64,000 bases of DNA from an uncultured Erysipelotrichaceae bacterium (lineage in GTDB: Bacteria > Bacillota_I > Bacilli_A > Erysipelotrichales > Erysipelotrichaceae): positions 12,381-76,380 of the forward strand of contig CAYJGK010000003.1 in assembly GCA_964370065.1 (NCBI GenBank), given 5' to 3'. The notes beneath the pieces were generated by a model. It did no database searches and had not been told where the DNA came from. It saw only the letters and a program-made list of their open reading frames with translations. Below, in pieces: positions 1 through 64,000 of the stretch. How positions within the stretch are numbered: the stretch's first letter is position 1; every line of letters begins with the position of its first letter. A program made the translations under genes and the position numbers.

Positions 1-185
1 AGAGCAATACAAGCCATTGCCATGGCTGGCATTAATTTAGGCCATGCAAACTTCTTTTTCTTTTCAACTCCCATGCTTCTTTCTTCATCGATTTTGTGAC
101 ATTCTTGAAGTATATAATTAAAATCTATTTCAGGGGTGTTGTCTGTTAATGATTCCTTTATTCTCTTTTTAATTAATTTGCTCAT
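1..185 (-). CDS. putative anti-sigma factor, N-terminal part (3' end beyond window edge)
   Basis: Open minus-strand frame from ATG at 185-183 (MSKLIKKRIKESLTDNTPEIDF...KKKKFAWPKLMPAMAMACIA). It overlaps the stop of the upstream sigma gene by 17 nt. A short cytoplasmic head is followed by the start of a hydrophobic segment. The call rests on position and architecture only. Confidence 0.45.
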   Translation of the reverse strand, partial: MSKLIKKRIKESLTDNTPEIDFNYILQECHKIDEERSMGVEKKKKFAWPKLMPAMAMACIA

Positions 186-747
186 ATACTGTATCCTCCT
201 TTACCTTATCTTGTAATTTTTTTATGGCTCGATTGTATTTTGAAAGAACTGTGGATAATTTCATATCGAGCATACTTGCTATTTCTTTGTGAAGGAAGCC
301 TTCTAAGGCGTGTAAAACAACAATTTGGCGACTTTGTTCATCAAGTGAAGAAAGTGCTTGCTGAAGAAAAATTTTATTTTTTACTTTTACATGATCTTCT
401 ACTTTATATTGGTTTTCTAAATCTTCACGCTCATCTAAAATGATTTCACGCTGTTGTTTACGTATTTTCATGTACGTTATATTTCTAGTGATTGTAAAAA
501 TCCAAGCCATTGCTTTTGCATTCGACTTGTATAAATGTGCATTCTTGTAAATTTGTATAAACACATCTTGTACTATATCTTGTGCATCTTGTGAGTTTTT
601 TATAATGGAGTAGGCGTATCCATAGAGTGATTGATGACACAACTCAAATAGTTCTTTTAGTGCTGCTTTATCTTGTTTTGCAATGGCAAAAAGAAGCGTG
701 TCATAATCGTCATTTGCCGATTCTTTTTTTAATAGTGATAATTTCAT
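169..747 (-). CDS. RNA polymerase sigma-70 family (ECF-type) sigma factor
   Basis: 192 aa. Region 2-like segment (DAQDIVQDVFIQIY) and region 4 HTH (LHALEGFLHKEIASMLDMKLSTVLSKYNRAIKKL). Confidence 0.85.
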   Translation of the reverse strand: MKLSLLKKESANDDYDTLLFAIAKQDKAALKELFELCHQSLYGYAYSIIKNSQDAQDIVQDVFIQIYKNAHLYKSNAKAMAWIFTITRNITYMKIRKQQREIILDEREDLENQYKVEDHVKVKNKIFLQQALSSLDEQSRQIVVLHALEGFLHKEIASMLDMKLSTVLSKYNRAIKKLQDKVKEDTVYEQIN

Positions 748-1340
748 AGTATTCTCCTATTCATTATATTAATGCAGAAAAGGGATATTTTATTGCATTA
801 ATATAATATTTTCAAAAAAATTATATCAAAATAAAAATAAAGAAAGCAAGCCTTTATTCTAGCCAAATTAGATTGGTATATATTAAAAAAACATTTTACT
901 TAAGTAATATGTCCTATAACTCTTTGAAGTTCACATGGAATAATAATGAAAACAGTTTTCCTTTGTGCTAAGTTTTTAAGTATTTTAAATCCTTGTAATG
1001 TTCAAGAAGGTTGGGTTGGATTGGCTGAAATAAACAATTCTATTTGTTGCACTTTCTATATTAAGCTAAGCACCTCGTTTTAATATATCTATCAGGATAA
1101 ATATCCAATTAGTGATAGAGCATGGTAGAGCGTATTTTGCAGATAATACGACGGTAAATGCAATAAATATAGATAAAAAGATAACCCTTCTAATTGGATC
1201 AGTAGGAGAAATGGCATTTGTTGAAAATAAAGTTTTTTCAAAATTTATTTAAAGGATAATTTGATTTTTCACTTTCATATACGAAGCAAAATATATGAAA
1301 TTGATAAATACAATCAGTGTGATGCAACTTATAGGTATAC

Positions 1341-1381
1341 AAAAAGTACAACCTTTGCGTGGAGTAGGTTGTACTTTTTGT
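1341..1381. terminator. bidirectional intrinsic terminator downstream of the DUF3793/nrdI operon
   Basis: aaaaagtacaacc (1341-1353) pairs with ggttgtacttttt (1367-1379). A-tract and T-tract flank the stem. Confidence 0.7.
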
Positions 1382-1416
1382 TTTATTGTTTGTTAAATAA
1401 GGTAGAAATTGTTTTT

Positions 1417-1980
1417 TTATGCATAAGCAACTTGATCTTTATGTTGTAATAAAGTGTGAATTTCTTTGAACTGTTTTGCTTTTTGAAAGCAATCATCATA
1501 TTCTTGAAATAACCGACAAGCTGCCTCTTTGTTGTGGTATACTTTCCAGTATCCACAATGTAAGCATGGTTTTTGTTTAATGAACCCAATCACATCATGA
1601 TAAGGGTAACCTAGAAAGATACCGATCTCATGGGGATAATGATCATAAGTTGTTAAACGATAATCCAAATACTGTAATATTTCATTAAACGAGTTAGGAT
1701 ACCCATTAGCTTGGATAAAGCGTGACACTAACGGATTGGTTAATACACGTTTCAACCTGGCTTCTTGGTAAACAAAGATAGTAACGTAATCTTTTTCTTT
1801 TTGAAAGAGTTTAATTGAAAAGGAATATTTCTGCAACAACGTATTATATTGTTGTACTAATGCAGAAATATTAGAAAAAGCATTCTTATTGACATGAAAC
1901 ATACTAGCTGGCTTTGTGTGGAGTAAGACGCTTGCACAATGTCTTGTCATAAGACGTTCAAAATATCTTTGTTCAGACAT
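1417..1980 (-). CDS. DUF3793 family protein
   Basis: 187 aa. HCASVLLHTKPASMF and HEIGIFLGYPYHDVIGF motifs are typical of this family as I recall it. The stop-start gap to the flavodoxin gene is 4 nt. Confidence 0.55.
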   Translation of the reverse strand: MSEQRYFERLMTRHCASVLLHTKPASMFHVNKNAFSNISALVQQYNTLLQKYSFSIKLFQKEKDYVTIFVYQEARLKRVLTNPLVSRFIQANGYPNSFNEILQYLDYRLTTYDHYPHEIGIFLGYPYHDVIGFIKQKPCLHCGYWKVYHNKEAACRLFQEYDDCFQKAKQFKEIHTLLQHKDQVAYA

Positions 1981-1983
1981 ACA

Positions 1984-2337
1984 TTACTCGTTAATTAATT
2001 TCGCAATTGCAGAAATATCTTCATCTGTTCCATCGTTTTCTACTTTGTATAAACAAGGAATAGAATGAGCTTGTGCAATTGTGTCACCAGCGGCACAATA
2101 TGCCTCACCATAACTTAAATCACCTGAAACGATGACTCCTTTAATTTTGTTTGGATTTGTTTCTAGAAAAGATTCGACTTCTGCAGGTGTATCACCCCAA
2201 CCATCTGTGTAAGTAATTAAGATGAAATCTTCATCTATAGTCTCACCACCAGTAGAAATTTGAAGAGCGTTATCAATTTTTAATTTATCAATAATTGCTT
2301 GCACGTTTCCTGTTCTAGATGCATAGGCTATTTTCAT
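1984..2337 (-). CDS. nrdI: NrdI-like flavodoxin
   Basis: 117 aa. SRTGNVQ FMN-loop motif, FILITYTDGWGDTP and VSGDLSYGEAY align by eye with Bacillus NrdI. Confidence 0.75.
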   Translation of the reverse strand: MKIAYASRTGNVQAIIDKLKIDNALQISTGGETIDEDFILITYTDGWGDTPAEVESFLETNPNKIKGVIVSGDLSYGEAYCAAGDTIAQAHSIPCLYKVENDGTDEDISAIAKLINE

Positions 2338-2567
2338 ATAGTACCTCCTTTTGCAGTTAGCTTCAACTAACTATCTACACTATATACGATTACGCAACAT
2401 ATGTCAACGATAAAGTTATCTAAAACTAACAATTTTCTATAACTCCATTTTATAAAATTTGTTTTTCAGGTGAAGAGCAGTAGAAAGTGCAATAAAATGG
2501 AGTTATCCTTATGTAAAGAAACGTAAACATCAAGTATTAAACTAGAGATGTTAAATGCGTAAAATAG

Positions 2568-2819
2568 CCAAGAAGTATCATTGTGGAAATAAATGGTGCG
2601 TATGCAAACGGATTAAGCGCAGGTAGTGCCACAATACAATTAGTGACAACTGAGATGATTTATGAAAAAGTAATAGCGATTAATAATACACCAAACACAG
2701 GAGAAGAGGTTAAACCAACGACTCCACCAACGGGTGATACAAGTCAAACACAATTATTCTTAGCATTATTATGCTTAGGATTCATTGGATTTGGATGCAC
2801 AAGAAGAGTTTGTAAATAG
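2568..2819 (+). pseudogene. C-terminal remnant of a sortase-anchored Ig-like (Big_2) surface protein
   Basis: The frame opens right after a TAG at 2565. Only a GTG start at 2583 is available and no signal peptide is present. It encodes the end of an Ig-like domain (GLSAGSATIQLVT), a Pro/Thr linker, a TPPTG sorting-like motif, a hydrophobic stretch and an RRVCK tail. Confidence 0.5.
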
Positions 2820-2823
2820 CGAT

Positions 2824-2857
2824 AAAAAGTATGAATTCTAAAATTCATACTTTTTAT
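2824..2857 (+). terminator. intrinsic terminator
   Basis: aaaaagtatgaatt / aattcatacttttt hairpin followed by a T-run. Confidence 0.75.
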
Positions 2858-2914
2858 ATTATCATCATAATCTTGTTTTTTTTGGTATACTATTAATAGA
2901 GTAAGGAGATTTAT

Positions 2915-3496
2915 ATGACAGAAAAAGAAAAACAATTAGCGGGGTTATTACATAATGCTAATTACGATGCGCAATTACAAAAAGAGATGAAAGAATGTAA
3001 AGCAAAATGTTTTGTATATAATCAGACCAATCCATTAGACGAAGAAAAAAAAGCAGTTTTGCTACAACAATTGTTTGGAAAAGTTGGGAAAGATGCTGTA
3101 ATATTAAGTCCTTTTCATTGCGATTATGGATATCGTATAGAAGTTGGTGAGCATTTCTTCATGAATCATGGATGTGTTATTTTAGATGGTGCTAAAGTTC
3201 GTTTTGGTGATAATGTGTTTGTTGCACCCAATTGTGGATTTTATGCAGCTGGGCATCCGATTGACACGCAACGTAGAAATGAAGGATTAGAATATGCTTA
3301 TCCAATCACGATAGGAAATCATGTTTGGATTGGGGGAGGCGTTCAAATACTTCCAGGTGTCACAATTGGCGATCATGTCGTAATTGGGGCAGGAAGTGTT
3401 GTTAATAAAGATATTCCAAGTCATGTAGTCGCAGCGGGCAATCCGTGTAAAATTATACGTGAAATATCAGAAGATGATGTAATGAAGCAGTATTAA
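2915..3496 (+). CDS. maa: maltose/galactoside O-acetyltransferase (hexapeptide-repeat sugar O-acetyltransferase)
   Basis: 193 aa. N-terminal Mac domain (MTEKEKQLAGLLHNANYD), left-handed beta-helix hexapeptide repeats (IGNHVWIGGGVQILPGVTIGDHVVIGAGSVV). Confidence 0.9.
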   Translation: MTEKEKQLAGLLHNANYDAQLQKEMKECKAKCFVYNQTNPLDEEKKAVLLQQLFGKVGKDAVILSPFHCDYGYRIEVGEHFFMNHGCVILDGAKVRFGDNVFVAPNCGFYAAGHPIDTQRRNEGLEYAYPITIGNHVWIGGGVQILPGVTIGDHVVIGAGSVVNKDIPSHVVAAGNPCKIIREISEDDVMKQY

Positions 3497-3600
3497 AAAG
3501 AAGTTTCAAGTCAATTTGGATACGATTCCCATGTTGGTACCTATCTTACATATTTTGAACAATGGAAAAAAGAATGTTTAATATAGACTCGTGAAGGCAT

Positions 3601-3629
3601 AAAAAAAGACGATATTATCGTCTTTTTTT
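3601..3629. terminator. bidirectional intrinsic terminator shared by maa and the VOC gene
   Basis: aaaaaaagacgat-att-atcgtcttttttt. Confidence 0.75.
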
Positions 3630-4005
3630 ATACATGCTGATCAACTAATATCATGTTTCCATCTGGATCGCTAATTATAAAACTAGCAGGTCCTTTCTCA
3701 TTGTTTGGGTCAGGCTCTGTAATAAAACTGACTTGTTTATCTTTTAATTGTTGTTGTATGATTCTAATATCATCAAATGAATCAAGTGGTATTGCATCTT
3801 GATTCCACCCTGGATTAAATGTTAAGATATGACCTTCAAACATATCTTGAAATAGACCAATTGTTGTATTTCCATTATTCATAATAATCCAATTTTGTTG
3901 AATATCACCATGGCTTACCGTAAAGCCTAGTTTCTCATAAAAAGCTTTTGATTTATGAATGTCTGCAACTGCTAAACTGACTGAAAACGCTCCTAATTTC
4001 ATCAT
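3628..4005 (-). CDS. VOC (glyoxalase/bleomycin-resistance) family protein
   Basis: 125 aa. Typical VOC fold signature (SVSLAVADIHKSKAFYEKLGF ... DPDGNMILV). Confidence 0.8.
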   Translation of the reverse strand: MMKLGAFSVSLAVADIHKSKAFYEKLGFTVSHGDIQQNWIIMNNGNTTIGLFQDMFEGHILTFNPGWNQDAIPLDSFDDIRIIQQQLKDKQVSFITEPDPNNEKGPASFIISDPDGNMILVDQHV

Positions 4006-4251
4006 ATGATCCCCTTTCTAATTTGTTTTCCTATATAATAATTATACTAATAAAAAGAATAATAGTCGACGATAAAAGTGATTAAATAAATAGAGTATGA
4101 TATACTATTTAAGATTGATGTGAGATAAATCAATAATATTTTGGAAAATAAATTTATTTGTTAGATGAAGTAAAATAAATGAAAACAGTTGTATAAATCA
4201 CATAAATTTTATAAAATAGAAATAGTAAATTGACAAGAGGCGGGAGTAAAT

Positions 4252-5361
4252 ATGGAAAACAATATGGAAGAATACTTTGAAACAGAAATTTCAACAAGAG
4301 AAGAGCTATTAGATGAATTAAAAGCAGTATATGAAAGTATGGATACACAGCAAGCTAGAGAATTTCAAAAAAGATGGAGACAATTCGATTCTTGGGAATC
4401 GGCATATGATGAAAAATTAAATGATGAATTCTACGATATGGTTAATCATGTATTTTCAAAAATTAAAAGTGAACAAAAGGACAATGAATTAGCTAAATTA
4501 GCTTTAATTGAACAAGCAGAAAAAGAATTAAAAAGCACAAACTTGAATGCTTCTACTAAAGTAATGAATGACTTAATGGATGCATGGAAACAAGTAAGAA
4601 GTGCAGGAAGAGATTTAGATGATGCACTTTGGGAAAAATTTAATGGAGCAAGGCAAGCATTCTTTGATTTAAAAGCTAAACATTATGAGCAATTACGTGA
4701 ACGTTTTGCACAAGCAAAAGTAACAAAAGAAGCATTAATTGCCAGAGTGAATGAAATTAAAGATTCAACTGATTATAAAGTGGTCAGTGCAGAAATGAAT
4801 ACATTGATGAAAGAGTGGAAAGCAGCGGGAAGTGCTGGAAAAGAATTTGAAGAACAATTATGGGAACAGTTTAATAGTGCTAGACAAGTGTTCTATGATC
4901 ACAAAGCGAAACACTTTGCTGGATTAGAAGAGCAATATGTTCAAAATAATGAATTAAAGAAAGCTTTAATTGAAAAAGTAAGAGAAGTAGTGGATGCTGA
5001 TTATTATTGTCGCGAGAATACAGATTTAATGAAATCTTTTAGTGAAGAGTGGAAAAAAATTGGATTCTCAGGAAGAGAATACGATAATGCAAATTGGGAT
5101 ACTTTTAAAGCATTAAGTGATTCTTATTTCAATGGATTAAAAGCCTTCAATGAAGAAAGAGCACAATTATACCAACAGCGTTTATTAAATCGCAAAAATG
5201 ATTTACAAGCAATGATTGAAAGAGAAAAGCGTACAATCACTCGTTTACGTCGTGAAATTGGAGAAACGATTTCAGAGCGCGGAATTAAAAATATTGAAGA
5301 AGAGATTGAAGAAATTAAAGCCTATATCTCTGAATTAGAAGAAGAATTAAAAACATTATAA
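4252..5361 (+). CDS. DUF349 domain-containing protein
   Basis: 369 aa. Several tandem about 70-aa helical repeats with the W-x-x-x-G...LW..F......F pattern (AWKQVRSAGRDLDDALWEKFNGARQAFF, EWKAAGSAGKEFEEQLWEQFNSARQVFY, EWKKIGFSGREYDNANWDTF). Confidence 0.85.
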   Translation: MENNMEEYFETEISTREELLDELKAVYESMDTQQAREFQKRWRQFDSWESAYDEKLNDEFYDMVNHVFSKIKSEQKDNELAKLALIEQAEKELKSTNLNASTKVMNDLMDAWKQVRSAGRDLDDALWEKFNGARQAFFDLKAKHYEQLRERFAQAKVTKEALIARVNEIKDSTDYKVVSAEMNTLMKEWKAAGSAGKEFEEQLWEQFNSARQVFYDHKAKHFAGLEEQYVQNNELKKALIEKVREVVDADYYCRENTDLMKSFSEEWKKIGFSGREYDNANWDTFKALSDSYFNGLKAFNEERAQLYQQRLLNRKNDLQAMIEREKRTITRLRREIGETISERGIKNIEEEIEEIKAYISELEEELKTL

Positions 5362-5369
5362 GAATAAGG

Positions 5370-5404
5370 AAAAGAGTAAAATGTGCATATTTTACTCTTT
5401 TTTA
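5370..5404 (+). terminator. intrinsic terminator
   Basis: aaaagagtaaaat / attttactctttt hairpin plus T-run. Confidence 0.75.
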
Positions 5405-5597
5405 TACTTTATATAGATGTTATAACATAAAATAAATGGAGGTATCGAATAGAAACCATTTTAATAAGATAAAGGAGCGAGTCGTCTAAGTACTATTAGG
5501 AAAAGGAAATAGACAAATGTAAGCACTTACCTTGCTTAATTCCTAGTAGAATGATATGATAATTACATACATATGAAGTATAGAAAGAGGTACTATT

Positions 5598-6872
5598 ATG
5601 GGTTTGGATTTGGATGTAACCATTTCGGCTTTAACGGTCTTTGTACAAGGGATTCTAAGTTTTTTTTCGCCTTGCGTTTTACCTATTATTCCCTTATACA
5701 TAGGTTACCTATCTGGAGGTGCCAGTAAAGATGAGCAAGGAAATCTAAAATTCAATCAAAAGAAAGTATTGATGAATACCCTATTCTTTATTGTAGGTAT
5801 CAGTTTTGCTTTCTTTATATTGGGATTAGGTTTTTCTAGTTTTAGTCGATTTATTACACAAAATCAAATTTGGTTTTCTCGTATAGGAGGAGCCATTATT
5901 ATCTTATTCGGTTTGATTCAAATGGGAATCATATCTTTGCCGAATAAAGGAAGAGAATACAAATTGCCAATTAAAATTAATGTCCACTCAATGAGTCCAT
6001 TCGTAGCTTTATTGATGGGATTCACATTTAGTTTTGCTTGGACACCATGTGTTGGACCAGCCTTATCCACTGTGTTAATTCTGGTAGCGAACACACAAAC
6101 GATGGGACAAGGTATCTTATTAATGCTTGTATACACAATTGGATTTACTCTACCATTTTTAATAGTCGGAGTATTTACTACACAGAGTTTACGATTTTTT
6201 AAACATAATCAAAAGGTTGTACGCTATACAGTTAAAATAGGAGCCGTAATCATGATAGTAATAGGGTTATTAATGGTTAGTGGGACAATGAATCAAGTGA
6301 GTCAATATTTTGCTTCACTAGGTATAAACACACCAAGTGAACAGCAAACAGAAGAGGTAACTTCTAAAGAAGAGAGAGCAGAAGTAGAAGATGCACAAAC
6401 TCAGGCAGATATAACCAATAATGTTGTGCCTGCAATTGGCTTTAGTTTGTATGATCAATTTGGCAACTTACATACTTTAGAACAGTATAAAGGTAAAGTC
6501 ATATTTTTCAATTTCTGGGCGACATGGTGCCCTCCTTGCCAAGCAGAAATGCCTTATATTCAAACTGTATATGAACAATATGGTGGGAATGAACAAGATG
6601 TAATTATCTTAGGCGTGGCCTCTCCTAATGATGAAAATCCCATGACTCGTGAAGGAAGTAGTGATGAGGTAATAACTTATATGCAAGAACATGGGTATAC
6701 CTACCCAACCTTACTTGATCCAACGGGGAGTATAGCTGCTCAGTATGGAGTAAGTTCTTATCCAACCACTTTTATGATTGATAAGAATGGTTACATATAT
6801 GGTTATATACCGGGTGGGCTTCCTTTAGAAATCATGCAACAAATGATTGAACAAACATTAGCAGCCAAGTAG
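5598..6872 (+). CDS. CcdA/DsbD-type thiol-disulfide transporter fused to a TlpA/ResA-like thioredoxin domain
   Basis: 424 aa. N-terminal polytopic domain with the two CcdA Cys motifs (FFSPCVLP, WTPCVGP), an acidic linker, and a C-terminal thioredoxin fold with WATWCPPC. Confidence 0.9.
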   Translation: MGLDLDVTISALTVFVQGILSFFSPCVLPIIPLYIGYLSGGASKDEQGNLKFNQKKVLMNTLFFIVGISFAFFILGLGFSSFSRFITQNQIWFSRIGGAIIILFGLIQMGIISLPNKGREYKLPIKINVHSMSPFVALLMGFTFSFAWTPCVGPALSTVLILVANTQTMGQGILLMLVYTIGFTLPFLIVGVFTTQSLRFFKHNQKVVRYTVKIGAVIMIVIGLLMVSGTMNQVSQYFASLGINTPSEQQTEEVTSKEERAEVEDAQTQADITNNVVPAIGFSLYDQFGNLHTLEQYKGKVIFFNFWATWCPPCQAEMPYIQTVYEQYGGNEQDVIILGVASPNDENPMTREGSSDEVITYMQEHGYTYPTLLDPTGSIAAQYGVSSYPTTFMIDKNGYIYGYIPGGLPLEIMQQMIEQTLAAK

Positions 6873-6879
6873 TCCTTCA

Positions 6880-6908
6880 TTGACAATAATTGTTGATAAG
6901 CGTATACT
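6880..6908 (+). promoter_or_regulatory. consensus-like sigma-A promoter
   Basis: TTGACA (6880-6885), 17-nt spacer, TATACT (6903-6908). Confidence 0.55.
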
Positions 6909-6925
6909 TCAACTGTATGAACACG

Positions 6926-6968
6926 AAAAAACTAAGTAAGATAACCTTGCGTCATACTTAGTTTTTTT
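6926..6968 (+). terminator. intrinsic terminator/attenuator between the promoter-like element and the antiporter start
   Basis: aaaaaactaagta (6926-6938) pairs with tacttagttttttt (6955-6968). The RBS GGAGGA follows directly. Confidence 0.65.
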
Positions 6969-6982
6969 AATGGAGGATTAAC

Positions 6983-8182
6983 ATGTTAACAAGTATTGCA
7001 CTTATCTTTTTAATCGGCATTCTATTAGGCGGTTTATTTAATAAAATTAAGCTGCCTAGCTTAATTGGAATGATTATAACAGGAATGATATTAAGCCCTT
7101 ATGCACTTCATTTATTAGATGATAAACTTTTATCCATTTCAGCAGAAATTCGCCAAATTGCTTTAGTGATAATTCTAACAAGAGCAGGATTAGCATTAAA
7201 TATAAGCGATTTAAAAAAAGTAGGGAGACCTGCTTTGTTTATGAGTTTTTTACCTGCTACAATTGAAATAGTTGCCATTGTTTTAATCGCTCCTATTTTA
7301 TTTGGAGTTACTATTTTAGAAGCAGCTCTTATGGGAAGTGTATTAGCAGCTGTTTCACCTGCTGTAGTAGTCCCTAGGATGATCACACTAATTGAAAATA
7401 AAAGGGGAACAAAAAAGGGAATTCCTCAATTAATTGTAGCAGGGGCATCAGTAGACGATGTATATGTGATTGTCTTATTTACAGCTTTTACTGCCTTAGC
7501 AGTGGGAAGTAGTATATCTACAATTAGTTTTCTTCAAATACCCATTTCTATTATTTTAGGAATTGGATTGGGAATACTAGTAGGGAAATTTTTCACCAAC
7601 TTATTCAAAAAAGTACAAGTACGCGATTCCATTAAATTGTTAATCATCATCAGTGTTTCTTTCTTATTACTAGAATTTGAACAGCAAGTATCTTCTATTG
7701 TATCAATCTCTGCTTTGTTATCTATAATGAGCATGGGAGTTACTATAAAACATGAATATCCTGCCTTAGCAATACGCTTATCCATTAAATACAATAAATT
7801 ATGGGTGGCTGCTGAAGTCATGCTATTTGTTTTAGTTGGAGCGACAGTGAACACAGCTTACATGATCAATGCAGGGATAGGGACAATTGCTATTGTATTA
7901 ATTGGTTTGCTAGCTAGAATGTTTGGAGTTTGGTTAAGCTTATTAAAAACGCCATTCATTAAAAAGGAACGCTTATTTTGTATGGTTGCTTACACGCCTA
8001 AAGCAACAGTACAAGCAGCCATTGGTTCTATTCCATTAACAATGGGATTAGCGTGTGGGGAATTAGTATTAAGTGTAGCAGTACTATCGATTTTAATAAC
8101 TGCCCCATTTGGCGCAAAGGGAATTGATTGTTTATATACAAGATGCTTGAGTCAGGATGCAGATGATGAAACTGTGGATTGA
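6983..8182 (+). CDS. cation:proton antiporter (Na+/H+ exchanger family)
   Basis: 399 aa, about 11-12 TM segments, Na_H_exchanger-like sequence throughout. Confidence 0.8.
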   Translation: MLTSIALIFLIGILLGGLFNKIKLPSLIGMIITGMILSPYALHLLDDKLLSISAEIRQIALVIILTRAGLALNISDLKKVGRPALFMSFLPATIEIVAIVLIAPILFGVTILEAALMGSVLAAVSPAVVVPRMITLIENKRGTKKGIPQLIVAGASVDDVYVIVLFTAFTALAVGSSISTISFLQIPISIILGIGLGILVGKFFTNLFKKVQVRDSIKLLIIISVSFLLLEFEQQVSSIVSISALLSIMSMGVTIKHEYPALAIRLSIKYNKLWVAAEVMLFVLVGATVNTAYMINAGIGTIAIVLIGLLARMFGVWLSLLKTPFIKKERLFCMVAYTPKATVQAAIGSIPLTMGLACGELVLSVAVLSILITAPFGAKGIDCLYTRCLSQDADDETVD

Positions 8183-8600
8183 TGGGGATGGGTGTCCAGT
8201 TGTTTATGAAAGTATCCAAATCGCTAAACAACATCATTTAGAGTGTTGCATTGTGTGCGATACAAATCATATGTATCAATATGATGTAGAATTATATGTC
8301 GTAGGCAAAGGGAAAGACAGTGCTGATTTTGCCTTAGTCAACCGAATAAAAAAACAGGATATTATCGTTACACAAGATTATGGATTAGCTAGTATGTGTT
8401 TGGCAAAACAAGCGTATGTAATCAATCAAGATGGTTTCTTATATACTCAGGAAAATATCAATGCTTTATTAATGAGCCGTCATGAACATGCTAAAGCACG
8501 AAAAAAAGGAATGCGCACGAAAGGGTTACAAAAACGTGATCGTAAGCAAAATGAAATATTTATGCAAACTTTATCTGATTTAGTTAAGAACGTACAGTAA
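8157..8600 (+). CDS. YaiI/YqxD family (UPF0178/DUF188) protein
   Basis: 147 aa. Family-typical N-terminus KLWIDGDGCPV. Overlaps the antiporter stop. The true start may be one of the ATGs at 8163/8166. Confidence 0.8.
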   Translation: MQMMKLWIDGDGCPVVYESIQIAKQHHLECCIVCDTNHMYQYDVELYVVGKGKDSADFALVNRIKKQDIIVTQDYGLASMCLAKQAYVINQDGFLYTQENINALLMSRHEHAKARKKGMRTKGLQKRDRKQNEIFMQTLSDLVKNVQ

Positions 8601-8667
8601 CGTTCTTTTTATTATCACATGTATGTTGTAAGAATATTTTATATACTAATAAAAGAGGTGGTGGCAT

Positions 8668-9924
8668 ATGAATAAAACATATTTGTGTATTGATTTAAAA
8701 ACATTTTACGCCTCCGTAGAATGTGTAGAAAGAGGATTAGATCCTTTTCAAGTGGCATTAGTTGTGGCAGATAAAACAAGAGGACCTGGAGCCATAACAT
8801 TAGCTATTTCTACTAAATTAAAACAACAAGGTGTACGCAATCGATGTCGTTTGTATGAAATTCCAAAGGGAATTGATTATCTTATCGCTAAACCGCGTAT
8901 GAGTCTCTATATAGACTATGCAGCGCAAGTGTATGCTATTTATTTAAAATACATTGCGAAAGAAGATATTTACATGTATTCCATTGATGAAGCTTTTTTA
9001 GACATTACTAGTTATCTGACATTATATGAGAAAAATGCTGTTGAAATAGGGCAAATGATTATGGATGACATTAGAAATACTTTGCATTTGTATGTGAGTA
9101 TAGGAATTGGTGATAATTTATATTTAGCTAAAGTGGCTTTAGATATATTGGCAAAGCATAGCAGTAATCAAATGGCTTATTTAAGTGAAACGTTATACCG
9201 AAAACAATTATGGCACCATACGCCGTTAACTGACTTTTGGCAAATCGGTTCAAAGATACAAAAAAGATTGTATGCTTATAGTATTCAAACCATGCATGAT
9301 ATAACAATGTGCCCTCCCTCTGTATTAATTAAAGAATTCGGAGTGAAAGGTCAGTATTTAATAGATCATGCATGGGGAAAAGAAGAAACAACCATGCATG
9401 ATATAAAGCGTTATCAAACGAGTCAGCAATCAATTAGTAATAGTCAAATCTTATTTGAAGACTATACATACGAAGAAGCTTATATTGTAGTGAAAGAAAT
9501 GATTGAAAGTAATGTCTTACAGTTAGTGAAACATAAAGTAGTATGCGATAAAATAAGTATTCGGGTAAGGTATTCTAAAGAGAGTCATAAAAGCAGTGGA
9601 AAAAGCAAAACATTACAACATAAAACAAATTCGTATGCGTATTTGAAAAAAGAGTTAATACAACTTTATGAAGAAACCACATCGAAAGTACATTATATAC
9701 GTAGTATTGCCATTTCTTTTGGGCATATTCTAGATGAAAAGTTAGCTACTTTTGATTTATTTAGCGACCATGAACAATTAGAAAAAGAGAAACAACTACA
9801 AGAAACCATTCTATTAATTAAAGATAAGTATGGAAAAAATGCAATTTTAAAAGGTATGAATGTGCAAGAAAAAGCAACAGCTAGACAAAGAAATAAACTA
9901 ATTGGAGGACACAATGCTAAATAA
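8668..9924 (+). CDS. Y-family DNA polymerase (ImpB/MucB/SamB; UvrX/UmuC-like)
   Basis: 418 aa. IDLKTFYASVECVERGLDP catalytic N-terminus, SIDEAFLDIT motif, little-finger region. Confidence 0.9.
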   Translation: MNKTYLCIDLKTFYASVECVERGLDPFQVALVVADKTRGPGAITLAISTKLKQQGVRNRCRLYEIPKGIDYLIAKPRMSLYIDYAAQVYAIYLKYIAKEDIYMYSIDEAFLDITSYLTLYEKNAVEIGQMIMDDIRNTLHLYVSIGIGDNLYLAKVALDILAKHSSNQMAYLSETLYRKQLWHHTPLTDFWQIGSKIQKRLYAYSIQTMHDITMCPPSVLIKEFGVKGQYLIDHAWGKEETTMHDIKRYQTSQQSISNSQILFEDYTYEEAYIVVKEMIESNVLQLVKHKVVCDKISIRVRYSKESHKSSGKSKTLQHKTNSYAYLKKELIQLYEETTSKVHYIRSIAISFGHILDEKLATFDLFSDHEQLEKEKQLQETILLIKDKYGKNAILKGMNVQEKATARQRNKLIGGHNAK

Positions 9925-10222
9925 ACAAAGAGCGAGTCAATTTTTGGCGTTTGATGCATTAAAAGGATTCCGAGAAAAATTGAAAGAAAAAGAGCGTGTC
10001 AGGGTTACTAGAAAAATATTGATGGAAGGACACTTACAAGAATTAAATGAGAAAATTCATAATTTACAAAAAGGGCAAATGGTCAAAATCGTATATTTTG
10101 ATCAAGATGATTATGTAGAAATGCAAGGGCTGGTTGCCAAAATAGACTTATTATATGAAAAGCAAATTCAAATTGTCCAAACAAAGATTGCTTTATGCGA
10201 TATTTATGAAATTTTCTTTTAA
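9914..10222 (+). CDS. YolD-like protein (polymerase accessory candidate)
   Basis: 102 aa from the ATG at 9914, with GGAGGA 5 nt upstream. The ORF-track start at 9902 is less likely. Size, position after a Y-family polymerase and the ...V.I.Y......G.V..ID....I.I pattern fit the YolD family. Confidence 0.6.
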   Translation: MLNKQRASQFLAFDALKGFREKLKEKERVRVTRKILMEGHLQELNEKIHNLQKGQMVKIVYFDQDDYVEMQGLVAKIDLLYEKQIQIVQTKIALCDIYEIFF

Positions 10223-10273
10223 AAAGAAAAAGCATGTGCTATAATCAAAAAGTTAAATTTTAGAAAGAAGGAA

Positions 10274-10924
10274 ATGATTATGATTAAAAAATATGTGCCC
10301 ACATTTTTAACAGCAATTTTAGCTGGATTAATTATTGTCGTAGGAGCTAGTGCCTATTTATGTTTAGAAAACCATACGTTAGGAGCTATTTTATTTACAA
10401 TTGGATTGTTTACTATTTACACATTGGATTTTAGTTTATTTACAGGTAAAGTTGGCTATTTATTTACTGATAAGACAGTAACAGTAAAGAAAATTATTAT
10501 TATTTGGTGTGGTAACTTTGCAGGAGCATTTGTAGGAGCGTATGCTATTTTAGCGACACGTTTAGTGGAAACAACAAATATGGTTGTGAATGTAAAACAT
10601 TATGCAGAAATTAAAATAGCTGATGGATATGTAAGTGTGTTTATTTTAGCGATGTTCTGCGGAATTATGATGTATATTGCTGCTGAAACATATAAAAGAA
10701 CACAACATACTGCAAATAGCACAGGAGGATATATTGGATTATTCTTAGTTGTTATGACTTTCTTATTATTAGGATTTGAGCATAGCATTGCTAATATCTT
10801 CTACTTTACCTTAGCACAAGTTTGGAGTGTAGAAGCATTTGTTGCTTTGTTAGTAGCGAGTTTAGGGAATGCCGTTGGGGGAATGTTAATTCCTAATGTA
10901 TTGAAATTAGCGAATATTAAATAA
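10274..10924 (+). CDS. formate/nitrite transporter (FNT) family protein
   Basis: 216 aa, 6 TM, FEHSIANIFY signature. Confidence 0.8.
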   Translation: MIMIKKYVPTFLTAILAGLIIVVGASAYLCLENHTLGAILFTIGLFTIYTLDFSLFTGKVGYLFTDKTVTVKKIIIIWCGNFAGAFVGAYAILATRLVETTNMVVNVKHYAEIKIADGYVSVFILAMFCGIMMYIAAETYKRTQHTANSTGGYIGLFLVVMTFLLLGFEHSIANIFYFTLAQVWSVEAFVALLVASLGNAVGGMLIPNVLKLANIK

Positions 10925-10928
10925 ATTT

Positions 10929-10953
10929 AAAAGAGGCAGCGCCTCTTTTTTTT
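10929..10953 (+). terminator. intrinsic terminator
   Basis: aaaagaggc-agc-gcctctttttttt. Confidence 0.8.
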
Positions 10954-10965
10954 AAACAAATAAAT

Positions 10966-10993
10966 AAAAAACACTTCAGCAGTGAAGTGTTTA
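10966..10993 (-). terminator. intrinsic terminator of the hemolysin III gene
   Basis: acacttca-gcag-tgaagtgt hairpin with a T-run on the minus strand. Confidence 0.75.
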
Positions 10994-11659
10994 TAAGACA
11001 TAAAATATAATGGCAAATGCATGGGTAATACTGCCTAATAAAACAAAAATATGAAATACGCAGTGCATATATGTTTGTTTGTGACCGATGGCATAAAGAA
11101 TGGCACCTATTGTGTAGAAGATTCCACCCCCTAGGATTAAAATAAACCCATGTATGCCAACAACTTCAAGTAATACATTGGCATAGACAATAATTGCCCA
11201 TCCCATTACTAAATTACAAAGCATAGAGAAAATCTGATATTTTTTAACATCAATAGCAGTGAAAATGATTGCAACAATGGCTAATCCCCATTCTAAAGCT
11301 AATAACCCCCAACCAAGAGTGGGATAAACGGGGATAATCTTTACAACGACAATTGGTGTATAAGTACCAGCAATTAAAAAGTAAATAGCGCAGTGATCTA
11401 AGATTTGCATCACTTTCTTTGCTGTACTTTTTGGTAGTCCATGATAAATACTTGACATGGTATATAATAAGATACTACTTAATCCATATATAATAGATGT
11501 AATCACACCTGCAATGCTGCCATGCATGGCTGCAATAACAACACAAGTAATTAATACCACAACACTGATACCAGCACCGACGATGTGAGAAACAGAGTTA
11601 AAAATTTCTTCACCTTGTTTATAGTTAGGTAAGATACGATCTGCTAATTTTGTACGCAT
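10991..11659 (-). CDS. hemolysin III / PAQR family membrane protein
   Basis: 222 aa, 7 TM. SHIVGAG, HGLP...LDHCAIY and HIFVLLGS motifs. Confidence 0.9.
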   Translation of the reverse strand: MRTKLADRILPNYKQGEEIFNSVSHIVGAGISVVVLITCVVIAAMHGSIAGVITSIIYGLSSILLYTMSSIYHGLPKSTAKKVMQILDHCAIYFLIAGTYTPIVVVKIIPVYPTLGWGLLALEWGLAIVAIIFTAIDVKKYQIFSMLCNLVMGWAIIVYANVLLEVVGIHGFILILGGGIFYTIGAILYAIGHKQTYMHCVFHIFVLLGSITHAFAIIFYVL

Positions 11660-11843
11660 ATTATTCCTCCTTTAGTATAATGTATACTATTTTACCATAA
11701 AAATAATAATAAGGGAAAGAGAACACAGGCATTTACGTAAACAATAACTGTATAAAGCATGTTAAATGATGTGAATGAATAGTTCTACTTTACAAAGTAA
11801 ATAGAATCGCTATAATAAAATTATTATAAAGAGGTGGAAAATA

Positions 11844-12257
11844 ATGAATAAAATTAAAAATGCATTAATCCGATTCATGTATGGAAGATATATAATGTAT
11901 GGAGGCGATGCACTTAATAGATGTTTACAAATTGTAGCGATTGTGATTTTACTATTAAATATATTCATTTTAGGAAATGAGATAGTAAGTATTCTTGTAT
12001 GGGCTGTATTAATTTTTCAGATGTATCGATTACTATCTAAAAATATTACACGCAGAAGAAAGGAAAATGAAGCGTTTCTTAAATTAATTAGACCTATTAC
12101 GAAGCGTAAAAACTTAGCCAATAAAGCAAAACAAGATCCTAATCACAAATACTTTATTTGTCCAAAATGTGGACAGAATGTAAGAGTGCCTAAAGGACGA
12201 GGAAAGATTACAATTACCTGTCCAAAATGTGGACATAAATTTAATAAAAGGAGTTAA
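11844..12257 (+). CDS. membrane-anchored zinc-ribbon protein
   Basis: 137 aa. One or two TM segments, then CPKCGQNVRVPKGRGKITITCPKCGHKF (two CxxC pairs). Confidence 0.55.
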   Translation: MNKIKNALIRFMYGRYIMYGGDALNRCLQIVAIVILLLNIFILGNEIVSILVWAVLIFQMYRLLSKNITRRRKENEAFLKLIRPITKRKNLANKAKQDPNHKYFICPKCGQNVRVPKGRGKITITCPKCGHKFNKRS

Positions 12258-12261
12258 GTAA

Positions 12262-12507
12262 ATGAGTATTATTTATATTATATTATTTATCCTATTAATG
12301 AATGTTATGCGCTTTAATTTCTTTTTTGGAATCATAGCTTATATTTTCTTATTTAGTATGTTACGTAAAAATACGAGACGATCGACTTATTATCAAAGTG
12401 GAAATGGTGGCTATCAAAGAACGTATAGTAATCAACAACAAAGACAACAAGACCCACGTGTTCAAGGTGCAATTGATATCGAATTTAGTGAAGAAGAAAT
12501 AGCATAA
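12262..12507 (+). CDS. small membrane protein, unknown function
   Basis: 81 aa, starting 5 nt after the previous stop. Hydrophobic N-terminal half and a Q/N/Y-rich tail. No family recognised. Confidence 0.4.
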   Translation: MSIIYIILFILLMNVMRFNFFFGIIAYIFLFSMLRKNTRRSTYYQSGNGGYQRTYSNQQQRQQDPRVQGAIDIEFSEEEIA

Positions 12508-12551
12508 CAATTTAAAAGTATGCCTACATAAAATGTTTTAGTATTCACAAT

Positions 12552-12582
12552 AAGCAATAGAAATAAAACTATTGCTTTTTTT
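12552..12582 (+). terminator. intrinsic terminator
   Basis: aagcaatag / ctattgctt hairpin plus T7. Confidence 0.75.
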
Positions 12583-12670
12583 ACGAGAAAAATGTAACAG
12601 CTTTCATAAAAATGTTGTGTATTTATTTATTTTTGATATACTTTTAGAAGATAGAAAGTAGAGGGTGTAT

Positions 12671-13660
12671 ATGACTAGAATTATAGATGTCGCAAAAAAA
12701 GCAGGAGTTTCGGTATCCACTGTTTCGAAAGTATTAAAAAACTATCCGAATGTAAGTATGCAGACCAAGGAAAAAGTCAATGCAGCAATTGTAGAGTTAG
12801 ACTATGTACCCAATGTGATTGCTTCGGCATTATCTACTAAAAACTATAATCGAATTGCTATTTGGATCAATTTCAATAATGAAAAACAAGCTATAGATGA
12901 AATTAATATGCAATATTTATTTGGTGCATTAAGTGAAGCTAAAAAATTAGGATTACATGTTTTGCCTGTATTCTCGTACATGTATAGTGAAAGTAGTAGT
13001 GAAGAACTAACGCGTTACTTTAGATCAGAAGGAGTTACTGGAATTATTGCCTATGGATTAAATAAAGAAGATGCTAATATATTAGAGGTCATTAAAGGCA
13101 ATTGCTTTTTATGCGTGGCGTCTGATACGGATTTTAGTGATCATAAAATAACATCAGTTTCCATTGATAATATACAAGCCCAATATGAAGTCGCTAAAAA
13201 AACAATTGATGGAAAATATTGTAAGAAGGTATTATACTTAGCAGGAAAAGAAAACGGGTTTGTAACAAACCCTCGTATCCAAGGGATTTTAAAACTGCAA
13301 AAGGAATTAGGGTTTTCCTTAACCATTGAGCACGCTGACTTTAGTGAAAAGAAGGCAAGAGAAATTGTACAGCGTATCGGAGTAAATAGTGATGTGATCG
13401 TATGTGCATCCGACTTGATGGCTATTGGTGCTAAAAATGCATTAAAAGAAATGGATATTTTTAGACCGATTTGTGGATTTGATGGCATCACACTAATGGG
13501 TTATGTAGGGGAGGAAATGTATACCGTGCGTCAAGATTTTTATCATCTATCAGAGGAGTGCGTAAAGGAAGTGAAAAGATTGATTGATGGGGAAGTAGGA
13601 CATAAAAGGCTGATTGAACATGAATTAGTTCAAATAGCCTATCAAGAAGTTTTATTATAA
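12671..13660 (+). CDS. LacI family transcriptional regulator (MalR-like)
   Basis: HTH IIDVAKKAGVSVSTVSKVLKN plus a periplasmic-binding-protein-like sugar domain. The ATG at 12671 is preferred over the GTG at 12665 (GAGGGTG RBS). Confidence 0.9.
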   Translation: MTRIIDVAKKAGVSVSTVSKVLKNYPNVSMQTKEKVNAAIVELDYVPNVIASALSTKNYNRIAIWINFNNEKQAIDEINMQYLFGALSEAKKLGLHVLPVFSYMYSESSSEELTRYFRSEGVTGIIAYGLNKEDANILEVIKGNCFLCVASDTDFSDHKITSVSIDNIQAQYEVAKKTIDGKYCKKVLYLAGKENGFVTNPRIQGILKLQKELGFSLTIEHADFSEKKAREIVQRIGVNSDVIVCASDLMAIGAKNALKEMDIFRPICGFDGITLMGYVGEEMYTVRQDFYHLSEECVKEVKRLIDGEVGHKRLIEHELVQIAYQEVLL

Positions 13661-13708
13661 AGGTTAGTAAAGATACGTCAAATTGTATCTTTTATTTGCA
13701 ATTGTTTG

Positions 13709-13723
13709 CTGAAAACGTTTTCT
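13709..13723. promoter_or_regulatory. LacI-family/cre-type operator in the malQ promoter region
   Basis: cTGAAAACGTTTTCt contains the perfect 12-nt palindrome GAAAACGTTTTC. It matches WTGNAANCGNWNNCW at all but the first position. Confidence 0.6.
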
Positions 13724-13807
13724 TATGGTACACTTCAATAAGAGGTGACACAACGAAAACACAGCTACAACAAAGAAATTTGGAAATTAAAATAAGGAGA
13801 AAAAAGA

Positions 13808-15286
13808 ATGAGACAAACAGGTATACTAGCTCCCGTATCCGCATTACCTGGGCAATATGGTATAGGTGACTTTGGTCAAGTTGCTTATACTTTTATTGAC
13901 ACATTAGCAAAGAGTAAAGTAAAAGTATGGCAAATTCTACCATTAAATCCAGTGGGATATGCAAATTCGCCATATCAACCTTATTCTTCTTATGCAGGGG
14001 ATGAATTATACATCGATATTGATGAATTAGTAAAACAAGGCTATATTGATGAAAATACGATACGTAAACGAGTTAAGAAAACAAGTGAAATACACTATGA
14101 ATCAGTACGCAATTTTAAAAATAAATACTTGCATTTAGCTTTTGAGAAAGCTAAAAAAGATAATGTATTACAAAGAAAGATAATACAGTTTGTGGAAGAA
14201 CAAAAATGGGTATATGCCTATGCTGTTTTTATCACATTTAAAAAAGAAAACAATTTAAAATGTTGGTTAGAATGGCCAGTTACACAAAAAATATGGATGC
14301 AACATAAAAGTGAGCTCAACACTAAACAAGAGACGCAAGTGCAATATGAAATATTCATTCAATATTTATTTTATACACAATGGATGAAATTAAAACAATA
14401 TGCAAACGATTTAAATGTTGCAATTATGGGAGATATTCCTATTTATGTTGGGGTTGATTCAGCAGACGTTTGGGAACATAAATCATGTTTCTTGTTAGAT
14501 GATAGCGGGTATCCTACTTTTGTAGCAGGTGTGCCACCAGATTACTTTAGTGAAACAGGACAAAGATGGGGAAACCCGTTATATGATTGGCATTATTTAC
14601 AAGAACACAACTTTGATTTTTGGATTGCTCGTTTAGCCTACTCAAACTTGATTTATGATATTGTACGCATTGATCATTTCCGTGCATTTGATACGTATTG
14701 GAAGATACCAGTTAACTGTCCAACTGCTATGGAAGGAGAATGGGTGGAAGCACCAGGCTATGCATTATTCGATGAAATTAATAAACGGTTACCAACTATT
14801 CATATCGTTGTAGAAGACTTAGGGGATTTAAGACCAGAAGTCCTACAATTACGAGATCATTATTGCTTAAGTGGTATGAAAATTGTTCAATTTGCCTTAG
14901 ACCCTAATGAAGAAAATGAGGATTTCACTGAAAAAAGTAATACAATTGTTTATACCGGGACACACGATAATCAAACAATTGCTGGATGGTATAAATGTTT
15001 ACATCGAAATGATCAAAAGAAATTAGCGAACAAGTTAAAAAAATATCCAAACCGCAGTACAGTAGAAAGAATTATCCATCATACGATGGACTCTTCAGCT
15101 GAGTTAGTTATTTTACCAATCCAAGATATATTAAAACTAGACGATCGTGCTCGCTTGAATACACCAGGTACAATTGGTAGCCCAAATTGGAATTGGAAGT
15201 TAAAAGATTACCAAAGATGGAATGAACGGCTAGAGTATTTAGCTGACTTAATTCAAGAAACAAAGCGTACGGCTTCAAAATCGTGA
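13808..15286 (+). CDS. malQ: 4-alpha-glucanotransferase (amylomaltase, GH77)
   Basis: 492 aa. GILAPVSALPGQYGIGDFG N-terminus, IMGDIPIYV, QRWGNPLYDW, RIDHFRAF motifs. Confidence 0.95.
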   Translation: MRQTGILAPVSALPGQYGIGDFGQVAYTFIDTLAKSKVKVWQILPLNPVGYANSPYQPYSSYAGDELYIDIDELVKQGYIDENTIRKRVKKTSEIHYESVRNFKNKYLHLAFEKAKKDNVLQRKIIQFVEEQKWVYAYAVFITFKKENNLKCWLEWPVTQKIWMQHKSELNTKQETQVQYEIFIQYLFYTQWMKLKQYANDLNVAIMGDIPIYVGVDSADVWEHKSCFLLDDSGYPTFVAGVPPDYFSETGQRWGNPLYDWHYLQEHNFDFWIARLAYSNLIYDIVRIDHFRAFDTYWKIPVNCPTAMEGEWVEAPGYALFDEINKRLPTIHIVVEDLGDLRPEVLQLRDHYCLSGMKIVQFALDPNEENEDFTEKSNTIVYTGTHDNQTIAGWYKCLHRNDQKKLANKLKKYPNRSTVERIIHHTMDSSAELVILPIQDILKLDDRARLNTPGTIGSPNWNWKLKDYQRWNERLEYLADLIQETKRTASKS

Positions 15287-15544
15287 AAAAAATATTGGAA
15301 TATAACTTTCAAGTGGAAGTTGTTCCACCATATGGTAGTTTTAAATTATATTACGAAAAAAATATAGCAATATATAAGGGAAAATAAAATGTATTTTGAT
15401 TACACCCCTATTTGCAGACAGCATCGTTTATGAGGGTGATTCAATAGTAATAAATGAGTGTTCAAAATCATGTATATCAAGTTTTTATGGTTGCATGTAT
15501 AGTAGGTTATGTTATAATTGATATAAGTAAAGGAGGGTTTACTA

Positions 15545-15718
15545 ATGCCGATTACAATTAACCTAGATACTTGTATTGGATGTGGAGCTTGTACTTCAGT
15601 TTGTCCAGTAGAAGCGTTATCATTAAACGATGAAGGAAAAGCAATCGTTGATGAAGCAATGTGTATTGACTGCGGAGCATGTGTAGGAACATGTCCTGTA
15701 GAATCGATTTCACTATAA
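15545..15718 (+). CDS. 2x[4Fe-4S] ferredoxin (57 aa; below the ORF-track size cutoff)
   Basis: MPITINLDTCIGCGACTSVCPVEALSLNDEGKAIVDEAMCIDCGACVGTCPVESISL contains two CxxCxxCxxxCP motifs. AAAGGAGGG RBS, upstream TTGCAT-16-TATAAT promoter with TG extension (15491-15518), terminator at 15719-15743. Confidence 0.85.
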   Translation: MPITINLDTCIGCGACTSVCPVEALSLNDEGKAIVDEAMCIDCGACVGTCPVESISL

Positions 15719-15743
15719 ACCAAGCCCCCTGCTTGGTTTTTTT
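15719..15743 (+). terminator. intrinsic terminator after the ferredoxin gene
   Basis: accaagc-ccccT-gcttggt plus T6. Confidence 0.8.
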
Positions 15744-15778
15744 ATGAATGCAGTAGTTAACCGTGAAGTGAGGATATT

Positions 15779-17215
15779 ATGAAAAAAGAAAATAATTGGA
15801 ATCTACCAAATTTAAAATTAGCGCAAAAGCGTACAAAAGATAAAGTGAAAATTGAAAAAAATGCATTCAGCGTCCCAGAACATATGCAAGCAATGGGAGC
15901 TGGGCGTAAGTTTTATTTGCGTACTTATGGGTGCCAAGCGAATGAGCGTGATGGAGAAAGTATTGCAGGTATTTTAGAACAACTAAAATTTAGTCAAGTA
16001 GATTCTCCACAAGAAGCAGATTTAATTTTATTTAATACTTGTGCAGTTCGAAAAAATGCGGAAGATAAAGTGATTGGAGAATTAGGGCATCTTAAAAAGT
16101 TAAAACAAAATAATCCAAATTTAATGTTTGCTTTATGTGGTTGTATGGCACAAGAAGAAGATGTTGTTGATTTTATTATAAAAAAGCATAAACATATTGA
16201 TTTAATTTTTGGGACACATAATATTCATCGATTACCTGATCTACTTTATCATACCATGATGCATAAAGAACGAACGATTGAAGTATTCTCAAAAGAAGGT
16301 GATGTTATTGAAAACTTACCTGTTAAACGTTTTGGAACACATAAAGCATGGGTTAATATAATGTATGGATGTGATAAATTTTGTACGTATTGTATTGTAC
16401 CTTATACAAGAGGAAAAGAAAGAAGTCGTGAGATTGTAGATATCTTGGAAGAAATTAATGTATTAAAACAAGAAGGATTTAAAGAAGTTACCTTACTTGG
16501 ACAAAATGTAAATTCTTATGGAAAAGATTTAGGAATGGAGAATGGGTTTGCTCAGTTAATGGAAGCAGTAGCGAAAACAGAGGTACCTCGTCTTCGTTTT
16601 ACAACATCACATCCTTTTGACTTTACAAAAGAAATGGTAGATGTTATTGCGGAATATGAAAACATTATGCCTTTTATACATTTACCAGTGCAATCAGGAG
16701 ATAGTGATATGCTGAAAATAATGGGTAGACGATATACGATTGAACAATACAAAGAACTGTATGATTATATCGTAGCCAATATTCCAGATTGTGCATTCTC
16801 GACTGATATTATTGTGGGATTTCCAAATGAAAGTGAAGAACAATTTCAACGTACATTAGATATTGTCGATTACTGTAAGTTTGATAATGCATTCACTTTT
16901 ATCTATTCACCAAGAGAAGGAACACCAGCCGCTAAAATGGATGATAATGTACCATTCCCTGAAAAACAAGAACGTTTACAGCGTTTAATGGCAAAAACAA
17001 ATGCACATGCATCAGCAAAAAATTTAGCTTGGCAAGGTCGTACTGTAAAAGTATTAGTCGATGGAAAAAGTAAAAAGAATAATGATGTATACAGTGGTTA
17101 TACAGAGCAAAATAAATTAGTGAACTTCACTGCTAAGAATGTAAAAGAAGGCGATATTGTTGAAGTGAAGATTATTGAAGCTAAAACTTGGACTCTAAAT
17201 GGAGAACAAATCTAA
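15779..17215 (+). CDS. miaB: tRNA (N6-isopentenyl-A37-C2)-methylthiotransferase
   Basis: 478 aa. UPF0004 N-domain (YLRTYGCQANERD), radical-SAM CDKFCTYC, C-terminal TRAM domain. Confidence 0.9.
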   Translation: MKKENNWNLPNLKLAQKRTKDKVKIEKNAFSVPEHMQAMGAGRKFYLRTYGCQANERDGESIAGILEQLKFSQVDSPQEADLILFNTCAVRKNAEDKVIGELGHLKKLKQNNPNLMFALCGCMAQEEDVVDFIIKKHKHIDLIFGTHNIHRLPDLLYHTMMHKERTIEVFSKEGDVIENLPVKRFGTHKAWVNIMYGCDKFCTYCIVPYTRGKERSREIVDILEEINVLKQEGFKEVTLLGQNVNSYGKDLGMENGFAQLMEAVAKTEVPRLRFTTSHPFDFTKEMVDVIAEYENIMPFIHLPVQSGDSDMLKIMGRRYTIEQYKELYDYIVANIPDCAFSTDIIVGFPNESEEQFQRTLDIVDYCKFDNAFTFIYSPREGTPAAKMDDNVPFPEKQERLQRLMAKTNAHASAKNLAWQGRTVKVLVDGKSKKNNDVYSGYTEQNKLVNFTAKNVKEGDIVEVKIIEAKTWTLNGEQI

Positions 17216-17223
17216 AAAAACTG

Positions 17224-17257
17224 CCCAATTCATTCTTGTTTAGAAGGATTGGGTTTT
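17224..17257 (+). terminator. intrinsic terminator after miaB
   Basis: cccaattc...ggattggg hairpin plus T-run. Confidence 0.65.
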
Positions 17258-17623
17258 ACTTTGCATAGAAATATTTTGTAATAATATCAGTGGACAGGTG
17301 GTATAGAGGCAATGACTACTGTTTGTTTATTTATAGATGGCAAACATCGAACAGCAATAAAAGTGTATTGTAAAAAAAGTAGTGGGATATTTAACTTGTT
17401 CGCAATGGTGACTTGTTTTGAAAAAGTCATACTCATGTATGCTAGAAAAGTTAGTGCAAAATAGATTTGCTCTTCCATTATAAAGGGAGTGTGATACAAT
17501 GTTGCTAAAGTTCAAAAGAAAACACTAAATTTTACACAATTGAACATAAAAAAAGGGGGGAAGTATATGAATCAATTATGAACTAAAAATTTCACAATTA
17601 TTACAATCGGTAGTGTTGTTTCC

Positions 17624-18784
17624 ATGTTTGGTGGTGCATTGTGCAACTTTGCTTTAGGTTTGATTGTGTTTGAAAGAACAAATTCACCATTCTTATATGC
17701 TTTATTTTTATCTTCTACCATGATTCCAGCAATGATTATCCCGATGATTGCCGGGCCTTTTATTGATCGTTATTCAAGACGTAAAATTATTTATACAATT
17801 GATTTTATCTTTTTTGCGATTTTCGCATTAGCATCCATTATGGCCTATGTTGATTATTTTAACTATATGATATATTTAGGGGCAGCTGTGGTCATTGGAA
17901 CATTAAGTTCTGTTTATAATGTGGCTTATGACAGTTTCTATCCCACTTTAATTAGTAAAGGAAATTATACAAAAGCATACTCTATTGGAAGTTTATTATA
18001 CCCACTTGCTAATACATTTATGGTGCCTGTTGCAGCCGTTGTATATCAAGCAGTAGGGTTATTTCCATTAATGCTAGCCAATGCTGTTTCGTTTTTAGTA
18101 GCGGCTATTTGTGAGACGCAAATTAAAATAGATGAAAGTCAAACACATTATCAAGAATGCCAGAAATTTAATTTCACAGCACAATTTAAAGAGGGATTTA
18201 CTTATTTAAAAAGTGAAAAAGGTTTATTAGCAGTAACGATGTATTTTGTGGCCTCTGGAGTTGCACAAGGAATTGCTATGAATTTATTTTTACCTTTCTT
18301 TGAAATGACCCCAAGATTAGGAACGACTCGCTACTCACTAGTGATGAGTTCACAAACAGCAGGTCGAATTATTGCAGGATTATTCCAATATAAAATAAAA
18401 TACCCAGTCCATCGCAAATACCAAATAGCAATTATGGTTTATTCGATTGTAAGTGTAATTGATTCTGTATTCTTATTTACAACATTCCCGGTTATGATGG
18501 TATTATTCTTTGGTTATGGAATGTTAGGTGCGACTTCATATAATATTCGAATAAGTGCTACTCAAAGTTATATTCCTAATGAAAAAAGAGGAAGATTCAA
18601 TGGGATTTTTGCCGTATTAACATCAAGTGGAATGGTGTTAGGAGGATTAATTGGTGGCTTATTAGGAGAATTTATCTATCTACCATATATAGTATTAGGA
18701 GCAGCCTTGGTGAATATGTGTTTCATCTATTTACTAACCAAACAAAAAAAACATGTTGTCTTATTATATAATCGCGATATTTAG
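17624..18784 (+). CDS. MFS transporter (DHA3/macrolide-efflux-like), 5' end interrupted by an in-frame TGA (see findings)
   Basis: 386-aa ORF with about 11 TM segments. The same frame continues upstream (TKNFTIITIGSVVS) to a TGA at 17579-17581, preceded by ATG-AAT-CAA-TTA (17567) and a strong GGGGGG RBS. Confidence 0.7.
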   Translation: MFGGALCNFALGLIVFERTNSPFLYALFLSSTMIPAMIIPMIAGPFIDRYSRRKIIYTIDFIFFAIFALASIMAYVDYFNYMIYLGAAVVIGTLSSVYNVAYDSFYPTLISKGNYTKAYSIGSLLYPLANTFMVPVAAVVYQAVGLFPLMLANAVSFLVAAICETQIKIDESQTHYQECQKFNFTAQFKEGFTYLKSEKGLLAVTMYFVASGVAQGIAMNLFLPFFEMTPRLGTTRYSLVMSSQTAGRIIAGLFQYKIKYPVHRKYQIAIMVYSIVSVIDSVFLFTTFPVMMVLFFGYGMLGATSYNIRISATQSYIPNEKRGRFNGIFAVLTSSGMVLGGLIGGLLGEFIYLPYIVLGAALVNMCFIYLLTKQKKHVVLLYNRDI

Positions 18785-18844
18785 GCTCTATCTAGAGTCT
18801 TTTTTTATTTCATGTTATAATACGTAAATAAAAGAGGGGTAAAT

Positions 18845-19276
18845 ATGAACATAAAATGGGTAGAAAAAAAGGATGCTCAACCGTGTTTCTATGTAAGAAA
18901 AGAAGTGTTTGTAAAGGAACAAGGGTTTAGTAAAGAGTTAGAATTTGATGCAATAGATGCTTATGCACATCATTTAAACATTAGTATAAACGATATTTGT
19001 GTTGCAACTTGTCGATTATACAAAGAGAAGGAGGAAGACACTTTTCATTGTGGTAGAATTTGCATTTTAAAAGATTACCGTTCAAAAGGTATTGGAAAGT
19101 ACATTTTATTAGCAGCCAAAGAAAAAGCGATAGAACTAGGAATTTACAATATCGTATTATCAGCTCAACTACAAGCAAAAACTTTTTATGAAAAAAATGG
19201 ATATTGTATTTTTGGTACGATTCACTATGATGAAGGAGTGCCACATATTATGATGAAATTAGAGGTAACGGTATGA
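18845..19276 (+). CDS. GNAT family N-acetyltransferase
   Basis: 143 aa. Acetyl-CoA motif ILKDYRSKGIGKYIL and FYEKNGY. Confidence 0.85.
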   Translation: MNIKWVEKKDAQPCFYVRKEVFVKEQGFSKELEFDAIDAYAHHLNISINDICVATCRLYKEKEEDTFHCGRICILKDYRSKGIGKYILLAAKEKAIELGIYNIVLSAQLQAKTFYEKNGYCIFGTIHYDEGVPHIMMKLEVTV

Positions 19277-19827
19277 AAAGATGTGAATGGCCAAACTTAG
19301 ACAAATCTGGGCTATACCAACAATACCATGATGAAGAATGGGGAGTAGAGAGTCACGATGATACCTATTTATTTGAAATGCTGGTGTTAGAATCTTTTCA
19401 TTGTGGATTATCTTGGTTACTTATATTACGAAAAAGAGAGGCATTTAAACAAGCATTCGATCAATTTGATGCTTCCATTATTGCTCAATATACGGAAGAT
19501 AAGATAGATGAACTTATGCAAAATGATGGGATTGTTAAAAATAAGGCAAAAATTAAAGCAACGATAAAAAACGCAAAAGCTTTTCTACTAGTTCAAAAAG
19601 AGTTTGGTACATTCGATCGTTATATTTATTCTTTTACTAATGGGGTACAAGTTAGCTTTCCCTTTGATGGTACAATGACTACCAATGAACTTTCTGATGC
19701 AGTGAGCAAAGATCTTAAGAAAAGAGGGTTTTCGTTTTTAGGAAGTGTCACAACTTTTTCTTATTTAGAAGCAATAGGAGTCATGAATAACCATGCGGTT
19801 TACTGTTTTAAACATAAATCACATTAA
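19273..19827 (+). CDS. tag: DNA-3-methyladenine glycosylase I
   Basis: 184 aa. RCEWPNLD...YHDEEWG, ESFHCGLSW, zinc-site Cys/His near both termini. ATGA overlap with the GNAT gene. Confidence 0.9.
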   Translation: MKRCEWPNLDKSGLYQQYHDEEWGVESHDDTYLFEMLVLESFHCGLSWLLILRKREAFKQAFDQFDASIIAQYTEDKIDELMQNDGIVKNKAKIKATIKNAKAFLLVQKEFGTFDRYIYSFTNGVQVSFPFDGTMTTNELSDAVSKDLKKRGFSFLGSVTTFSYLEAIGVMNNHAVYCFKHKSH

Positions 19828-21003
19828 AAAAACAAAAAATTATTCTTTTATAAATAAATCAAAAAAAATGGTATTTTATCATTTATTTTTTTCATTGTCA
19901 AATAAAAATAAATAAAAGTTGTACAAATTATAATTAAGTGTTATCATGAAGGTGACAAATAACGGTATTTAAAATTTTAAATATCACCAAATTTTAAACT
20001 GACGAAAATTTGCCCTTTGTAGATTAGATTAGAATAGACTAGTAAACTTACCTGTAGTAAGTGTTTTAATTGTCCCTAAGCAATAACACTATAGAAGAAT
20101 GGAATATCATTCATTTAAATATTACCTTAATCCTAATAATCTTCGCAATTAGAAAGGAAGCTTTTTCCTGTGATTAAGTAATAGATATAAAATAGCGATT
20201 GCTAACAGATTTGCTATTTTACTAATCAGTATATCGATTGGTTTTATGAATCTGTTAAAACAGTGTTATACAAATTTGTATAATGCTAGCGTTTATTCTA
20301 TTGATTGCCCTGTAATTACAATTTATTATTCCTATACGCCTGTTTGTTATATGTAACTAGCCATGGATAAATAGCTTATGTAATGAAAGAGGTGTTAGAA
20401 TTTAATGTATTTAACAATGGAATAAACGATTCTCATTGGTTCTAAACAAGTATTGATTTTATTGAATAGAGTGTGTTAGGTATGGTATAAGCAGACAATG
20501 TATAACAAAGAAATAATACAATTTGGAATAAAGGAAGATCTAGTTATTCTAATAAACTTTTCAATCAAATGTTGGGGAATATTTGTATTCATACTTTTAG
20601 AATTGTAGTAATTATGATCATGAAAAGAATGTATATCATCGTTAACTTTGTTATATTAGAAGTGTATGTGGAAAAATGAGTTAACTCAATGTAGTTGCTA
20701 CTTTGATGCGATATAAAGATGCTAACGGGAATATGCTCTGTTTTAGTAGATAGCACTTATGTTATTATATTGATCACAGTTCTCTATTTTGATGCTTAAA
20801 CTCATCCAAATGGAATAGCATTTAGTATCGATTTGTGTATGAAATGGTATTCGTTTATGAAGGGAAGACAGGAACCAATGTAGGAAGAGTACATCTTCGA
20901 GCATAGAATTTTGAGGAAGTGGTAAGCATGAATAAGTCACTTCAAATAGTTTATCAGAATGTATAGCAGTATGGAAATTAAGATATTAGCATAGTAGAAA
21001 GAT

Positions 21004-21035
21004 AAGAGTGAACGGTGGGTTCACTCTTTCTTTAT
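21004..21035 (+). terminator. intrinsic terminator closing the ORF-free 19.8-21.0 kb region
   Basis: aagagtgaac-ggtg-ggttcactctt followed by tctttat. Confidence 0.6.
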
Positions 21036-21100
21036 GTTTAAGTGTAATTGGAATTTTGCCTTAAATGAGGTTCTTTATATGATTAAATGATTAAATGGCG

Positions 21101-21129
21101 TTGACCCTTTACTAGAATGAACGTATAAT
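21101..21129 (+). promoter_or_regulatory. sigma-A promoter of the riboswitch/ECF operon
   Basis: TTGACC (21101-21106), 17-nt spacer, TATAAT (21124-21129). Confidence 0.8.
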
Positions 21130-21145
21130 GAAGCCACAAGTGAAT

Positions 21146-21312
21146 AAAGCAAATCATATATGGGGAAACAGGTGTAAATCCTGTGCGGTCGCGCCACTGT
21201 AAAAAACGTTCGTTTTAAGTCAGAATGCCAGATTTGTTTAAACCAATTTACGACGATAAATTGTTTGTGTTAAACAAAGGTTATTTTCATTGTAAAATAA
21301 TCTTATTTTTTT
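21146..21312 (+). promoter_or_regulatory. cobalamin riboswitch (compact, AdoCbl-variant/class-II-like aptamer) with terminator expression platform
   Basis: P1 aaagcaaatc (21146-21155) pairs with gatttgttt (21231-21239). Core GGGGAAACAGGTGTAAATCCTGTGCGGTCGCGCCACTGTAA. B12-box-like AAGTCAGAATGCCAG. Antiterminator tttgtttaa (21233-21241) pairs with ttaaacaaa (21270-21278). Terminator aaggttatttt (21277-21287) pairs with aaaataatctt (21294-21304), followed by a T-run. Confidence 0.85.
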
Positions 21313-21331
21313 GAAAAGGAGTGATTAATGA

Positions 21332-22174
21332 ATGGAACAAGGATTTAAAAAATATAGTGCTTATGTGCTAGTGATGTATTTCTTTGGCATGATTGGACTG
21401 AGTATGTTTATTCGCAATCCCATATATATATCTATATCCTTTATTGCTGGATTTAGTTTATTATTAATTATAAAGCCCAAAAGAATCGTATCAATTTTAT
21501 TATCATTTATGATTTTATTCATTACTTTCACACTTCTTTCCCCACTGTTTAGTGTGTTACACTTTCACTCCCTTCATCAAATCATCCAAGATGCGTACAC
21601 TATGCAAAACATGAGTTTTGCGTTTGTAAATGCAGGGTTATTACTAAGTGTTATTTGTTGGTGTGTGAATTATCAAGAGTGTATAAGTAGTGATAAGGTT
21701 ATGTTTGTATTTGGCAAAATATTACCTATTTTTTCATTACTGATAACAATGATTAATCGACTGATTCCTAATTATATATATAAATATAAGATGATATTAC
21801 AAGCTCGATTGGGAATCGGAAAGCAGAGTGCAACAAAGCGATTTTATAAAATAAAAGAGGGAGCTTTGATGATGAGTTCACTCACATCAATAGCCTTTGA
21901 AGACGCATTAATACAAGCGGATAGTATGAAGGGTCGTGGATGGGGTTCAAAAAAAAGAACATACTTTAAAAATACGAGAATGAATCTAGAAGATAAGAAA
22001 CTAGGATTACTAATCATCGTATTGTTGTTGGTTTGTATAGGGTTGTTGCTACAGGCACAAACTGGCTTTATCATGTATTGTAGTTATAGTGCTTATACAT
22101 TATATGCAACTTTACCGTTGTTTATTATAATTTGGGAGGAAATAGTATGGAACATTTCAAGATTGAAAATTTAA
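21332..22174 (+). CDS. ECF transporter transmembrane (T) component, EcfT/CbiQ family, copy 1
   Basis: 280 aa, 5-6 TM. C-terminal coupling-helix motif ADSMKGRGW. Clear paralogue of the protein at 24490-25404. Confidence 0.8.
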   Translation: MEQGFKKYSAYVLVMYFFGMIGLSMFIRNPIYISISFIAGFSLLLIIKPKRIVSILLSFMILFITFTLLSPLFSVLHFHSLHQIIQDAYTMQNMSFAFVNAGLLLSVICWCVNYQECISSDKVMFVFGKILPIFSLLITMINRLIPNYIYKYKMILQARLGIGKQSATKRFYKIKEGALMMSSLTSIAFEDALIQADSMKGRGWGSKKRTYFKNTRMNLEDKKLGLLIIVLLLVCIGLLLQAQTGFIMYCSYSAYTLYATLPLFIIIWEEIVWNISRLKI

Positions 22175-23808
22175 GCTTTGCGTATCCAAATATGGAGCAA
22201 AAAGTATTAAGTAATATAAATTTTACTGTGAATAAAGGAGATTATGTATTAATTTGTGGAAAGAGTGGTAGTGGAAAAAGCACGCTACTAAAGCATTTAA
22301 AACCTCCGCTAACACCTTTTGGAAAAACGACGGGAATCATTCATTTTAATTCTAAAAAAATAGAGAACTTAACTTTGTATGAGCAAAGTAGTCAGATTGG
22401 GTATGTCATGCAAAATCCAGACAATCAAATTGTAACCGATAAAGTGTGGCATGAATTAGCCTTTGGTTTAGAAAACTTAGGTGTTACACAGCAAGTGATT
22501 CGAGCACGAGTAGCAGAAATTGCAAGTTATTTTGGTATCCAAGATTTATTTCAAAAGAAGGTGAATGAATTGAGTGGTGGTCAAAAACAATTATTAAACT
22601 TAGCGTCTATCATGGCAATGCAACCAAGTGTCTTAATATTAGATGAACCAACCTCACAATTAGATCCGATTGCCGCAAACGATTTTTTAAATACATTGAA
22701 GAAAATAAATGTGGAATTAGGAACCACTATTATTATTAGTGAACACCGATTGGAAGACATCTTTCATGTAGTTGATCAAGTAGTGGTTTTAGAAGCTGGT
22801 CAAACCATTGTGAAAGGAGCACCAAAAGAGGTGGCGAAACATTTGTGTATGACACAAAATATGATGTATCATGCACTGCCTTCACCTACTCAAATTGCTT
22901 ATGAAATGGGAGAACAAGAAGAGCTTCCTCTAACTGTAAGAGAAGGTAGGAACTGGTTATCTGTGCACTGTGGAACACAAGAGCTAAAATACAAAAAAAT
23001 AACAATTCCTATTCCAGAACAATCGAACAAAGAGTATGCTATTCATATTAAGGAAGCATGGTTTCGTTATGAAAAAAATGGGAAAGATATATTAAAAGGA
23101 TTATCTATGCATGTAGAAAAAGAAGAGTTTTATGCCATTGTTGGTGGTAATGGGGTTGGCAAATCAACTTTATTGCAAGCACTTTGCAAAATCAATCCGA
23201 TTTATCGGGGAAAGATTATGATTGATGGCAGACCATTAAATAAGATAAAGAACCAAGAATTATTTCAATCTAACATTTCAATGTTACCTCAAAATCCATT
23301 GAGTTTATTCGTGAAAAAAACAGTACGTGAAGAATTAATAGAGGTATTAGTACATCACACAGATATTCATAAAGTTATGCAGATAGCGACACTTTGTGAA
23401 ATTGAGGATCTATTTGATAAGCATCCTTATGATCTATCTGGAGGGGAAGCACAAAGAGTAGGATTAGCTAAAGTATTATTAACTAATCCAAAAATCTTAT
23501 TACTAGATGAACCTACTAAAGGAATTGATAACTTCTTTAAAATACAATTAGCAAATATTTTGAATAAACTAAAAGAAAAGGGAGTCACTATTATCATGGT
23601 GAGTCATGATATTGAGTTTTGTGCAAGATATGCTGATCGAGTATCGATGTTCTTTGATGGTGATATTATAAGTAGTGGACAAACTAACCAATTTTTTTCA
23701 TCAAATAGTTTTTATACAAGTAGTGCGAATCGAATGAGTCGTCATATATTTGAAAATGCAGTGAGAAATGAGGATGTGATTACATTATGTCAAGAGAACA
23801 AAATTTAA
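22147..23808 (+). CDS. ECF transporter ATPase, fused duplicated ABC domains (EcfA-EcfA')
   Basis: Two Walker A motifs (GKSGSGKST, GGNGVGKST), two LSGG signatures (LSGGQKQ, LSGGEAQ) and two Walker B motifs (ILDEPT, LLDEPT). The ATG at 22147 with GGGAGG RBS is preferred over 22132. Confidence 0.9.
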   Translation: MEHFKIENLSFAYPNMEQKVLSNINFTVNKGDYVLICGKSGSGKSTLLKHLKPPLTPFGKTTGIIHFNSKKIENLTLYEQSSQIGYVMQNPDNQIVTDKVWHELAFGLENLGVTQQVIRARVAEIASYFGIQDLFQKKVNELSGGQKQLLNLASIMAMQPSVLILDEPTSQLDPIAANDFLNTLKKINVELGTTIIISEHRLEDIFHVVDQVVVLEAGQTIVKGAPKEVAKHLCMTQNMMYHALPSPTQIAYEMGEQEELPLTVREGRNWLSVHCGTQELKYKKITIPIPEQSNKEYAIHIKEAWFRYEKNGKDILKGLSMHVEKEEFYAIVGGNGVGKSTLLQALCKINPIYRGKIMIDGRPLNKIKNQELFQSNISMLPQNPLSLFVKKTVREELIEVLVHHTDIHKVMQIATLCEIEDLFDKHPYDLSGGEAQRVGLAKVLLTNPKILLLDEPTKGIDNFFKIQLANILNKLKEKGVTIIMVSHDIEFCARYADRVSMFFDGDIISSGQTNQFFSSNSFYTSSANRMSRHIFENAVRNEDVITLCQENKI

Positions 23809-24500
23809 TATATACAATAGGATTTAGTGTAGTCGGTTTACTCATTTTAATTGTATTCCAAAGTCTGAAAATAAATTTTTATTTAACAAGTAGTGTTTTG
23901 ATTTTATTTGCATTATTTGCTTTCTTTCTAGCGTTTGAAAAAAAACAAATACAAGCTAGAGAAATTATTGTTTTAGCAGTCTTATGTGCCATTGCAACAG
24001 CAGGAAGAGTTGTCTTTCAAGTCATTCCTTTTGTTTCATTCTTAGTTGGCTTTGTCATTATAACTGCAGTAAGTTTTGGGCCTAATGCAGGGTTTATTTG
24101 TGGGGCAGTGAGTGCCTTTATGAGTAATATCAGTTGTGGACAGGGACCTTGGACACCTTGGCAAATGTTTGCTTTTGGAATGGCAGGTTTTATTATGGGG
24201 AGCCTTTACTGTAAGCAAAAAAAGCAAGTAAATAAAGTGATTTTGACGATTCTCTCATTTGTAGTCGTATTTATAGTAGTGGGACCTTTACTTGATTTAA
24301 GTGCTTTATTTACTGTGAACCAAAGTATGTTATTCAATATAACGCAGTATAAAGCGTTGTTAGCAACTGGCTGGATTGCTAATTTCATACATGCTACATC
24401 TGTCGCAATATGTGTATATTTCTTATCTGAACCAATGTTTGATAAGCTAAACCGCATTAAAATAAAGTACGGAATGATGAAAGTTAAAGATGAAATTTGA
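23787..24500 (+). CDS. ECF transporter substrate-specific (S) component (CbrT-like candidate)
   Basis: 237 aa, about 6 TM. GPNAGFICGAVSAFMSNISCGQGPWTPWQMFAFGMAGFIMG is typical of ECF S components. Overlaps both neighbouring genes. Confidence 0.75.
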   Translation: MSREQNLIYTIGFSVVGLLILIVFQSLKINFYLTSSVLILFALFAFFLAFEKKQIQAREIIVLAVLCAIATAGRVVFQVIPFVSFLVGFVIITAVSFGPNAGFICGAVSAFMSNISCGQGPWTPWQMFAFGMAGFIMGSLYCKQKKQVNKVILTILSFVVVFIVVGPLLDLSALFTVNQSMLFNITQYKALLATGWIANFIHATSVAICVYFLSEPMFDKLNRIKIKYGMMKVKDEI

Positions 24501-25404
24501 TCAATACCATCCACTCATTAATTTATTATTCTTTGGTATTGTATTTTATGTGAGTGCGATTGCTAATCATCCAGTATACGTAACGATTTCATTTCTAATT
24601 GCATTTCTTTACTACATTGCATTAAAAGGCATAAAAGGATTGTGTATTAACATAATATTGCTTATACTAGGAAGTGTATATTTTATATATTATGTGAGCT
24701 TTCATCACTTTGGAATAACGCCCATCGCACAAACAATAGTGGATAATAGTTTTACACTGGAATCCATTGTCTTGGGTTTGATTCAATATATAAAATTAGT
24801 CACAATATGCATGTGGTTTAATTGCTTTGTTGATGTGTTTAGTGCAGACAAAGTAATGTATGTACTAGGTAAATTCACACCCAAACTATCCCTGTTTATA
24901 TCGGTGTTTTTACGCTTTACTACTAAAATAGCATATACAACTAAAAAAACATTACAAGCACAAAAAGCAATTGGTAAAGGCATCCATCAGGGTCGCCTTT
25001 TAAAGCGAATAGGGAACGCTAAAAGAGTTTGCTCCATTGTTGTTGTTTGGTTTTTAGATGATTGTATGGATGCATCTAAAAGTATGATTGCTAGAGGATA
25101 TTCCTTAAAAAATAGAACACACTTTAGCCAATATCGATTTGATAATCGAGATCGCTTCTTTGTAGTCTATGTTATGACTTTACTCGCCATTCAACTAGTG
25201 GCATATTTATTAGGTCAAATGGTTGCACTATACAACCCAATGATTATTATTGATCCAGTGACAATAGGTAGTTATGTGTTTTATAGCACGTATGCAATTT
25301 TGTTGTTGTTGCCAATGATGATACAGATAAAAAATGAGATATTATTCGATAAAATGCTATATCGAAATAAAGGAAAAGGAAAAGGGCGTGTTATGCATGT
25401 CTAG
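24490..25404 (+). CDS. ECF transporter transmembrane (T) component, EcfT/CbiQ family, copy 2
   Basis: 304 aa. ASKSMIARGYSLKNRT coupling motif. SADKVMYVLGKFTPKLSLFISVFLRF parallels SSDKVMFVFGKILPIFSLLITMINRL of copy 1. Confidence 0.8.
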   Translation: MKFDQYHPLINLLFFGIVFYVSAIANHPVYVTISFLIAFLYYIALKGIKGLCINIILLILGSVYFIYYVSFHHFGITPIAQTIVDNSFTLESIVLGLIQYIKLVTICMWFNCFVDVFSADKVMYVLGKFTPKLSLFISVFLRFTTKIAYTTKKTLQAQKAIGKGIHQGRLLKRIGNAKRVCSIVVVWFLDDCMDASKSMIARGYSLKNRTHFSQYRFDNRDRFFVVYVMTLLAIQLVAYLLGQMVALYNPMIIIDPVTIGSYVFYSTYAILLLLPMMIQIKNEILFDKMLYRNKGKGKGRVMHV

Positions 25405-25412
25405 GTAAAAAA

Positions 25413-28400
25413 ATGAAAAAAATATATACGGGTATATTAAGTTTACTAATTATGCTTACACTACTACCAATCGCTTTTACAAGTGAGGGAGTTGTTGCTC
25501 AAGAAACGGCAATTGCTGTTCCATCCGATTGGGAAAATGATTTATGGTTAAATAGCGACTTTGAACAAATGCAAGTAGGAGATACGTATACCATCTTTTC
25601 AAGAAGAATTCCAGAATTAGTAGATGATTTCATCTATAATACAGGATTAGTCGTACCCAATATGAATTATCGTGTGATTTCTGGAGATAGTGTTATAGTA
25701 GAAAAGGTAGCTAATGATCCTGACCAAAAGGCTGTAGTGACTGCTAAAAAAGAAGGAATTTCTATTATTGAAGTCACGTATGATGAAACAACTATGGAAG
25801 GTGCTTTTGAAACGTTTGGTGCCTCTTCTTCAGTGAACACTGCGTATATGGTAGTAGAAGTGAATAATCAATTGGCAGATGTGGTGATCACTTCTAATAC
25901 ATTAGACACACTAACAACATATGATACAATTTATTATACAAATAGTGAAACCACATCTTTCACCTTTGATGCAAATGTCACCAAAGGTGAAGTTACAAGT
26001 GTGACTTGTAATGGAGAGACATTAATAGGGAATCAATCTACTTATACAGCCCAATTAGAAAATAGAGCTAATATTATTGGTATTAGTGCCACTTATGACA
26101 ATAAAAGCATCACCAAATATTATATTGTGGATGCTCGTTATATTACAATTAATGTAAGTAATGTAAGCCGCCCTAATGCACCTATTCAAGAGGGGGATGA
26201 AGTGGCAATTAGTTTTACTGGTATTAGTGTGCCGATTCCTAAATTAGCAGGGATATATAACCCCTGTTACACGGATAAGTGGGGGGGGACAAGTAAAGCA
26301 TCAGCAGTTCAATATAAGATGAATAATGAGTTATACTATGGGCGCTCTGGACAATGGGATTTAGCAACCAATAATACGATTTCTTTAACTTTTGATGAAG
26401 CTGGATCCTATACATTTGATGAGGGAACAATTGAAATGAATTGGTGGGGAGAAGCAGCAGATGCACACAAAGCTAAATTTAATAATGCGTATGCAGGTGG
26501 AGGAAGTATGTCTGATCAGCACCAGGCATTTTATAGCCAGTTGCCAAGTTTTACAATTGATGTAGCTGCGTATCAAGAACATGAACTAACTAGTATTAGT
26601 TTAAATAAAAAAGAATTAAGTATCGAAGAAAAAACAAGTGATGAATCATTAGTGGCTAGTTTTGCACCAATAGAAACAACACAACGCGATGTAATTTGGG
26701 AAAGTTCAAACCCTAGTATTGCAACAGTCGATCAAAATGGAAAAATCCAAGCGTTACAAACTGGTTATGTGACGATTACAGTAAAAAGTGCAATCGCACA
26801 CAATGATGCATCTGCTTCTTGTAAAGTACAGGTATTTGCTGAACTACCTGCTACAGTAGAAGAAAAAGCAGGCTTATTGGAAAAAATAGAAGAGGCTAAA
26901 TTGGTGATACATAATGAAGCAGAGTCTGCACAAGCAAGTTGGCTAACATTACAAGAAGTATTAAAAAAAGCAGAAAAAATGTATGCGGATGAAGAAACTT
27001 TATATATGGATTCTTATACGATGACGAAGAATTTAAATGCGGCTATTTTTAATTATAATGATGCTGTTTCATTTATCTATACAATGACGCAAATGCAAAT
27101 AGATGAGCAAACAAAGGTAACGATCACATTCCCTAATTTAAAAATACCTGAAAATTCAGGTATTAATCCGACTTGGAAATGGGAGATAAAAACGGATTTA
27201 GAAGGGTATGAATCGATAGAGATTGATACGGCATATGAAGATGCAAATCAGTTTATATTCACCATTGCAGAACCAATGGATACTGTATTTGCAATTGAAT
27301 CTGCTGTGTTAGTACAATCTTATCGTTCACATCCTCAGTTTCCATACTTTACAACAGTTTCACACTTTGATGACAAAATTCGTAACATTACTGTTACATT
27401 AGGAAATGTAGAATTGATTCAATCGATTCATGTTGCACAAAATTCTATACAACTAGTGAATAATGAAATAAAAAAGGTGAACTATACGATTAATCCAGCA
27501 ACGGCGACTAAACCGGTTATTAACTTTACTTCCAGTGATCCCAACATTGCAAAAGTAGATAATGAAGGTAATGTAGTTGGAGTTGGTGACGGAAGAGTCA
27601 ATATTATTCTAACCTCTAAATATGAAGGGGAAAGTGCAATAGTGGTAGTAGATGTAGAAAATATTGATGTTCGTATTCAAAATATTATGAATAAAATCAA
27701 TGCTTTAGGAGAGGTAACTTTCGCTAGCGAAGCACAATTAAAAGAAATTAGTGCTTTATATGATACATTACCACAAGAGCGTAAAGCGGAAGTCACTAAC
27801 TATGAAGTGGCAAAAGAAGCAGAAAATACAATTGCAGAAATGCATGCCATTCAAGATGATATTGCACAATTAGACATACTTTCTTTAGACACACAAGCAG
27901 AAATAAAAGATGTGATTGCTCGTTTTGAAGCATTGAGTTATGAGCAAAGAGCGAAAATTAGTAATGCGAAAAAATTATTAGATTTACAAGATGCTTTAAT
28001 TGCTAATGAAGATAATTTAAGACAAGCACAAGATGTAGTGAATCAAATTATTGCCTTACCGAACATTACGTTAGATAGTGAATATGCATTACATCAAGTA
28101 GTATATAATTATGAAAAATTAAGTGAAGAAGCCAAAGCGTATGTAACTAATTTAAACACATTGCAACAAGCACAGGCTGCGTACAAAAAACTATATGATC
28201 AACATAGAGCGCAATTTGTAGTCGATAAAATTTATGCGATTGGCGCGGTTAATGCAAGTAAAGCGCAATTAATTAATGATGCTTTATTAGCTTATGAAGT
28301 GTTATCAATAGAACAAAGAGCATATGTTACGAATTATCATGTATTACTGTTATCTAAACAGCTGTTAGATTCCTTACTCCATACAGTGGAACCAGAGTCA

Positions 28401-29144
28401 CCACAAGTTATTCTTCCTACTGATGAAGCGCAAACTGAAAAAGAAGAGCAGGAAGAAACAATAAGTCATACTCAATTTACAGAATCTTTTAGTGCTATTG
28501 ATTTACATAACTTAGATGCAGGGGCAATTGAAGAATTAACAACATTATTAATTGAGATACAACAATTAAGTGATGAAGAATACGAAGCCTTAAGCAAATT
28601 GATAGATTTAGATGCATTTAAAGAAGCAGTAGCCAAATATAATCAAACGAACACAGAAGTAGGAGTAGGTGTTTCTAATGTAGAATGGTATGTGAAGCTA
28701 CAAGCCAAAGTAGTGGAACTTACCAAAGCGCAACTTGATGAAATTGCACATATGATGGAAGATGCGACATTATTGTATGTAGTGGATTTATCATTAGATA
28801 ATATCTTAATTAATAAAAAACATAATTTTGACGAACCGGTTCAAATAGAAATGGATGCTTCTAATTTAGAAAATGTGGAAAGTTATCAAACAATTGTCGC
28901 AATTCATTTTGGCGAAGAAGGGATTGAATACATCCCTTGTACAGTAGATGGCGGAAAAGTAATATTAGAAGCTAGTTCATTCTCGGCATATGCATTTATT
29001 GGAACAACTAAATCATGGAATGAGTTTATTGACCAAGCCGATCCTCAACCTAGCAACACTGTGTATTTATATATGATTGCGATTATTGCAGTAGGTGGTT
29101 TAATCATTGGAAGCATCATGTTGAAAGGAAAAAAAGATGAATAA
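25413..29144 (+). CDS. large secreted, C-terminally membrane-anchored surface protein with Big_2 Ig-like domains and helical repeats
   Basis: 1243 aa. Signal peptide (LLPIAFTSEGVVAQE). Two clear Big_2 domains (VIWESSNPSIATVDQNGKIQALQTGYVTITV, INFTSSDPNIAKVDNEGNVVGVGDGRVNIIL). A FIVAR-like helical segment and four to five helical repeats of roughly 57-60 aa each. Acidic linker, terminal TM helix plus a KGKKDE tail, and no LPXTG motif. Confidence 0.85.
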   Translation: MKKIYTGILSLLIMLTLLPIAFTSEGVVAQETAIAVPSDWENDLWLNSDFEQMQVGDTYTIFSRRIPELVDDFIYNTGLVVPNMNYRVISGDSVIVEKVANDPDQKAVVTAKKEGISIIEVTYDETTMEGAFETFGASSSVNTAYMVVEVNNQLADVVITSNTLDTLTTYDTIYYTNSETTSFTFDANVTKGEVTSVTCNGETLIGNQSTYTAQLENRANIIGISATYDNKSITKYYIVDARYITINVSNVSRPNAPIQEGDEVAISFTGISVPIPKLAGIYNPCYTDKWGGTSKASAVQYKMNNELYYGRSGQWDLATNNTISLTFDEAGSYTFDEGTIEMNWWGEAADAHKAKFNNAYAGGGSMSDQHQAFYSQLPSFTIDVAAYQEHELTSISLNKKELSIEEKTSDESLVASFAPIETTQRDVIWESSNPSIATVDQNGKIQALQTGYVTITVKSAIAHNDASASCKVQVFAELPATVEEKAGLLEKIEEAKLVIHNEAESAQASWLTLQEVLKKAEKMYADEETLYMDSYTMTKNLNAAIFNYNDAVSFIYTMTQMQIDEQTKVTITFPNLKIPENSGINPTWKWEIKTDLEGYESIEIDTAYEDANQFIFTIAEPMDTVFAIESAVLVQSYRSHPQFPYFTTVSHFDDKIRNITVTLGNVELIQSIHVAQNSIQLVNNEIKKVNYTINPATATKPVINFTSSDPNIAKVDNEGNVVGVGDGRVNIILTSKYEGESAIVVVDVENIDVRIQNIMNKINALGEVTFASEAQLKEISALYDTLPQERKAEVTNYEVAKEAENTIAEMHAIQDDIAQLDILSLDTQAEIKDVIARFEALSYEQRAKISNAKKLLDLQDALIANEDNLRQAQDVVNQIIALPNITLDSEYALHQVVYNYEKLSEEAKAYVTNLNTLQQAQAAYKKLYDQHRAQFVVDKIYAIGAVNASKAQLINDALLAYEVLSIEQRAYVTNYHVLLLSKQLLDSLLHTVEPESPQVILPTDEAQTEKEEQEETISHTQFTESFSAIDLHNLDAGAIEELTTLLIEIQQLSDEEYEALSKLIDLDAFKEAVAKYNQTNTEVGVGVSNVEWYVKLQAKVVELTKAQLDEIAHMMEDATLLYVVDLSLDNILINKKHNFDEPVQIEMDASNLENVESYQTIVAIHFGEEGIEYIPCTVDGGKVILEASSFSAYAFIGTTKSWNEFIDQADPQPSNTVYLYMIAIIAVGGLIIGSIMLKGKKDE
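27670..28380 (+). repeat. four tandem, diverged helical repeats (roughly 57-60 aa each) inside the surface-protein gene; a fifth degenerate copy lies near 28480-28650
   Basis: Protein-level periodicity: ...INALGEVTFASEAQLKEISALYDTLPQERKAEVTNYEV..., ...LSLDTQAEIKDVIARFEALSYEQRAKISNAKKL..., ...LPNITLDSEYALHQVVYNYEKLSEEAKAYVTNLNTL..., ...IGAVNASKAQLINDALLAYEVLSIEQRAYVTNYHVL... Boundaries are approximate. Confidence 0.6.
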
Positions 29145-30318
29145 GAAAAATAAAATAGCGACTGGATGGATGCTGTTTGCGATTGGCTTGATCTTTTCTA
29201 TTAGTATATTATTTATAGGTAATGTAAAGGGTTGGTTTGTGACTCAGGTAAGTGATGAGATTTTACAAGTTGAGAGTACTAAAGGAGTTGCTAGTGTACA
29301 AAGAAATCATGTTGCTATACGCTTGGAAAAAGGAATGACTCTTAGTGAAAAAGATATAGTCACAACACAAGTTGGAAGTGAAATATCTTTTTCCTATCTT
29401 GATTCTTCTATCGTTACAATGCAAAAAACAAGCTTCTCATTAGAAATGCAAGAAGGAATACTCACTCTATTATTAGAGGATGGAACTATTTTTGTAGATA
29501 TGCAAAAACAGGATTCTTTGCAACTAGTCGTGCATGGCGAAACGCTTAATTTAACTCAGGCAACCGCTTTTATCCAAATACAAGATGGCTCTACTAACTT
29601 ATCTGTATTAAAAGGGGAAGTAGAATATAAAAAAGAAAAAATTGTTAGTGGGAAAAGTACAGTGCTAACGAGTGAAACTAAAGAATTAAGCGATGTACAA
29701 GTACAAAATTTTAATAATGATACATTATTATTAATGGCCAATTATGGTGATTTATACATTGATGCAAACACAATAGAAAAAGAAATAAAAAATAGAGATA
29801 AGGTGGTCGAATCAATCATCAACGATGAGGAAATTGAAATCACTACTACCAATCCAGATATCAAAGTGAGCGAACAACAAGAGACTCGTCAAGAACAAGC
29901 AACGCCAATTGTTGCAGCTACTGAAAAACAATATGTGTATATTGAAATCAACGCATACTCTATTTTAAACAATATGGATCAACTGCAAGTTGGTAAAGAT
30001 GTGTTTGTCCCTAATGATGGTGTTATTTTACCAATGACAAAGATTGAAATACAAGATGGAGATAGTGTTATGGATATTTTAAAGCGTCTTTGTGACGCAA
30101 CAGGTATTCAATTAGAGTACTCTTATTTACCTATATATGAGAGCCATTATATTGAAGGGTTGAATCATCTATATGAATTCGATTGTGGACAAGGTTCAGG
30201 TTGGGTTTATAAAGTAAATAACTGGAAGCCTAATTATGGAGTAAGTCAATATATAGTAAAAGAAGATGATGTTATTTCATTCAATTATACTTGTGACTAT
30301 GGAAATGATTTACAGTAA
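29137..30318 (+). CDS. N-terminally membrane-anchored FecR-like / DUF4430 (transcobalamin-beta-like) domain protein
   Basis: 393 aa. TM anchor (WMLFAIGLIFSISILFIG). FecR-type beta-sandwich pattern (LEKGMTLSEKDIVTTQVGSEISFSYLDSSIVTM...LEDGTIFVDM...VLKGEVEY). C-terminal DUF4430 signature (GSGWVYKVNNWKPNYGVSQYIVKEDDVISFNY). Confidence 0.75.
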   Translation: MNKKNKIATGWMLFAIGLIFSISILFIGNVKGWFVTQVSDEILQVESTKGVASVQRNHVAIRLEKGMTLSEKDIVTTQVGSEISFSYLDSSIVTMQKTSFSLEMQEGILTLLLEDGTIFVDMQKQDSLQLVVHGETLNLTQATAFIQIQDGSTNLSVLKGEVEYKKEKIVSGKSTVLTSETKELSDVQVQNFNNDTLLLMANYGDLYIDANTIEKEIKNRDKVVESIINDEEIEITTTNPDIKVSEQQETRQEQATPIVAATEKQYVYIEINAYSILNNMDQLQVGKDVFVPNDGVILPMTKIEIQDGDSVMDILKRLCDATGIQLEYSYLPIYESHYIEGLNHLYEFDCGQGSGWVYKVNNWKPNYGVSQYIVKEDDVISFNYTCDYGNDLQ

Positions 30319-30319
30319 A

Positions 30320-30354
30320 GAAAAATACCCGGTTCATTTGAATCGGGTATTTCT
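30320..30354. terminator. bidirectional intrinsic terminator (end of the ECF operon and of gdhA)
   Basis: aaaaatacccg-gttcatttgaat-cgggtatttct. Confidence 0.8.
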
Positions 30355-30360
30355 TGTAAT

Positions 30361-31710
<1,350 letters not shown>

Positions 31711-31872
31711 TTACTCAACTATTATAGCACAAAAAAAATATAGTGAACATAAATTTACATAAAACATCATTTATTTACATTTTCTTACATCGCAACTTGT
31801 AATATGTATATAAAACATGTGAAAGTTATTGTCAAATATTTAAAAATTTGGTACTATATAAAAAAGTAAATA

Positions 31873-32088
31873 TGATAGAGGCGCGATTTGTTATGAAGAT
31901 TGTATGAGAAGGCATTCGTTTATAAGAGAATATAATCAGAGGAACAATCGCCGAATGAATGAAACAGGCATGTTATATTCATGGTAGTATAGTGAATAAC
32001 TATACTATTGTCTTACCTAAAGTAAGGAGTGCTATCTTAAAGATATGAATATCATGTCAATAAGAAAAAACTCTTATTGGCTTTTTTG
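31873..32088 (+). promoter_or_regulatory. lysine riboswitch (L-box) with terminator
   Basis: Starts GATAGAGGCGCG. Contains ATCGCCGAATG and ...ATTGTCTTACC...AAGGAGTGCTATC closing P1. Terminator caataaga-aaaaac-tcttattg plus T-run (32058-32087). Upstream promoter TTGTCA-17-TACTAT with TG extension (31829-31857). Confidence 0.85.
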
Positions 32089-32107
32089 TTTTATCAGGAG
32101 GAAGAAT

Positions 32108-33391
32108 ATGAAAAAGATGATGAATATTGCTGGTGTTCCAGTGAATCAATTAGTAGAGGCATGTGGGAGTCCACTATATGTATATGATGAAAACAAGATT
32201 GATGAGCAAATTGAAACATATCAAAAAAACTTTGTTTCAAAGCATTTTGAAACGGAAATAATTTATGCTTCGAAAGCTTTTACTTGCCAAGCGATGCTTG
32301 CCAAATTAAAACAATATAACTGTGGATTAGATGTAGTGAGTGGAGGAGAATTATATGTAGCAAGTGTTGCAAATTATGAGGCTTCTAAAATTTATTTTCA
32401 TGGTAATAATAAGACATATGCGGAACTAGTGTCGGCATTGGATTATAATGTGCATACAATTGTTGTTGATAATATATATGAAATTGATCAATTAATTACA
32501 CTAAGTGAAGAGATGCATAAAAAAGTGCATGTTTTAATACGCTTGAATCCTAAAGTAGAGGCGCATACTCATGAATATATTATGACAGCAAATGCCGATT
32601 CTAAATTTGGGATTAGTGTGGATTTAAAAGAGGATATTCATGGTATGATTCAAAAAATAGAAGCGAGTGATGGAGTTACATTTGATGGATATCATTGCCA
32701 TATTGGGTCTCAAATTTTTGAAACAGAAGGATTTGTGCAAGCGATTAATAAGATGTGTGAATTCATTCAGTATACACAAGAAACATGGTCTACAAATGTT
32801 AAAGTGTTTAACATGGGAGGTGGATTTGGTGTCACTTATACAAGTGATGATACACCAACTCCAACTAGTGAAATGTGCCAAACATTAATTAACGCAGTAG
32901 AAACTAATAATGAAAAATATAATTTACAATTAGAAAAAGTATGTATGGAACCAGGTAGAAGTATTGTTGCAGAAGCGGGCTATACAATATATGAAGTTGG
33001 ATTTATTAAACAAACGCAAAATAAACAATTTGCATTTATTAATGGTGGAATGGCGGATAATATTCGCCCTGCATTATATAATGCTAAATATCATTGTGAA
33101 ATTGCCAATAAGATGGATGAAAGTAAAACAGAAGTATATGATATTGCAGGTAAATGTTGTGAAAGTGGTGATATCATTATTCATGAAGCTTCTTTACCTA
33201 AAGTAGAAAGTAAAGATTTATTAGTTGTATTAAGTACCGGTGCTTATGGTTATACGATGGCTAGCAATTATAATCGTTTAAATCGCTTAGGAGTATATTT
33301 TGTAAAAGATGGGAAAGTACGTATGGTTGTGAAACCAGAAACGTATGCTCAGCAAATCCAAAATGATTGTGATGAAGAGGTTTCACTATGA
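32108..33391 (+). CDS. lysA: diaminopimelate decarboxylase
   Basis: Start at the ATG at 32108 (AGGAGG RBS). The ORF-track start at 32045 lies inside the riboswitch terminator. PLP-dependent Orn/DAP/Arg decarboxylase motifs (YASKAF, HCHIGSQ, GGGFG, EPGRSIV, CESGD). Confidence 0.9.
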   Translation: MKKMMNIAGVPVNQLVEACGSPLYVYDENKIDEQIETYQKNFVSKHFETEIIYASKAFTCQAMLAKLKQYNCGLDVVSGGELYVASVANYEASKIYFHGNNKTYAELVSALDYNVHTIVVDNIYEIDQLITLSEEMHKKVHVLIRLNPKVEAHTHEYIMTANADSKFGISVDLKEDIHGMIQKIEASDGVTFDGYHCHIGSQIFETEGFVQAINKMCEFIQYTQETWSTNVKVFNMGGGFGVTYTSDDTPTPTSEMCQTLINAVETNNEKYNLQLEKVCMEPGRSIVAEAGYTIYEVGFIKQTQNKQFAFINGGMADNIRPALYNAKYHCEIANKMDESKTEVYDIAGKCCESGDIIIHEASLPKVESKDLLVVLSTGAYGYTMASNYNRLNRLGVYFVKDGKVRMVVKPETYAQQIQNDCDEEVSL

Positions 33392-34206
33392 TTTCTTTTG
33401 AAAAATATCATGGTTGTGGAAACAACTTTGTTATCGTAAATGAAAGGGATGTAAAGCATCTTGATTATGCTAGTTTAGCAAAAAAAATGTGTGATGTATC
33501 AACAGGTATTGGAGCAGATGGGTTAATGGTAGTCGTTGAAAAGCCACTGACTATGCTATTTTATAATTGCGATGGAAGTGAAGCACCGATGTGTGGAAAT
33601 GGCATTCGTTGTTTTGCTAACTATGCTTACCATTACTTAACAAGAGATAAGCGTTTCACAATTGAAACATTAGCTGGTCCGATGCATGTAGAAGTAAAAG
33701 GAAGTGAAGACTTTAGAGTAGAAATCAATATGGGAAAACCAAATTGGGATGCTTCATTATTAAAATTAAGTCGACCTATGAAGAATACGCATACGTATAC
33801 ATTAGAGGTATTAGATAAAACATTCACCTTACATAGTGTGTTTCTAGGAACGATTCATACTGTTGTATTTTGCAATCTGATTATAGAAAGTGATGTTGAA
33901 AAATATGGACAAGCCATTTGTGAGCATCCATTGTTTAAAGAAAAAACAAATGTTAATTTTGTAAGGGTAGTTAATCGTGGTGAAATTGAAGTATTAACAT
34001 ATGAAAGAGGAGTAGGGATTACAAAAGCTTGTGGGACAGGTTGCTGTGCAAGTGTCTTATTTGCTCATTTATTAAAATTTACAAATTGTAAGGTAGATGT
34101 TAGGTTACCACTAGGAACACTTAAGATTAGTTTGAAGAATGATGTATTTATGGATGGACCTGCAAAAAGGGTCGCGATTGGTCAATTTGAGGAGGGCAAT
34201 CTATGA
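33388..34206 (+). CDS. dapF: diaminopimelate epimerase
   Basis: 272 aa. HGCGNNF N-terminus and two catalytic Cys motifs (MCGNGIRC, ACGTGCCA). Confidence 0.9.
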   Translation: MISFEKYHGCGNNFVIVNERDVKHLDYASLAKKMCDVSTGIGADGLMVVVEKPLTMLFYNCDGSEAPMCGNGIRCFANYAYHYLTRDKRFTIETLAGPMHVEVKGSEDFRVEINMGKPNWDASLLKLSRPMKNTHTYTLEVLDKTFTLHSVFLGTIHTVVFCNLIIESDVEKYGQAICEHPLFKEKTNVNFVRVVNRGEIEVLTYERGVGITKACGTGCCASVLFAHLLKFTNCKVDVRLPLGTLKISLKNDVFMDGPAKRVAIGQFEEGNL

Positions 34207-35078
34207 TGGTAAAAGGAAGTATTGTTGCATTAGTAACGCCGTTTGATGAAGTCGGAAATATTAATTTTGAAGCATTAGGTAAATTAGTTGAATTTCACAT
34301 TGCAAATGAAACAGATGCTATTTTAGTGTTAGGAACAACAGGGGAAACCCCCACGTTAACACATGAAGAAGATGCAAGCATTGTAGAGTTTGTTATTAAA
34401 AAAGCAAATAAACGTATTCCTATTTATGTAGGAGCAGGAAGTAATAATACGAATACGCAAATTACATATGCTAAAAAATATGAAAAAATGGGCGCAGATG
34501 CGTTATTAGTGATTGCGCCTTATTATAATAAAGCAAATGATGAAGGAATGTACCAACATTTTAAAACATGTGCAGATGCTGTAAACATTCCATTGATTTT
34601 ATACAATGTGCCTGGTAGAACGGGATGTGCTATTCCATATAGTGTTGTGAAAAGATTGGCTACACATAAAAATATAGCAGGAATTAAAGAGGCGAGTGGG
34701 GACATTTCTTACTTAGCTAAAATTTCAAAACTAGTCAATGATTCATTCTTAATTTATGTTGGAAATGATGATATGATTGTTCCCGCATTGTCTTTAAAAG
34801 CAGCTGGTGTCATTAGTGTAGTCGCTAATATTTTACCAAAAGAAACACACGAAATGGTTATGGCTTATCATGCCGGTGATCATCAAACAAGTATTGATTT
34901 GCAATTAAAATATTTAGATTTAATCAATGCTTTATTTATTGAAACAAATCCAATTCCTGTTAAAGAAGCTATGAATCATATGGGAATGCAGGTAGGAGGA
35001 TATCGCTTACCTTTATATCCAATGTCACAAGCTAATAAAGATATTTTAATTAAGGAATTAAAGGCGGTGAATTTATAA
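34203..35078 (+). CDS. dapA: 4-hydroxy-tetrahydrodipicolinate synthase
   Basis: 291 aa. GSIVALVTPF, GTTGE, YNVPGRTG, IAGIKEASGD (Schiff-base Lys). Confidence 0.95.
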   Translation: MMVKGSIVALVTPFDEVGNINFEALGKLVEFHIANETDAILVLGTTGETPTLTHEEDASIVEFVIKKANKRIPIYVGAGSNNTNTQITYAKKYEKMGADALLVIAPYYNKANDEGMYQHFKTCADAVNIPLILYNVPGRTGCAIPYSVVKRLATHKNIAGIKEASGDISYLAKISKLVNDSFLIYVGNDDMIVPALSLKAAGVISVVANILPKETHEMVMAYHAGDHQTSIDLQLKYLDLINALFIETNPIPVKEAMNHMGMQVGGYRLPLYPMSQANKDILIKELKAVNL

Positions 35079-35788
35079 TGAAGGTGGCATTAGTTGGATA
35101 TGGAACTATGGGTCAAATTGTTGAACAAAAATTAGTTGAAAAAAATCATAGTGTAAGTGGAGTTGTTTCATTAGGAATGTTAGAAAATCTAAATGAAATA
35201 AAAGAGGAGTTTGATGTCATTATTGATTTTTCACACCCTAGTTATTTAGACATGATTATTTCTTATGTAAAAGAAACAAATACGCCAGTTGTATTTGCAA
35301 CAACTGGGTATAGTGAACAACAAATTGCAGCAATTAAACTATTGGGAATGCAACACCCTGTTGTATACACTGCTAATTTCTCATTAGGTATTACCGTTAT
35401 GGAAGAAGTGTTACGAATGATTACACCTATATTAGAAGATAGTTTTGATATTGAAGTAATTGAAAAGCATCACAATAAAAAATTAGATGCACCAAGTGGA
35501 ACAGCTAAAATGTTAGTGGATGCAATAAATGTGAATCAAGCATATGAAGTCGTACATGCACGTGAAGGAATGGCTAAGCGTGGACAAGAAATTGGTGTGC
35601 ATGCTATTCGTGGTGGTAGTATCGTAGGAGAGCATAGTGTTATTTTTGCAGGAGAAGATGAAGTACTTGAAGTGAAACATGAAGCGCATTCAAAAAACAT
35701 ATTTGTCGTGGGGGCAATTAAAGCAGCCAGCTATGTGATCAGTAAGCCAGCTGGTTTATATACAATGAACGATGTCTTGTTTAAATAA
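35078..35788 (+). CDS. dapB: 4-hydroxy-tetrahydrodipicolinate reductase (short form)
   Basis: 236 aa. VALVGYGTMGQ Rossmann motif, EKHHNKKLDAPSGTA motif. Confidence 0.9.
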   Translation: MKVALVGYGTMGQIVEQKLVEKNHSVSGVVSLGMLENLNEIKEEFDVIIDFSHPSYLDMIISYVKETNTPVVFATTGYSEQQIAAIKLLGMQHPVVYTANFSLGITVMEEVLRMITPILEDSFDIEVIEKHHNKKLDAPSGTAKMLVDAINVNQAYEVVHAREGMAKRGQEIGVHAIRGGSIVGEHSVIFAGEDEVLEVKHEAHSKNIFVVGAIKAASYVISKPAGLYTMNDVLFK

Positions 35789-35804
35789 TGGATAGGAGAT
35801 ACAT

Positions 35805-37175
35805 ATGAATATAAAAGCAGTTATTTTTGATTTCAATGGAACATTATACTTTGATAGTGACTATCATGTGCAAGCGTGGGATGAAATGGCTAAAATTATC
35901 ACCAATCAACCATTAGATGATCAATTGAGGGTATTAATGCATGGTAAAAATAACGAAGAAATTATTCGTTTATTAAAACCTGGTATAGATGATGTAAGGA
36001 ATAAAGCGTATTCTTTACAAAAGGAAGCAATGTATCGTAAGATGTGTATGAATGATCAAGAAAACTTGCATTTAGTAGAAGGCGCGATTGCCTTATTCCA
36101 ATATTTAAAACAAGAAAATATCCCATTCACAATTGCGAGTGCCTCGATTAAAGAAAACATTGATTTCTTTATTGAAACATTTGGTTTAGATGAATACTTT
36201 GATGTAGATGCTATTATTTATGATGATGGGAACTATATGAATAAAGTAGATATGTTCACAACCGCTTGCCGACGCTTTCATATTGAACCATGTGAAGCTA
36301 TGGTAATAGAGGATAGTGTCACAGGAACAAGTCAAGCTAAACAAACAGGAATAGGGTGCATTATTGGAATGATGAGAACAGAAAACAATCAAACATTAGT
36401 AGATTGTGGAGCACATGCATGTATTTCCGATTTTACTCAATTTGATTATAACTTATTAAAAGAAAGAGGAACCAAAACAATGGAAGCAACAGAAATTATT
36501 CAATTTATTAGAGATTCAAAAAAGAAAACACAAGTAAAAGTATACGTATCTGCGACAGAAAAAATTACATTTGATGATGTGCAACAATTCGGATGTAAAA
36601 AAAGCCCAATTCTTATTGGGGAGTGGGATGTAATCGCTCCTCAGTTAGAAGCGAACAAATCATATATTACTGATTACTATGTAGAAAATAATGCTCGTAA
36701 CTCAGCAATTCCTTTATTAGATTTAAAAGGAATTAATGCTCGTATTGAGCCAGGAGCCATTATCCGTGATCAAGTAGAGATTGGTGATAATGCAGTCATC
36801 ATGATGGGTGCTACGATTAATATTGGTGCTATTATTGGGGCAGGAACCATGATAGATATGGGAGCAATTTTAGGTGGAAGAGCAACAGTTGGTAAAAACT
36901 GCCACATTGGAGCAGGTACTGTATTAGCAGGCGTAATTGAACCAGCAAGTGCGACACCAGTCATTGTAGAAGATGGTGTATTAATCGGTGCTAATGCGGT
37001 TGTAATCGAAGGGTGCCGCATTGGAGCAGGGAGTGTTGTGGCCGCAGGAGCAGTTGTAATTGAAGATGTCCCAGCAGGCGTAGTGGTAGCAGGATGTCCC
37101 GCTAAAATTATTAAAGAAGTAGACGATCAAACGTCTAGTAAAACGGGATTAGAAGAAGGATTAAGAAAAATTTAA
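35805..37175 (+). CDS. dapH: HAD-superfamily hydrolase fused in frame to tetrahydrodipicolinate N-acetyltransferase
   Basis: 456 aa. The N-terminal about 215 aa form a HAD-IA domain ([28 protein letters not shown]). From M226 (36480) runs a complete DapH ([23 protein letters not shown] plus hexapeptide beta-helix). AGAGGA lies 9 nt upstream of the internal ATG. Confidence 0.85.
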
Positions 37176-37200
37176 ATATCATAAAAGAATAGAAATAATG

Positions 37201-37247
37201 AAGCACACCACAAAAATTGGAAACAATTAGAATGGTGTGCTTTTTTT
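37201..37247 (+). terminator. intrinsic terminator of the lys/dap operon
   Basis: aagcacacca (37201-37210) pairs with tggtgtgctt (37233-37242), followed by T7. Confidence 0.8.
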
Positions 37248-37486
37248 GTAGCAGACAGCAAATGAGTAATGGTTAAACTAGGTGTACCCACAGCAGGCTG
37301 TACCAATCAAACAAAGTGTAGCAGATGTATAGAAACTAACATTACATATCAAAAGAATATGATGGATTAACAAAGTTCATTTATTACTGTAATTCAATTA
37401 CTTTTCACAGTGAAAACAAGTTCATCTCACTTTCAAATACTATAATTAATAGGAATAGATTAATAATTATTCATTATGGAGGTTCT

Positions 37487-39169
37487 ATGAAAATACATGG
37501 GAAAAATAAGGTCAGGCTATTGATATGTATAGTAGTATTATTAAGTTTATGTACAATATATTTGGTTTCGAATACTAATAAGGTTGGGGAATCAAAGGTA
37601 TCTAATAATCAAAATATAGAAGTGGAAAACAGAGTAATTAATAGTGATATCAAAAGTATAGTATTAGATGAATCTGTAGAGGGGTTTACCTATTATGATC
37701 TTGCTAGACAAGATGAAATTCAAAATCAAATAGATGAATACCAAGCAGCTAATGTCGGAATTGATGATATGCTATTATTATTTAACCCTTATGGTACTAA
37801 TACTACGGGATTATATGTATATTTTAATGAAAAGGATATCACTAAAGTTGAATATACAATTGAGACTGAAAATTATGAAAATTATTCACAGAGTGTAAGG
37901 ATGGATGAGGATTTATCAAATGTCGAATTTCAGTTAATTGGTTTAGTTGCAGGGGAAGAAAATCAAATAACTATACATTGTTACCAAGATGATAATGTAA
38001 TTGAAAATGTTACTTTTTCTGTTACTGCGCCCAGTTTACAAGGAAATTATGTAAATCAAATTGAAGTAGATTGTGAAGATTATGATCTGCTAGAAAATGG
38101 TTTGTATGCACTCTTAGGATTAAATTACACATATGAAGGGTATACTTATTTTGTTGACAAATATGGTGTAGTTAGGATGGAATATTCATTTGATGAAGAT
38201 CTAAATGAAACCATTTTAATCCATGACAATCACTATTTTACAAGTTTCGATTTACATTCTATGGCAAAGATTAATAATTTAGGTAAAGTAGTTAATGTTT
38301 ATGATTTAAACGAATATGAAATACATCATGATTATGCAATTAATGACGATGATGAAATCATTGTTTTGGTAACGGACACTAGTTCTAATGCAGTGGAAGA
38401 TGAAATTATTAAAGTTGATATAGAAACAGGTGAGGTCTCTTTGTTGCTTGACTTGGGCACAGTATTCTATGACTATAAACAAATAACGAATGTTTTCGCA
38501 GATGATAGTATATGGCAAAATTATGTTGGACAATTAGATTGGATGCATATTAATTCTTTACAACTAGTTAATGATGATGAAATAATTTTGAGCAGTAGGG
38601 AAACAAGTACGATAATAAAATTATCGAACATATATGAAAATGTAGAGATTGATTATTTAATTAGTGATGAAGAAATATGGGAAGACACTGCATATGCACA
38701 GTATTCTTATACACAAATTGGTGATTTTATTCCTAATGCTGGACAACATAGTGTGACGTATTTAGAAGATGACGCACTAGAATCTGGGCAATATTATTTA
38801 TATATGTACAACAATAATTATTTTAATTATGAAAGTAGACTTTCTTATGAGGAAACAATTGAAGGGGCTAATACAACATTTGATAATACAGGAACTAATC
38901 AAAGTATGTATTACATGTATTTAGTTGATGAAAATGAAGAAACGTATACGTTAGTAAATCAAATTGATGTAGAATACTCTTCTATTGTGTCTAGTGCTCA
39001 AAAATATGTTGATGAAATAATTATTAATAGTGGGATGGAAAAAGAATTTTATGTTTATGACGAAGACAATAATGTAATAGCAACTTACTATTACAATGAT
39101 TTAGAAGAGAGTATATTTTTAGGATATAGAGTTTTTAAGTATTCATTTGAAGATTTTTATTTCGAATAA
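37487..39169 (+). CDS. aryl-sulfate sulfotransferase (ASST)-like beta-propeller protein, N-terminally anchored
   Basis: 560 aa. TM anchor, Arylsulfotran_N-like LLFNPYGTNTTGLYVYF, HHDYAI, DWMHINSLQ, ILSSRETSTIIKL, AGQHSVTYL. Family call from memory of motifs. Confidence 0.55.
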   Translation: MKIHGKNKVRLLICIVVLLSLCTIYLVSNTNKVGESKVSNNQNIEVENRVINSDIKSIVLDESVEGFTYYDLARQDEIQNQIDEYQAANVGIDDMLLLFNPYGTNTTGLYVYFNEKDITKVEYTIETENYENYSQSVRMDEDLSNVEFQLIGLVAGEENQITIHCYQDDNVIENVTFSVTAPSLQGNYVNQIEVDCEDYDLLENGLYALLGLNYTYEGYTYFVDKYGVVRMEYSFDEDLNETILIHDNHYFTSFDLHSMAKINNLGKVVNVYDLNEYEIHHDYAINDDDEIIVLVTDTSSNAVEDEIIKVDIETGEVSLLLDLGTVFYDYKQITNVFADDSIWQNYVGQLDWMHINSLQLVNDDEIILSSRETSTIIKLSNIYENVEIDYLISDEEIWEDTAYAQYSYTQIGDFIPNAGQHSVTYLEDDALESGQYYLYMYNNNYFNYESRLSYEETIEGANTTFDNTGTNQSMYYMYLVDENEETYTLVNQIDVEYSSIVSSAQKYVDEIIINSGMEKEFYVYDEDNNVIATYYYNDLEESIFLGYRVFKYSFEDFYFE

Positions 39170-39229
39170 AATAGGCAAGTAATTGTTATGATAAAATGAA
39201 CCATTCAGGTAGAATTTACAAGTGTTTAG

Positions 39230-39316
39230 GCATCAGTACTATATATGAAATGTGGATATGAAGTTGCCTCATATATGAATGCCGAAAATAAAGATATCGT
39301 TTTGTTAAAAGATTAA
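39230..39316 (+). pseudogene. C-terminal remnant of a GNAT acetyltransferase
   Basis: 28-codon open frame ASVLYMKCGYEVASYMNAENKDIVLLKD* with no start codon, resembling the FYxKxGF C-terminal end of GNATs. Followed by a strong terminator. Confidence 0.3.
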
Positions 39317-39320
39317 AGTA

Positions 39321-39358
39321 AAACTACCACTATCAATTTTGGATAGTGGTAGTTTATT
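39321..39358. terminator. bidirectional intrinsic terminator
   Basis: aaactaccactatc (39321-39334) pairs with gatagtggtagttt (39342-39355). Confidence 0.8.
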
Positions 39359-39410
39359 CTTTTTCTATATTTATAAGGTAAACATAAGCAAGTGGGTAAG
39401 GATAAGAAAG

Positions 39411-40133
39411 TTATTTCTTACGTTGCCTTAATACTTCATAGGCAAGAATAGTACTTGCACTTGCTGCACTTAATGCATTTTTGAAATTATTAGAATAGGG
39501 AAGATATACATTTTGATCTGAAGTAGCCAATACCGCTTTTGATAAACCACGTTTTTCTCCTCCTATACAAATACACACTTTTTGATTAAAGTTATAGTCA
39601 TACATTTCAATGGCAGAATCATCACGATTAGCACATACGATTTGAAATCCATCTTGCTTTAATTGTTGAAGTGTTTCCTGTAAATTATCACTTACTACCA
39701 TAGCTAGTAACTCACTAGCACCCGCGCTGGATTTAGCAAGTGTACTAGCCGCGCTTGTCCAATTGCGAGGGCCTAGGATAATAGCATCTACACCAGCTGC
39801 ATATAATGATCGTAAGACAAAACCAAAGTTAAATGGATCTTCCACCCCTTCCACAATTGCGTAAAAAGAAGATTTTTTTAATGTACCTAATGATTGAAAA
39901 CTACGTTCTTGTACATAAGCGATTACGCCACCATGTGATACGCCTTCGCATAAGTCATTGATTTCTTCGCGATTTGCATAGGCAAGTGTTACATTTTGTA
40001 ATTTTGCTTGTTTTTCTATATACCTAGTATCACGATCTTTCTTGTTTTTGTCCATGATTATTTTATTCACATGGCGATAAGGTGATTGCAAGGCTGCTTT
40101 AACGGATATTTTTCCTTCTAATAAATAGTTCAT
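39411..40133 (-). CDS. TrmH/SpoU family RNA 2'-O-methyltransferase
   Basis: 240 aa. SpoU_sub_bind-like N-domain and SPOUT motifs (EGVEDPFNFGFVLRS, GGEKRGLS, NALSAASASTILAYE). Confidence 0.85.
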   Translation of the reverse strand: MNYLLEGKISVKAALQSPYRHVNKIIMDKNKKDRDTRYIEKQAKLQNVTLAYANREEINDLCEGVSHGGVIAYVQERSFQSLGTLKKSSFYAIVEGVEDPFNFGFVLRSLYAAGVDAIILGPRNWTSAASTLAKSSAGASELLAMVVSDNLQETLQQLKQDGFQIVCANRDDSAIEMYDYNFNQKVCICIGGEKRGLSKAVLATSDQNVYLPYSNNFKNALSAASASTILAYEVLRQRKK

Positions 40134-40347
40134 AATTTACCTACCCTTCATGAATGCTATTATACGCTATAGGTATATCATTATCAAATTAATTGGTATA
40201 AAACACATTTGAATCCCTTGCTAATTACATCTTTTCACAAAGACTAGCGCTTACATTTTTAATGTTTTAATAAAAACAACAATTTACTATTATTTGATAG
40301 GGAAATAGTGTATTATTGTATAGATAAAAATTAAAGGTGGTTAAAAT

Positions 40348-42171
40348 ATGAGTAAACAAAAGATTATTAATATTGCAGTAATTGCCCATGTAGATGCAGG
40401 AAAAAGTACTTTAGTCGATGCTTTCTTAAATCAAAGTGGAGTGTTTAGAAGTAATGAAGAAGTAGTAGACTGTGTAATGGATAGTAATGACTTAGAACGT
40501 GAAAGAGGAATTACAATTTATGCAAAAAACTGTAGTATTATGCATGAAGATGTAAAAATCAATATTGTTGATACACCAGGACATGCAGACTTCTCAAGTG
40601 AAGTAGAACGCATTATTAAAACAGTAGATACAGTTATCTTATTAGTAGATAGTAGTGAAGGACCAATGCCTCAAACAAGATTTGTTCTTCAAAAGTCATT
40701 AGAAATGGGATTAAAACCAATTTTATTAATTAATAAAATTGATAAAAAAGACCAAAGAGCCCTTGAAGTAGTAGATATGGTTTATGAATTATTCTTAGAC
40801 TTAAATGCAACAGATGAACAATTAGATTTCCCAATCTTATATGGTATTGCGAAACAAGGAATTGTACAATACGATATGGAAACACCTAGTGAAACGTTAG
40901 AACCATTGTTTAAAACAATTATTTCTCATTGTGATACATACCCTGATCGTGATGAAGAAAAATTACAATTACAAGTTAGCGCGTTAGATTATGATGAATA
41001 TATCGGGCGTTTAGGTATTGGGCGTGTTTATAAAGGTGTGATAAGAGAAGGGCAAACCATTGCTGTTTGCGATAGTTTAGGTAATGTAAGAAATGCCCAA
41101 ATTGGACAATTATTCATTTACCGTGGATTAGCCAAATCAAGAGTAAAGGAAGCAGCAAGTGGAGAAATAGTTGTATTTAGTGGGATTTCTAATATCTCTA
41201 TTGGAGAAACATTATGTTTCAATAAGGATAATTTAGATCCAATGGAAATGATTAGTGTAGAGGAACCTACTTTATCTATGAACTTCATTGTTAATAAAAG
41301 CCCATTTGCAGGACAGAGTGGGAAATATGTAACATCACGTAACTTAAAAGAACGTTTAGAAAAAGAGTTAGAAGTTAATGTAGGATTGCGTGTAGAAGAA
41401 ACAGAATCTGCTGATATGTTTAGAGTTTCAGGTAGAGGAGAACTACATATTTCTATTTTACTTGAAAACATGCGTAGAGAAGGGTATGAAATTGCAGTTT
41501 CTAAACCAGAAGTTATCCTCCACAAAGAAAATGACCAGCTAATGGAACCAATTGAAGAAGTAGTAGCTTTAGCACCTAGTGATTATTCAGGAACAATCAT
41601 CAACAAATTGAACTTAAGAAAAGGGCAATTAGTGAATATGGAAGAAGAAAATGGTTATTGTAGAATTGTATACCATGCTCCTACACGAGGATTGTTAGGT
41701 TACCGTAGTGAGTTCATTAATGATACACATGGAGAAGGTACATTAGTTCGTAGAGTTTGTGGCTATGAACCATATAAAGGAGAAATCCAAGAACGTGCAA
41801 ATGGGGCGTTAGTCTCTACAGAAACAGGTAAAGCCATGACCTATGCATTATGGAACATTCAAGAACGTGGTCAGTTATTCATTCCTGCTCAAACAGAAGT
41901 GTATGAAGGAATGATTATTGGGTTAAGTGCTAGAAATGTCGACATGGATGTAAACCCGATTAAAAATAAAAAATTAACATCCATCCGCAGTAGTGGAAAT
42001 GATGATGCAATGAAACTTGTGCCACCTAAAATTTTAAGTTTAGAAGAGGCGTTAGAATTCATTAACGATGATGAATTAGTAGAAATTACTCCTTCAAGCA
42101 TCCGTTTACGTAAAAAAGGACTAAAACCATTTGAACGTAAACAATACTTAAAATCAAAAGTACAAGAATAA
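40348..42171 (+). CDS. typA: translational GTPase TypA/BipA
   Basis: 607 aa. [23 protein letters not shown]-motifs and a BipA-type C-terminal domain. Confidence 0.95.
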
Positions 42172-42260
42172 TAATTTAGACTATGTTGCTTAAGCAATAT
42201 AGTTTTTTTTATTACAATAATTGGTAAAAGTGCTATACTTTAAATATAGAGGGTGATATT

Positions 42261-43721
42261 ATGTCAATTATAAAAGTAAATGACTTAAGTTTTACACATG
42301 ATGCAAGTGCTATCACTTTATTTGAAAATATTCATTTTACTATTGATACAAATTGGAAATTAGGATTAATTGGAAGAAATGGTAGGGGGAAAACAACGTT
42401 GCTGCAATTATTTATGGAGCGATATGAGTATAGTGGACAAATTCATAATAGTGTTACTTTTTCCTATTTTCCATATTCAGTCAATGAAAAAGAATTAACC
42501 ATCGATATTGTAGGGGATGATTGGCGAATTTACAAAGAACTATCCTTATTAGAAGTAGATGAAGGCGTATTGTATCGCCCTTTTCATACATTATCTAGTG
42601 GAGAGCAAACCAAAGTGTTGCTAGCAGCCTTGTTTGTGAAAGAACATCATTTTTTATTAATTGATGAGCCAACGAATCATTTAGACCAAGAAGGAAGATT
42701 GTTGTTAAGTGCTTATCTAAAAAAGAAGAAGGGGTTTATACTAGTTTCACATGATCGATATTTTATGGATCACTGTGTGGACCATATTATGTCAATTAAT
42801 AAAACTCATATAGAAATTGTAAAGGGTAATTTCAGTAGTTGGCATAGTAATAAAGCTAATCAAGAACAATTAGAAAGAGAACACAACAAAAAATTGACAA
42901 AGGAAATTAATCGTTTGAATACAACGTCAAAGGAAAAGGTAGTATGGTCAGATCGAATTGAAAAAAGCAAATCGAGAAAAGTGAACCCTGAAGCATTGGA
43001 TAAAGGATATATAGGGCATCAAGCTGCAAAAATGATGAAACGTGCAAAAACGATAGAGAATAGAATGCATAAGCAAATACAAGAAAAAGAGGGTTTGTTG
43101 AAAGATTTAGAATACACAAGTGAATTAAAAATAAATTCTTTAAAATATCATGCTAATCGTCTTTTAGAAGCGAAAAATTTAAACATTTATTATGATGAAA
43201 ACTGTATTGTTAGTAATTTAGATTTCACTTTATTGCAAGGTCATAAAATACATCTAAAAGGATCCAATGGAAGTGGGAAATCAAGCTTAATTAAATTAAT
43301 CTTAGGAGAAGATATTGCATATTGCGGGCGATTATACAAATCCAAAGGATTAACTATTTCTTATATCTCGCAAGATATATCTCATTTAAAAGGAAGTTTA
43401 GCGATGTTTGAAAAAAGGGAGCAACTGGATGTAACTTTATTCAAAACGATATTACGCAAACTTGATTTCACTAGAGAACATTTTACTCAAAATTTAGAAA
43501 CGTATAGTGCTGGTCAAAAAAAGAAAGTGTTAATCGCAGCATCTTTAGCTACACAAGCGCATTTATACATTTGGGATGAACCACTGAATTACATTGATGT
43601 GATTTCTCGAGTACAAATTGAAGAAGTCATAAAGCAAAGCGTAATGACACTATTATTTGTAGAACATGATAAAATGTTTAGTGATGCGATTGCAGATGGT
43701 GTGATATCTTTAAATAAATAA
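42261..43721 (+). CDS. ABC-F type ribosomal protection protein, Lsa-like
   Basis: 486 aa. Two ABC domains without TM segments, N-terminus ...FTIDTNWKLGLIGRNGRGKTTLL closely resembling Lsa(A) as I recall it, and a basic interdomain linker (KSKSRKVNPEALDKGYIGHQAAKMMKRAKTIENR). Confidence 0.8.
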   Translation: MSIIKVNDLSFTHDASAITLFENIHFTIDTNWKLGLIGRNGRGKTTLLQLFMERYEYSGQIHNSVTFSYFPYSVNEKELTIDIVGDDWRIYKELSLLEVDEGVLYRPFHTLSSGEQTKVLLAALFVKEHHFLLIDEPTNHLDQEGRLLLSAYLKKKKGFILVSHDRYFMDHCVDHIMSINKTHIEIVKGNFSSWHSNKANQEQLEREHNKKLTKEINRLNTTSKEKVVWSDRIEKSKSRKVNPEALDKGYIGHQAAKMMKRAKTIENRMHKQIQEKEGLLKDLEYTSELKINSLKYHANRLLEAKNLNIYYDENCIVSNLDFTLLQGHKIHLKGSNGSGKSSLIKLILGEDIAYCGRLYKSKGLTISYISQDISHLKGSLAMFEKREQLDVTLFKTILRKLDFTREHFTQNLETYSAGQKKKVLIAASLATQAHLYIWDEPLNYIDVISRVQIEEVIKQSVMTLLFVEHDKMFSDAIADGVISLNK

Positions 43722-43779
43722 TTTATAAAACTGCATATTTTCATTGAATAATCATGCTAGTTTGTTTATAATAAATTAC

Positions 43780-43992
43780 ATAAATACAAAGAACAGAAGG
43801 AGTATTTATTAAACATTTATAGAGAGCTTTTGGTTGGTGAAAAAAAGTAATGGATAATAAAGAAGGTAGTCTGGGAGTAGATTTTTTGAACTAGAGTAAA
43901 AAAATACGTCACTCGCGTTAAGAGTTAAGGTGTAGCAATACATAAATTAAGGTGGTACCACGAACATTCGTCCTTTGGGTGAATGTTTTTTT
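43780..43992 (+). promoter_or_regulatory. T-box riboswitch, valine specifier (GUA)
   Basis: Promoter TTGAAT-17-TATAAT (43744-43772). Stem I AGAGAG...GGTTGGTGA. Candidate specifier GTA at 43847-43849 followed by A. T-box AATTAAGGTGGTACCACG (43946-43963). Terminator gaacattc/gaatgttt plus T-run. Confidence 0.85.
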
Positions 43993-44014
43993 ATTTAAAA
44001 ACAGGAGGAAACAA

Positions 44015-46621
44015 ATGATGTTAGACAAAAAGTATGAGCATAAAAAAATTGAAAGTAAGTATTATCAAAATTGGATTAAAGAAGGATATTTCACAGCAGG
44101 TGATGTAAGTAAAAAACCATATTGCATGGTTATTCCCCCACCAAATGTGACGGGTAAGTTACACTTAGGGCATGCATGGGATAACACGATTCAAGATATT
44201 ATTGCTCGTTATAAAAGGTTACAAGGCTTTGATGTATTATGGGTAAGTGGAATGGATCATGCAGGGATTGCCACACAAGCTAAAGTAGACGAAAGATTAA
44301 AAGAAGCTGGCATTTCACGTTATGACTTGGGGAGAGAAAAATTCTTAGAAAAAGCGTGGGAATGGAAAGAAGAATATGCTACACACATTCGTGAACAGTG
44401 GTCAGTATTAGGGCTATCGTTAGACTATTCAAGAGAGCGATTTACATTAGATGATGGATTAAGTGAGGCTGTAAAAAAGGTATTTATTGACTTATATAAC
44501 GATGGTTTAATTTATCAAGGAGAACGTATTATTAACTGGGATCCACAGGCGAAAACAGCTTTAAGCAATATTGAGGTGGAGCATAAAGAAGTAGAAGGTG
44601 CTATGTATTACTTTAAATATCAAGTGGTAGATAGTGATCAACAATTAATTATTGCAACCACTCGTCCTGAAACAATGTTCGCTGATCAAGCGGTATTTGT
44701 ACACCCTGACGATTTACGTTATCGCGACATTATTGGTAAATCAGTCATTAATCCAGCTACACAACAAGCCATTCCTATTATGGCTGATGATTATATTGAT
44801 ATGGAATTTGGAACTGCGGTTATGAAATGTACACCGGCACATGACCCAAATGACTTTGTTTTAGCTAAAAAATATGATTTGGCTATGCCTATTTGTATGC
44901 ACCCTGATGGTACAATGAATGAAATGGCTCATAAATATGAAGGAATGGATCGTTTTGCTTGTCGTAAAGCATTAATTGAAGATTTTAAAGCAGCAGGAGT
45001 TGTTGAAAAAATTGACGTACATATGCATCAAGTTGGGCATTCTCAAAGAACAGGAGTCATTGTAGAACCTTATTTAAGTAAACAATGGTTCGTATCAATG
45101 AAACCATTAGCAAAGGAAGTGTTAGCTGCCCAATTAGAAGAAGAGGAGAGAATCAATTTCTATCCAAAAAGATTTGAAAAAACATTTACACAATGGTTAG
45201 AAAATATTGAAGACTGGTGTATTTCAAGACAATTATGGTGGGGGCATAGAATTCCTGCTTACTACCATAAAGATACAAATGAAATTTATGTAGGAGACAC
45301 AGCACCTGTGGATATAGAAAATTATTATCAAGATGAAGATGTATTAGATACTTGGTTTTCTAGTGCACTGTGGCCGTTTTCAACACTTGGTTGGCCAAAT
45401 GAAAGCGATGATTTTGATCGTTACTTTCCAAATGATTCTTTAAGTACGGGATATGATATTATTTTCTTCTGGGTTGCACGTATGGCTTTCCAAGCACGCT
45501 ATTGCACCAAACAAAGACCTTTTAAAGATGTCTTAATTCATGGGTTAATTCGTGACCCACAAGGTAGAAAAATGTCTAAGTCATTAGGAAATGGTGTAGA
45601 TCCAATCGAGGTTGTAGATAAATTTGGATGTGATGCCTTACGTTTTTTCTTAACAACCAATTCAACACCAGGGCAAGATATGCGTTTTATTGAAGAAAAA
45701 GTAGAATCTAGTTCTAATTTTATAAACAAAGTATACAATGCAAGTAAATACGTTATGATGAATATTGAAGGATTCGATATCAAACAATCGGATTTTACAC
45801 ATATGACATTTATTGATCAATGGATTATGGATAAATTAAATACGACGATTACTAATGTTTCAATGAATATGGATCGTTATGAGTTTGCATTAGCAGGAAA
45901 TGAATTATATGATTTTATTTGGAATGATTTCTGTAATTGGTATATTGAATTAAGTAAAATTAGTTTACAATCTAAAGATACACAAGTTAAATTAGCAACA
46001 CAATCTGTGTTATACCATGTATTGGTATCCATTATTAAAATGTTGCACCCTTATATGCCTTTTGTGAGTGAAGAAATCTATTTGGCTTTACCACATACTA
46101 AGGCAAGTATTAATTTGGAAAGTTATCCAGTAGTAATGGAAACAAACTTTACAGTAGAAGAACGTAAAGTGGTGGAGCATTTATTAACTTTAGTTGGGGT
46201 AGCACGTGAAGTAAAAGCGGAATACAATATGAAACCTTCTGCTGAAATTGAAATGATAATTAAAAATATTAATAATGAAATCATTACATTGCATCCATTA
46301 GCATCTGAGTTATTAACTAAAATTGCGAAAGTGAATATCATTTTAGAAGATAAACAAGAAGAGATGGTTGTACGTGCCATTGAACAAGGTAGTGTACATA
46401 TTCCAATGAGTGAGTTAATTGATATCGAAAGTGAAAAAATTAATTTAACGAATGAAAAAGCAAAATTAGAAGGAGAAATCAAACGTGGAGAGCAAATGCT
46501 TGCTAACCCTAATTTTGTGAATAAAGCACCTGCACAAAAAGTGGATGCGGAAAAAGAAAAGTTAGAAAACTATAAAAAACAATACCAGATTGTAGTCGAT
46601 CGGTTAGTTCAAATTGGATAA
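44015..46621 (+). CDS. valS: valine--tRNA ligase
   Basis: Start at ATGATG 44015 (AGGAGG RBS). The ORF-track start at 43952 lies inside the T-box terminator. HIGH (PNVTGKLHLGH), KMSKS, C-terminal coiled coil. Confidence 0.95.
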   Translation: MMLDKKYEHKKIESKYYQNWIKEGYFTAGDVSKKPYCMVIPPPNVTGKLHLGHAWDNTIQDIIARYKRLQGFDVLWVSGMDHAGIATQAKVDERLKEAGISRYDLGREKFLEKAWEWKEEYATHIREQWSVLGLSLDYSRERFTLDDGLSEAVKKVFIDLYNDGLIYQGERIINWDPQAKTALSNIEVEHKEVEGAMYYFKYQVVDSDQQLIIATTRPETMFADQAVFVHPDDLRYRDIIGKSVINPATQQAIPIMADDYIDMEFGTAVMKCTPAHDPNDFVLAKKYDLAMPICMHPDGTMNEMAHKYEGMDRFACRKALIEDFKAAGVVEKIDVHMHQVGHSQRTGVIVEPYLSKQWFVSMKPLAKEVLAAQLEEEERINFYPKRFEKTFTQWLENIEDWCISRQLWWGHRIPAYYHKDTNEIYVGDTAPVDIENYYQDEDVLDTWFSSALWPFSTLGWPNESDDFDRYFPNDSLSTGYDIIFFWVARMAFQARYCTKQRPFKDVLIHGLIRDPQGRKMSKSLGNGVDPIEVVDKFGCDALRFFLTTNSTPGQDMRFIEEKVESSSNFINKVYNASKYVMMNIEGFDIKQSDFTHMTFIDQWIMDKLNTTITNVSMNMDRYEFALAGNELYDFIWNDFCNWYIELSKISLQSKDTQVKLATQSVLYHVLVSIIKMLHPYMPFVSEEIYLALPHTKASINLESYPVVMETNFTVEERKVVEHLLTLVGVAREVKAEYNMKPSAEIEMIIKNINNEIITLHPLASELLTKIAKVNIILEDKQEEMVVRAIEQGSVHIPMSELIDIESEKINLTNEKAKLEGEIKRGEQMLANPNFVNKAPAQKVDAEKEKLENYKKQYQIVVDRLVQIG

Positions 46622-46736
46622 TACTTAAAGATGTGATAATGTAAATTATTGCATCTTTTTATTTGTGCAAGTAATTAAATTTTTCACAAGGCAAAAAAAA
46701 CTAGATATGAAAGTTTGAATTTAGTATAATATATTT

Positions 46737-46751
46737 ATGTAAACGATTGCA
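46737..46751. promoter_or_regulatory. cre (CcpA) site in the ppdK leader
   Basis: ATGTAAACGATTGCA matches WTGNAANCGNWNNCW at all constrained positions. It lies between a TATAAT hexamer (46725-46730) and the RBS. Confidence 0.55.
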
Positions 46752-46767
46752 CATAAAGGAGGAATAT

Positions 46768-49401
46768 ATGGCTAATAAATTTGTTTATAACTTCCATGAA
46801 GGAAATGGAACAATGAAAGAATTGTTAGGGGGAAAAGGGGCAAACCTTGCAGAGATGATTAATCTAGGCATGCCAGTACCTTTCGGTTTTACGATTACAA
46901 CTGCAGCATGTAATGATTATTATGATAGCGGCAGAAAGATTAGTGCAAGTATTCAAGCAGAGATTGATTCTCATATTAAGCGTTTAGAAGAAGAAAGTGG
47001 TAAGGAATTAGGGAATCCCAATAATCCACTTTTAGTATCCGTGCGTAGTGGCGCAAGAGCGAGTATGCCTGGAATGATGGATACTATTTTAAATTTAGGT
47101 TTAAATGATGAAGTTGTAGAAGGGTTAGCAACATTAACGAATAATCCAAGATTTGCATATGACTCATACCGTCGTTTCATTCAAATGTTTGCAGATGTGG
47201 TAATGGGCTTATCAAAATCAAAGTTTGAAATTGTCATTGATGATATCAAACGTGAAAAAAATGTTGAGTTAGACACAGATTTAACAACTGAAGATATTAA
47301 GGAGATGGTGAAACGCTTTAAAGCCTTTTATCGTTCTCAATTAAATGTTGAATTCCCAAATGATCCAAAATTGCAATTATACAAAGCAATTGAAGCCGTG
47401 TTTAAATCATGGTATACAGAACGTGCAGTATACTATCGTCAAATGAATGATATTCCATCAAATTGGGGAACTGCAGTAAATGTACAAATGATGGTGTTTG
47501 GAAATATGGGGGAAACAAGTGGTACAGGAGTTGCCTTTACCCGTAATCCATCGACTGGAGAAAATAAGCTGTTTGGAGAATTCTTAATGAATGCACAAGG
47601 TGAAGATGTTGTAGCTGGGACAAGAACTCCTCAAACAATTGATCACTTAGAAGATATTATGCCAAATATTTATAATGAATTTGTGGATATTACAAAGCGT
47701 TTAGAGGCACATTATCATGATATGCAAGATATGGAATTTACTATCGAAAATGAAAAATTATTCATGTTGCAAACAAGAAATGGAAAAAGAACAGCAAAAG
47801 CAGCTCTAAAAATTGCTTGTGATTTAGTAGATGAGCAATTACTAACGAAGGAAGAAGCTATATTGATGGTTGATCCTAAGCAATTAGATGCCTTGTTGCA
47901 CCCTACATTTGATCCTGTCCATTTACAAGAAGCGCAAATTATCGCAAATGGATTACCTGCCTCACCAGGGGCTGCTACAGGACAAGTCGTTTTCCATGCA
48001 GACGATGCGGTTGCTTATGCAAGTAAAGGACATAGAGTTATCTTAGTTCGATTAGAAACGAGCCCTGAAGATATTAAAGGAATGGCAAGTTCAAAAGGAA
48101 TCTTAACAGTGCGAGGTGGTATGACTAGTCATGCAGCAGTCGTGGCAAGAGGAATGGGAATTTGTTGTGTATCAGGGTGTGGAGAAATCGCTATTGATAT
48201 AGAAAATAAACTATTTAAAATAAACGATCGTATATTTAAAGAATACGATTATATTTCAATTGATGGTTCAACTGGAAATATTTATGGAGAAGAACTAAAA
48301 ACTATTCCTGCCTCTATTTCAGGAGATTTTGAAAAATTTATGACTTGGGCAGATGATTATCGTACTTTAAATGTAAGAACAAATGCGGATACACCAAAAG
48401 ATGCAAAACAAGCAATTTCATTTGGAGCTGAAGGTATTGGATTAATTCGTACGGAACATATGTTCTTTGAAGGCGATCGTATCAAGGCGATTCGTGAAAT
48501 GATTGTTGCGAAAACAAGTGAGCAAAGAGAGCGTGCTTTAGCTAAAGTGTTACCTATGCAACGTCAAGATTTTGAAGATATTTATGTAGCTATGGAAGGA
48601 AGGCCAGTAACGGTACGTTATTTAGATCCCCCATTACATGAATTCTTACCTACTTCATCATACGATATTACTACATTAGCAAATGATATGTATATGGAAA
48701 TTGATGAATTAAAAATGATTATTCAAAGCTTACATGAATTTAACCCAATGATGGGACACCGTGGTTGTCGTCTATCTATTTCTTACCCGGAAATTGCGAA
48801 AATGCAAACGCGTGCAGTCATTGAAGCGGCAATCAATGTAAATGAACAATATCCTTCTTTTAATGTGATTCCAGAGATCATGATTCCATTAGTAGGAGAT
48901 GTGAACGAATTAGCATTTGTGAAACGTGTCGTACAAGAAGTAGCTGAAGAAATTATTGCACAACGTGGTGTAAATTTAACATATACGGTAGGAACAATGA
49001 TTGAAATACCTAGAGCAGCTTTATTAGCTAACGAAATTGCAACAGAAGCAGATTTCTTCTCTTTTGGAACAAATGACTTAACACAGATGACGTTCGGTTT
49101 TTCAAGAGATGATGCAGGTTCATTCTTAAATGATTACTATGATAAAAAAGTATACGAACAAGACCCATTTGCTCGTTTAGACCAAAATGGTGTTGGAAAA
49201 TTAGTAGAATTAGCTTCTCGTTTAGGTAGGGAAACAAAACCAAACTTAAAATTAGGTATTTGTGGAGAACATGGAGGAGATCCTGCAAGTATTGAATTCT
49301 GTCATAAATGCGGATTAAATTATGTATCTTGTTCACCATATCGTGTGCCAATTGCAAGATTAGCAGCAGCTCAAGCAGCTTTACGCTTTCCAAAAGGATA
49401 A
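46768..49401 (+). CDS. ppdK: pyruvate, phosphate dikinase
   Basis: Start at the ATG at 46768 (AAAGGAGG RBS). LLGGKGANLAEM, phospho-His loop GGMTSHAAVVARG, PEP-utilizer TIM-barrel C-terminus. Confidence 0.95.
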   Translation: MANKFVYNFHEGNGTMKELLGGKGANLAEMINLGMPVPFGFTITTAACNDYYDSGRKISASIQAEIDSHIKRLEEESGKELGNPNNPLLVSVRSGARASMPGMMDTILNLGLNDEVVEGLATLTNNPRFAYDSYRRFIQMFADVVMGLSKSKFEIVIDDIKREKNVELDTDLTTEDIKEMVKRFKAFYRSQLNVEFPNDPKLQLYKAIEAVFKSWYTERAVYYRQMNDIPSNWGTAVNVQMMVFGNMGETSGTGVAFTRNPSTGENKLFGEFLMNAQGEDVVAGTRTPQTIDHLEDIMPNIYNEFVDITKRLEAHYHDMQDMEFTIENEKLFMLQTRNGKRTAKAALKIACDLVDEQLLTKEEAILMVDPKQLDALLHPTFDPVHLQEAQIIANGLPASPGAATGQVVFHADDAVAYASKGHRVILVRLETSPEDIKGMASSKGILTVRGGMTSHAAVVARGMGICCVSGCGEIAIDIENKLFKINDRIFKEYDYISIDGSTGNIYGEELKTIPASISGDFEKFMTWADDYRTLNVRTNADTPKDAKQAISFGAEGIGLIRTEHMFFEGDRIKAIREMIVAKTSEQRERALAKVLPMQRQDFEDIYVAMEGRPVTVRYLDPPLHEFLPTSSYDITTLANDMYMEIDELKMIIQSLHEFNPMMGHRGCRLSISYPEIAKMQTRAVIEAAINVNEQYPSFNVIPEIMIPLVGDVNELAFVKRVVQEVAEEIIAQRGVNLTYTVGTMIEIPRAALLANEIATEADFFSFGTNDLTQMTFGFSRDDAGSFLNDYYDKKVYEQDPFARLDQNGVGKLVELASRLGRETKPNLKLGICGEHGGDPASIEFCHKCGLNYVSCSPYRVPIARLAAAQAALRFPKG

Positions 49402-49406
49402 ATTTG

Positions 49407-49439
49407 ATACACAAGGTGTTTATTACCTTGTGTATTTTT
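49407..49439 (+). terminator. intrinsic terminator after ppdK
   Basis: atacacaagg / ccttgtgtat hairpin plus T-run. Confidence 0.8.
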
Positions 49440-49481
49440 ATACAGATTGTGTGGTATACTTAATATATAAAGAGGTGTAAT

Positions 49482-50213
49482 ATGAAATTTGAAGAAAGAG
49501 TACTACAAAAAGAATTTCAGTTAAACGATACTGATGATTTAATTATTGAATATATTCGTAACCATCGTGAACATATTTCAGAAATTACTATTCAAATGAT
49601 TGCTAAAGAATTATTTATTGTACCAAATGCGATTATGCGCTTAGCACATAAATTAAATTATCAAGGATTTTCCGAGTTAAAAACGCTATTAAAACAAGAA
49701 CAAGAAAAATTACAAGAAACACCAAGATTACTTTCCAACAGCATCATTAAGACGTTAGATATTATGGATTACAAAAAAATTGAATTAGTGGTAGCAAAGT
49801 GTTGCCATGCCAAAGAAGTTCACTTCATTGGTGTGGGAGAGTCAGGGGCGCACTGTAAAATGATGGTTGATAATTTTAAAAGCATCAAAAAACATGCAAC
49901 AACTTATGACACGTATCGAGAAATTGAATACCGTATGAATGAATGCAGTGAAAAAGATGTGGTATTCGTGGTCAGTGCAAGTGGAGCAAATGAACGAATG
50001 AACGATTTGGTACAAGTAGCGAAAGACAAAGGTGCATTTATTATATCCCTTACACATTTTAGTAAAAACCCAACTAGTCAAATTGCCAATATTCCATTAT
50101 TTTATTGGGGTGAAAAATATGTACAAAATGGATATGATGTCGGAGATCGTACCGGGATGATGATTCTGTTAAGGGAAATAAGTGAAGTGTTTTGGAGAAA
50201 CTATAGTGTATAA
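49482..50213 (+). CDS. RpiR/MurR family transcriptional regulator (HTH_6 + SIS)
   Basis: 243 aa. N-terminal HTH (ITIQMIAKELFIVPNAIMRLAHKLNYQGFSELK) and SIS domain (FIGVGESG...VVFVVSASG). Confidence 0.85.
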   Translation: MKFEERVLQKEFQLNDTDDLIIEYIRNHREHISEITIQMIAKELFIVPNAIMRLAHKLNYQGFSELKTLLKQEQEKLQETPRLLSNSIIKTLDIMDYKKIELVVAKCCHAKEVHFIGVGESGAHCKMMVDNFKSIKKHATTYDTYREIEYRMNECSEKDVVFVVSASGANERMNDLVQVAKDKGAFIISLTHFSKNPTSQIANIPLFYWGEKYVQNGYDVGDRTGMMILLREISEVFWRNYSV

Positions 50214-50321
50214 ATACACATAGTTTCCTTTTTTTTATCTAATCTGTGTATTTTAATTCTAAAAACGCAGATGTAAACGCTTAACGATGCTATTATGGCA
50301 TCAGTTAAAAGGAGAGATATT

Positions 50322-52253
50322 ATGAAATTAACAAAATTAACAAATCCAGAATTAATTACATTAAATGCGTCGTTAGACAACAAAGATGCAATAATAAGAC
50401 ATTTAATCAAACAATTGTTTGATGCAGGAAAAATTACTTCTGAGCAAGAATTTTACAACGCAGTAATCGATCGAGAAGGGGTTTCTGCAACAGGAATTGA
50501 TGCCGGTTTAGCGATTCCACATGGAAAAAGCGATGTTGTAAAAGAAGCGAGTTTCGCTGTGATGACACTGAATAACCCAGTAAAAGATTGGGAAAGTGTA
50601 GTCGAGACAAACGAGGTTAAATACGTATTCTTATTAGCGATTCCTAAAGTAGATGAAGCAGGGGAGCAAATGAAGTTATTATCGACACTAATGCAAAAAA
50701 TGTCTGATCCTAGTTATACTTCAGTATTATATGCTTCTAAAACAACAGAAGAGTTTTATAAAAATCTTGACCAATCTGATGTTAAGGAGACAACAAATAC
50801 ACAAGCTTTTGATAAAAGCATTGTCGCTATAACAGCATGTGCAGCGGGGATTGCACATACATATATGGCAGCAGAAGCGTTGCAAAAAGCAGGTAGAGAG
50901 TTAGGGGTCAACGTATTTGTTGAAAAACAAGGGGCAAATGGAATTGAAGATCGCCATACAAATGAAAAATTAAGAAACGCAACTGCAGCTGTATTTGCTG
51001 TGGATGTAGCAGTAAAAGAAGAAGCACGGTTTGCTCATCTTCCACAAATTAAAACAAGAGTAGCTGCACCATTAAAAGACGCTAAGAAGATTATTCAAGA
51101 TGCATTAGATAAAGCTGAAAAATTTGAAGGAAAAGAATTTATAGAAGTTAGTGATGATGGAAAGAAAACGGTTGCTCAAGAAATTAAAGAATCTGTACTA
51201 ACGGGTATTTCACATATTGTTCCAATTATCGTTGCAGCGGGAATGATGGGAGCATTCATCGTTATTTACCGTAATTTTATTGGATTAGTAGATGGTGCAT
51301 TATGGGGAGAATTTAAACTTGAAAATCCTCAAAACTGGTTAGTATTATTAGATACCTTTAGAGGGTTATTATTCAACTTAATGGTTCCTATTTTATCAGC
51401 ATATATGGCTTACTCGATTTCTGAGAAACCAGCATTAGCAGCAGGGTTTGCTGCAGGGCTATGTGCGAACATGGTAAATGGTGGATTCTTAGTTGGTATG
51501 ATTGGTGGTTTATTAGCTGGGTATGTAGTTCGGTTATTAAAAAAATATATTCCTTCAAAAGGAACATTTGCAGGATTTGTTAGTTTCGTAGTTTATCCAG
51601 TATTCAGTGTTGCGATTACTGCATGTATATTATTATTTATCGTTGGAGAGCCAGTAGCTTGGTTAAATGAAACAATGTTTGGGTTCTTAGCTGAATTACA
51701 AGGGACTAACGCAGCTTTATTAGGAGCAGCAATTGGAATTATGGTTTCATTTGATTTAGGTGGACCAGTAAATAAAGCAGCATACACATTCTGTGTAACA
51801 GCATTAGCACAAAATGTATTAATGCCATATGCAGTATTTGCTTCAGTGAAAATGGTAAGTGCATTTGCCGTAACTTTTGCAACAAAAGCACGTAAAGATT
51901 TATTTACAATTGAAGAAAGAGAAGTTGGTAATTCAACTTGGATGTTGGGACTAGCAGGAATTACGGAAGGGGCCATTCCATTTATGATGGCTGACCCACT
52001 ACGTGTCATGTTCTCATTGTGTACAGGTTCAGCAGTAGCTGGAGCATTAGTAGCAATGTTTAACATCGGTTTAGATGTAACAGGTGCTGGAATCTTCTCT
52101 ATGTTTGTATTAACAGCAGAAAATTTACCTGTAGCTATGGGAATTTGGTTCTTTGGAGCTGTATTAGGAGCTATCATCTCAGCTATCTTATTAGTGATAA
52201 CAAGAAAGCAAAAGTTAGATAAAATTGCAAGATTAAAACAAATTAGTGAATAA
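50322..52253 (+). CDS. PTS fructose-family EIIA-EIIB-EIIC fusion (MngA-like)
   Basis: Start at the ATG at 50322 (AAAGGAGAG RBS). EIIA-2 His loop (GLAIPHGK), EIIB Cys loop (ITACAAGIAHTYMAAE), EIIC membrane domain. Same domain order and size class as E. coli MngA. Confidence 0.85.
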   Translation: MKLTKLTNPELITLNASLDNKDAIIRHLIKQLFDAGKITSEQEFYNAVIDREGVSATGIDAGLAIPHGKSDVVKEASFAVMTLNNPVKDWESVVETNEVKYVFLLAIPKVDEAGEQMKLLSTLMQKMSDPSYTSVLYASKTTEEFYKNLDQSDVKETTNTQAFDKSIVAITACAAGIAHTYMAAEALQKAGRELGVNVFVEKQGANGIEDRHTNEKLRNATAAVFAVDVAVKEEARFAHLPQIKTRVAAPLKDAKKIIQDALDKAEKFEGKEFIEVSDDGKKTVAQEIKESVLTGISHIVPIIVAAGMMGAFIVIYRNFIGLVDGALWGEFKLENPQNWLVLLDTFRGLLFNLMVPILSAYMAYSISEKPALAAGFAAGLCANMVNGGFLVGMIGGLLAGYVVRLLKKYIPSKGTFAGFVSFVVYPVFSVAITACILLFIVGEPVAWLNETMFGFLAELQGTNAALLGAAIGIMVSFDLGGPVNKAAYTFCVTALAQNVLMPYAVFASVKMVSAFAVTFATKARKDLFTIEEREVGNSTWMLGLAGITEGAIPFMMADPLRVMFSLCTGSAVAGALVAMFNIGLDVTGAGIFSMFVLTAENLPVAMGIWFFGAVLGAIISAILLVITRKQKLDKIARLKQISE

Positions 52254-52291
52254 CAAATAAATATAAAGAAATTTAGAAAGGATAGTTTATT

Positions 52292-54859
52292 ATGTCAAAT
52301 CAAGTACACATCGTCCCACATATGCATTGGGATAGAGAATGGTATTTCACAGCTGAAGAATCAAAAATATTATTAATCAATAACATGGAGGAAATCTTTG
52401 AACGCTTAGAAAATGATCCAGAATATCCAGTATATGTGTTAGATGGTCAAACGGCAATCTTAGAAGATTATTTACAGTTAATGCCACATAAGCATTCGCA
52501 GTTAAGAAAATTAGTACAGGAGGGCAGATTAATTATTGGTCCTTGGTACACACAAACTGATGAAATGGTTGTAGGAGCAGAATCAATTGTTCGTAATTTA
52601 TTATATGGACATAAAGATTGTGCAGCATTTGGGCCAGTGATGGATATTGGATATTTGCCAGATTCTTTTGGACAATCTGGCCAGTTACCAATGATTTTAA
52701 ATGGATTTAATATAAAACGTGCTATGTTTTGGCGTGGAACAAGTGAAAGAATGGGGTCTAATAAAACGGAGTTTTATTGGACAAGTGATGATGGAAGTAA
52801 GGTATTAACACAATTATTACCATTAGGGTATGCAATTGGAAAATATTTACCAACTGATTTTGAAGGATTAAAAGAACGTTGTTCAAAATACATGCCCGTA
52901 CTAGAAAGAGGAGCAACAGGAGATCATATTTTAATTCCAAATGGACATGATCAAATGCCAATCCAAAAAAATATTAGAGAAGTGATGGCACAACTTAAAA
53001 ATATTTATCCTGATAAAAATTTCTTCTTGAGTAGTTATGACGCATTATTTAAAGAATTAGAAAAGAAAACTGATTATGATACATTACATGGAGAGTTATT
53101 AGATGGTAAATACATGCGTGTTCACCGTTCAATTTTCTCTTCAAGAAGTGATATTAAAGCAATCAATACACGTATTGAAAATAAAATCACTAATATTTTA
53201 GAGCCATTAGCTAGTATTGCTTTTACTTTAGGGTTTGATTACTTTGCTGGTTCAATTGAGTCAATTTATAAAGATATTATGAAGAACCATGCACATGATT
53301 CTATTGGATGTTGTTGTAGTGATGAAGTACATGATGAAATAATGTATCGTTTTATTCTAGCAGAAGACAAGTTAGACAAGTTAATTACTTTCTATAAAAG
53401 AAAGATAACTGATGCAATGCCTTGTGATATTGCATTGGATAAAGTAAATGTATTTAACTTATTGCCATACAATCGTAATGAAGTCATTACGACAAAAATT
53501 ACAACACGTATGAAAGCATTTGAATTAGTAGATGAAGAACAAAAACTAGTTGAATTTGATATTGTTTCATCACAAATCATTGATGCTGGATTAATTGATC
53601 GTCAAATTGTTCACTATGGAAACTATGATCCATTCGTTGAATACACAATTCAATTGAAACAAGTTATTCCTGCAATGGGATATAAAACATTCTTTGTTGT
53701 GGAAAAAGCAGTGGAAATGAACAGTGCGACTAAAACCGCTACAACAATGGAAAATCGCTTTTATCATATTGAATTTAATCAAAATGGTTCCATCCAATTA
53801 TTTGATAAAATAAACAATAAAATGTATGAAGAAGTATTATTAATTGAAGATGGTAGCGATGATGGAGACGGATATGATTTCTCACCATTATTGGATGATT
53901 TAGTTATTACATCAAAAGATGCAAAAGCAAAAGTAGAAGTAAAACGCCATGCATATAGTTCTCATGCAACGATTGCGTTCACAATGCAAGTGCCAGCTGA
54001 TTTAGAGCAAAGAAAATTAAAAAATTGTGATAAAATTTTACCTATTAAATTGGATATTAAATTAAATGATGATTCACAATTTATTGATATAGGCGTAACC
54101 ATCAATAATACAGTTAAAGATCATAGAGTTCGCTTATTAGTACCAACAATGGTAGCTGCTAAATGTTCAGTAAGTGATAACCAATTTGGGATGATTACTC
54201 GAGATGTTTATGATGGTGCAATGGATGTATGGGAAGAAGAAAAATGGAGTGAACGACCAGATGCAATTTATCCAATGTTATCCTATGTAGCTAACAAAGA
54301 TGATGCAATTGCTGTGATAAGTAATAGTGTTCGTGAATTTGAATTAATTGGTGACGATTACTCAGTAATAGCCATTACCTTATTTAGAGGGGTTGGATTT
54401 TTAGGTAAAGAAGAAATGGTGCGTAGACCAGGACGCCCTTCAGGAATTAAAATGCCAACACCAGATTCTCAATTACAAAAAGAAATGACGTATTCTTTAG
54501 GGTTAGTAGTAGAAGCTGATCAAGCAAAATTATCTAGAAAAGCTAAACAATTCTTAACACCTTTAGTGTCTTATAATAAAATGCCTTACAATGCGATGAA
54601 ATTGAATGAAGTAAAATTTAATACTCCTTACTCATACACATTATTCAATGAGGCCAATGACGATATCACATTAAGTGTATTAAAGAAAGCTGAAAACAGT
54701 GATGATTTAATATACCGTGTATTTAACACAAACGAAACACCAAAAACAGTTACTTTAGATGGTATTACGATTAAAAGTAGTGCAAACTTAAACGAGGAAA
54801 TGATGGAACTTGATATAAAAGTAAATAAAAATCAAGTGAAAACATATATTTTGAAATAA
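52292..54859 (+). CDS. GH38 alpha-mannosidase (MngB-like)
   Basis: 855 aa. N-terminal HIVPHMHWDREWYF metal-site motif, central and C-terminal GH38 domains. No signal peptide, so cytoplasmic. Confidence 0.9.
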   Translation: MSNQVHIVPHMHWDREWYFTAEESKILLINNMEEIFERLENDPEYPVYVLDGQTAILEDYLQLMPHKHSQLRKLVQEGRLIIGPWYTQTDEMVVGAESIVRNLLYGHKDCAAFGPVMDIGYLPDSFGQSGQLPMILNGFNIKRAMFWRGTSERMGSNKTEFYWTSDDGSKVLTQLLPLGYAIGKYLPTDFEGLKERCSKYMPVLERGATGDHILIPNGHDQMPIQKNIREVMAQLKNIYPDKNFFLSSYDALFKELEKKTDYDTLHGELLDGKYMRVHRSIFSSRSDIKAINTRIENKITNILEPLASIAFTLGFDYFAGSIESIYKDIMKNHAHDSIGCCCSDEVHDEIMYRFILAEDKLDKLITFYKRKITDAMPCDIALDKVNVFNLLPYNRNEVITTKITTRMKAFELVDEEQKLVEFDIVSSQIIDAGLIDRQIVHYGNYDPFVEYTIQLKQVIPAMGYKTFFVVEKAVEMNSATKTATTMENRFYHIEFNQNGSIQLFDKINNKMYEEVLLIEDGSDDGDGYDFSPLLDDLVITSKDAKAKVEVKRHAYSSHATIAFTMQVPADLEQRKLKNCDKILPIKLDIKLNDDSQFIDIGVTINNTVKDHRVRLLVPTMVAAKCSVSDNQFGMITRDVYDGAMDVWEEEKWSERPDAIYPMLSYVANKDDAIAVISNSVREFELIGDDYSVIAITLFRGVGFLGKEEMVRRPGRPSGIKMPTPDSQLQKEMTYSLGLVVEADQAKLSRKAKQFLTPLVSYNKMPYNAMKLNEVKFNTPYSYTLFNEANDDITLSVLKKAENSDDLIYRVFNTNETPKTVTLDGITIKSSANLNEEMMELDIKVNKNQVKTYILK

Positions 54860-56007
54860 TGAAAATATTAGTTGCAATAGATTCATTTAAAGAAAGTTTT
54901 GGTGCAAAAGATGGGTGTGATTACATTGAAGAAGGGCTACTAAAAGCCCTTCCTCAATGTGAAATAAAAAAAATTCCTATGGCAGATGGTGGAGAAGGAA
55001 CATGTGAAGTATTAGCCGCAGCATTTCAAGCTAGTCAAGTTGAAATGAAAGCAAACAATGCTTTAAAAGAGGAAGTGAACACGCACTATTATCGTAGTGC
55101 AAATGGACAGGTTGCATTAATTGAATCAGCAATGATTTGTGGATTAGAAATGATTCCCACTCAAATGCGTAATCCTTTACATTCAACAAGTTATGGCTTA
55201 GGGCAATTAATCAAACATGCTGCGCAAAGTCATGTAAAAAAAATAATAATTGGTTTAGGTGGGACAGCAACTAATGATGGTGGTGTAGGAATGCTTCATG
55301 CCTTAGGGGCAAAACTGTATAAAAACGATCAATTATTAGAAACGGTGAGTGTACTAGATCTAGAGGAAATCACAAAAATAGATATTGAAGAAATCAAACT
55401 ATTATTAAATGATATAGAATTAATCATAGCGAGTGATGTAGAAAATCCTTACATCGGAGAAATGGGAGCAACGCTTGTTTTTGGTAAGCAAAAAGGAGCA
55501 AGTGATGCGGATCTAGAGGTATTAGAAACGCAATTAGTAGCTTTTCATAAATTGATTAAAGAAACATACAATATTCAATTAAACACTATTCAAGGTAGTG
55601 GAGCGGCTGGTGGATTAGGTGGTGCAATATTATTAATTGGTGGTGCCATGCAAAAAGGAATAGACTTAGTTATTTCTGAAACGAATTTAGAACAAGCCAT
55701 TCAAGAAGCAAACTTAGTTATAAGTGGGGAAGGTAGTATTGATTCGCAAAGTGCAAATGGAAAAACAATCTCTGGTATTGCTAGAATGTGTAAAAAACAC
55801 AATAAGCCTTTTATCTGTATAGGAGGTCGTGTAAAAGAAGATATTGATGCGCTATATGATATCGGTGTGGATGCCTGTTTCTCGATTACAAACGAATCGA
55901 AAACATTAGCACAAGCATTAATTGATGGGCCAAGATGTGTGAAAGAAGTAGCGTATAATGTGGGACGATTTATAGATGTAATGCTAAATAAATACCGTAT
56001 AAAATAA
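54859..56007 (+). CDS. glycerate kinase
   Basis: 382 aa. KILVAIDSFKES N-terminus, MADGGEGT, GGTATNDGGVGM, GEGSIDSQSANGK motifs. Confidence 0.9.
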   Translation: MKILVAIDSFKESFGAKDGCDYIEEGLLKALPQCEIKKIPMADGGEGTCEVLAAAFQASQVEMKANNALKEEVNTHYYRSANGQVALIESAMICGLEMIPTQMRNPLHSTSYGLGQLIKHAAQSHVKKIIIGLGGTATNDGGVGMLHALGAKLYKNDQLLETVSVLDLEEITKIDIEEIKLLLNDIELIIASDVENPYIGEMGATLVFGKQKGASDADLEVLETQLVAFHKLIKETYNIQLNTIQGSGAAGGLGGAILLIGGAMQKGIDLVISETNLEQAIQEANLVISGEGSIDSQSANGKTISGIARMCKKHNKPFICIGGRVKEDIDALYDIGVDACFSITNESKTLAQALIDGPRCVKEVAYNVGRFIDVMLNKYRIK

Positions 56008-56052
56008 TGTATAAAAGATAGGTGACTAGCTATCTTTTATTTATGAATTCGG

Positions 56053-56222
56053 TTGACACATTACTATTTACATGATATTCTTTCTAAGTAATTCCTATGA
56101 GGGAGTAATTAGCAGTATATGTACTGTGGTAATATCAACATCATGGTGGAAACATCTGGTATTATCTTAAACAATGAGACTCATAGACAACGAATGTGCG
56201 TTGTCTATGAGTCTTTTTTTGA
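56053..56222 (+). promoter_or_regulatory. promoter + about 90-nt structured leader + strong terminator (candidate riboswitch, class unassigned)
   Basis: TTGACA (56053-56058), 17 nt, TATTCT (56076-56081) with TG extension. Leader hairpins at 56108-56132 and GGTG-GAAA-CATC (56145-56156). Perfect 15-bp terminator stem 56178-56192 / 56199-56213 plus T7. ctatgag (56095-56101) can pair with ctcatag (56180-56186) in the terminator 5' arm. Confidence 0.6.
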
Positions 56223-56236
56223 AAAGGAGAAAAATT

Positions 56237-57187
56237 ATGATTTATTTAGCTTATGCATTATTAGCAGCAGGTGTTGTATTTTTATCAGGAAAAGCAAGTC
56301 GTTATGTTGATTTACTAGATAAAAAAACAACATTATCAGGAGCATTTATTGGAGGGGTTATGCTTTCAGCTGTTACTTCTTTACCAGAAGTATTCACTAG
56401 TGTTTCATCTACCGTATTATTAGATAAACCTGGTTTATGTATTGGAAATATTTTAGGGAGTAACTTATTTAACATTGCGGTATTAGCCACATTAGTAATG
56501 ATTTGTTATAAAGGATTTAGTACTTGTAAAGTAGCAAAAGGACATATGAAGGTCTCTATTTATGTAGTGACTATTTATGCAATTATGTTATTAAATTTCT
56601 TACGTGTGTTAAACTTTGACATTTTAACAATTTCAATTACATCTATTTTAATCATTGTCGTGTATGCATTTGCGATTAAAAATTTATCAAGTGAAAATGG
56701 AGAAATAAATGATGAAGAAATAGAAGATGATAGTGATTTAAGTGTGAAACAAGTAATGGTTCGTTTTATTGTGGTGAGTATTGGAATAATCGCATTGAGT
56801 ATTATGATTACGTACGTAACAGATGCAATTGCTATTGAATTGAACTTAGGTGCAGGTTTAGCAGGCGCATTATTCTTAGGTATTGCTACATCATTACCAG
56901 AATTATCAAGCTCAATTGCTTTGTTTAGATTAAAAAATTATAATATTGCAATCGGTAATATTGTAGGAAGCAATATCTTTAACTTTACTATTTTATCATT
57001 AACTGATATCTTATATGTAGGACAAGGAATCTATGATTATTCAGATCCTAAAACAATTAATTTATTAATATTTGGAACCATTGCAACACTGTTCTCTATG
57101 TCCATGTTAAAAGGAAAAACAAAATTAATCCGTGTTGGTTCTGCACTTATGGTATTAGTTTGTTATGGCTTATTCTTAGTTATCTAA
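56237..57187 (+). CDS. Ca2+/Na+ (cation) antiporter, CaCA/YrbG family
   Basis: Start at the ATG at 56237 (AAGGAGA RBS). The ORF-track start at 56174 runs through the terminator hairpin. Two alpha-repeats (SLPEVFTSVSS...GNILGSNLFN and SLPELSSSIAL...GNIVGSNIFN). Confidence 0.85.
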   Translation: MIYLAYALLAAGVVFLSGKASRYVDLLDKKTTLSGAFIGGVMLSAVTSLPEVFTSVSSTVLLDKPGLCIGNILGSNLFNIAVLATLVMICYKGFSTCKVAKGHMKVSIYVVTIYAIMLLNFLRVLNFDILTISITSILIIVVYAFAIKNLSSENGEINDEEIEDDSDLSVKQVMVRFIVVSIGIIALSIMITYVTDAIAIELNLGAGLAGALFLGIATSLPELSSSIALFRLKNYNIAIGNIVGSNIFNFTILSLTDILYVGQGIYDYSDPKTINLLIFGTIATLFSMSMLKGKTKLIRVGSALMVLVCYGLFLVI

Positions 57188-57200
57188 TAGGAGGAACAAT

Positions 57201-58100
57201 ATGAAATATACAATCGAACAAATTCATCAGCTATCAAAAGATAAGGGCTGGATTCAACAAGAACAAATGTATCAAGAAAGATTAGATGAAATTGTACAGC
57301 GTATATTTGATAGTGGAAAAAAATTAATATTATTATGTGGTCCATCAGGAGCAGGGAAAACAACAACAGCATTAAAATTAGAAGAAACAATTCAAAAAAA
57401 AGGTGTAAATGTACAACATATTGCAATGGATGATTATTTTCATTCGTTAACAGAAAATGAAAAGCAATTATTAAATGAAGGAACTTTAAATGTGGAAACA
57501 CCAGATCGGGTCAATGCGATGCTCTTAGCTAAGCAATTACAAGATTTATTATCACTAAAAGAAGTACCTGAATATCATTTTGATTTTAAAACATCTACTT
57601 GTATGAAATTAGAAAACACTTTGCAAATTCAAGAAAATGACTTTGTTATTGTAGAAGGAATACATGTATTTAACCCTGCCGTATTAGATGGATTGGACGC
57701 TTATAAATTATTTGTGTATCCTGCAGATGTAGTAGAAGCCAAGCAAACACGTATTGCTGATTCACAAATACGCTTGTTACGTCGGATGATTCGTAATGCC
57801 TTATATCGCGGACACGATATTCAAAAAACATGCATGATTTACCCAATTTTAACAGAAAGTGAACGGCTATACATCTTTCCCTACCAACATTTAGCTGATG
57901 ATGTGATGAATACTTTTATTCCTTATGAACTGCAAGTATATAAGAGCTTAGTGTTTACTCAACTGCAGCAATATAAACAAGATGATGCGATTGTTAAACT
58001 AATCCAAATATTAGATAAAATAGAAGAAATTTCGGTAGAAGAAGTTATTTCCTCTTCACTGATTCGTGAATTTATTGGAGATAGTAATTATCATTATTAG
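57201..58100 (+). CDS. uridine kinase/phosphoribulokinase-family P-loop nucleoside kinase-like protein
   Basis: 299 aa. Walker A LLCGPSGAGKTTT, IVEGIH Walker-B-like strand, LLRRMIRN lid. Confidence 0.55.
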   Translation: MKYTIEQIHQLSKDKGWIQQEQMYQERLDEIVQRIFDSGKKLILLCGPSGAGKTTTALKLEETIQKKGVNVQHIAMDDYFHSLTENEKQLLNEGTLNVETPDRVNAMLLAKQLQDLLSLKEVPEYHFDFKTSTCMKLENTLQIQENDFVIVEGIHVFNPAVLDGLDAYKLFVYPADVVEAKQTRIADSQIRLLRRMIRNALYRGHDIQKTCMIYPILTESERLYIFPYQHLADDVMNTFIPYELQVYKSLVFTQLQQYKQDDAIVKLIQILDKIEEISVEEVISSSLIREFIGDSNYHY

Positions 58101-58179
58101 GGTGCTAAAGATTTAGATTTATTTCTAAATCTTTTTTATTTTATCTTGAAATATAAACATATGTTTTATATAATAGAGA

Positions 58180-58399
58180 AGTTAAAAACGTTGATAAGGC
58201 GTAGTAATATAGTTTGTTGATTAATAGGGAGTATCGCTCATAGACTGGAAAGCGATTTAATTGATATATATGAATTCACCTTTGAGTGAGAGTTAATCCT
58301 CTCCCGATTCAATCGGTTATCATGAAATTGAGTGTGTCGCAAGATGAAGTAGGATGGTACCGCGTTGAAAAACGTTCCTATACTTGTGCTTTTTTTTTG
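58180..58399 (+). promoter_or_regulatory. T-box riboswitch, phenylalanine specifier (UUC)
   Basis: Promoter TTGAAA-17-TATAAT (58146-58174). Candidate specifier TTC at 58275-58277 followed by A. T-box AAGTAGGATGGTACCGCG (58347-58364). Terminator ending in T9 (58391-58399). Confidence 0.85.
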
Positions 58400-58422
58400 A
58401 AGAAAATGAGGAAAGGATAACT

Positions 58423-59457
58423 ATGAACCAATTAGATCAATTAAAATTAGAAGGATTATCAAAAATTACTGAAGCTAGTAATAGTAAAGTGTTACAAGAT
58501 ATCCGTGTAATGTATTTAGGTAAAAAAGGACCAATACAAGAAGTTATGAAAACAATGAAGGATTTACCTGCTGAAGAAAGACCTGTTTTTGGTCAACAAG
58601 TAAATGAAGTAAAGCAAGCTTTATCACAAGCTATTGATGAAAAGAAAATACAGCTTGAATGGCTGGAAATGAATGCTAAGTTGGAAGCTGAAAAAATCGA
58701 TATTACAGTTGAAGGAATTCGCCCAACACTAGCTACTAGACACCCATTAACAGTTGTAACAAATGAATTAGAAGACTTATTTGTTGGATTAGGATATACC
58801 ATTGCAGAGGGACCAGAATTAACAAGTGATTTATATAACTTTGAACGTGCTAATATTCCTAAAGATCATCCAGCTCGTGATATGCAAGATACATTTTATA
58901 TTGATGTTGAAAACTTGTTGAGAACTCATACAACAGCTGTACAAACACTTGTATTAGAAAAAAATGCGCCTACTTTACCAGTGAAATTAGTTTGTCCAGG
59001 TAAGGTTTACCGTAGGGATGATGATGATGCCACACATTCACACCAATTCCAACAAATGGAAGGGTTAGTTGTTGATAAAGATATTACGCTAGCTGATTTA
59101 AAAGGAACACTTGAATTAATGGCAAAAAGAATGTTTGGTGAAGAACGTGAAATTCGTTTCCGCCCAAGCTTTTTCCCATTCACAGAACCAAGTGTAGAAG
59201 TAGATGTATCTTGTCATATGTGTGGGGGAACAGGATGTGCAACATGTAAACAAACAGGTTGGATTGAAATTTTAGGAGCAGGTATGGTTCATCCAAGTGT
59301 ATTAGAAATGGCTGGTTATGATGCTAACGAATGTAGTGGGTTCGCCTTTGGTGTAGGAATTGAGCGTGTGGCTATGTTGAAATATGGAATTGATGATATT
59401 CGTCATTTCTATACAAATGATATACGTTTCTTAAAAACGTTTACACGTTTTGAATAG
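58423..59457 (+). CDS. pheS: phenylalanine--tRNA ligase alpha subunit
   Basis: Start at the ATG at 58423. Class II motifs ([34 protein letters not shown]). Confidence 0.95.
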
Positions 59458-59467
59458 GAGGAAGTAA

Positions 59468-61861
59468 ATGTTAACAAGTAAAAAAATATTAAGTCAATAC
59501 ATGGACTTATCAGATATTAGTAGTGGCGATTTAGCGAAAAAAGTAACATCTGCAGGGTTTGAAGTAGAAGGAATAGAAGCGATGGCTTTTGCTACGAATT
59601 TGATCATTGGTGAAGTTGTGGAATGTGAAGCTCATCCAGATAGTGATCATTTAAGTGTTTGTCAAGTCAACACGGGAAACGATATACGCCAAATCGTATG
59701 TGGTGCACCTAATGTGAGAAAAGGATTAAAAGTAATCGTTATTTTACCAGGTGGAAAATTAAAAGACTTGGAGATTAAAGAAGGAGTCATTCGAGGACAA
59801 GAAAGCAAAGGAATGCTTTGTAGTTTGTTAGAATTAGGTGTAGACCCTAAAAGTTTAACGGAACAACAAAAAGCTGGAATTGAAGAATTAAGTGAAGATG
59901 CACCAGTTGGAAATAGTGATGTTTTAGCATATTTAGGATTAGATGATACAATTTTAGATATTGGATTAACACCAAACCGTAATGATTGTTTAGCTTCTTT
60001 TTCAATGGCCAAAGAAGTAGGTGCAATCTTGAATAAAGAAGTTACCTTACCAGATTATGAAAATTGTGCAAAAGCAGGAGAATCATCTGCACTAATCGTG
60101 GCAAGTGAGAGTGAAAAATGTCCGTTATATAGTGGGAAAATCGTAAATGAAATTACTGTTAAATCTTCGCCGAAATGGATGCAAGAATTTTTATGTTCTG
60201 CAGGCGTGAAATCGATTAACAATGTTGTGGATATTTCTAATATTGTTATGTTAGAAACAGGGCAACCTTTACATTTCTTTGATTTAGCTAAGCTAAGTAA
60301 AAAAGAAATTATCGTGAAAGATGGAATGACTTGTGAATATACAGCATTAGATGGTGAAACTTATCAAATTACGCCAGACGACTTAATGATTACAGTGGAT
60401 AATCAACCAGTTGCAATTGCTGGAATAATGGGTGGAGAAGATTCTAAAGTAGAAGAATCAACAACTTCTTTATTAATTGAATCCGCTTCGTTTAATCATG
60501 TTAGTATTCGTAATACAGCTCGTCGTTTAAATTTAAATACAGATGCTAGTGTTCGCTTTCAAAAAGGCATTCAACCCCAAGCCCCTTATATGGCGATGGA
60601 TCGCGCAATCCAATTATTAGTAGAATATGCCGATGCAAAAGGATTAGAAGAAACTAAGTATTCTAGCGAACAAGATATTGTAGAAAAACAGCTAAGTGTT
60701 TCTGTAAATGGAATTAATAAACGTTTAGGAACATCATTTAGTGCCCAAGCAATGGAAGATGTCTTACAACGCTTAGATTTACAACCAAAAGTAGAAGGTG
60801 ATGTAATCTCTCTAACGATTCCAATATATCGTCAAGACATTGAAATGGAAGCTGATATTAGTGAAGAAGTAATTCGTATTTTGGGTTTTGATGACTTACA
60901 AAGTACATTACCAGCTATGGCAGCTACAGTGGGGCGTTTAGATGCACGCCAAAGTTTACGTCGCAAATGTAATACTATTTTTACGAATCAAGCTTTTTAT
61001 GAAGCACAAACATATACATTAGTTAGTGATAAATTAAATAATGATGCAATCATGCCAATGGATGCAAATAGTGTCTCTTTAGCTTCTCCAATGAGTGAAG
61101 ATCGTAAAATTATTCGTTCAAGTATCTTACCGAGTTTATTAAATAGCGTTTCTTATAATAAAAATCGTTCTATGAAGGATATTGCATTATTTGAAATCTC
61201 TCAAGTGTATGCACAAGATATGATGCAAGAGCGCTTAGCCTTTGCTTGCACGGGTAACTTGCAACAAACTCGTTGGTTAGGAATTAATCGTCCCGCTAAT
61301 TTTTATAGCGCAAAAGGATTAATAGAAGAGTTATTACACCAATTAGGGTACGCATCAAGTCGTGTAATGTTTAAAACAAATGATATTGACACCAATCACT
61401 TTCATCCATACCAAAGTGCGGCCATCTACATTGGTAGAGATTTACTAGGTATTGTAGGTACAATTCATCCTAATTTGGCAAAAGAATACAATGTGGATAC
61501 GGCAGTTATGGCGGAATTAAACTTAGAAATAATTTTATCTAATAAACCAAGTAAAGTTAAGTTTGCTGAAATTAGTAAATACCCATCTGTTACTAGAGAC
61601 TTGGCATTTGTTGTAAAAGAAGAGGTAACAGTTGCTGAAATTATTCGTACTATTTCATCTAATGGAAAACAAATTATTGATAACATTGAGGTATTTGATA
61701 TTTATACAGGTGAACATGTAGAAACTGGGTATAAATCAATTGCTTTATCGATTATATTCCAAGCAAAAGATCGCACCTTAAAAGAAGAAGAAATTAATGA
61801 TGTGTATCATAAAATTTTAGCAGCTTTAGAGAAGAAAGTCCAAGCGCAATTAAGACAATAA
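59468..61861 (+). CDS. pheT: phenylalanine--tRNA ligase beta subunit
   Basis: 797 aa. tRNA-binding N-domain, B3/4, B5 and FDX-ACB C-terminal domains. Confidence 0.95.
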   Translation: MLTSKKILSQYMDLSDISSGDLAKKVTSAGFEVEGIEAMAFATNLIIGEVVECEAHPDSDHLSVCQVNTGNDIRQIVCGAPNVRKGLKVIVILPGGKLKDLEIKEGVIRGQESKGMLCSLLELGVDPKSLTEQQKAGIEELSEDAPVGNSDVLAYLGLDDTILDIGLTPNRNDCLASFSMAKEVGAILNKEVTLPDYENCAKAGESSALIVASESEKCPLYSGKIVNEITVKSSPKWMQEFLCSAGVKSINNVVDISNIVMLETGQPLHFFDLAKLSKKEIIVKDGMTCEYTALDGETYQITPDDLMITVDNQPVAIAGIMGGEDSKVEESTTSLLIESASFNHVSIRNTARRLNLNTDASVRFQKGIQPQAPYMAMDRAIQLLVEYADAKGLEETKYSSEQDIVEKQLSVSVNGINKRLGTSFSAQAMEDVLQRLDLQPKVEGDVISLTIPIYRQDIEMEADISEEVIRILGFDDLQSTLPAMAATVGRLDARQSLRRKCNTIFTNQAFYEAQTYTLVSDKLNNDAIMPMDANSVSLASPMSEDRKIIRSSILPSLLNSVSYNKNRSMKDIALFEISQVYAQDMMQERLAFACTGNLQQTRWLGINRPANFYSAKGLIEELLHQLGYASSRVMFKTNDIDTNHFHPYQSAAIYIGRDLLGIVGTIHPNLAKEYNVDTAVMAELNLEIILSNKPSKVKFAEISKYPSVTRDLAFVVKEEVTVAEIIRTISSNGKQIIDNIEVFDIYTGEHVETGYKSIALSIIFQAKDRTLKEEEINDVYHKILAALEKKVQAQLRQ

Positions 61862-61889
61862 AAAAAGAAGCAAGTGATTGCTTCTTTTT
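61861..61889. terminator. bidirectional terminator shared by pheT and rnj
   Basis: aaaaaagaagcaa-gtga-ttgcttcttttt. Confidence 0.8.
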
Positions 61890-63699
61890 ATTTGGTTGCT
61901 ACTTTTTTAGTGGCAGGTTTTGCTTTTTTATTGCGTTTTTGTTGCATTTCTTCAATGGCGGCCTTTGAATTTAAGATAACGGGTACAACAATTGGATTAC
62001 GATGCGTTTTCTTATATAAGAAAGGTTCTAATGAACCACGAATCGTGTTTTTAATTTCTCCAAAAGTAGTTTTACCTTTCATCTTTTCTTTTAAAGCATT
62101 CCAAACGACTTGCTCTGCTTCTTTTAATAGTGGTTGTGAATCTTTGATGAATACGAATCCACGAGTGACAATAACAGGTTTACAGCAAATTTTATTTTCT
62201 CTTGAATCAATTGAAACAATAACGGATACCACCCCATTGTCACCTAATATTTGACGGTCTTTTAATACGGCAGTGGAAATACCAGAATAATCGTTTCCAT
62301 CTACAAAGATAGCATCCACTTGAATGCGTTCTTTCGCAGCGAATACATGTTGATCACGCATCACTAATACATCACCATTGGCAACAGTAAAAATATTGTT
62401 TTCAGGGATTCCAGTTTCTACAGCATACGAAGCATGTTGTTTCAACATCTTGTATTCTCCATGAATTGGCATAAAATATTGCGGTTTAATTAATTGTAAC
62501 ATTAATTTTTGTTCTTCTTGTGAAGCGTGACCTGTTGTATGTAAATTATTTAAAATAGAGTTTGTCAGTACATTAGCACCATGACGGTATAATTTATTAA
62601 TCACTTGGTTTACACTATCTCCATTACCAGGAATAGGACTACTTGAGAAGATAATTGTATCATTTGGCATCAATTTAATAAATCGATGTGTCCCGGCAGC
62701 AATTCTGGATAAAGCCGCCAAAGCTTCTCCTTGTGAACCTGTACAAATAATAACGGTTTTGTTAGCTGGATGGTGGTTTAATTGACCAGCAGATAAGAAC
62801 ATCTTATCTGGTGCATTTATAATTCCCAACTTACGACCTACTTCTACTACATTTTCCATACTTCTACCGAAAATAGCAACTTTGCGATCACATGCTGCAG
62901 CGGCTTCAATAATTTGCGCAACACGATATACATTTGATGCGAAGGTAGCAACGATAATACGTTGGTCGGTTTTCTTAAATGTATCTAAAATTTGGCTAGC
63001 TACTTTCTTTTCAGAAATAGAGAATCCCTCTACACCAGAGTTGGTTGAATCACTCAATAATAAAGTGACACCTACTTGTCCAATATAAGCCATTTTTTGA
63101 TATTCAGAATTTGTACCTACAGGAGTTAAATCAAATTTGAAATCTCCGGTATGAACGATACGCCCGTTTATAGTATTAATAATAATTCCTAATGAATCAG
63201 GAATAGAATGTGTAGTATCAAAGAAACCACATGTAAAATGTTTTGTTTCGATTCTTGAATCACAATTAATAGGTCTGATTTTTGCTTCTTTCAGCATTTT
63301 TCTTTCTTCTAATTTACGATTGATTAGGGCAATCGCAAAACGCGGAGCATATATGGCATCTATTTTTACTGATTTCAGCAAAAATGGAATACTACCGATG
63401 TGGTCCTCATGGCCATGAGTAATCACCAAAGTTTTTTTCTTGTTCTCGTTTTTTACTAAATGTGAGAAATCAGGAATGACATAATCAACTCCTAATAAAT
63501 GTTCGTCTGGAAAACGCACACCACAATCCACGATTAAAATTTCATCTTCTTGTTCAAAACAGTACATGTTTTTACCGACTTCACCTAAACCACCTAAGGC
63601 ATAGATTAAAGTGTCTTTTTGTTTAATGTCTGATAAATTATCGTTTGTTTTTTTATCTTGTTTCTGTGACGTTTTCGGTGCGATTTTTTTTGTATTCAT
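61888..63699 (-). CDS. rnj: ribonuclease J
   Basis: 603 aa. Metallo-beta-lactamase HGHEDH motif, beta-CASP domain, C-terminal domain. Lys-rich N- and C-terminal extensions. Confidence 0.95.
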   Translation of the reverse strand: MNTKKIAPKTSQKQDKKTNDNLSDIKQKDTLIYALGGLGEVGKNMYCFEQEDEILIVDCGVRFPDEHLLGVDYVIPDFSHLVKNENKKKTLVITHGHEDHIGSIPFLLKSVKIDAIYAPRFAIALINRKLEERKMLKEAKIRPINCDSRIETKHFTCGFFDTTHSIPDSLGIIINTINGRIVHTGDFKFDLTPVGTNSEYQKMAYIGQVGVTLLLSDSTNSGVEGFSISEKKVASQILDTFKKTDQRIIVATFASNVYRVAQIIEAAAACDRKVAIFGRSMENVVEVGRKLGIINAPDKMFLSAGQLNHHPANKTVIICTGSQGEALAALSRIAAGTHRFIKLMPNDTIIFSSSPIPGNGDSVNQVINKLYRHGANVLTNSILNNLHTTGHASQEEQKLMLQLIKPQYFMPIHGEYKMLKQHASYAVETGIPENNIFTVANGDVLVMRDQHVFAAKERIQVDAIFVDGNDYSGISTAVLKDRQILGDNGVVSVIVSIDSRENKICCKPVIVTRGFVFIKDSQPLLKEAEQVVWNALKEKMKGKTTFGEIKNTIRGSLEPFLYKKTHRNPIVVPVILNSKAAIEEMQQKRNKKAKPATKKVATK

Positions 63700-63781
63700 A
63701 AATAAGCTCCTCTCTTAACACCTTTTGCATATTATAACACAAACTAAAGCAAAGTATAATAAAAATAACCATAAGTTATGG

Positions 63782-64000
63782 TTATTCTATTATGATTGCA
63801 TCATCAATTTCTTTGAAAGGGTTTTCTTTATTAATGTGATCATAATAAAGGGTTCCAAAGAAGTGATCAATTTCATGCTGTAAGACAATTGCTTCATATC
63901 CTTTGGCACGAATTCTGATTTCTTTGTCTTGGATTAAGTCATATCCCTCTACTGTTATTCTTGCATAGCGTGGAACATATCCACTGTGTGTTTTTTCTAC
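63782..64000 (-). CDS. def: peptide deformylase, C-terminal part (5' end beyond window edge)
   Basis: The minus-strand frame reads ...GYEAIVLQHEIDHFFGTLYYDHI...IIIE*, with the QHEIDH metal motif. The stop is at 63784-63782 and overlaps a hairpin terminator (63763-63786). Confidence 0.85.
   Translation of the reverse strand, partial: VEKTHSGYVPRYARITVEGYDLIQDKEIRIRAKGYEAIVLQHEIDHFFGTLYYDHINKENPFKEIDDAIIIE

Follow-up and report, generated by a model that had tools for sequence, protein, structure and literature searches.

A membrane-anchored, transcobalamin-beta-like protein as candidate corrinoid receptor of a riboswitch-controlled ECF-type importer in an uncultured Erysipelotrichaceae bacterium

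Introduction

In the DNA analysed here (the window, 64,000 nucleotides from an uncultured Erysipelotrichaceae bacterium), the last gene of an operon with an AdoCbl riboswitch leader encodes a membrane-anchored protein (the target) with a transcobalamin (TC)-beta-like domain. What might such a protein do beside the genes of an ECF-type transporter? The ECF transporter class is defined as being without substrate-binding proteins. By themselves, without binding proteins, ECF S components already show high affinity for their substrates, and a helper is not obviously needed. Cobamide capture by Gram-positive gut bacteria is poorly understood in comparison with that by Bacteroides and E. coli (PMC8941943, PMC6977713). 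A preliminary description had proposed a putative corrinoid-binding beta domain on a stalk beside the ECF transporter, and the comparative evidence presented here favours this arrangement. The target family is widespread in gut Firmicutes and probably catches B12-type cofactors for an ECF importer.

Results and discussion

Operon structure and partner genes

The operon consists of six plus-strand genes that overlap or are separated by gaps of at most 8 nt, and the target gene is the last of them. The features are as follows:

21101..21129, +, sigma-70-like promoter (TTGACC-17-TATAAT) preceding the riboswitch; 11 of 12 consensus matches, assigned by consensus only
21136..21266, +, AdoCbl riboswitch aptamer, operon leader; RF01482, 63.4 bits (gathering score 50), full-length (1-149)
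21332..22174, +, T1, 280-aa polytopic membrane protein, paralogue of the EcfT-like T2; cross-matches with T2, several hydrophobic segments
22132..23808, +, fused ECF ATPase A-A'; PF00005 (ABC_tran) twice, TIGR04520 (ECF_ATPase_1)
23787..24500, +, ECF S component, weakly closest to the B12-specific CbrT; Pfam, best solved relative 6fnp_A
24490..25404, +, T2, EcfT-like transmembrane component; EcfT chain matches
25413..29144, +, 1243-aa surface protein; ORF, Pfam, predicted fold, hydrophobicity
29137..30318, +, target gene, 393 aa, with TM anchor, FecR-like domain, linker and transcobalamin-beta-like domain; translated ORF
30323..30352, +, terminator-like hairpin closing the operon; 13-bp stem and T-run directly 3' of the target stop codon

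The earlier placement of the target at the end of a B12-regulated operon is borne out by the RF01482 match upstream, the six packed genes and the hairpin after the stop codon. Another terminator-like hairpin (21004-21028) lies upstream of the promoter, and the ORF-poor 1.2 kb 5' of the operon contained no Rfam family beyond one sub-threshold match at chance level. The analysis shows the target gene co-transcribed behind the AdoCbl riboswitch with T1, AA', S, T2 and the giant surface protein.

The A-A' ATPase scored 367.6 bits with TIGR04520 (cut-off 315), and T2 matched EcfT chains (5d3m_D, E 5.7e-5; also 4huq_T and 4hzu_T). T1 was without a Pfam or PDB match of its own; T1 and T2 match the same ORFs in related loci. 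The S component, whose nearness had been noted before and whose gene belongs to the same operon, matched PF07155 (50.2 bits, threshold 26.7) and PF12822 (37.4 bits). Its best solved relative, the ECF-CbrT S subunit 6fnp_A, is a weak one (E 1.3e-4, 84 residues, 52-135), with 4hzu_S (7e-4) and RibU (8e-3) close behind. Judged from these matches, the operon encodes an ECF transporter with A/A', an EcfT-type T and a small integral-membrane S, and the target is none of these canonical subunits.

The 1243-aa protein, the stop of whose gene overlaps the target start, carries a signal peptide and a C-terminal TM anchor, together with three Ig-like sandwiches, helical repeats and two Big_2 domains. The sandwiches form its N-terminal 362 aa and gave generic Ig matches only. 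This N-terminal module is conserved and is fused to DUF4430 in other proteins; no BtuH-like sequence match to its profile was found. A DUF4430 domain or alpha-toroid hidden in the 1243-aa protein was considered and rejected: an unfiltered family HMM found nothing, and Pfam reported Big_2 only. Operon and flanks together encode the ECF-transporter parts, the surface protein, MFS, GNAT, Tag and GDH.

Architecture of the target

The target ORF lies on the plus strand, and its translation contains every peptide quoted in the preliminary description. It divides into the following parts:

29161..29229, +, uncleaved N-terminal TM helix, residues 9-31; hydrophobicity, AF2, family conservation
29263..29694, +, FecR-like beta domain, residues 43-186; Pfam, AF2, Foldseek, family matches
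29716..29823, +, two helices after the beta domain, residues 194-229; AF2
29824..29922, +, acidic/polar disordered linker, residues 230-262; AF2, conservation
29923..30306, +, extended transcobalamin-beta-like beta-grasp domain, residues 263-390; Pfam, AF2, Foldseek, conservation

The anchor and the acidic linker of the preliminary description were both recovered. The single hydrophobic segment comprises residues 12-30 (KD window), and the N-terminal helix of the AF2 model (pTM 0.77) residues 3-31. Ahead of the TM helix, which runs from about residue 9, stands a K-rich cytoplasmic stub of ~8 residues (MNKKNKIA), and MNKKNK in this position agrees with the positive-inside rule. A conserved juxtamembrane motif, G-x-x-x-G-W-F (G28, G32, W33, F34), adjoins the helix. 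Over the linker (DEEIEITTTNPDIKVSEQQETRQEQATPIVAAT) pLDDT is ~50, and family members have linkers of 10 to 88 aa.

Conservation was expressed as the mean family frequency of the commonest residue. It was 0.81 for the C-domain, ~0.6 for the TM/juxtamembrane region (0.58-0.63), above the 0.41 of the FecR-like domain, and 0.23 for the linker. The C-domain is by far the most conserved portion of the target family, and the family's N-terminal module is dedicated to this C-domain. Since homologues reach E 6e-99, the observation is far beyond chance.

The C-terminal domain resembles the beta domain of transcobalamin

The DUF4430 domain recognized in the preliminary description was confirmed by PF14478 (54.5 bits, gathering score 23.8, E 1.6e-14, residues 308-385), which also matched 57/57 homologues and, with 24.9 bits, human transcobalamin itself. 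The likeness to transcobalamin and intrinsic-factor beta domains held in the structural comparison. Foldseek aligned the C-domain with the beta domain of human transcobalamin (5no0, TM-score 0.75 on the target at an rmsd of 3.0 A, E 4.9e-5), and intrinsic factor, haptocorrin and the bacterial DUF4430 protein 3u7z were further matches. The three animal beta domains share with the target the beta-grasp fold, the Pfam family and a beta-hairpin insert after the helix; in the target, strands 326-331 and 336-342 come after helix 311-322 (AF2, pLDDT ~90). A family-specific, conserved segment (263-307) precedes the Pfam core.

At the sequence level the similarity is weak, with an hhalign probability of 21% for the target family against TC beta. 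A search of PDB sequences with the family profile gave nothing significant to solved TC structures; the family is connected to TC by fold comparison and low-probability hhalign only. In a tentative profile alignment, the family-invariant Y338, G351, W356, P365, G368 and Y372 stand opposite Y362, G372, W377, P386, G390 and Y394 of TC. By this alignment, aromatic, Gly and Pro positions of the ligand-contacting elements of TC appear conserved in the target; the TC residues used are those that we take to contact B12. Isolated TC-beta binds cobinamide as well as cobalamin (PMC5599065).

The target differs from the animal B12 carriers in being bacterial and membrane-tethered rather than soluble, and in being without an alpha/alpha-toroid alpha domain: Pfam gave no PF01122 (Cobalamin_bind) match in the target, and the region N-terminal to its beta-grasp domain is all-beta with two helices (AF2). 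As no alpha/alpha-toroid partner is encoded here, affinity may be modest. Unlike TC, the target carries a conserved extra stretch of ~20 residues (ILNNM..L..GK..VP..G) that separates strands 1 and 2, and its Cys350 and Cys386 are invariant.

The FecR-like module

Assignment of the FecR-like segment needs a qualification. The target's own PF04773 match (21.2 bits, E 3.9e-4, residues 74-163) stays just below the gathering score of 24, and the alignment spans the full profile (2-97 of 97). FecR matches at E<=0.01 were found in 43/57 full-length homologues (best 4e-15). The best PDB fold matches of the AF2 model were FecR-type periplasmic domains, namely 4m0n/4m0h (putative anti-sigma factor BDI_1681; E 3.6e-6, probability 1.0) and PupR 6ovk_R (E 1.6e-5, probability 1.0) in Foldseek. 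The FecR assignment is secured by family and fold only. With FecR/PupR-type anti-sigma regulators the target shares a FecR (PF04773) fold after a TM helix, whereas their cytoplasmic anti-sigma domain, sigma factor partner and TonB-dependent transducer are lacking; the STN subdomain, another feature of these regulators, was not detected in the target.

The preliminary description had named no characterised protein with this domain combination. The literature that could be searched contained no description of a FecR-DUF4430 fusion, but the combination is not unique, since the architecture occurs in at least ~100 sequence clusters (50% identity) from Clostridia and Erysipelotrichales.

Genomic context in relatives

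In databases, the family is labelled only 'DUF4430 domain-containing protein'. We found at least 595 matching stretches in species-representative genomes; the nearest representative among the matches listed was an uncultured Erysipelotrichaceae MAG (41% identity) with an identical six-gene order. At least 86 C-domain proteins in loci from these genomes adjoin the same ECF gene set, which stood beside the C-domain at almost every locus examined. Cobalamin riboswitches were present at 13/19 scanned loci (same strand and upstream at 10) and were not found at the remaining 6/19. One related locus is adjoined by cobT/cobU/cobS/cobC.

Tethering is the conserved principle across C-domain loci, and the means vary. 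The C-domain is anchored by a TM helix with the FecR-like module in 46 proteins, by the same TM anchor without the module in 5, and by a lipobox lipoprotein anchor in most one-T loci. The TM-anchor type was always found with the extra T-like subunit, a correlation that may reflect shared ancestry only. The giant surface protein is missing from several related loci that keep the C-domain.

Proposed role of the target

We consider it fairly probable, on the sequence comparisons, that the target is a membrane-tethered extracytoplasmic corrinoid receptor, an SBP-like accessory of a dedicated (group I) ECF-type cobamide importer. The operon would be expressed when intracellular AdoCbl is low. The distal beta-grasp domain would then bind its corrinoid (cobalamin, cobamides or cobinamide) on the nucleotide-loop side, as isolated TC beta does. 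Its flexible tether would let it sweep the space above the membrane and carry the ligand back to the CbrT-like S component, for import driven by ATP. Docking of the target onto the transporter, possibly onto the extra T-like subunit, may depend on the conserved TM helix and the G-W-F motif. The FecR-like module could serve as a rigid spacer and/or docking surface, for example for the 1243-aa Ig-like protein, rather than in signalling. In the literature that could be searched, we found no binding or transport data for any family member.

A bolder version of this proposal is conceivable, although we hold it to be doubtful. ECF transporters of many gut Firmicutes would have a dedicated membrane-tethered binding subunit whose G-W-F motif and TM helix plug into the second T-like subunit. 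T1, AA', S, T2, the tethered receptor and the giant Ig-like stalk protein would form a six-component supercomplex relaying cobamides through the wall to the S component. Such a supercomplex may be likened to a monoderm counterpart of the Bacteroides BtuG/BtuH/BtuB relay, and the target may then be related, as a present-day protein, to the bacterial ancestor from which the animal transcobalamin/intrinsic-factor beta domain arose. By analogy with the BtuM cysteine, the invariant Cys350 in its FDCG motif might even ligate cobalt.

Alternative explanations

The FecR fold and the membrane-spanning topology could also suit a transmembrane sensor of FecR type, through which a cytoplasmic regulator would be informed of extracellular B12. 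We find this scarcely credible, as the ~8 cytoplasmic residues leave no anti-sigma domain (none was found ahead of the TM helix by sequence, AF2 or hydrophobicity), related loci that retain the C-domain can do without the FecR-like module, and the riboswitch already supplies regulation. A sigma factor or kinase is neither in the operon nor conserved nearby; in particular, a cognate ECF sigma factor gene was found neither in the operon or its flanks nor conserved in related loci. Given the short cytoplasmic stub and the lack of a sigma gene nearby, the target is not an anti-sigma factor, and a signalling role of its FecR-like domain was rejected. The module is optional, presumably a stalk or docking module, and not an anti-sigma sensor. 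A structural role is very improbable too. In this view, the SLBB-type beta-grasp domain would bind cell-wall polysaccharide and help to anchor or organise the giant protein. Sugar or wall binding is assumed for other SLBB clades (ComEA, polysaccharide export proteins; PMC1796856), and the target gene is translationally coupled to that of the 1243-aa protein. The target domain, however, is a member of the transcobalamin-like clade, in which the helix is followed by a beta-hairpin insert, and the occurrence of this best conserved portion of the target follows that of the ECF genes and not that of the giant protein.

Two further alternatives retain a ligand-binding function. The target might be a surface reservoir or a competitive sequestration factor, by which corrinoids are stored or denied to competitors without delivery to S. 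Fold and regulation speak for this equally well as for a receptor; many loci carry several paralogous DUF4430 domains within giant surface proteins, and surface B12 binders of Bacteroidetes have been proposed as extracellular reservoirs (BtuJ1, bioRxiv 10.1101/2025.07.01.662609). We nevertheless judge storage without delivery unlikely, because the target gene strictly adjoins ECF genes, often with translational overlap, because changes of transporter subtype go together with changes of the conserved TM and juxtamembrane motif, and because the target is tethered at the membrane and not displayed on the wall surface. The view that the domain captures no corrinoid but supplies the ECF system with heme, a different tetrapyrrole or a metal complex seems improbable. 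It could draw on a Lactobacillus sakei ECF operon with secreted TC-beta-like and TC-alpha-like proteins that has been tied to heme uptake (bioRxiv 10.1101/864751), on a reviewer's warning in Burroughs et al. that SLBB ligands may be diverse (PMC1796856), and on the annotation of crystallised 3u7z as 'putative metal binding protein'. Against it stand the AdoCbl riboswitch governing the operon and the recurrence of cobalamin riboswitches among relatives, the cobT/U/S/C genes adjacent in one of them, an S component of the RibU/FolT/CbrT and not the CbiM/NikM type, and a target motif that fits the B12-contacting elements of TC in the tentative alignment.

Comparison with known systems

Gram-positive ABC importer SBPs of the BtuF/FhuD class hold a ligand-binding domain near the transporter by a lipobox or TM helix. 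The putative corrinoid receptor would follow the same logic of tether, flexible linker and adjacent transporter, although it has a single small beta-grasp domain instead of a two-lobe Venus flytrap, and an ECF transporter as partner. Among ECF systems, ECF-CbrT of Lactobacillus delbrueckii (PDB 6FNP) imports cobalamin and cobinamide. Among solved structures, its CbrT comes nearest to the operon's S component, if only weakly, and its EcfT is matched by T2. ECF-CbrT, however, belongs to group II, with a shared ECF module and without an extracytoplasmic binding protein, while the target system has a dedicated operon in which AA' is fused, two genes are T-like and two others encode surface proteins.

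The Bacteroides lipoproteins BtuG, BtuH and BtuJ are likewise tethered accessory B12 binders of the cell surface (as the target is predicted to be) from riboswitch-controlled uptake loci, but they feed a TonB-dependent outer-membrane transporter in diderms. Their folds, a beta-propeller and a novel globular domain on PKD stalks, are unrelated to that of the target, and neither the BtuH C-terminal domain nor the BtuG propeller was among the top 50 Foldseek PDB matches of the target or the giant protein's N-module.

The Lactobacillus sakei Lsa1836-1840 system, interpreted as a heme importer (bioRxiv 10.1101/864751), resembles the target operon, by description, in combining an ECF transporter with an exported TC-beta-like protein (Lsa1839) proposed to pass ligand to S. 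It differs in the heme claimed as ligand, the separate TC-alpha-like Lsa1840 and the lack of a FecR-like module.

A further precedent is a prediction. Burroughs, Balaji, Iyer and Aravind (2007) proposed that transcobalamin-like surface proteins of low-GC Gram-positives, encoded beside CbiO/CbiQ-type transporters, scavenge B12 (PMC1796856). Those proteins are, like the target, secreted or surface-located, and their genes share operons with genes for a CbiO-like ATPase and a CbiQ-like membrane protein; a paralogous SLBB protein is often encoded there as well. The fusions described there include toroid, Ig, FIVAR, fasciclin and beta-propeller domains but no FecR-like domain ('FecR' occurs 0 times), and the paper is earlier than the ECF concept and without riboswitch or anchor analysis. 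In the literature that could be searched, we found no experiments following up the prediction. The general idea of a surface B12 scavenger was already predicted in 2007; the FecR-like fusion and the anchor and riboswitch picture are added here.

The target family supplies a candidate, open to direct testing, for what would be the first binding component outside the cytoplasm in an ECF vitamin transporter. It could also help in studying selectivity and competition for cobamides in the gut, and could serve as a bacterial model of the transcobalamin/intrinsic-factor beta domain. The target ectodomain is small and predicted with high confidence, and its expression should be easy.

The cobalamin riboswitch operon

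The gene at 29137-30318 (+) had been taken in the preliminary description for the last of a B12-regulated operon, and the annotation agreed with this. An AdoCbl riboswitch lies directly downstream of a promoter-like TTGACC-17-TATAAT sequence, with a terminator-like hairpin further upstream. It is followed by six genes on the + strand, which overlap or are separated by gaps of at most 8 nt:

21136-21266, +, AdoCbl riboswitch RF01482 (Rfam, 63.4 bits)
21332-22174, +, T1, 280-aa polytopic protein, a paralogue of T2
22132-23808, +, fused ECF ATPase AA' (TIGR04520, 367.6 bits; cut-off 315)
23787-24500, +, S component (PF07155/PF12822); best solved relative CbrT of the B12 importer ECF-CbrT (E 1.3e-4)
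24490-25404, +, T2, EcfT-like (E 5.7e-5 against EcfT chains)
25413-29144, +, 1243-aa surface protein
29137-30318, +, protein with TM anchor, FecR-like domain, linker and DUF4430
30323-30352, 13-bp hairpin with T-run that closes the operon; a convergent glutamate dehydrogenase gene lies beyond

The ATG of the last gene overlaps the stop codon of the 1243-aa gene (ATGAATAA) and is preceded by a GGA-rich ribosome-binding stretch. Unrelated housekeeping genes flank the operon (MFS, GNAT, Tag and a lysine-riboswitch dap/lys operon). The S component has ~50 extra N-terminal residues, with two added hydrophobic segments ahead of the canonical S fold.

Topology and fold of the DUF4430 protein

The 393-aa product contains all peptides quoted in the preliminary description. 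The N-terminal membrane anchor proposed there was recovered as a single hydrophobic segment (residues 12-30; helix 3-31 in the AlphaFold2 model) behind a K-rich stub, MNKKNK. With this stub and only one hydrophobic segment, most of the protein is expected on the outer side of the membrane. Pfam placed DUF4430 (PF14478) at residues 308-385 with 54.5 bits (E 1.6e-14), as had been proposed from the C-terminal signature.

An AlphaFold2 model was built from 57 homologues (mean pLDDT 88.6, pTM 0.77). It consists of an all-beta domain (43-186), two helices (194-229), a disordered stretch (230-262) where a linker had been expected, and a beta-grasp domain (265-390). In Foldseek searches of the PDB, the top matches were FecR-type periplasmic domains (4m0n, E 3.6e-6; PupR 6ovk_R, E 1.6e-5), followed by the human transcobalamin (TC) beta domain 5no0 (E 4.9e-5, TM 0.75, rmsd 3.0 A). 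Intrinsic factor and haptocorrin also matched, as did 3u7z, a bacterial DUF4430 structure. The suggested likeness to transcobalamin beta domains was found by structure comparison as well. PF14478 also matches human transcobalamin, for which the query sequence was 100% identical to PDB 5no0/4zrp. From profile and model, the C-terminal domain is classed as a member of the DUF4430/transcobalamin-like SLBB clade.

The FecR claim stood in part. The FecR profile (PF04773) matched over its full length at residues 74-163, but its 21.2 bits fell slightly below the gathering score of 24. A FecR match was present in 43 of the 57 full-length homologues (best 4e-15), and the predicted fold is of the FecR/PupR type; the assignment as a putative FecR-like domain is rescued by this family and structural evidence.

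Distribution and genomic association

A word-indexed search returned 293 relatives. Many of them are 390-470 aa long, carry precomputed FecR and DUF4430 annotation and are named only 'DUF4430 domain-containing protein'. With one genome scanned per species, at least 595 matching stretches were found, nearly all in Clostridia and Erysipelotrichales and a few in Lactobacillales. The closest among the matches listed, an uncultured Erysipelotrichaceae MAG, was 41% identical and shared the order of the six genes.

ORFs called in all 84 loci were searched, with the operon proteins of the window and the family HMMs as queries. The 140-residue C-terminal domain was found in 86 proteins (E<1e-40), nearly all of which adjoin the same ECF gene set as in the window. 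Of 19 distinct loci scanned with Rfam, 13 had a cobalamin riboswitch, which in 10 lies upstream of the cluster on the same strand; one locus without a riboswitch adjoins cobT/cobU/cobS/cobC. An exhaustive phmmer search of 1.84 billion representatives with the N-terminal 235 residues gave 106 matches. The C-terminal domain was present in 59 of the 89 new ones and nearly all others were fragments or frameshifted calls; the N-terminal module is therefore dedicated to C-terminal domains of this type.

Anchors, spacers and transporter layout

Conservation was measured by segment as the mean frequency of the commonest residue. It was 0.81 in the Pfam-defined core of the C-terminal domain, 0.68 in the family-specific segment before it (263-307; ILNNM..L..GK..VP..G), 0.58-0.63 in the TM helix and juxtamembrane G-x-x-x-G-W-F motif, 0.41 in the FecR-like domain and 0.23 in the linker, which is 10-88 residues long. 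The TM plus FecR-like module occurs in 46 of the 86 ECF-adjacent proteins, and in another 36 the N-terminal part is just one hydrophobic segment and then a spacer.

We compared anchor type with transporter layout where a locus holds a complete ECF cluster. A T-like gene follows S in all 25 assessable FecR-type loci, with T genes on both sides in 23 of them. Five loci that have the same K-rich TM anchor without a FecR module are two-T as well. One-T loci (n=21) encode a different N-terminus, with a lipoprotein signal peptide and lipobox cysteine in 9 of 10 inspected. Cultured carriers include Blautia luti (L022), Lentihominibacter hominis (L007) and Proteiniclasticum ruminis (L082), and Blautia producta DSM 2950 (L071) has the lipoprotein type. 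From this survey, the invariant design is a membrane tether, a flexible spacer and a transcobalamin-beta-like domain beside an ECF importer, and the FecR-like domain is one among several spacers. That anchor type correlates with a second T gene fits physical contact, but could equally reflect shared ancestry. In the window, the paralogous T1 and T2 flank AA'-S, and related two-T loci strictly pair with a TM-anchored (KGWF-motif) DUF4430 protein.

The 1243-aa neighbour

The 1243-aa protein has an N-terminal signal peptide, a C-terminal TM anchor and two Big_2 domains between them. Its conserved 360-aa N-terminal module (residues 30-391; window 25500-26585) was modelled as three Ig-like sandwiches (pLDDT 75) that gave generic Ig matches only and contain many invariant aromatics (YNP, QWDLA, WWG). 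Proteins of 450-630 aa also carry this module, and fusions of it to DUF4430 occur in one protein (P0121) and in giant proteins of three other loci (L010, L026, L070). A divergent DUF4430 domain occurs in giant proteins at many further loci; none was found in the 1243-aa protein itself. The neighbour probably belongs to the same capture apparatus, and its Ig-like module may be a second ligand-handling module. Residues ~780-1077 (window ~27750-28650) form about five helical repeats of ~50 residues each, with a motif like Y-x-x-L-S-x-E-x-[RK]-A-x-V-T-N. They matched no Pfam family beyond a weak DUF3106 match and probably form a stalk.

A putative ligand site

Alignment of a profile to the TC beta-domain sequence gave a low probability (21%) but agrees with the fold match. 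This low-probability alignment sets the family-invariant Y338, G351, W356, P365, G368 and Y372 opposite TC Y362, G372, W377, P386, G390 and Y394. According to Burroughs et al., the elements aligned there are the B12-touching parts of the TC beta domain, and a conserved hydrophobic hairpin residue stacks on the base (PMC1796856). Cyanocobalamin and cobinamide are both bound by the TC beta domain on its own, and its assembly with the alpha domain requires ligand (PMC5599065). By analogy, binding by a beta domain alone is plausible; the window operon encodes no alpha/alpha-toroid partner. A bound corrin would be expected on the face made up of the hairpin, strand 4 and the connector (Y338, W356, P365-G368).

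Two cysteines of this extracytoplasmic domain, Cys350 (FDCG; 30184-30186) and Cys386 (YTC; 30292-30294), are invariant in the family, whose members come from anaerobes. They could form a disulfide or serve as metal or cobalt ligands. Most members have four further cysteines (CTIxIRC, NYGCS, WCYTC), which are missing from the window protein and its nearest relatives.

A candidate corrinoid receptor for an ECF importer

ECF transporters are the textbook 'binding-protein-independent' importers. We propose that the DUF4430 protein is probably a tethered corrinoid receptor that captures cobamide and returns it to the S component for import. At low AdoCbl, the riboswitch would open and the six genes would be made. 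The tethered beta-grasp domain would bind cobamides or cobinamide outside the membrane, and the linker would let the ligand return to the CbrT-like S component, from which the ECF module would import it. The TM/G-W-F segment may dock the protein to the transporter complex, and the FecR-like module would act as a rigid spacer or docking surface. If this reading is true, ECF transporters would gain a dedicated binding subunit, and it is easy to test.

The same domain could hold its ligand as a surface reservoir, with no hand-off to the transporter, which we consider unlikely. That the ligand is not a corrinoid seems quite improbable to us; heme has been claimed for a related Lactobacillus sakei operon (bioRxiv 10.1101/864751). 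A structural role in wall binding is more improbable still. The N-terminal domain has the FecR fold, but the protein lacks the defining features of FecR-type anti-sigma factors, and FecR-like signalling is essentially excluded because the cytoplasmic stub has 8 residues and no sigma gene lies nearby.

As a tethered receptor, the protein would be alike in function to the tethered binding proteins of Gram-positive ABC importers and to BtuG/H/J, the accessory surface B12 binders of Bacteroides, although it has no detectable fold or sequence in common with the latter. Unlike the eukaryotic B12 carriers, it has no alpha domain. The core idea is already published: a computational prediction of 2007 assigned B12 scavenging in low-GC Gram-positives to transcobalamin-like surface proteins whose genes accompany those of CbiO/CbiQ type; the FecR fusion is absent from that paper (PMC1796856). 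Recent reviews describe cobamide acquisition in Firmicutes as poorly known (PMC8941943, PMC6977713). Full-text literature searches found no biochemical or genetic study of the family, in line with the earlier remark that the domain combination was not known from a characterised protein.

Other elements in the window and at related loci

A 1.2-kb stretch (19830-21000) that separates the Tag glycosylase gene from the operon promoter has no ORF >65 aa and no significant Rfam match. A lysine riboswitch (31868-32042) precedes a lysA/dapF/dapA/dapH-type cluster (32045-37175), and a T-box leader (43780-43978, 129.8 bits) overlaps with the beginning of an 889-aa ORF that presumably encodes an aminoacyl-tRNA synthetase. 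At two Lachnospiraceae loci (L022, 9448-9639; L029, 9460-9656), a cobalamin riboswitch lies beside the homologue on the opposite strand and would act on a divergently oriented gene, not on the DUF4430/ECF cluster. L010 (7502-11173) has three tandem cobalamin riboswitches (7502, 8536, 9567), each ahead of a gene: two near-identical 138-aa DUF4430-like ORFs and a TM-FecR-DUF4430 homologue; a fourth precedes the ECF genes. A further locus (L045, 6671-11209) carries two paralogous TM-FecR-DUF4430 genes, with cobalamin riboswitches at 8098 and 9689.

What the first reader, a model, noticed from the sequence alone, without database searches (positions are those of the whole stretch)
56053..56236. 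Riboswitch-like leader (promoter, about 90-nt structured RNA, perfect 15-bp terminator) upstream of a Ca2+/Na+ exchanger-family gene
A near-consensus extended -10 promoter (TTGACA-17-TGaTATTCT) lies about 150 nt before the start codon. The transcript would contain two hairpins (56108-56132 and GGTG-GAAA-CATC at 56145-56156). It then reaches a very strong terminator (56178-56192 / 56199-56213 plus T7) that ends 16 nt before the ATG. The 5' segment ctatgag (56095-56101) is complementary to the terminator's 5' arm (56180-56186). A ligand-stabilised closing helix could therefore act as an antiterminator, the ON-switch logic typical of ion exporters. Directly after that strand comes GGGAGTAA, reminiscent of the GGGGAGUAG element of yybP-ykoY Mn2+ riboswitches. 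The rest does not match convincingly, so this may be a variant or an undescribed ion-responsive class. Na+ and Li+ riboswitch classes are also reported upstream of cation antiporters, as I recall.
Basis: partly seen in the sequence, partly recalled or inferred. Interest (0 to 1): 0.6.

Follow-up and report, generated by a model that had tools for sequence, protein, structure and literature searches.

The report
Manganese-type riboswitch before a CaCA transporter
The leader is a real, conserved metal-sensing RNA switch of the already described three-helix form of the manganese (yybP-ykoY) riboswitch. It most likely turns on a Na+/Ca2+-exchanger-family cation exporter when the metal is in excess, so it is a sound but largely ordinary annotation that the public RNA models miss.

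Summary

It is not a new class. It is the three-way-junction (3WJ) subtype of the yybP-ykoY Mn2+ riboswitch, characterised in S. pneumoniae mgtA (Martin 2019, PMC6649816). All expected parts are present:
- P1
- L1, GGGAGUA on the 5' side and GAGA on the 3' side
- P1.2 and P2
- P3 with the CAACA L3 bulge
- UUAAA in place of P4

Rfam 15 gives nothing at gathering score. The only sub-threshold match is RF02617 "SSRC10" (37.8 bits), the terminated streptococcal leader filed as an sRNA.

- **Conservation:** the motif lies upstream of 47 of 81 CaCA homologues.
- **Covariation:** 95% and 91% of cells pair in two alignments, and 24 of 29 and 28 of 29 pairs carry compensatory changes.
- **Independent model:** a model built without the window hits only 56089-56192 (73 bits, E 5e-17).
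- **Regulon:** among 99 hits in 87 of 399 genomes of the class, downstream genes are P-type ATPases (42), MntP (30) and CaCA (14).

P1 and L1 overlap the terminator, so this is an ON switch. The ligand is probably Mn2+, with Ca2+ possible. Ligand binding was not tested. This is a new member of a known kind.

The parts
56053..56081 (+). Sigma-70-type promoter: -35 TTGACA (56053-58), 17-nt spacer, extended -10 TGaTATTCT (56073-81). The predicted transcription start is about 56088-56090.
   Evidence: 10/12 match, TG present. Relatives have a similar TTGACA/-10 about 10-15 nt before P1.
56095..56101 (+). P1 5' strand (CUAUGAG). It pairs with 56180-56186.
   Evidence: 5-6 of the 6 modelled P1 pairs show compensatory changes..
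56102..56107 (+). L1 5' side, GGAGUA (with G56101, GGGAGUA). This is the predicted metal-site loop.
   Evidence: Invariant columns G13-A19 in A1. Matches the conserved L1 of yybP-ykoY (PMC6649816).
56108..56110 (+). P1.2 5' strand (AUU). It pairs with AAU 56173-56175. A56111/C56172 is a mismatch in this copy.
   Evidence: All 4 P1.2 pairs covary.
56112..56127 (+). P2 hairpin (GCAGUA-UAUG-UACUGU).
   Evidence: Covariation in 4-5 of 5 pairs.
56128..56166 (+). P3, made of three parts: P3.1 (56128-37 / 56157-66); the L3 bulge ACAUCAU (56138-44) within the invariant CAACA (56136-40); and P3.2 GGUG-GAAA-CAUC (56145-56).
   Evidence: (C48 A49 A50 C51 A52 invariant). C56139/A56140 correspond by position to C49/A50 of the S. 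pneumoniae aptamer (inference).
56167..56171 (+). UUAAA junction. This is the UNAAA element that replaces helix P4 in the three-way-junction subtype.
   Evidence: Conserved UUAA(A) columns in A1/A3. PMC6649816 section 12. In L190/L194/L195 a short P4 hairpin is inserted exactly here.
56176..56179 (+). L1 3' side, GAGA (xAGA), followed by C56180, which pairs with G56101.
   Evidence: Invariant A89 G90 A91 C92 in A1..
56180..56186 (+). P1 3' strand (CUCAUAG). It is shared with the terminator's 5' arm.
56176..56220 (+). Intrinsic terminator: 17-bp stem 56176-92 / 56199-215, loop AAUGUG, U7 tract. It is mutually exclusive with L1 3' and P1.
   Evidence: Full leader MFE is -48.0 kcal/mol with the terminator, against -21 to -29 for the aptamer state.
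56224..56239 (+). Shine-Dalgarno AAGGAG (56224-29) and start codon ATG 56237.
56237..57187 (+). Regulated gene: a 316-aa CaCA / Na_Ca_ex family transporter (YrbG/NCX_Mj-like). It carries two TSLPE alpha-repeat motifs.
   Evidence: Pfam PF01699, E 1.3e-27. NCBIfam matches are below cut-off. Closest solved structure is NCX_Mj, E 1e-11.
57201..58100 (+). Probable second gene of the transcript: a uridine-kinase/PRK-family P-loop protein. It starts 14 nt after the CaCA stop, and its terminator follows at about 58108-58140.
   Evidence: No terminator lies between the two genes. The pairing is kept only in the closest relative, L003.

Best explanation
The 5' leader (transcript from about 56088) is a three-way-junction yybP-ykoY riboswitch, the manganese class.

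**Proposed mechanism**
- During transcription the aptamer (56095-56186) folds first.
- If the divalent metal bridges loops L1 and L3, it holds P1/L1 closed. The metal is most likely Mn2+; Ca2+ also binds the characterised S. pneumoniae member.
- With P1/L1 closed, the 5' arm of the terminator (56176-56192) cannot be captured by its 3' arm. RNA polymerase then reads through into the CaCA-family transporter gene and probably the kinase-like gene behind it.
- Without the metal, the much more stable 17-bp terminator forms and leaves a roughly 130-nt terminated leader, the species recorded in S. pyogenes as sRNA SSRC10.
- The CaCA protein would then export the excess cation.

**Shown here:** sequence and structure conservation with covariation, the subtype-defining features, the overlap of aptamer and terminator, and the regulon (MntP, P-type ATPase, CaCA).

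**Inferred:** the ligand, the direction of regulation in vivo, and the transporter's substrate.
For: **Independent Rfam model**
- RF02617 SSRC10 matches 56108-56220 over its full length (37.8 bits, E 7.9e-6).
- It is also the best hit in the genome.
- SSRC10 is a terminated leader before a 'putative calcium transporter' in S. pyogenes (PMC3675131).

**Conservation upstream of homologues**
- 47 of 81 loci encoding CaCA homologues carry the motif upstream on the coding strand.

**Covariation**
- RNAalifold on a plain MAFFT alignment gives 15 of 18 pairs with compensatory changes.
- A2: 95.4% of cells paired, 24 of 29 pairs covary, slid controls 30-40%.
- A3 (100 sequences): 91.4% paired, 28 of 29 pairs covary.

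**Model built without the window**
- R2 gives 73.1 bits, E 5e-17, as the only hit in the window.

**Subtype features**
- The features listed by Martin et al. 2019 are all present: a 3WJ with UNAAA instead of P4, xAGA, the L3 C/A, and a C-G pair above L3.

**Link to RF00080**
- RF00080 gives sub-threshold, full-length matches to the most canonical-looking members (L067 35.9 bits, L095 33.2).
- Four-way forms with a short P4 inserted exactly at the UNAAA site align to the same model and also precede CaCA genes.

**Regulon**
- Of 99 hits, 42 precede P-type ATPases, 30 MntP and 14 CaCA. Pfam confirms the family assignments.

**Folding energies**
- The nascent RNA up to 56186-56198 folds into the aptamer with P1.
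- The full leader prefers the terminator by about 20 kcal/mol.

**Experimental precedent**
- The 3WJ mgtA riboswitch gives Mn2+-induced read-through in vitro and in vivo (PMC6649816).
Against: - No binding or expression data exist for this RNA.
- RF00080 itself does not match the window even at E<=10. In this copy P1.2 has only 3 pairs, because A56111/C56172 mismatch.
- The downstream protein belongs to a family known for Ca2+ transport, and the S. pneumoniae aptamer binds Ca2+ about 30-50 times more tightly than Mn2+ in vitro. Mn2+ as the physiological signal is therefore inferred from the regulon, not shown.
- CM-fitted alignments lean towards the model's structure.
Confidence: 0.82

Rival explanations
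1. The RNA and ON mechanism are the same, but the physiological signal at CaCA-linked copies is Ca2+, alone or together with Mn2+. The switch would then be a calcium-efflux control.
For: The regulated gene is a Na+/Ca2+-exchanger-family protein that keeps both Ca2+-binding TSLPE glutamates of NCX_Mj. The 3WJ S. pneumoniae aptamer binds Ca2+ with Kd 1.7 uM against 54 uM for Mn2+, and Ca2+ gives some read-through (PMC6649816). Many other targets are PII-type Ca2+/Mn2+ ATPases.
Against: Aptamers before CaCA, MntP and ATPase genes show no class-specific differences in L1 or L3. MntP, a manganese exporter family, is the target in 30 of 99 cases. In S. pneumoniae, Ca2+ stress did not induce MgtA in vivo.
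Confidence: 0.12
2. The element acts mainly as a trans-acting small RNA, as its Rfam relative SSRC10 is filed, and the terminator is constitutive.
For: SSRC10 was seen as a discrete roughly 113-nt transcript on Northern blots in S. pyogenes (PMC3675131). The terminator here is very strong.
Against: A terminated leader is what an uninduced ON riboswitch produces. The element always sits directly upstream of, and on the same strand as, a small set of metal-transporter genes across many genera. Conservation is concentrated in the metal-site loops and in helices that compete with the terminator.
Confidence: 0.03
3. It is a metal-independent attenuator, for example one that responds to pH or pausing as reported for the E. 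coli alx yybP-ykoY element, or a protein-dependent antiterminator.
For: The review cited reports alkaline-pH effects on yybP-ykoY transcripts. No ligand test has been done here.
Against: The metal-contacting L1/L3 nucleotides are invariant across about 150 sequences. No conserved regulator gene lies next to the loci. The target genes are metal exporters.
Confidence: 0.03

Closest known systems
S. pneumoniae mgtA riboswitch: the three-way-junction subtype of the yybP-ykoY (Mn2+) class (Martin et al. 2019, NAR 47:6885, PMC6649816)
   Same: Same architecture: P1, L1 (GGGAGUAG / xAGA), P1.2, P2, P3 with an L3 bulge holding an invariant C and A, UNAAA in place of P4, and a terminator overlapping P1 that gives an ON switch. 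All were checked on the window.
   Different: The downstream gene is a CaCA secondary transporter, not a PII-type ATPase. The host is an Erysipelotrichaceae-like gut bacterium (the nearest loci are so labelled). The last L1 base is A, not G, co-varying with P1.2. Ligand response is untested here.
Rfam RF02617 SSRC10 ('Streptococcus sRNA 10'; Tesorero et al. 2013, PMC3675131)
   Same: It is the only Rfam family that matches the window: full length, 37.8 bits, E 7.9e-6. In S. pyogenes it is a promoter-to-terminator leader before a 'putative calcium transporter'.
   Different: The score is below the gathering threshold of 56, so the window is not a formal member. Rfam files the family as an sRNA gene, whereas the evidence here shows a cis-acting riboswitch leader.
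Canonical four-way-junction yybP-ykoY riboswitch (Rfam RF00080; L. lactis yoaB, B. subtilis yybP/ykoY, E. coli mntP/alx)
   Same: Same L1/L3 metal-site motifs and the same two-leg design. Same kind of regulon (MntP, P-type ATPases). Sub-threshold RF00080 matches to relatives. 4WJ forms align to my model with P4 as an insertion at the UNAAA site.
   Different: There is no P4 helix. RF00080 gives no match to the window at E<=10 or in its genome.
Na+ (DUF1646), Li+ (nhaA-I) and NiCo riboswitches
   Different: No match at E<=10, and the conserved cores are unrelated.

Membership tests
yybP-ykoY riboswitch, three-way-junction subtype (Martin et al. 2019) | Conserved 5' side of L1 (GGGAGUAG) immediately after P1 | tested here: met
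   GGGAGUAA at 56101-56108. Columns G13-A19 are invariant in 38 relatives.
yybP-ykoY riboswitch, three-way-junction subtype (Martin et al. 2019) | 3' side of L1 with an invariant AGA preceded by a variable base, then the P1 3' strand | tested here: met
   G-AGA at 56176-56179, followed by C56180 paired to G56101.
yybP-ykoY riboswitch, three-way-junction subtype (Martin et al. 2019) | L3 bulge on the 5' strand of P3 with invariant C and A (C49/A50), and a C-G pair in P3.1 just above it | tested here: met
   CAACA at 56136-56140 is invariant. The C56136-G56158 pair is CG in 46 of 46 and 98 of 100 sequences.
yybP-ykoY riboswitch, three-way-junction subtype (Martin et al. 2019) | P4 absent and replaced by UNAAA between P3 and P1.2 | tested here: met
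   UUAAA at 56167-56171.
yybP-ykoY riboswitch, three-way-junction subtype (Martin et al. 2019) | Helices P1, P1.2, P2 and P3 supported by covariation | tested here: met
   24 of 29 and 28 of 29 pairs have compensatory changes. 91-95% of cells are paired, against 26-40% in slid controls.
yybP-ykoY riboswitch, three-way-junction subtype (Martin et al. 2019) | Intrinsic terminator that competes with P1 (ON switch) | tested here: met
   The terminator 5' arm 56176-56192 contains L1 3' and P1 3'.
yybP-ykoY riboswitch, three-way-junction subtype (Martin et al. 2019) | Binds Mn2+ (and Ca2+) and raises read-through in response | not testable with these tools
yybP-ykoY riboswitch, three-way-junction subtype (Martin et al. 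2019) | Precedes metal-efflux genes | tested here: met
   A CaCA gene here. The family-wide tally is 42 P-type ATPase, 30 MntP and 14 CaCA of 99.
Rfam RF00080 (Manganese / yybP-ykoY model) | Score at or above the gathering threshold (45 bits) | tested here: not met
   No match to the window at E<=10 or in the genome. Relatives reach at most 35.9 bits. With this tool RF00080 passed its threshold in 0 of 200 genomes of the class, so the model is insensitive to these forms.
Rfam RF02617 (SSRC10) | Score at or above the gathering threshold (56 bits) | tested here: not met
   37.8 bits, full length, E 7.9e-6. The window is a relative, not a formal member.
CaCA superfamily (Na_Ca_ex, PF01699) for the regulated protein | Two Na_Ca_ex repeats with alpha-repeat signature motifs | tested here: met
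   PF01699 at 97 bits with two stretches. TSLPE appears twice and GNxxGSN twice, aligned to NCX_Mj. The curated YrbG equivalog cut-offs are not reached, so the exact subfamily and substrate remain open.

The most novel reading that the evidence does not exclude
The CaCA-linked copies of this three-way-junction riboswitch act in the cell as Ca2+ sensors, or as dual Mn2+/Ca2+ sensors, driving a Na+/Ca2+-type exchanger. That would be the first physiological calcium riboswitch. A more modest version is that this CaCA clade is an unrecognised family of riboswitch-controlled Mn2+ exporters. It is missing from the exporter lists in the reviews I could read, which name MntP, CDF, P-type ATPase, UPF0016 and TerC (PMC9334652).
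Probability: 0.12. Interest if true: 0.75.

Novelty: new member of a known kind. Interest (0 to 1): 0.3.

Why it matters
- **Annotation gap.** Rfam 15 leaves a widespread riboswitch subtype unannotated, or filed as a streptococcal 'sRNA'. I found it in 87 of 399 sampled genomes of the class, and upstream of 47 of the 81 CaCA-homologue loci examined (mostly Clostridia). Models R1 and R2 show it can be found reliably.
- **Transporter function.** The switch places an uncharacterised clade of NCX/YrbG-like CaCA transporters in the same regulon as MntP and Mn2+/Ca2+ P-type ATPases. That predicts these proteins export Mn2+ and/or Ca2+ in gut Firmicutes. In this small genome it is the only gene under such a switch.
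- **Ligand selectivity.** The S. pneumoniae member binds Ca2+ more tightly than Mn2+. CaCA-linked copies are therefore good test cases for the open question of which metal this subtype senses in vivo.

Tried and rejected
- **Rfam at gathering score:** nothing at the locus.
- **Rfam at E<=10 on 271 nt:** no RF00080, DUF1646, nhaA-I or NiCo match. The microRNA and snoRNA 'hits' only reflect the long terminator hairpin.
- **New-class reading:** rejected once the S. pneumoniae 3WJ description was read.
- **Second R1 hit in the own genome** (G000:C1:14304-14373, 27 bits): it lacks P3/L3 and lies inside a coding region with an HExxH peptidase-like frame. Treated as a false positive.
- **Class-specific nucleotides** that might separate CaCA-linked from MntP- or ATPase-linked aptamers: none seen.
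- **Prior reports of the CaCA association:** Dambach 2015, Price 2015, Zeinert 2018, Barrick 2004 and Meyer 2011 are not held. Full-text searches for a 'calcium riboswitch' found nothing, and a search for yybP-ykoY together with CaCA/YrbG terms listed no such paper among its top hits. I cannot say whether the pairing is already in print.

Full report
**Observation**

- A near-consensus promoter sits at 56053-56081: TTGACA, 17 nt, TGaTATTCT.
- The transcript then folds into a P2 hairpin (56112-56127).
- A long P3 hairpin follows (56128-56166). It has a 7-nt bulge and the GGUG-GAAA-CAUC tip at 56145-56156.
- A 17-bp terminator (56176-56192 / 56199-56215) with seven U ends 16 nt before ATG 56237.

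The 152-nt leader folds at -48.3 kcal/mol against -26.9 +/- 3.5 for shuffles, z = -6.1. CUAUGAG at 56095-56101 is complementary to CUCAUAG at 56180-56186, inside the terminator's 5' arm. The downstream ORF is a 316-aa Na_Ca_ex/CaCA protein (PF01699, E 1.3e-27). Its closest solved relative is NCX_Mj, and both TSLPE alpha-repeat motifs are kept.

**Database check**

At gathering thresholds Rfam 15 finds a T-box, a lysine riboswitch and a cobalamin riboswitch elsewhere in the window, but nothing at this locus.

A permissive scan of the 271-nt stretch gives one meaningful match. RF02617 SSRC10 matches over its full length at 56108-56220 (37.8 bits, gathering score 56, E 7.9e-6). The same place is the best SSRC10 hit in the whole 1.53-Mb genome.

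SSRC10 was defined in S. pyogenes as a small transcript with its own promoter and terminator, lying before a 'putative calcium transporter' on the same strand (PMC3675131). That pointed to a conserved leader, not a chance fold.

**Comparative evidence**

Eighty loci encoding homologues of the CaCA protein were fetched. They come from Erysipelotrichaceae, Oscillospiraceae, Acutalibacteraceae, Lachnospiraceae and others. Reading their upstream regions showed a shared pattern: P1, GGGAGUAG, a short helix, a hairpin, GRUAAGUCAACAAUC, a variable hairpin, CUGGYUUAUC, UUAA, a short helix, GAGAC, P1'.

- A plain MAFFT alignment of 38 leaders with RNAalifold gave 18 pairs, 15 of them with compensatory changes.
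- Covariance model R1 found the motif once per locus, on the coding strand upstream of the gene, in 47 of the 81 sources searched (the window and 46 of the 80 fetched loci).
- On that alignment 95.4% of cells pair, and 24 of 29 pairs have double changes. Controls with the 3' partner slid by 1-3 columns pair at 30-40%.
- In 399 genomes sampled from the window's class, R1 hit 87 genomes in 59 of 218 genera.
- The 100 hits gave a second alignment with 91.4% pairing and 28 of 29 covarying pairs.
- Model R2, built from those 100 sequences and not from the window, hits the window only at 56089-56192 (73.1 bits, E 5e-17).

These last alignments are fitted to the model, which favours its structure. 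The MAFFT/RNAalifold result does not share that bias.

**What it is**

Martin et al. [quoted passage not shown]
- a three-way junction
- P4 replaced by an invariant UNAAA
- an xAGA 3' side of L1
- invariant C49/A50 in the L3 bulge
- a C-G pair above L3
- a terminator that Mn2+ overrides

Each feature is present in the window:
- UUAAA at 56167-56171
- GAGA at 56176-56179
- CAACA at 56136-56140
- the C56136-G56158 pair
- the overlapping terminator

The link to the canonical family is also visible in scores. RF00080 gives sub-threshold full-length matches to the most canonical-looking relatives (35.9, 33.2 and 22 bits). In three loci (L190, L194, L195) my model aligns a short hairpin, AUAAC-GAAA-GUUAU, as an insertion exactly at the UNAAA position. 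That is a small P4. The two of these loci that the tally covered (L190, L194) also precede CaCA genes.

RF00080 does not match the window at all. With this tool it passed its threshold in none of 200 genomes of the class. I read the failed formal test as a limit of the model rather than evidence against homology.

**Regulon**

I fetched all 99 usable hits from the class search and classified the first downstream ORF:

| Downstream gene | Count |
|---|---|
| PII-type P-type ATPase | 42 |
| MntP | 30 |
| CaCA | 14 |
| Other or unclear (Na/Pi-cotransporter-like, flotillin-like, ArsB/NhaD-like, TrkH-like; named from sequence only) | 11 |
| No ORF in the fetched stretch | 2 |

Pfam confirmed representatives of the three main groups. 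This is the regulon expected for a Mn2+ (and Ca2+) efflux switch. Aptamers before the three gene classes show no class-specific differences in L1 or L3. The window's genome has this one copy only, and no RF00080 match.

**Mechanism**

RNA truncated at 56186, 56192 or 56198, before the terminator's 3' arm exists, has the aptamer with P1 as its minimum-energy fold (-21.6 to -22.8 kcal/mol). The full leader prefers the terminator, at -48.0 kcal/mol against -21.1 to -28.7 for states that keep P1. The terminator's 5' arm contains both the 3' side of L1 and the 3' strand of P1.

The default outcome is therefore termination. A metal-stabilised L1-L3 dock and P1 would be needed for read-through. This is the ON logic shown experimentally for the S. 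pneumoniae member.

I infer Mn2+ as the main signal from the MntP-rich regulon and from the in vivo data on mgtA. Ca2+ remains possible: that aptamer binds Ca2+ at 1.7 uM against 54 uM for Mn2+, and the target here is a Na+/Ca2+-exchanger relative.

**Novelty and limits**

The class and the three-way subtype are published, so this is a new member of a known kind. Two things are not covered by the sources I could read:
- how widespread this subtype is outside Streptococcus
- its regular pairing with CaCA transporters

The reviews I could read list MntP, CDF, P-type ATPase, UPF0016 and TerC as Mn exporter families. I could not read Dambach 2015, Price 2015 or Zeinert 2018, where the association may already be recorded.

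Earlier notes of this scan reach the same reading in other genomes, and one states that the CaCA pairing is known. I treat those notes as leads only.

Noticed in passing
window 58182-58382 (+): A T-box leader lies directly upstream of pheS (58384). It scores 91.0 bits, just under Rfam's gathering score of 93, so it was not listed in the gathering-threshold scan.
   Followed up: partly
window 57201-58100 (+): A 299-aa uridine-kinase/PRK-family P-loop protein starts 14 nt after the CaCA stop, with no terminator between them. It would be co-transcribed under the riboswitch. The pairing recurs only in the closest relative (L003), so it is probably incidental.
   Followed up: partly
L003:1351-1455: The closest relative's leader (CaCA 78% identical) is degenerate. 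L1 reads AGGAGUA, and the P1 3' strand is mutated so that P1 cannot form, while the terminator is kept. It scores only 24.5 bits with R1. This could be a decaying switch or a MAG assembly error.
   Followed up: no
L004, L009, L012, L018 and other Clostridia loci, 100-250 nt after the aptamer: Many clostridial copies have a two-hairpin expression platform. A first hairpin shares the P1 3' strand, and a separate terminator lies further downstream. This suggests a relay (anti-antiterminator) design instead of the direct P1/terminator overlap seen in the window.
   Followed up: no
L178, L181 (Na/Pi-cotransporter-like); L167, L173 (flotillin/SPFH-like); L164, L182 (ArsB/NhaD-like permease); L148 (TrkH-like): A minority of the three-way-junction riboswitch hits in the class precede genes outside the usual Mn-exporter families. 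These families were named only by eye from the N-terminal sequences, not by a profile search.
   Followed up: no
G000:C1:14304-14373 (L084): A weak second match of model R1 in the same genome (27 bits) has GGGGAGU...AAGAC ends but no P3/L3. It lies inside a coding region and is probably spurious.
   Followed up: partly
window 56015-56046: A hairpin with a T-run (AAGATAG-GTGACTAG-CTATCTTTTATTT) lies right after the glycerate kinase gene. It is the likely terminator of the upstream operon, so the riboswitch unit has its own promoter.
   Followed up: no
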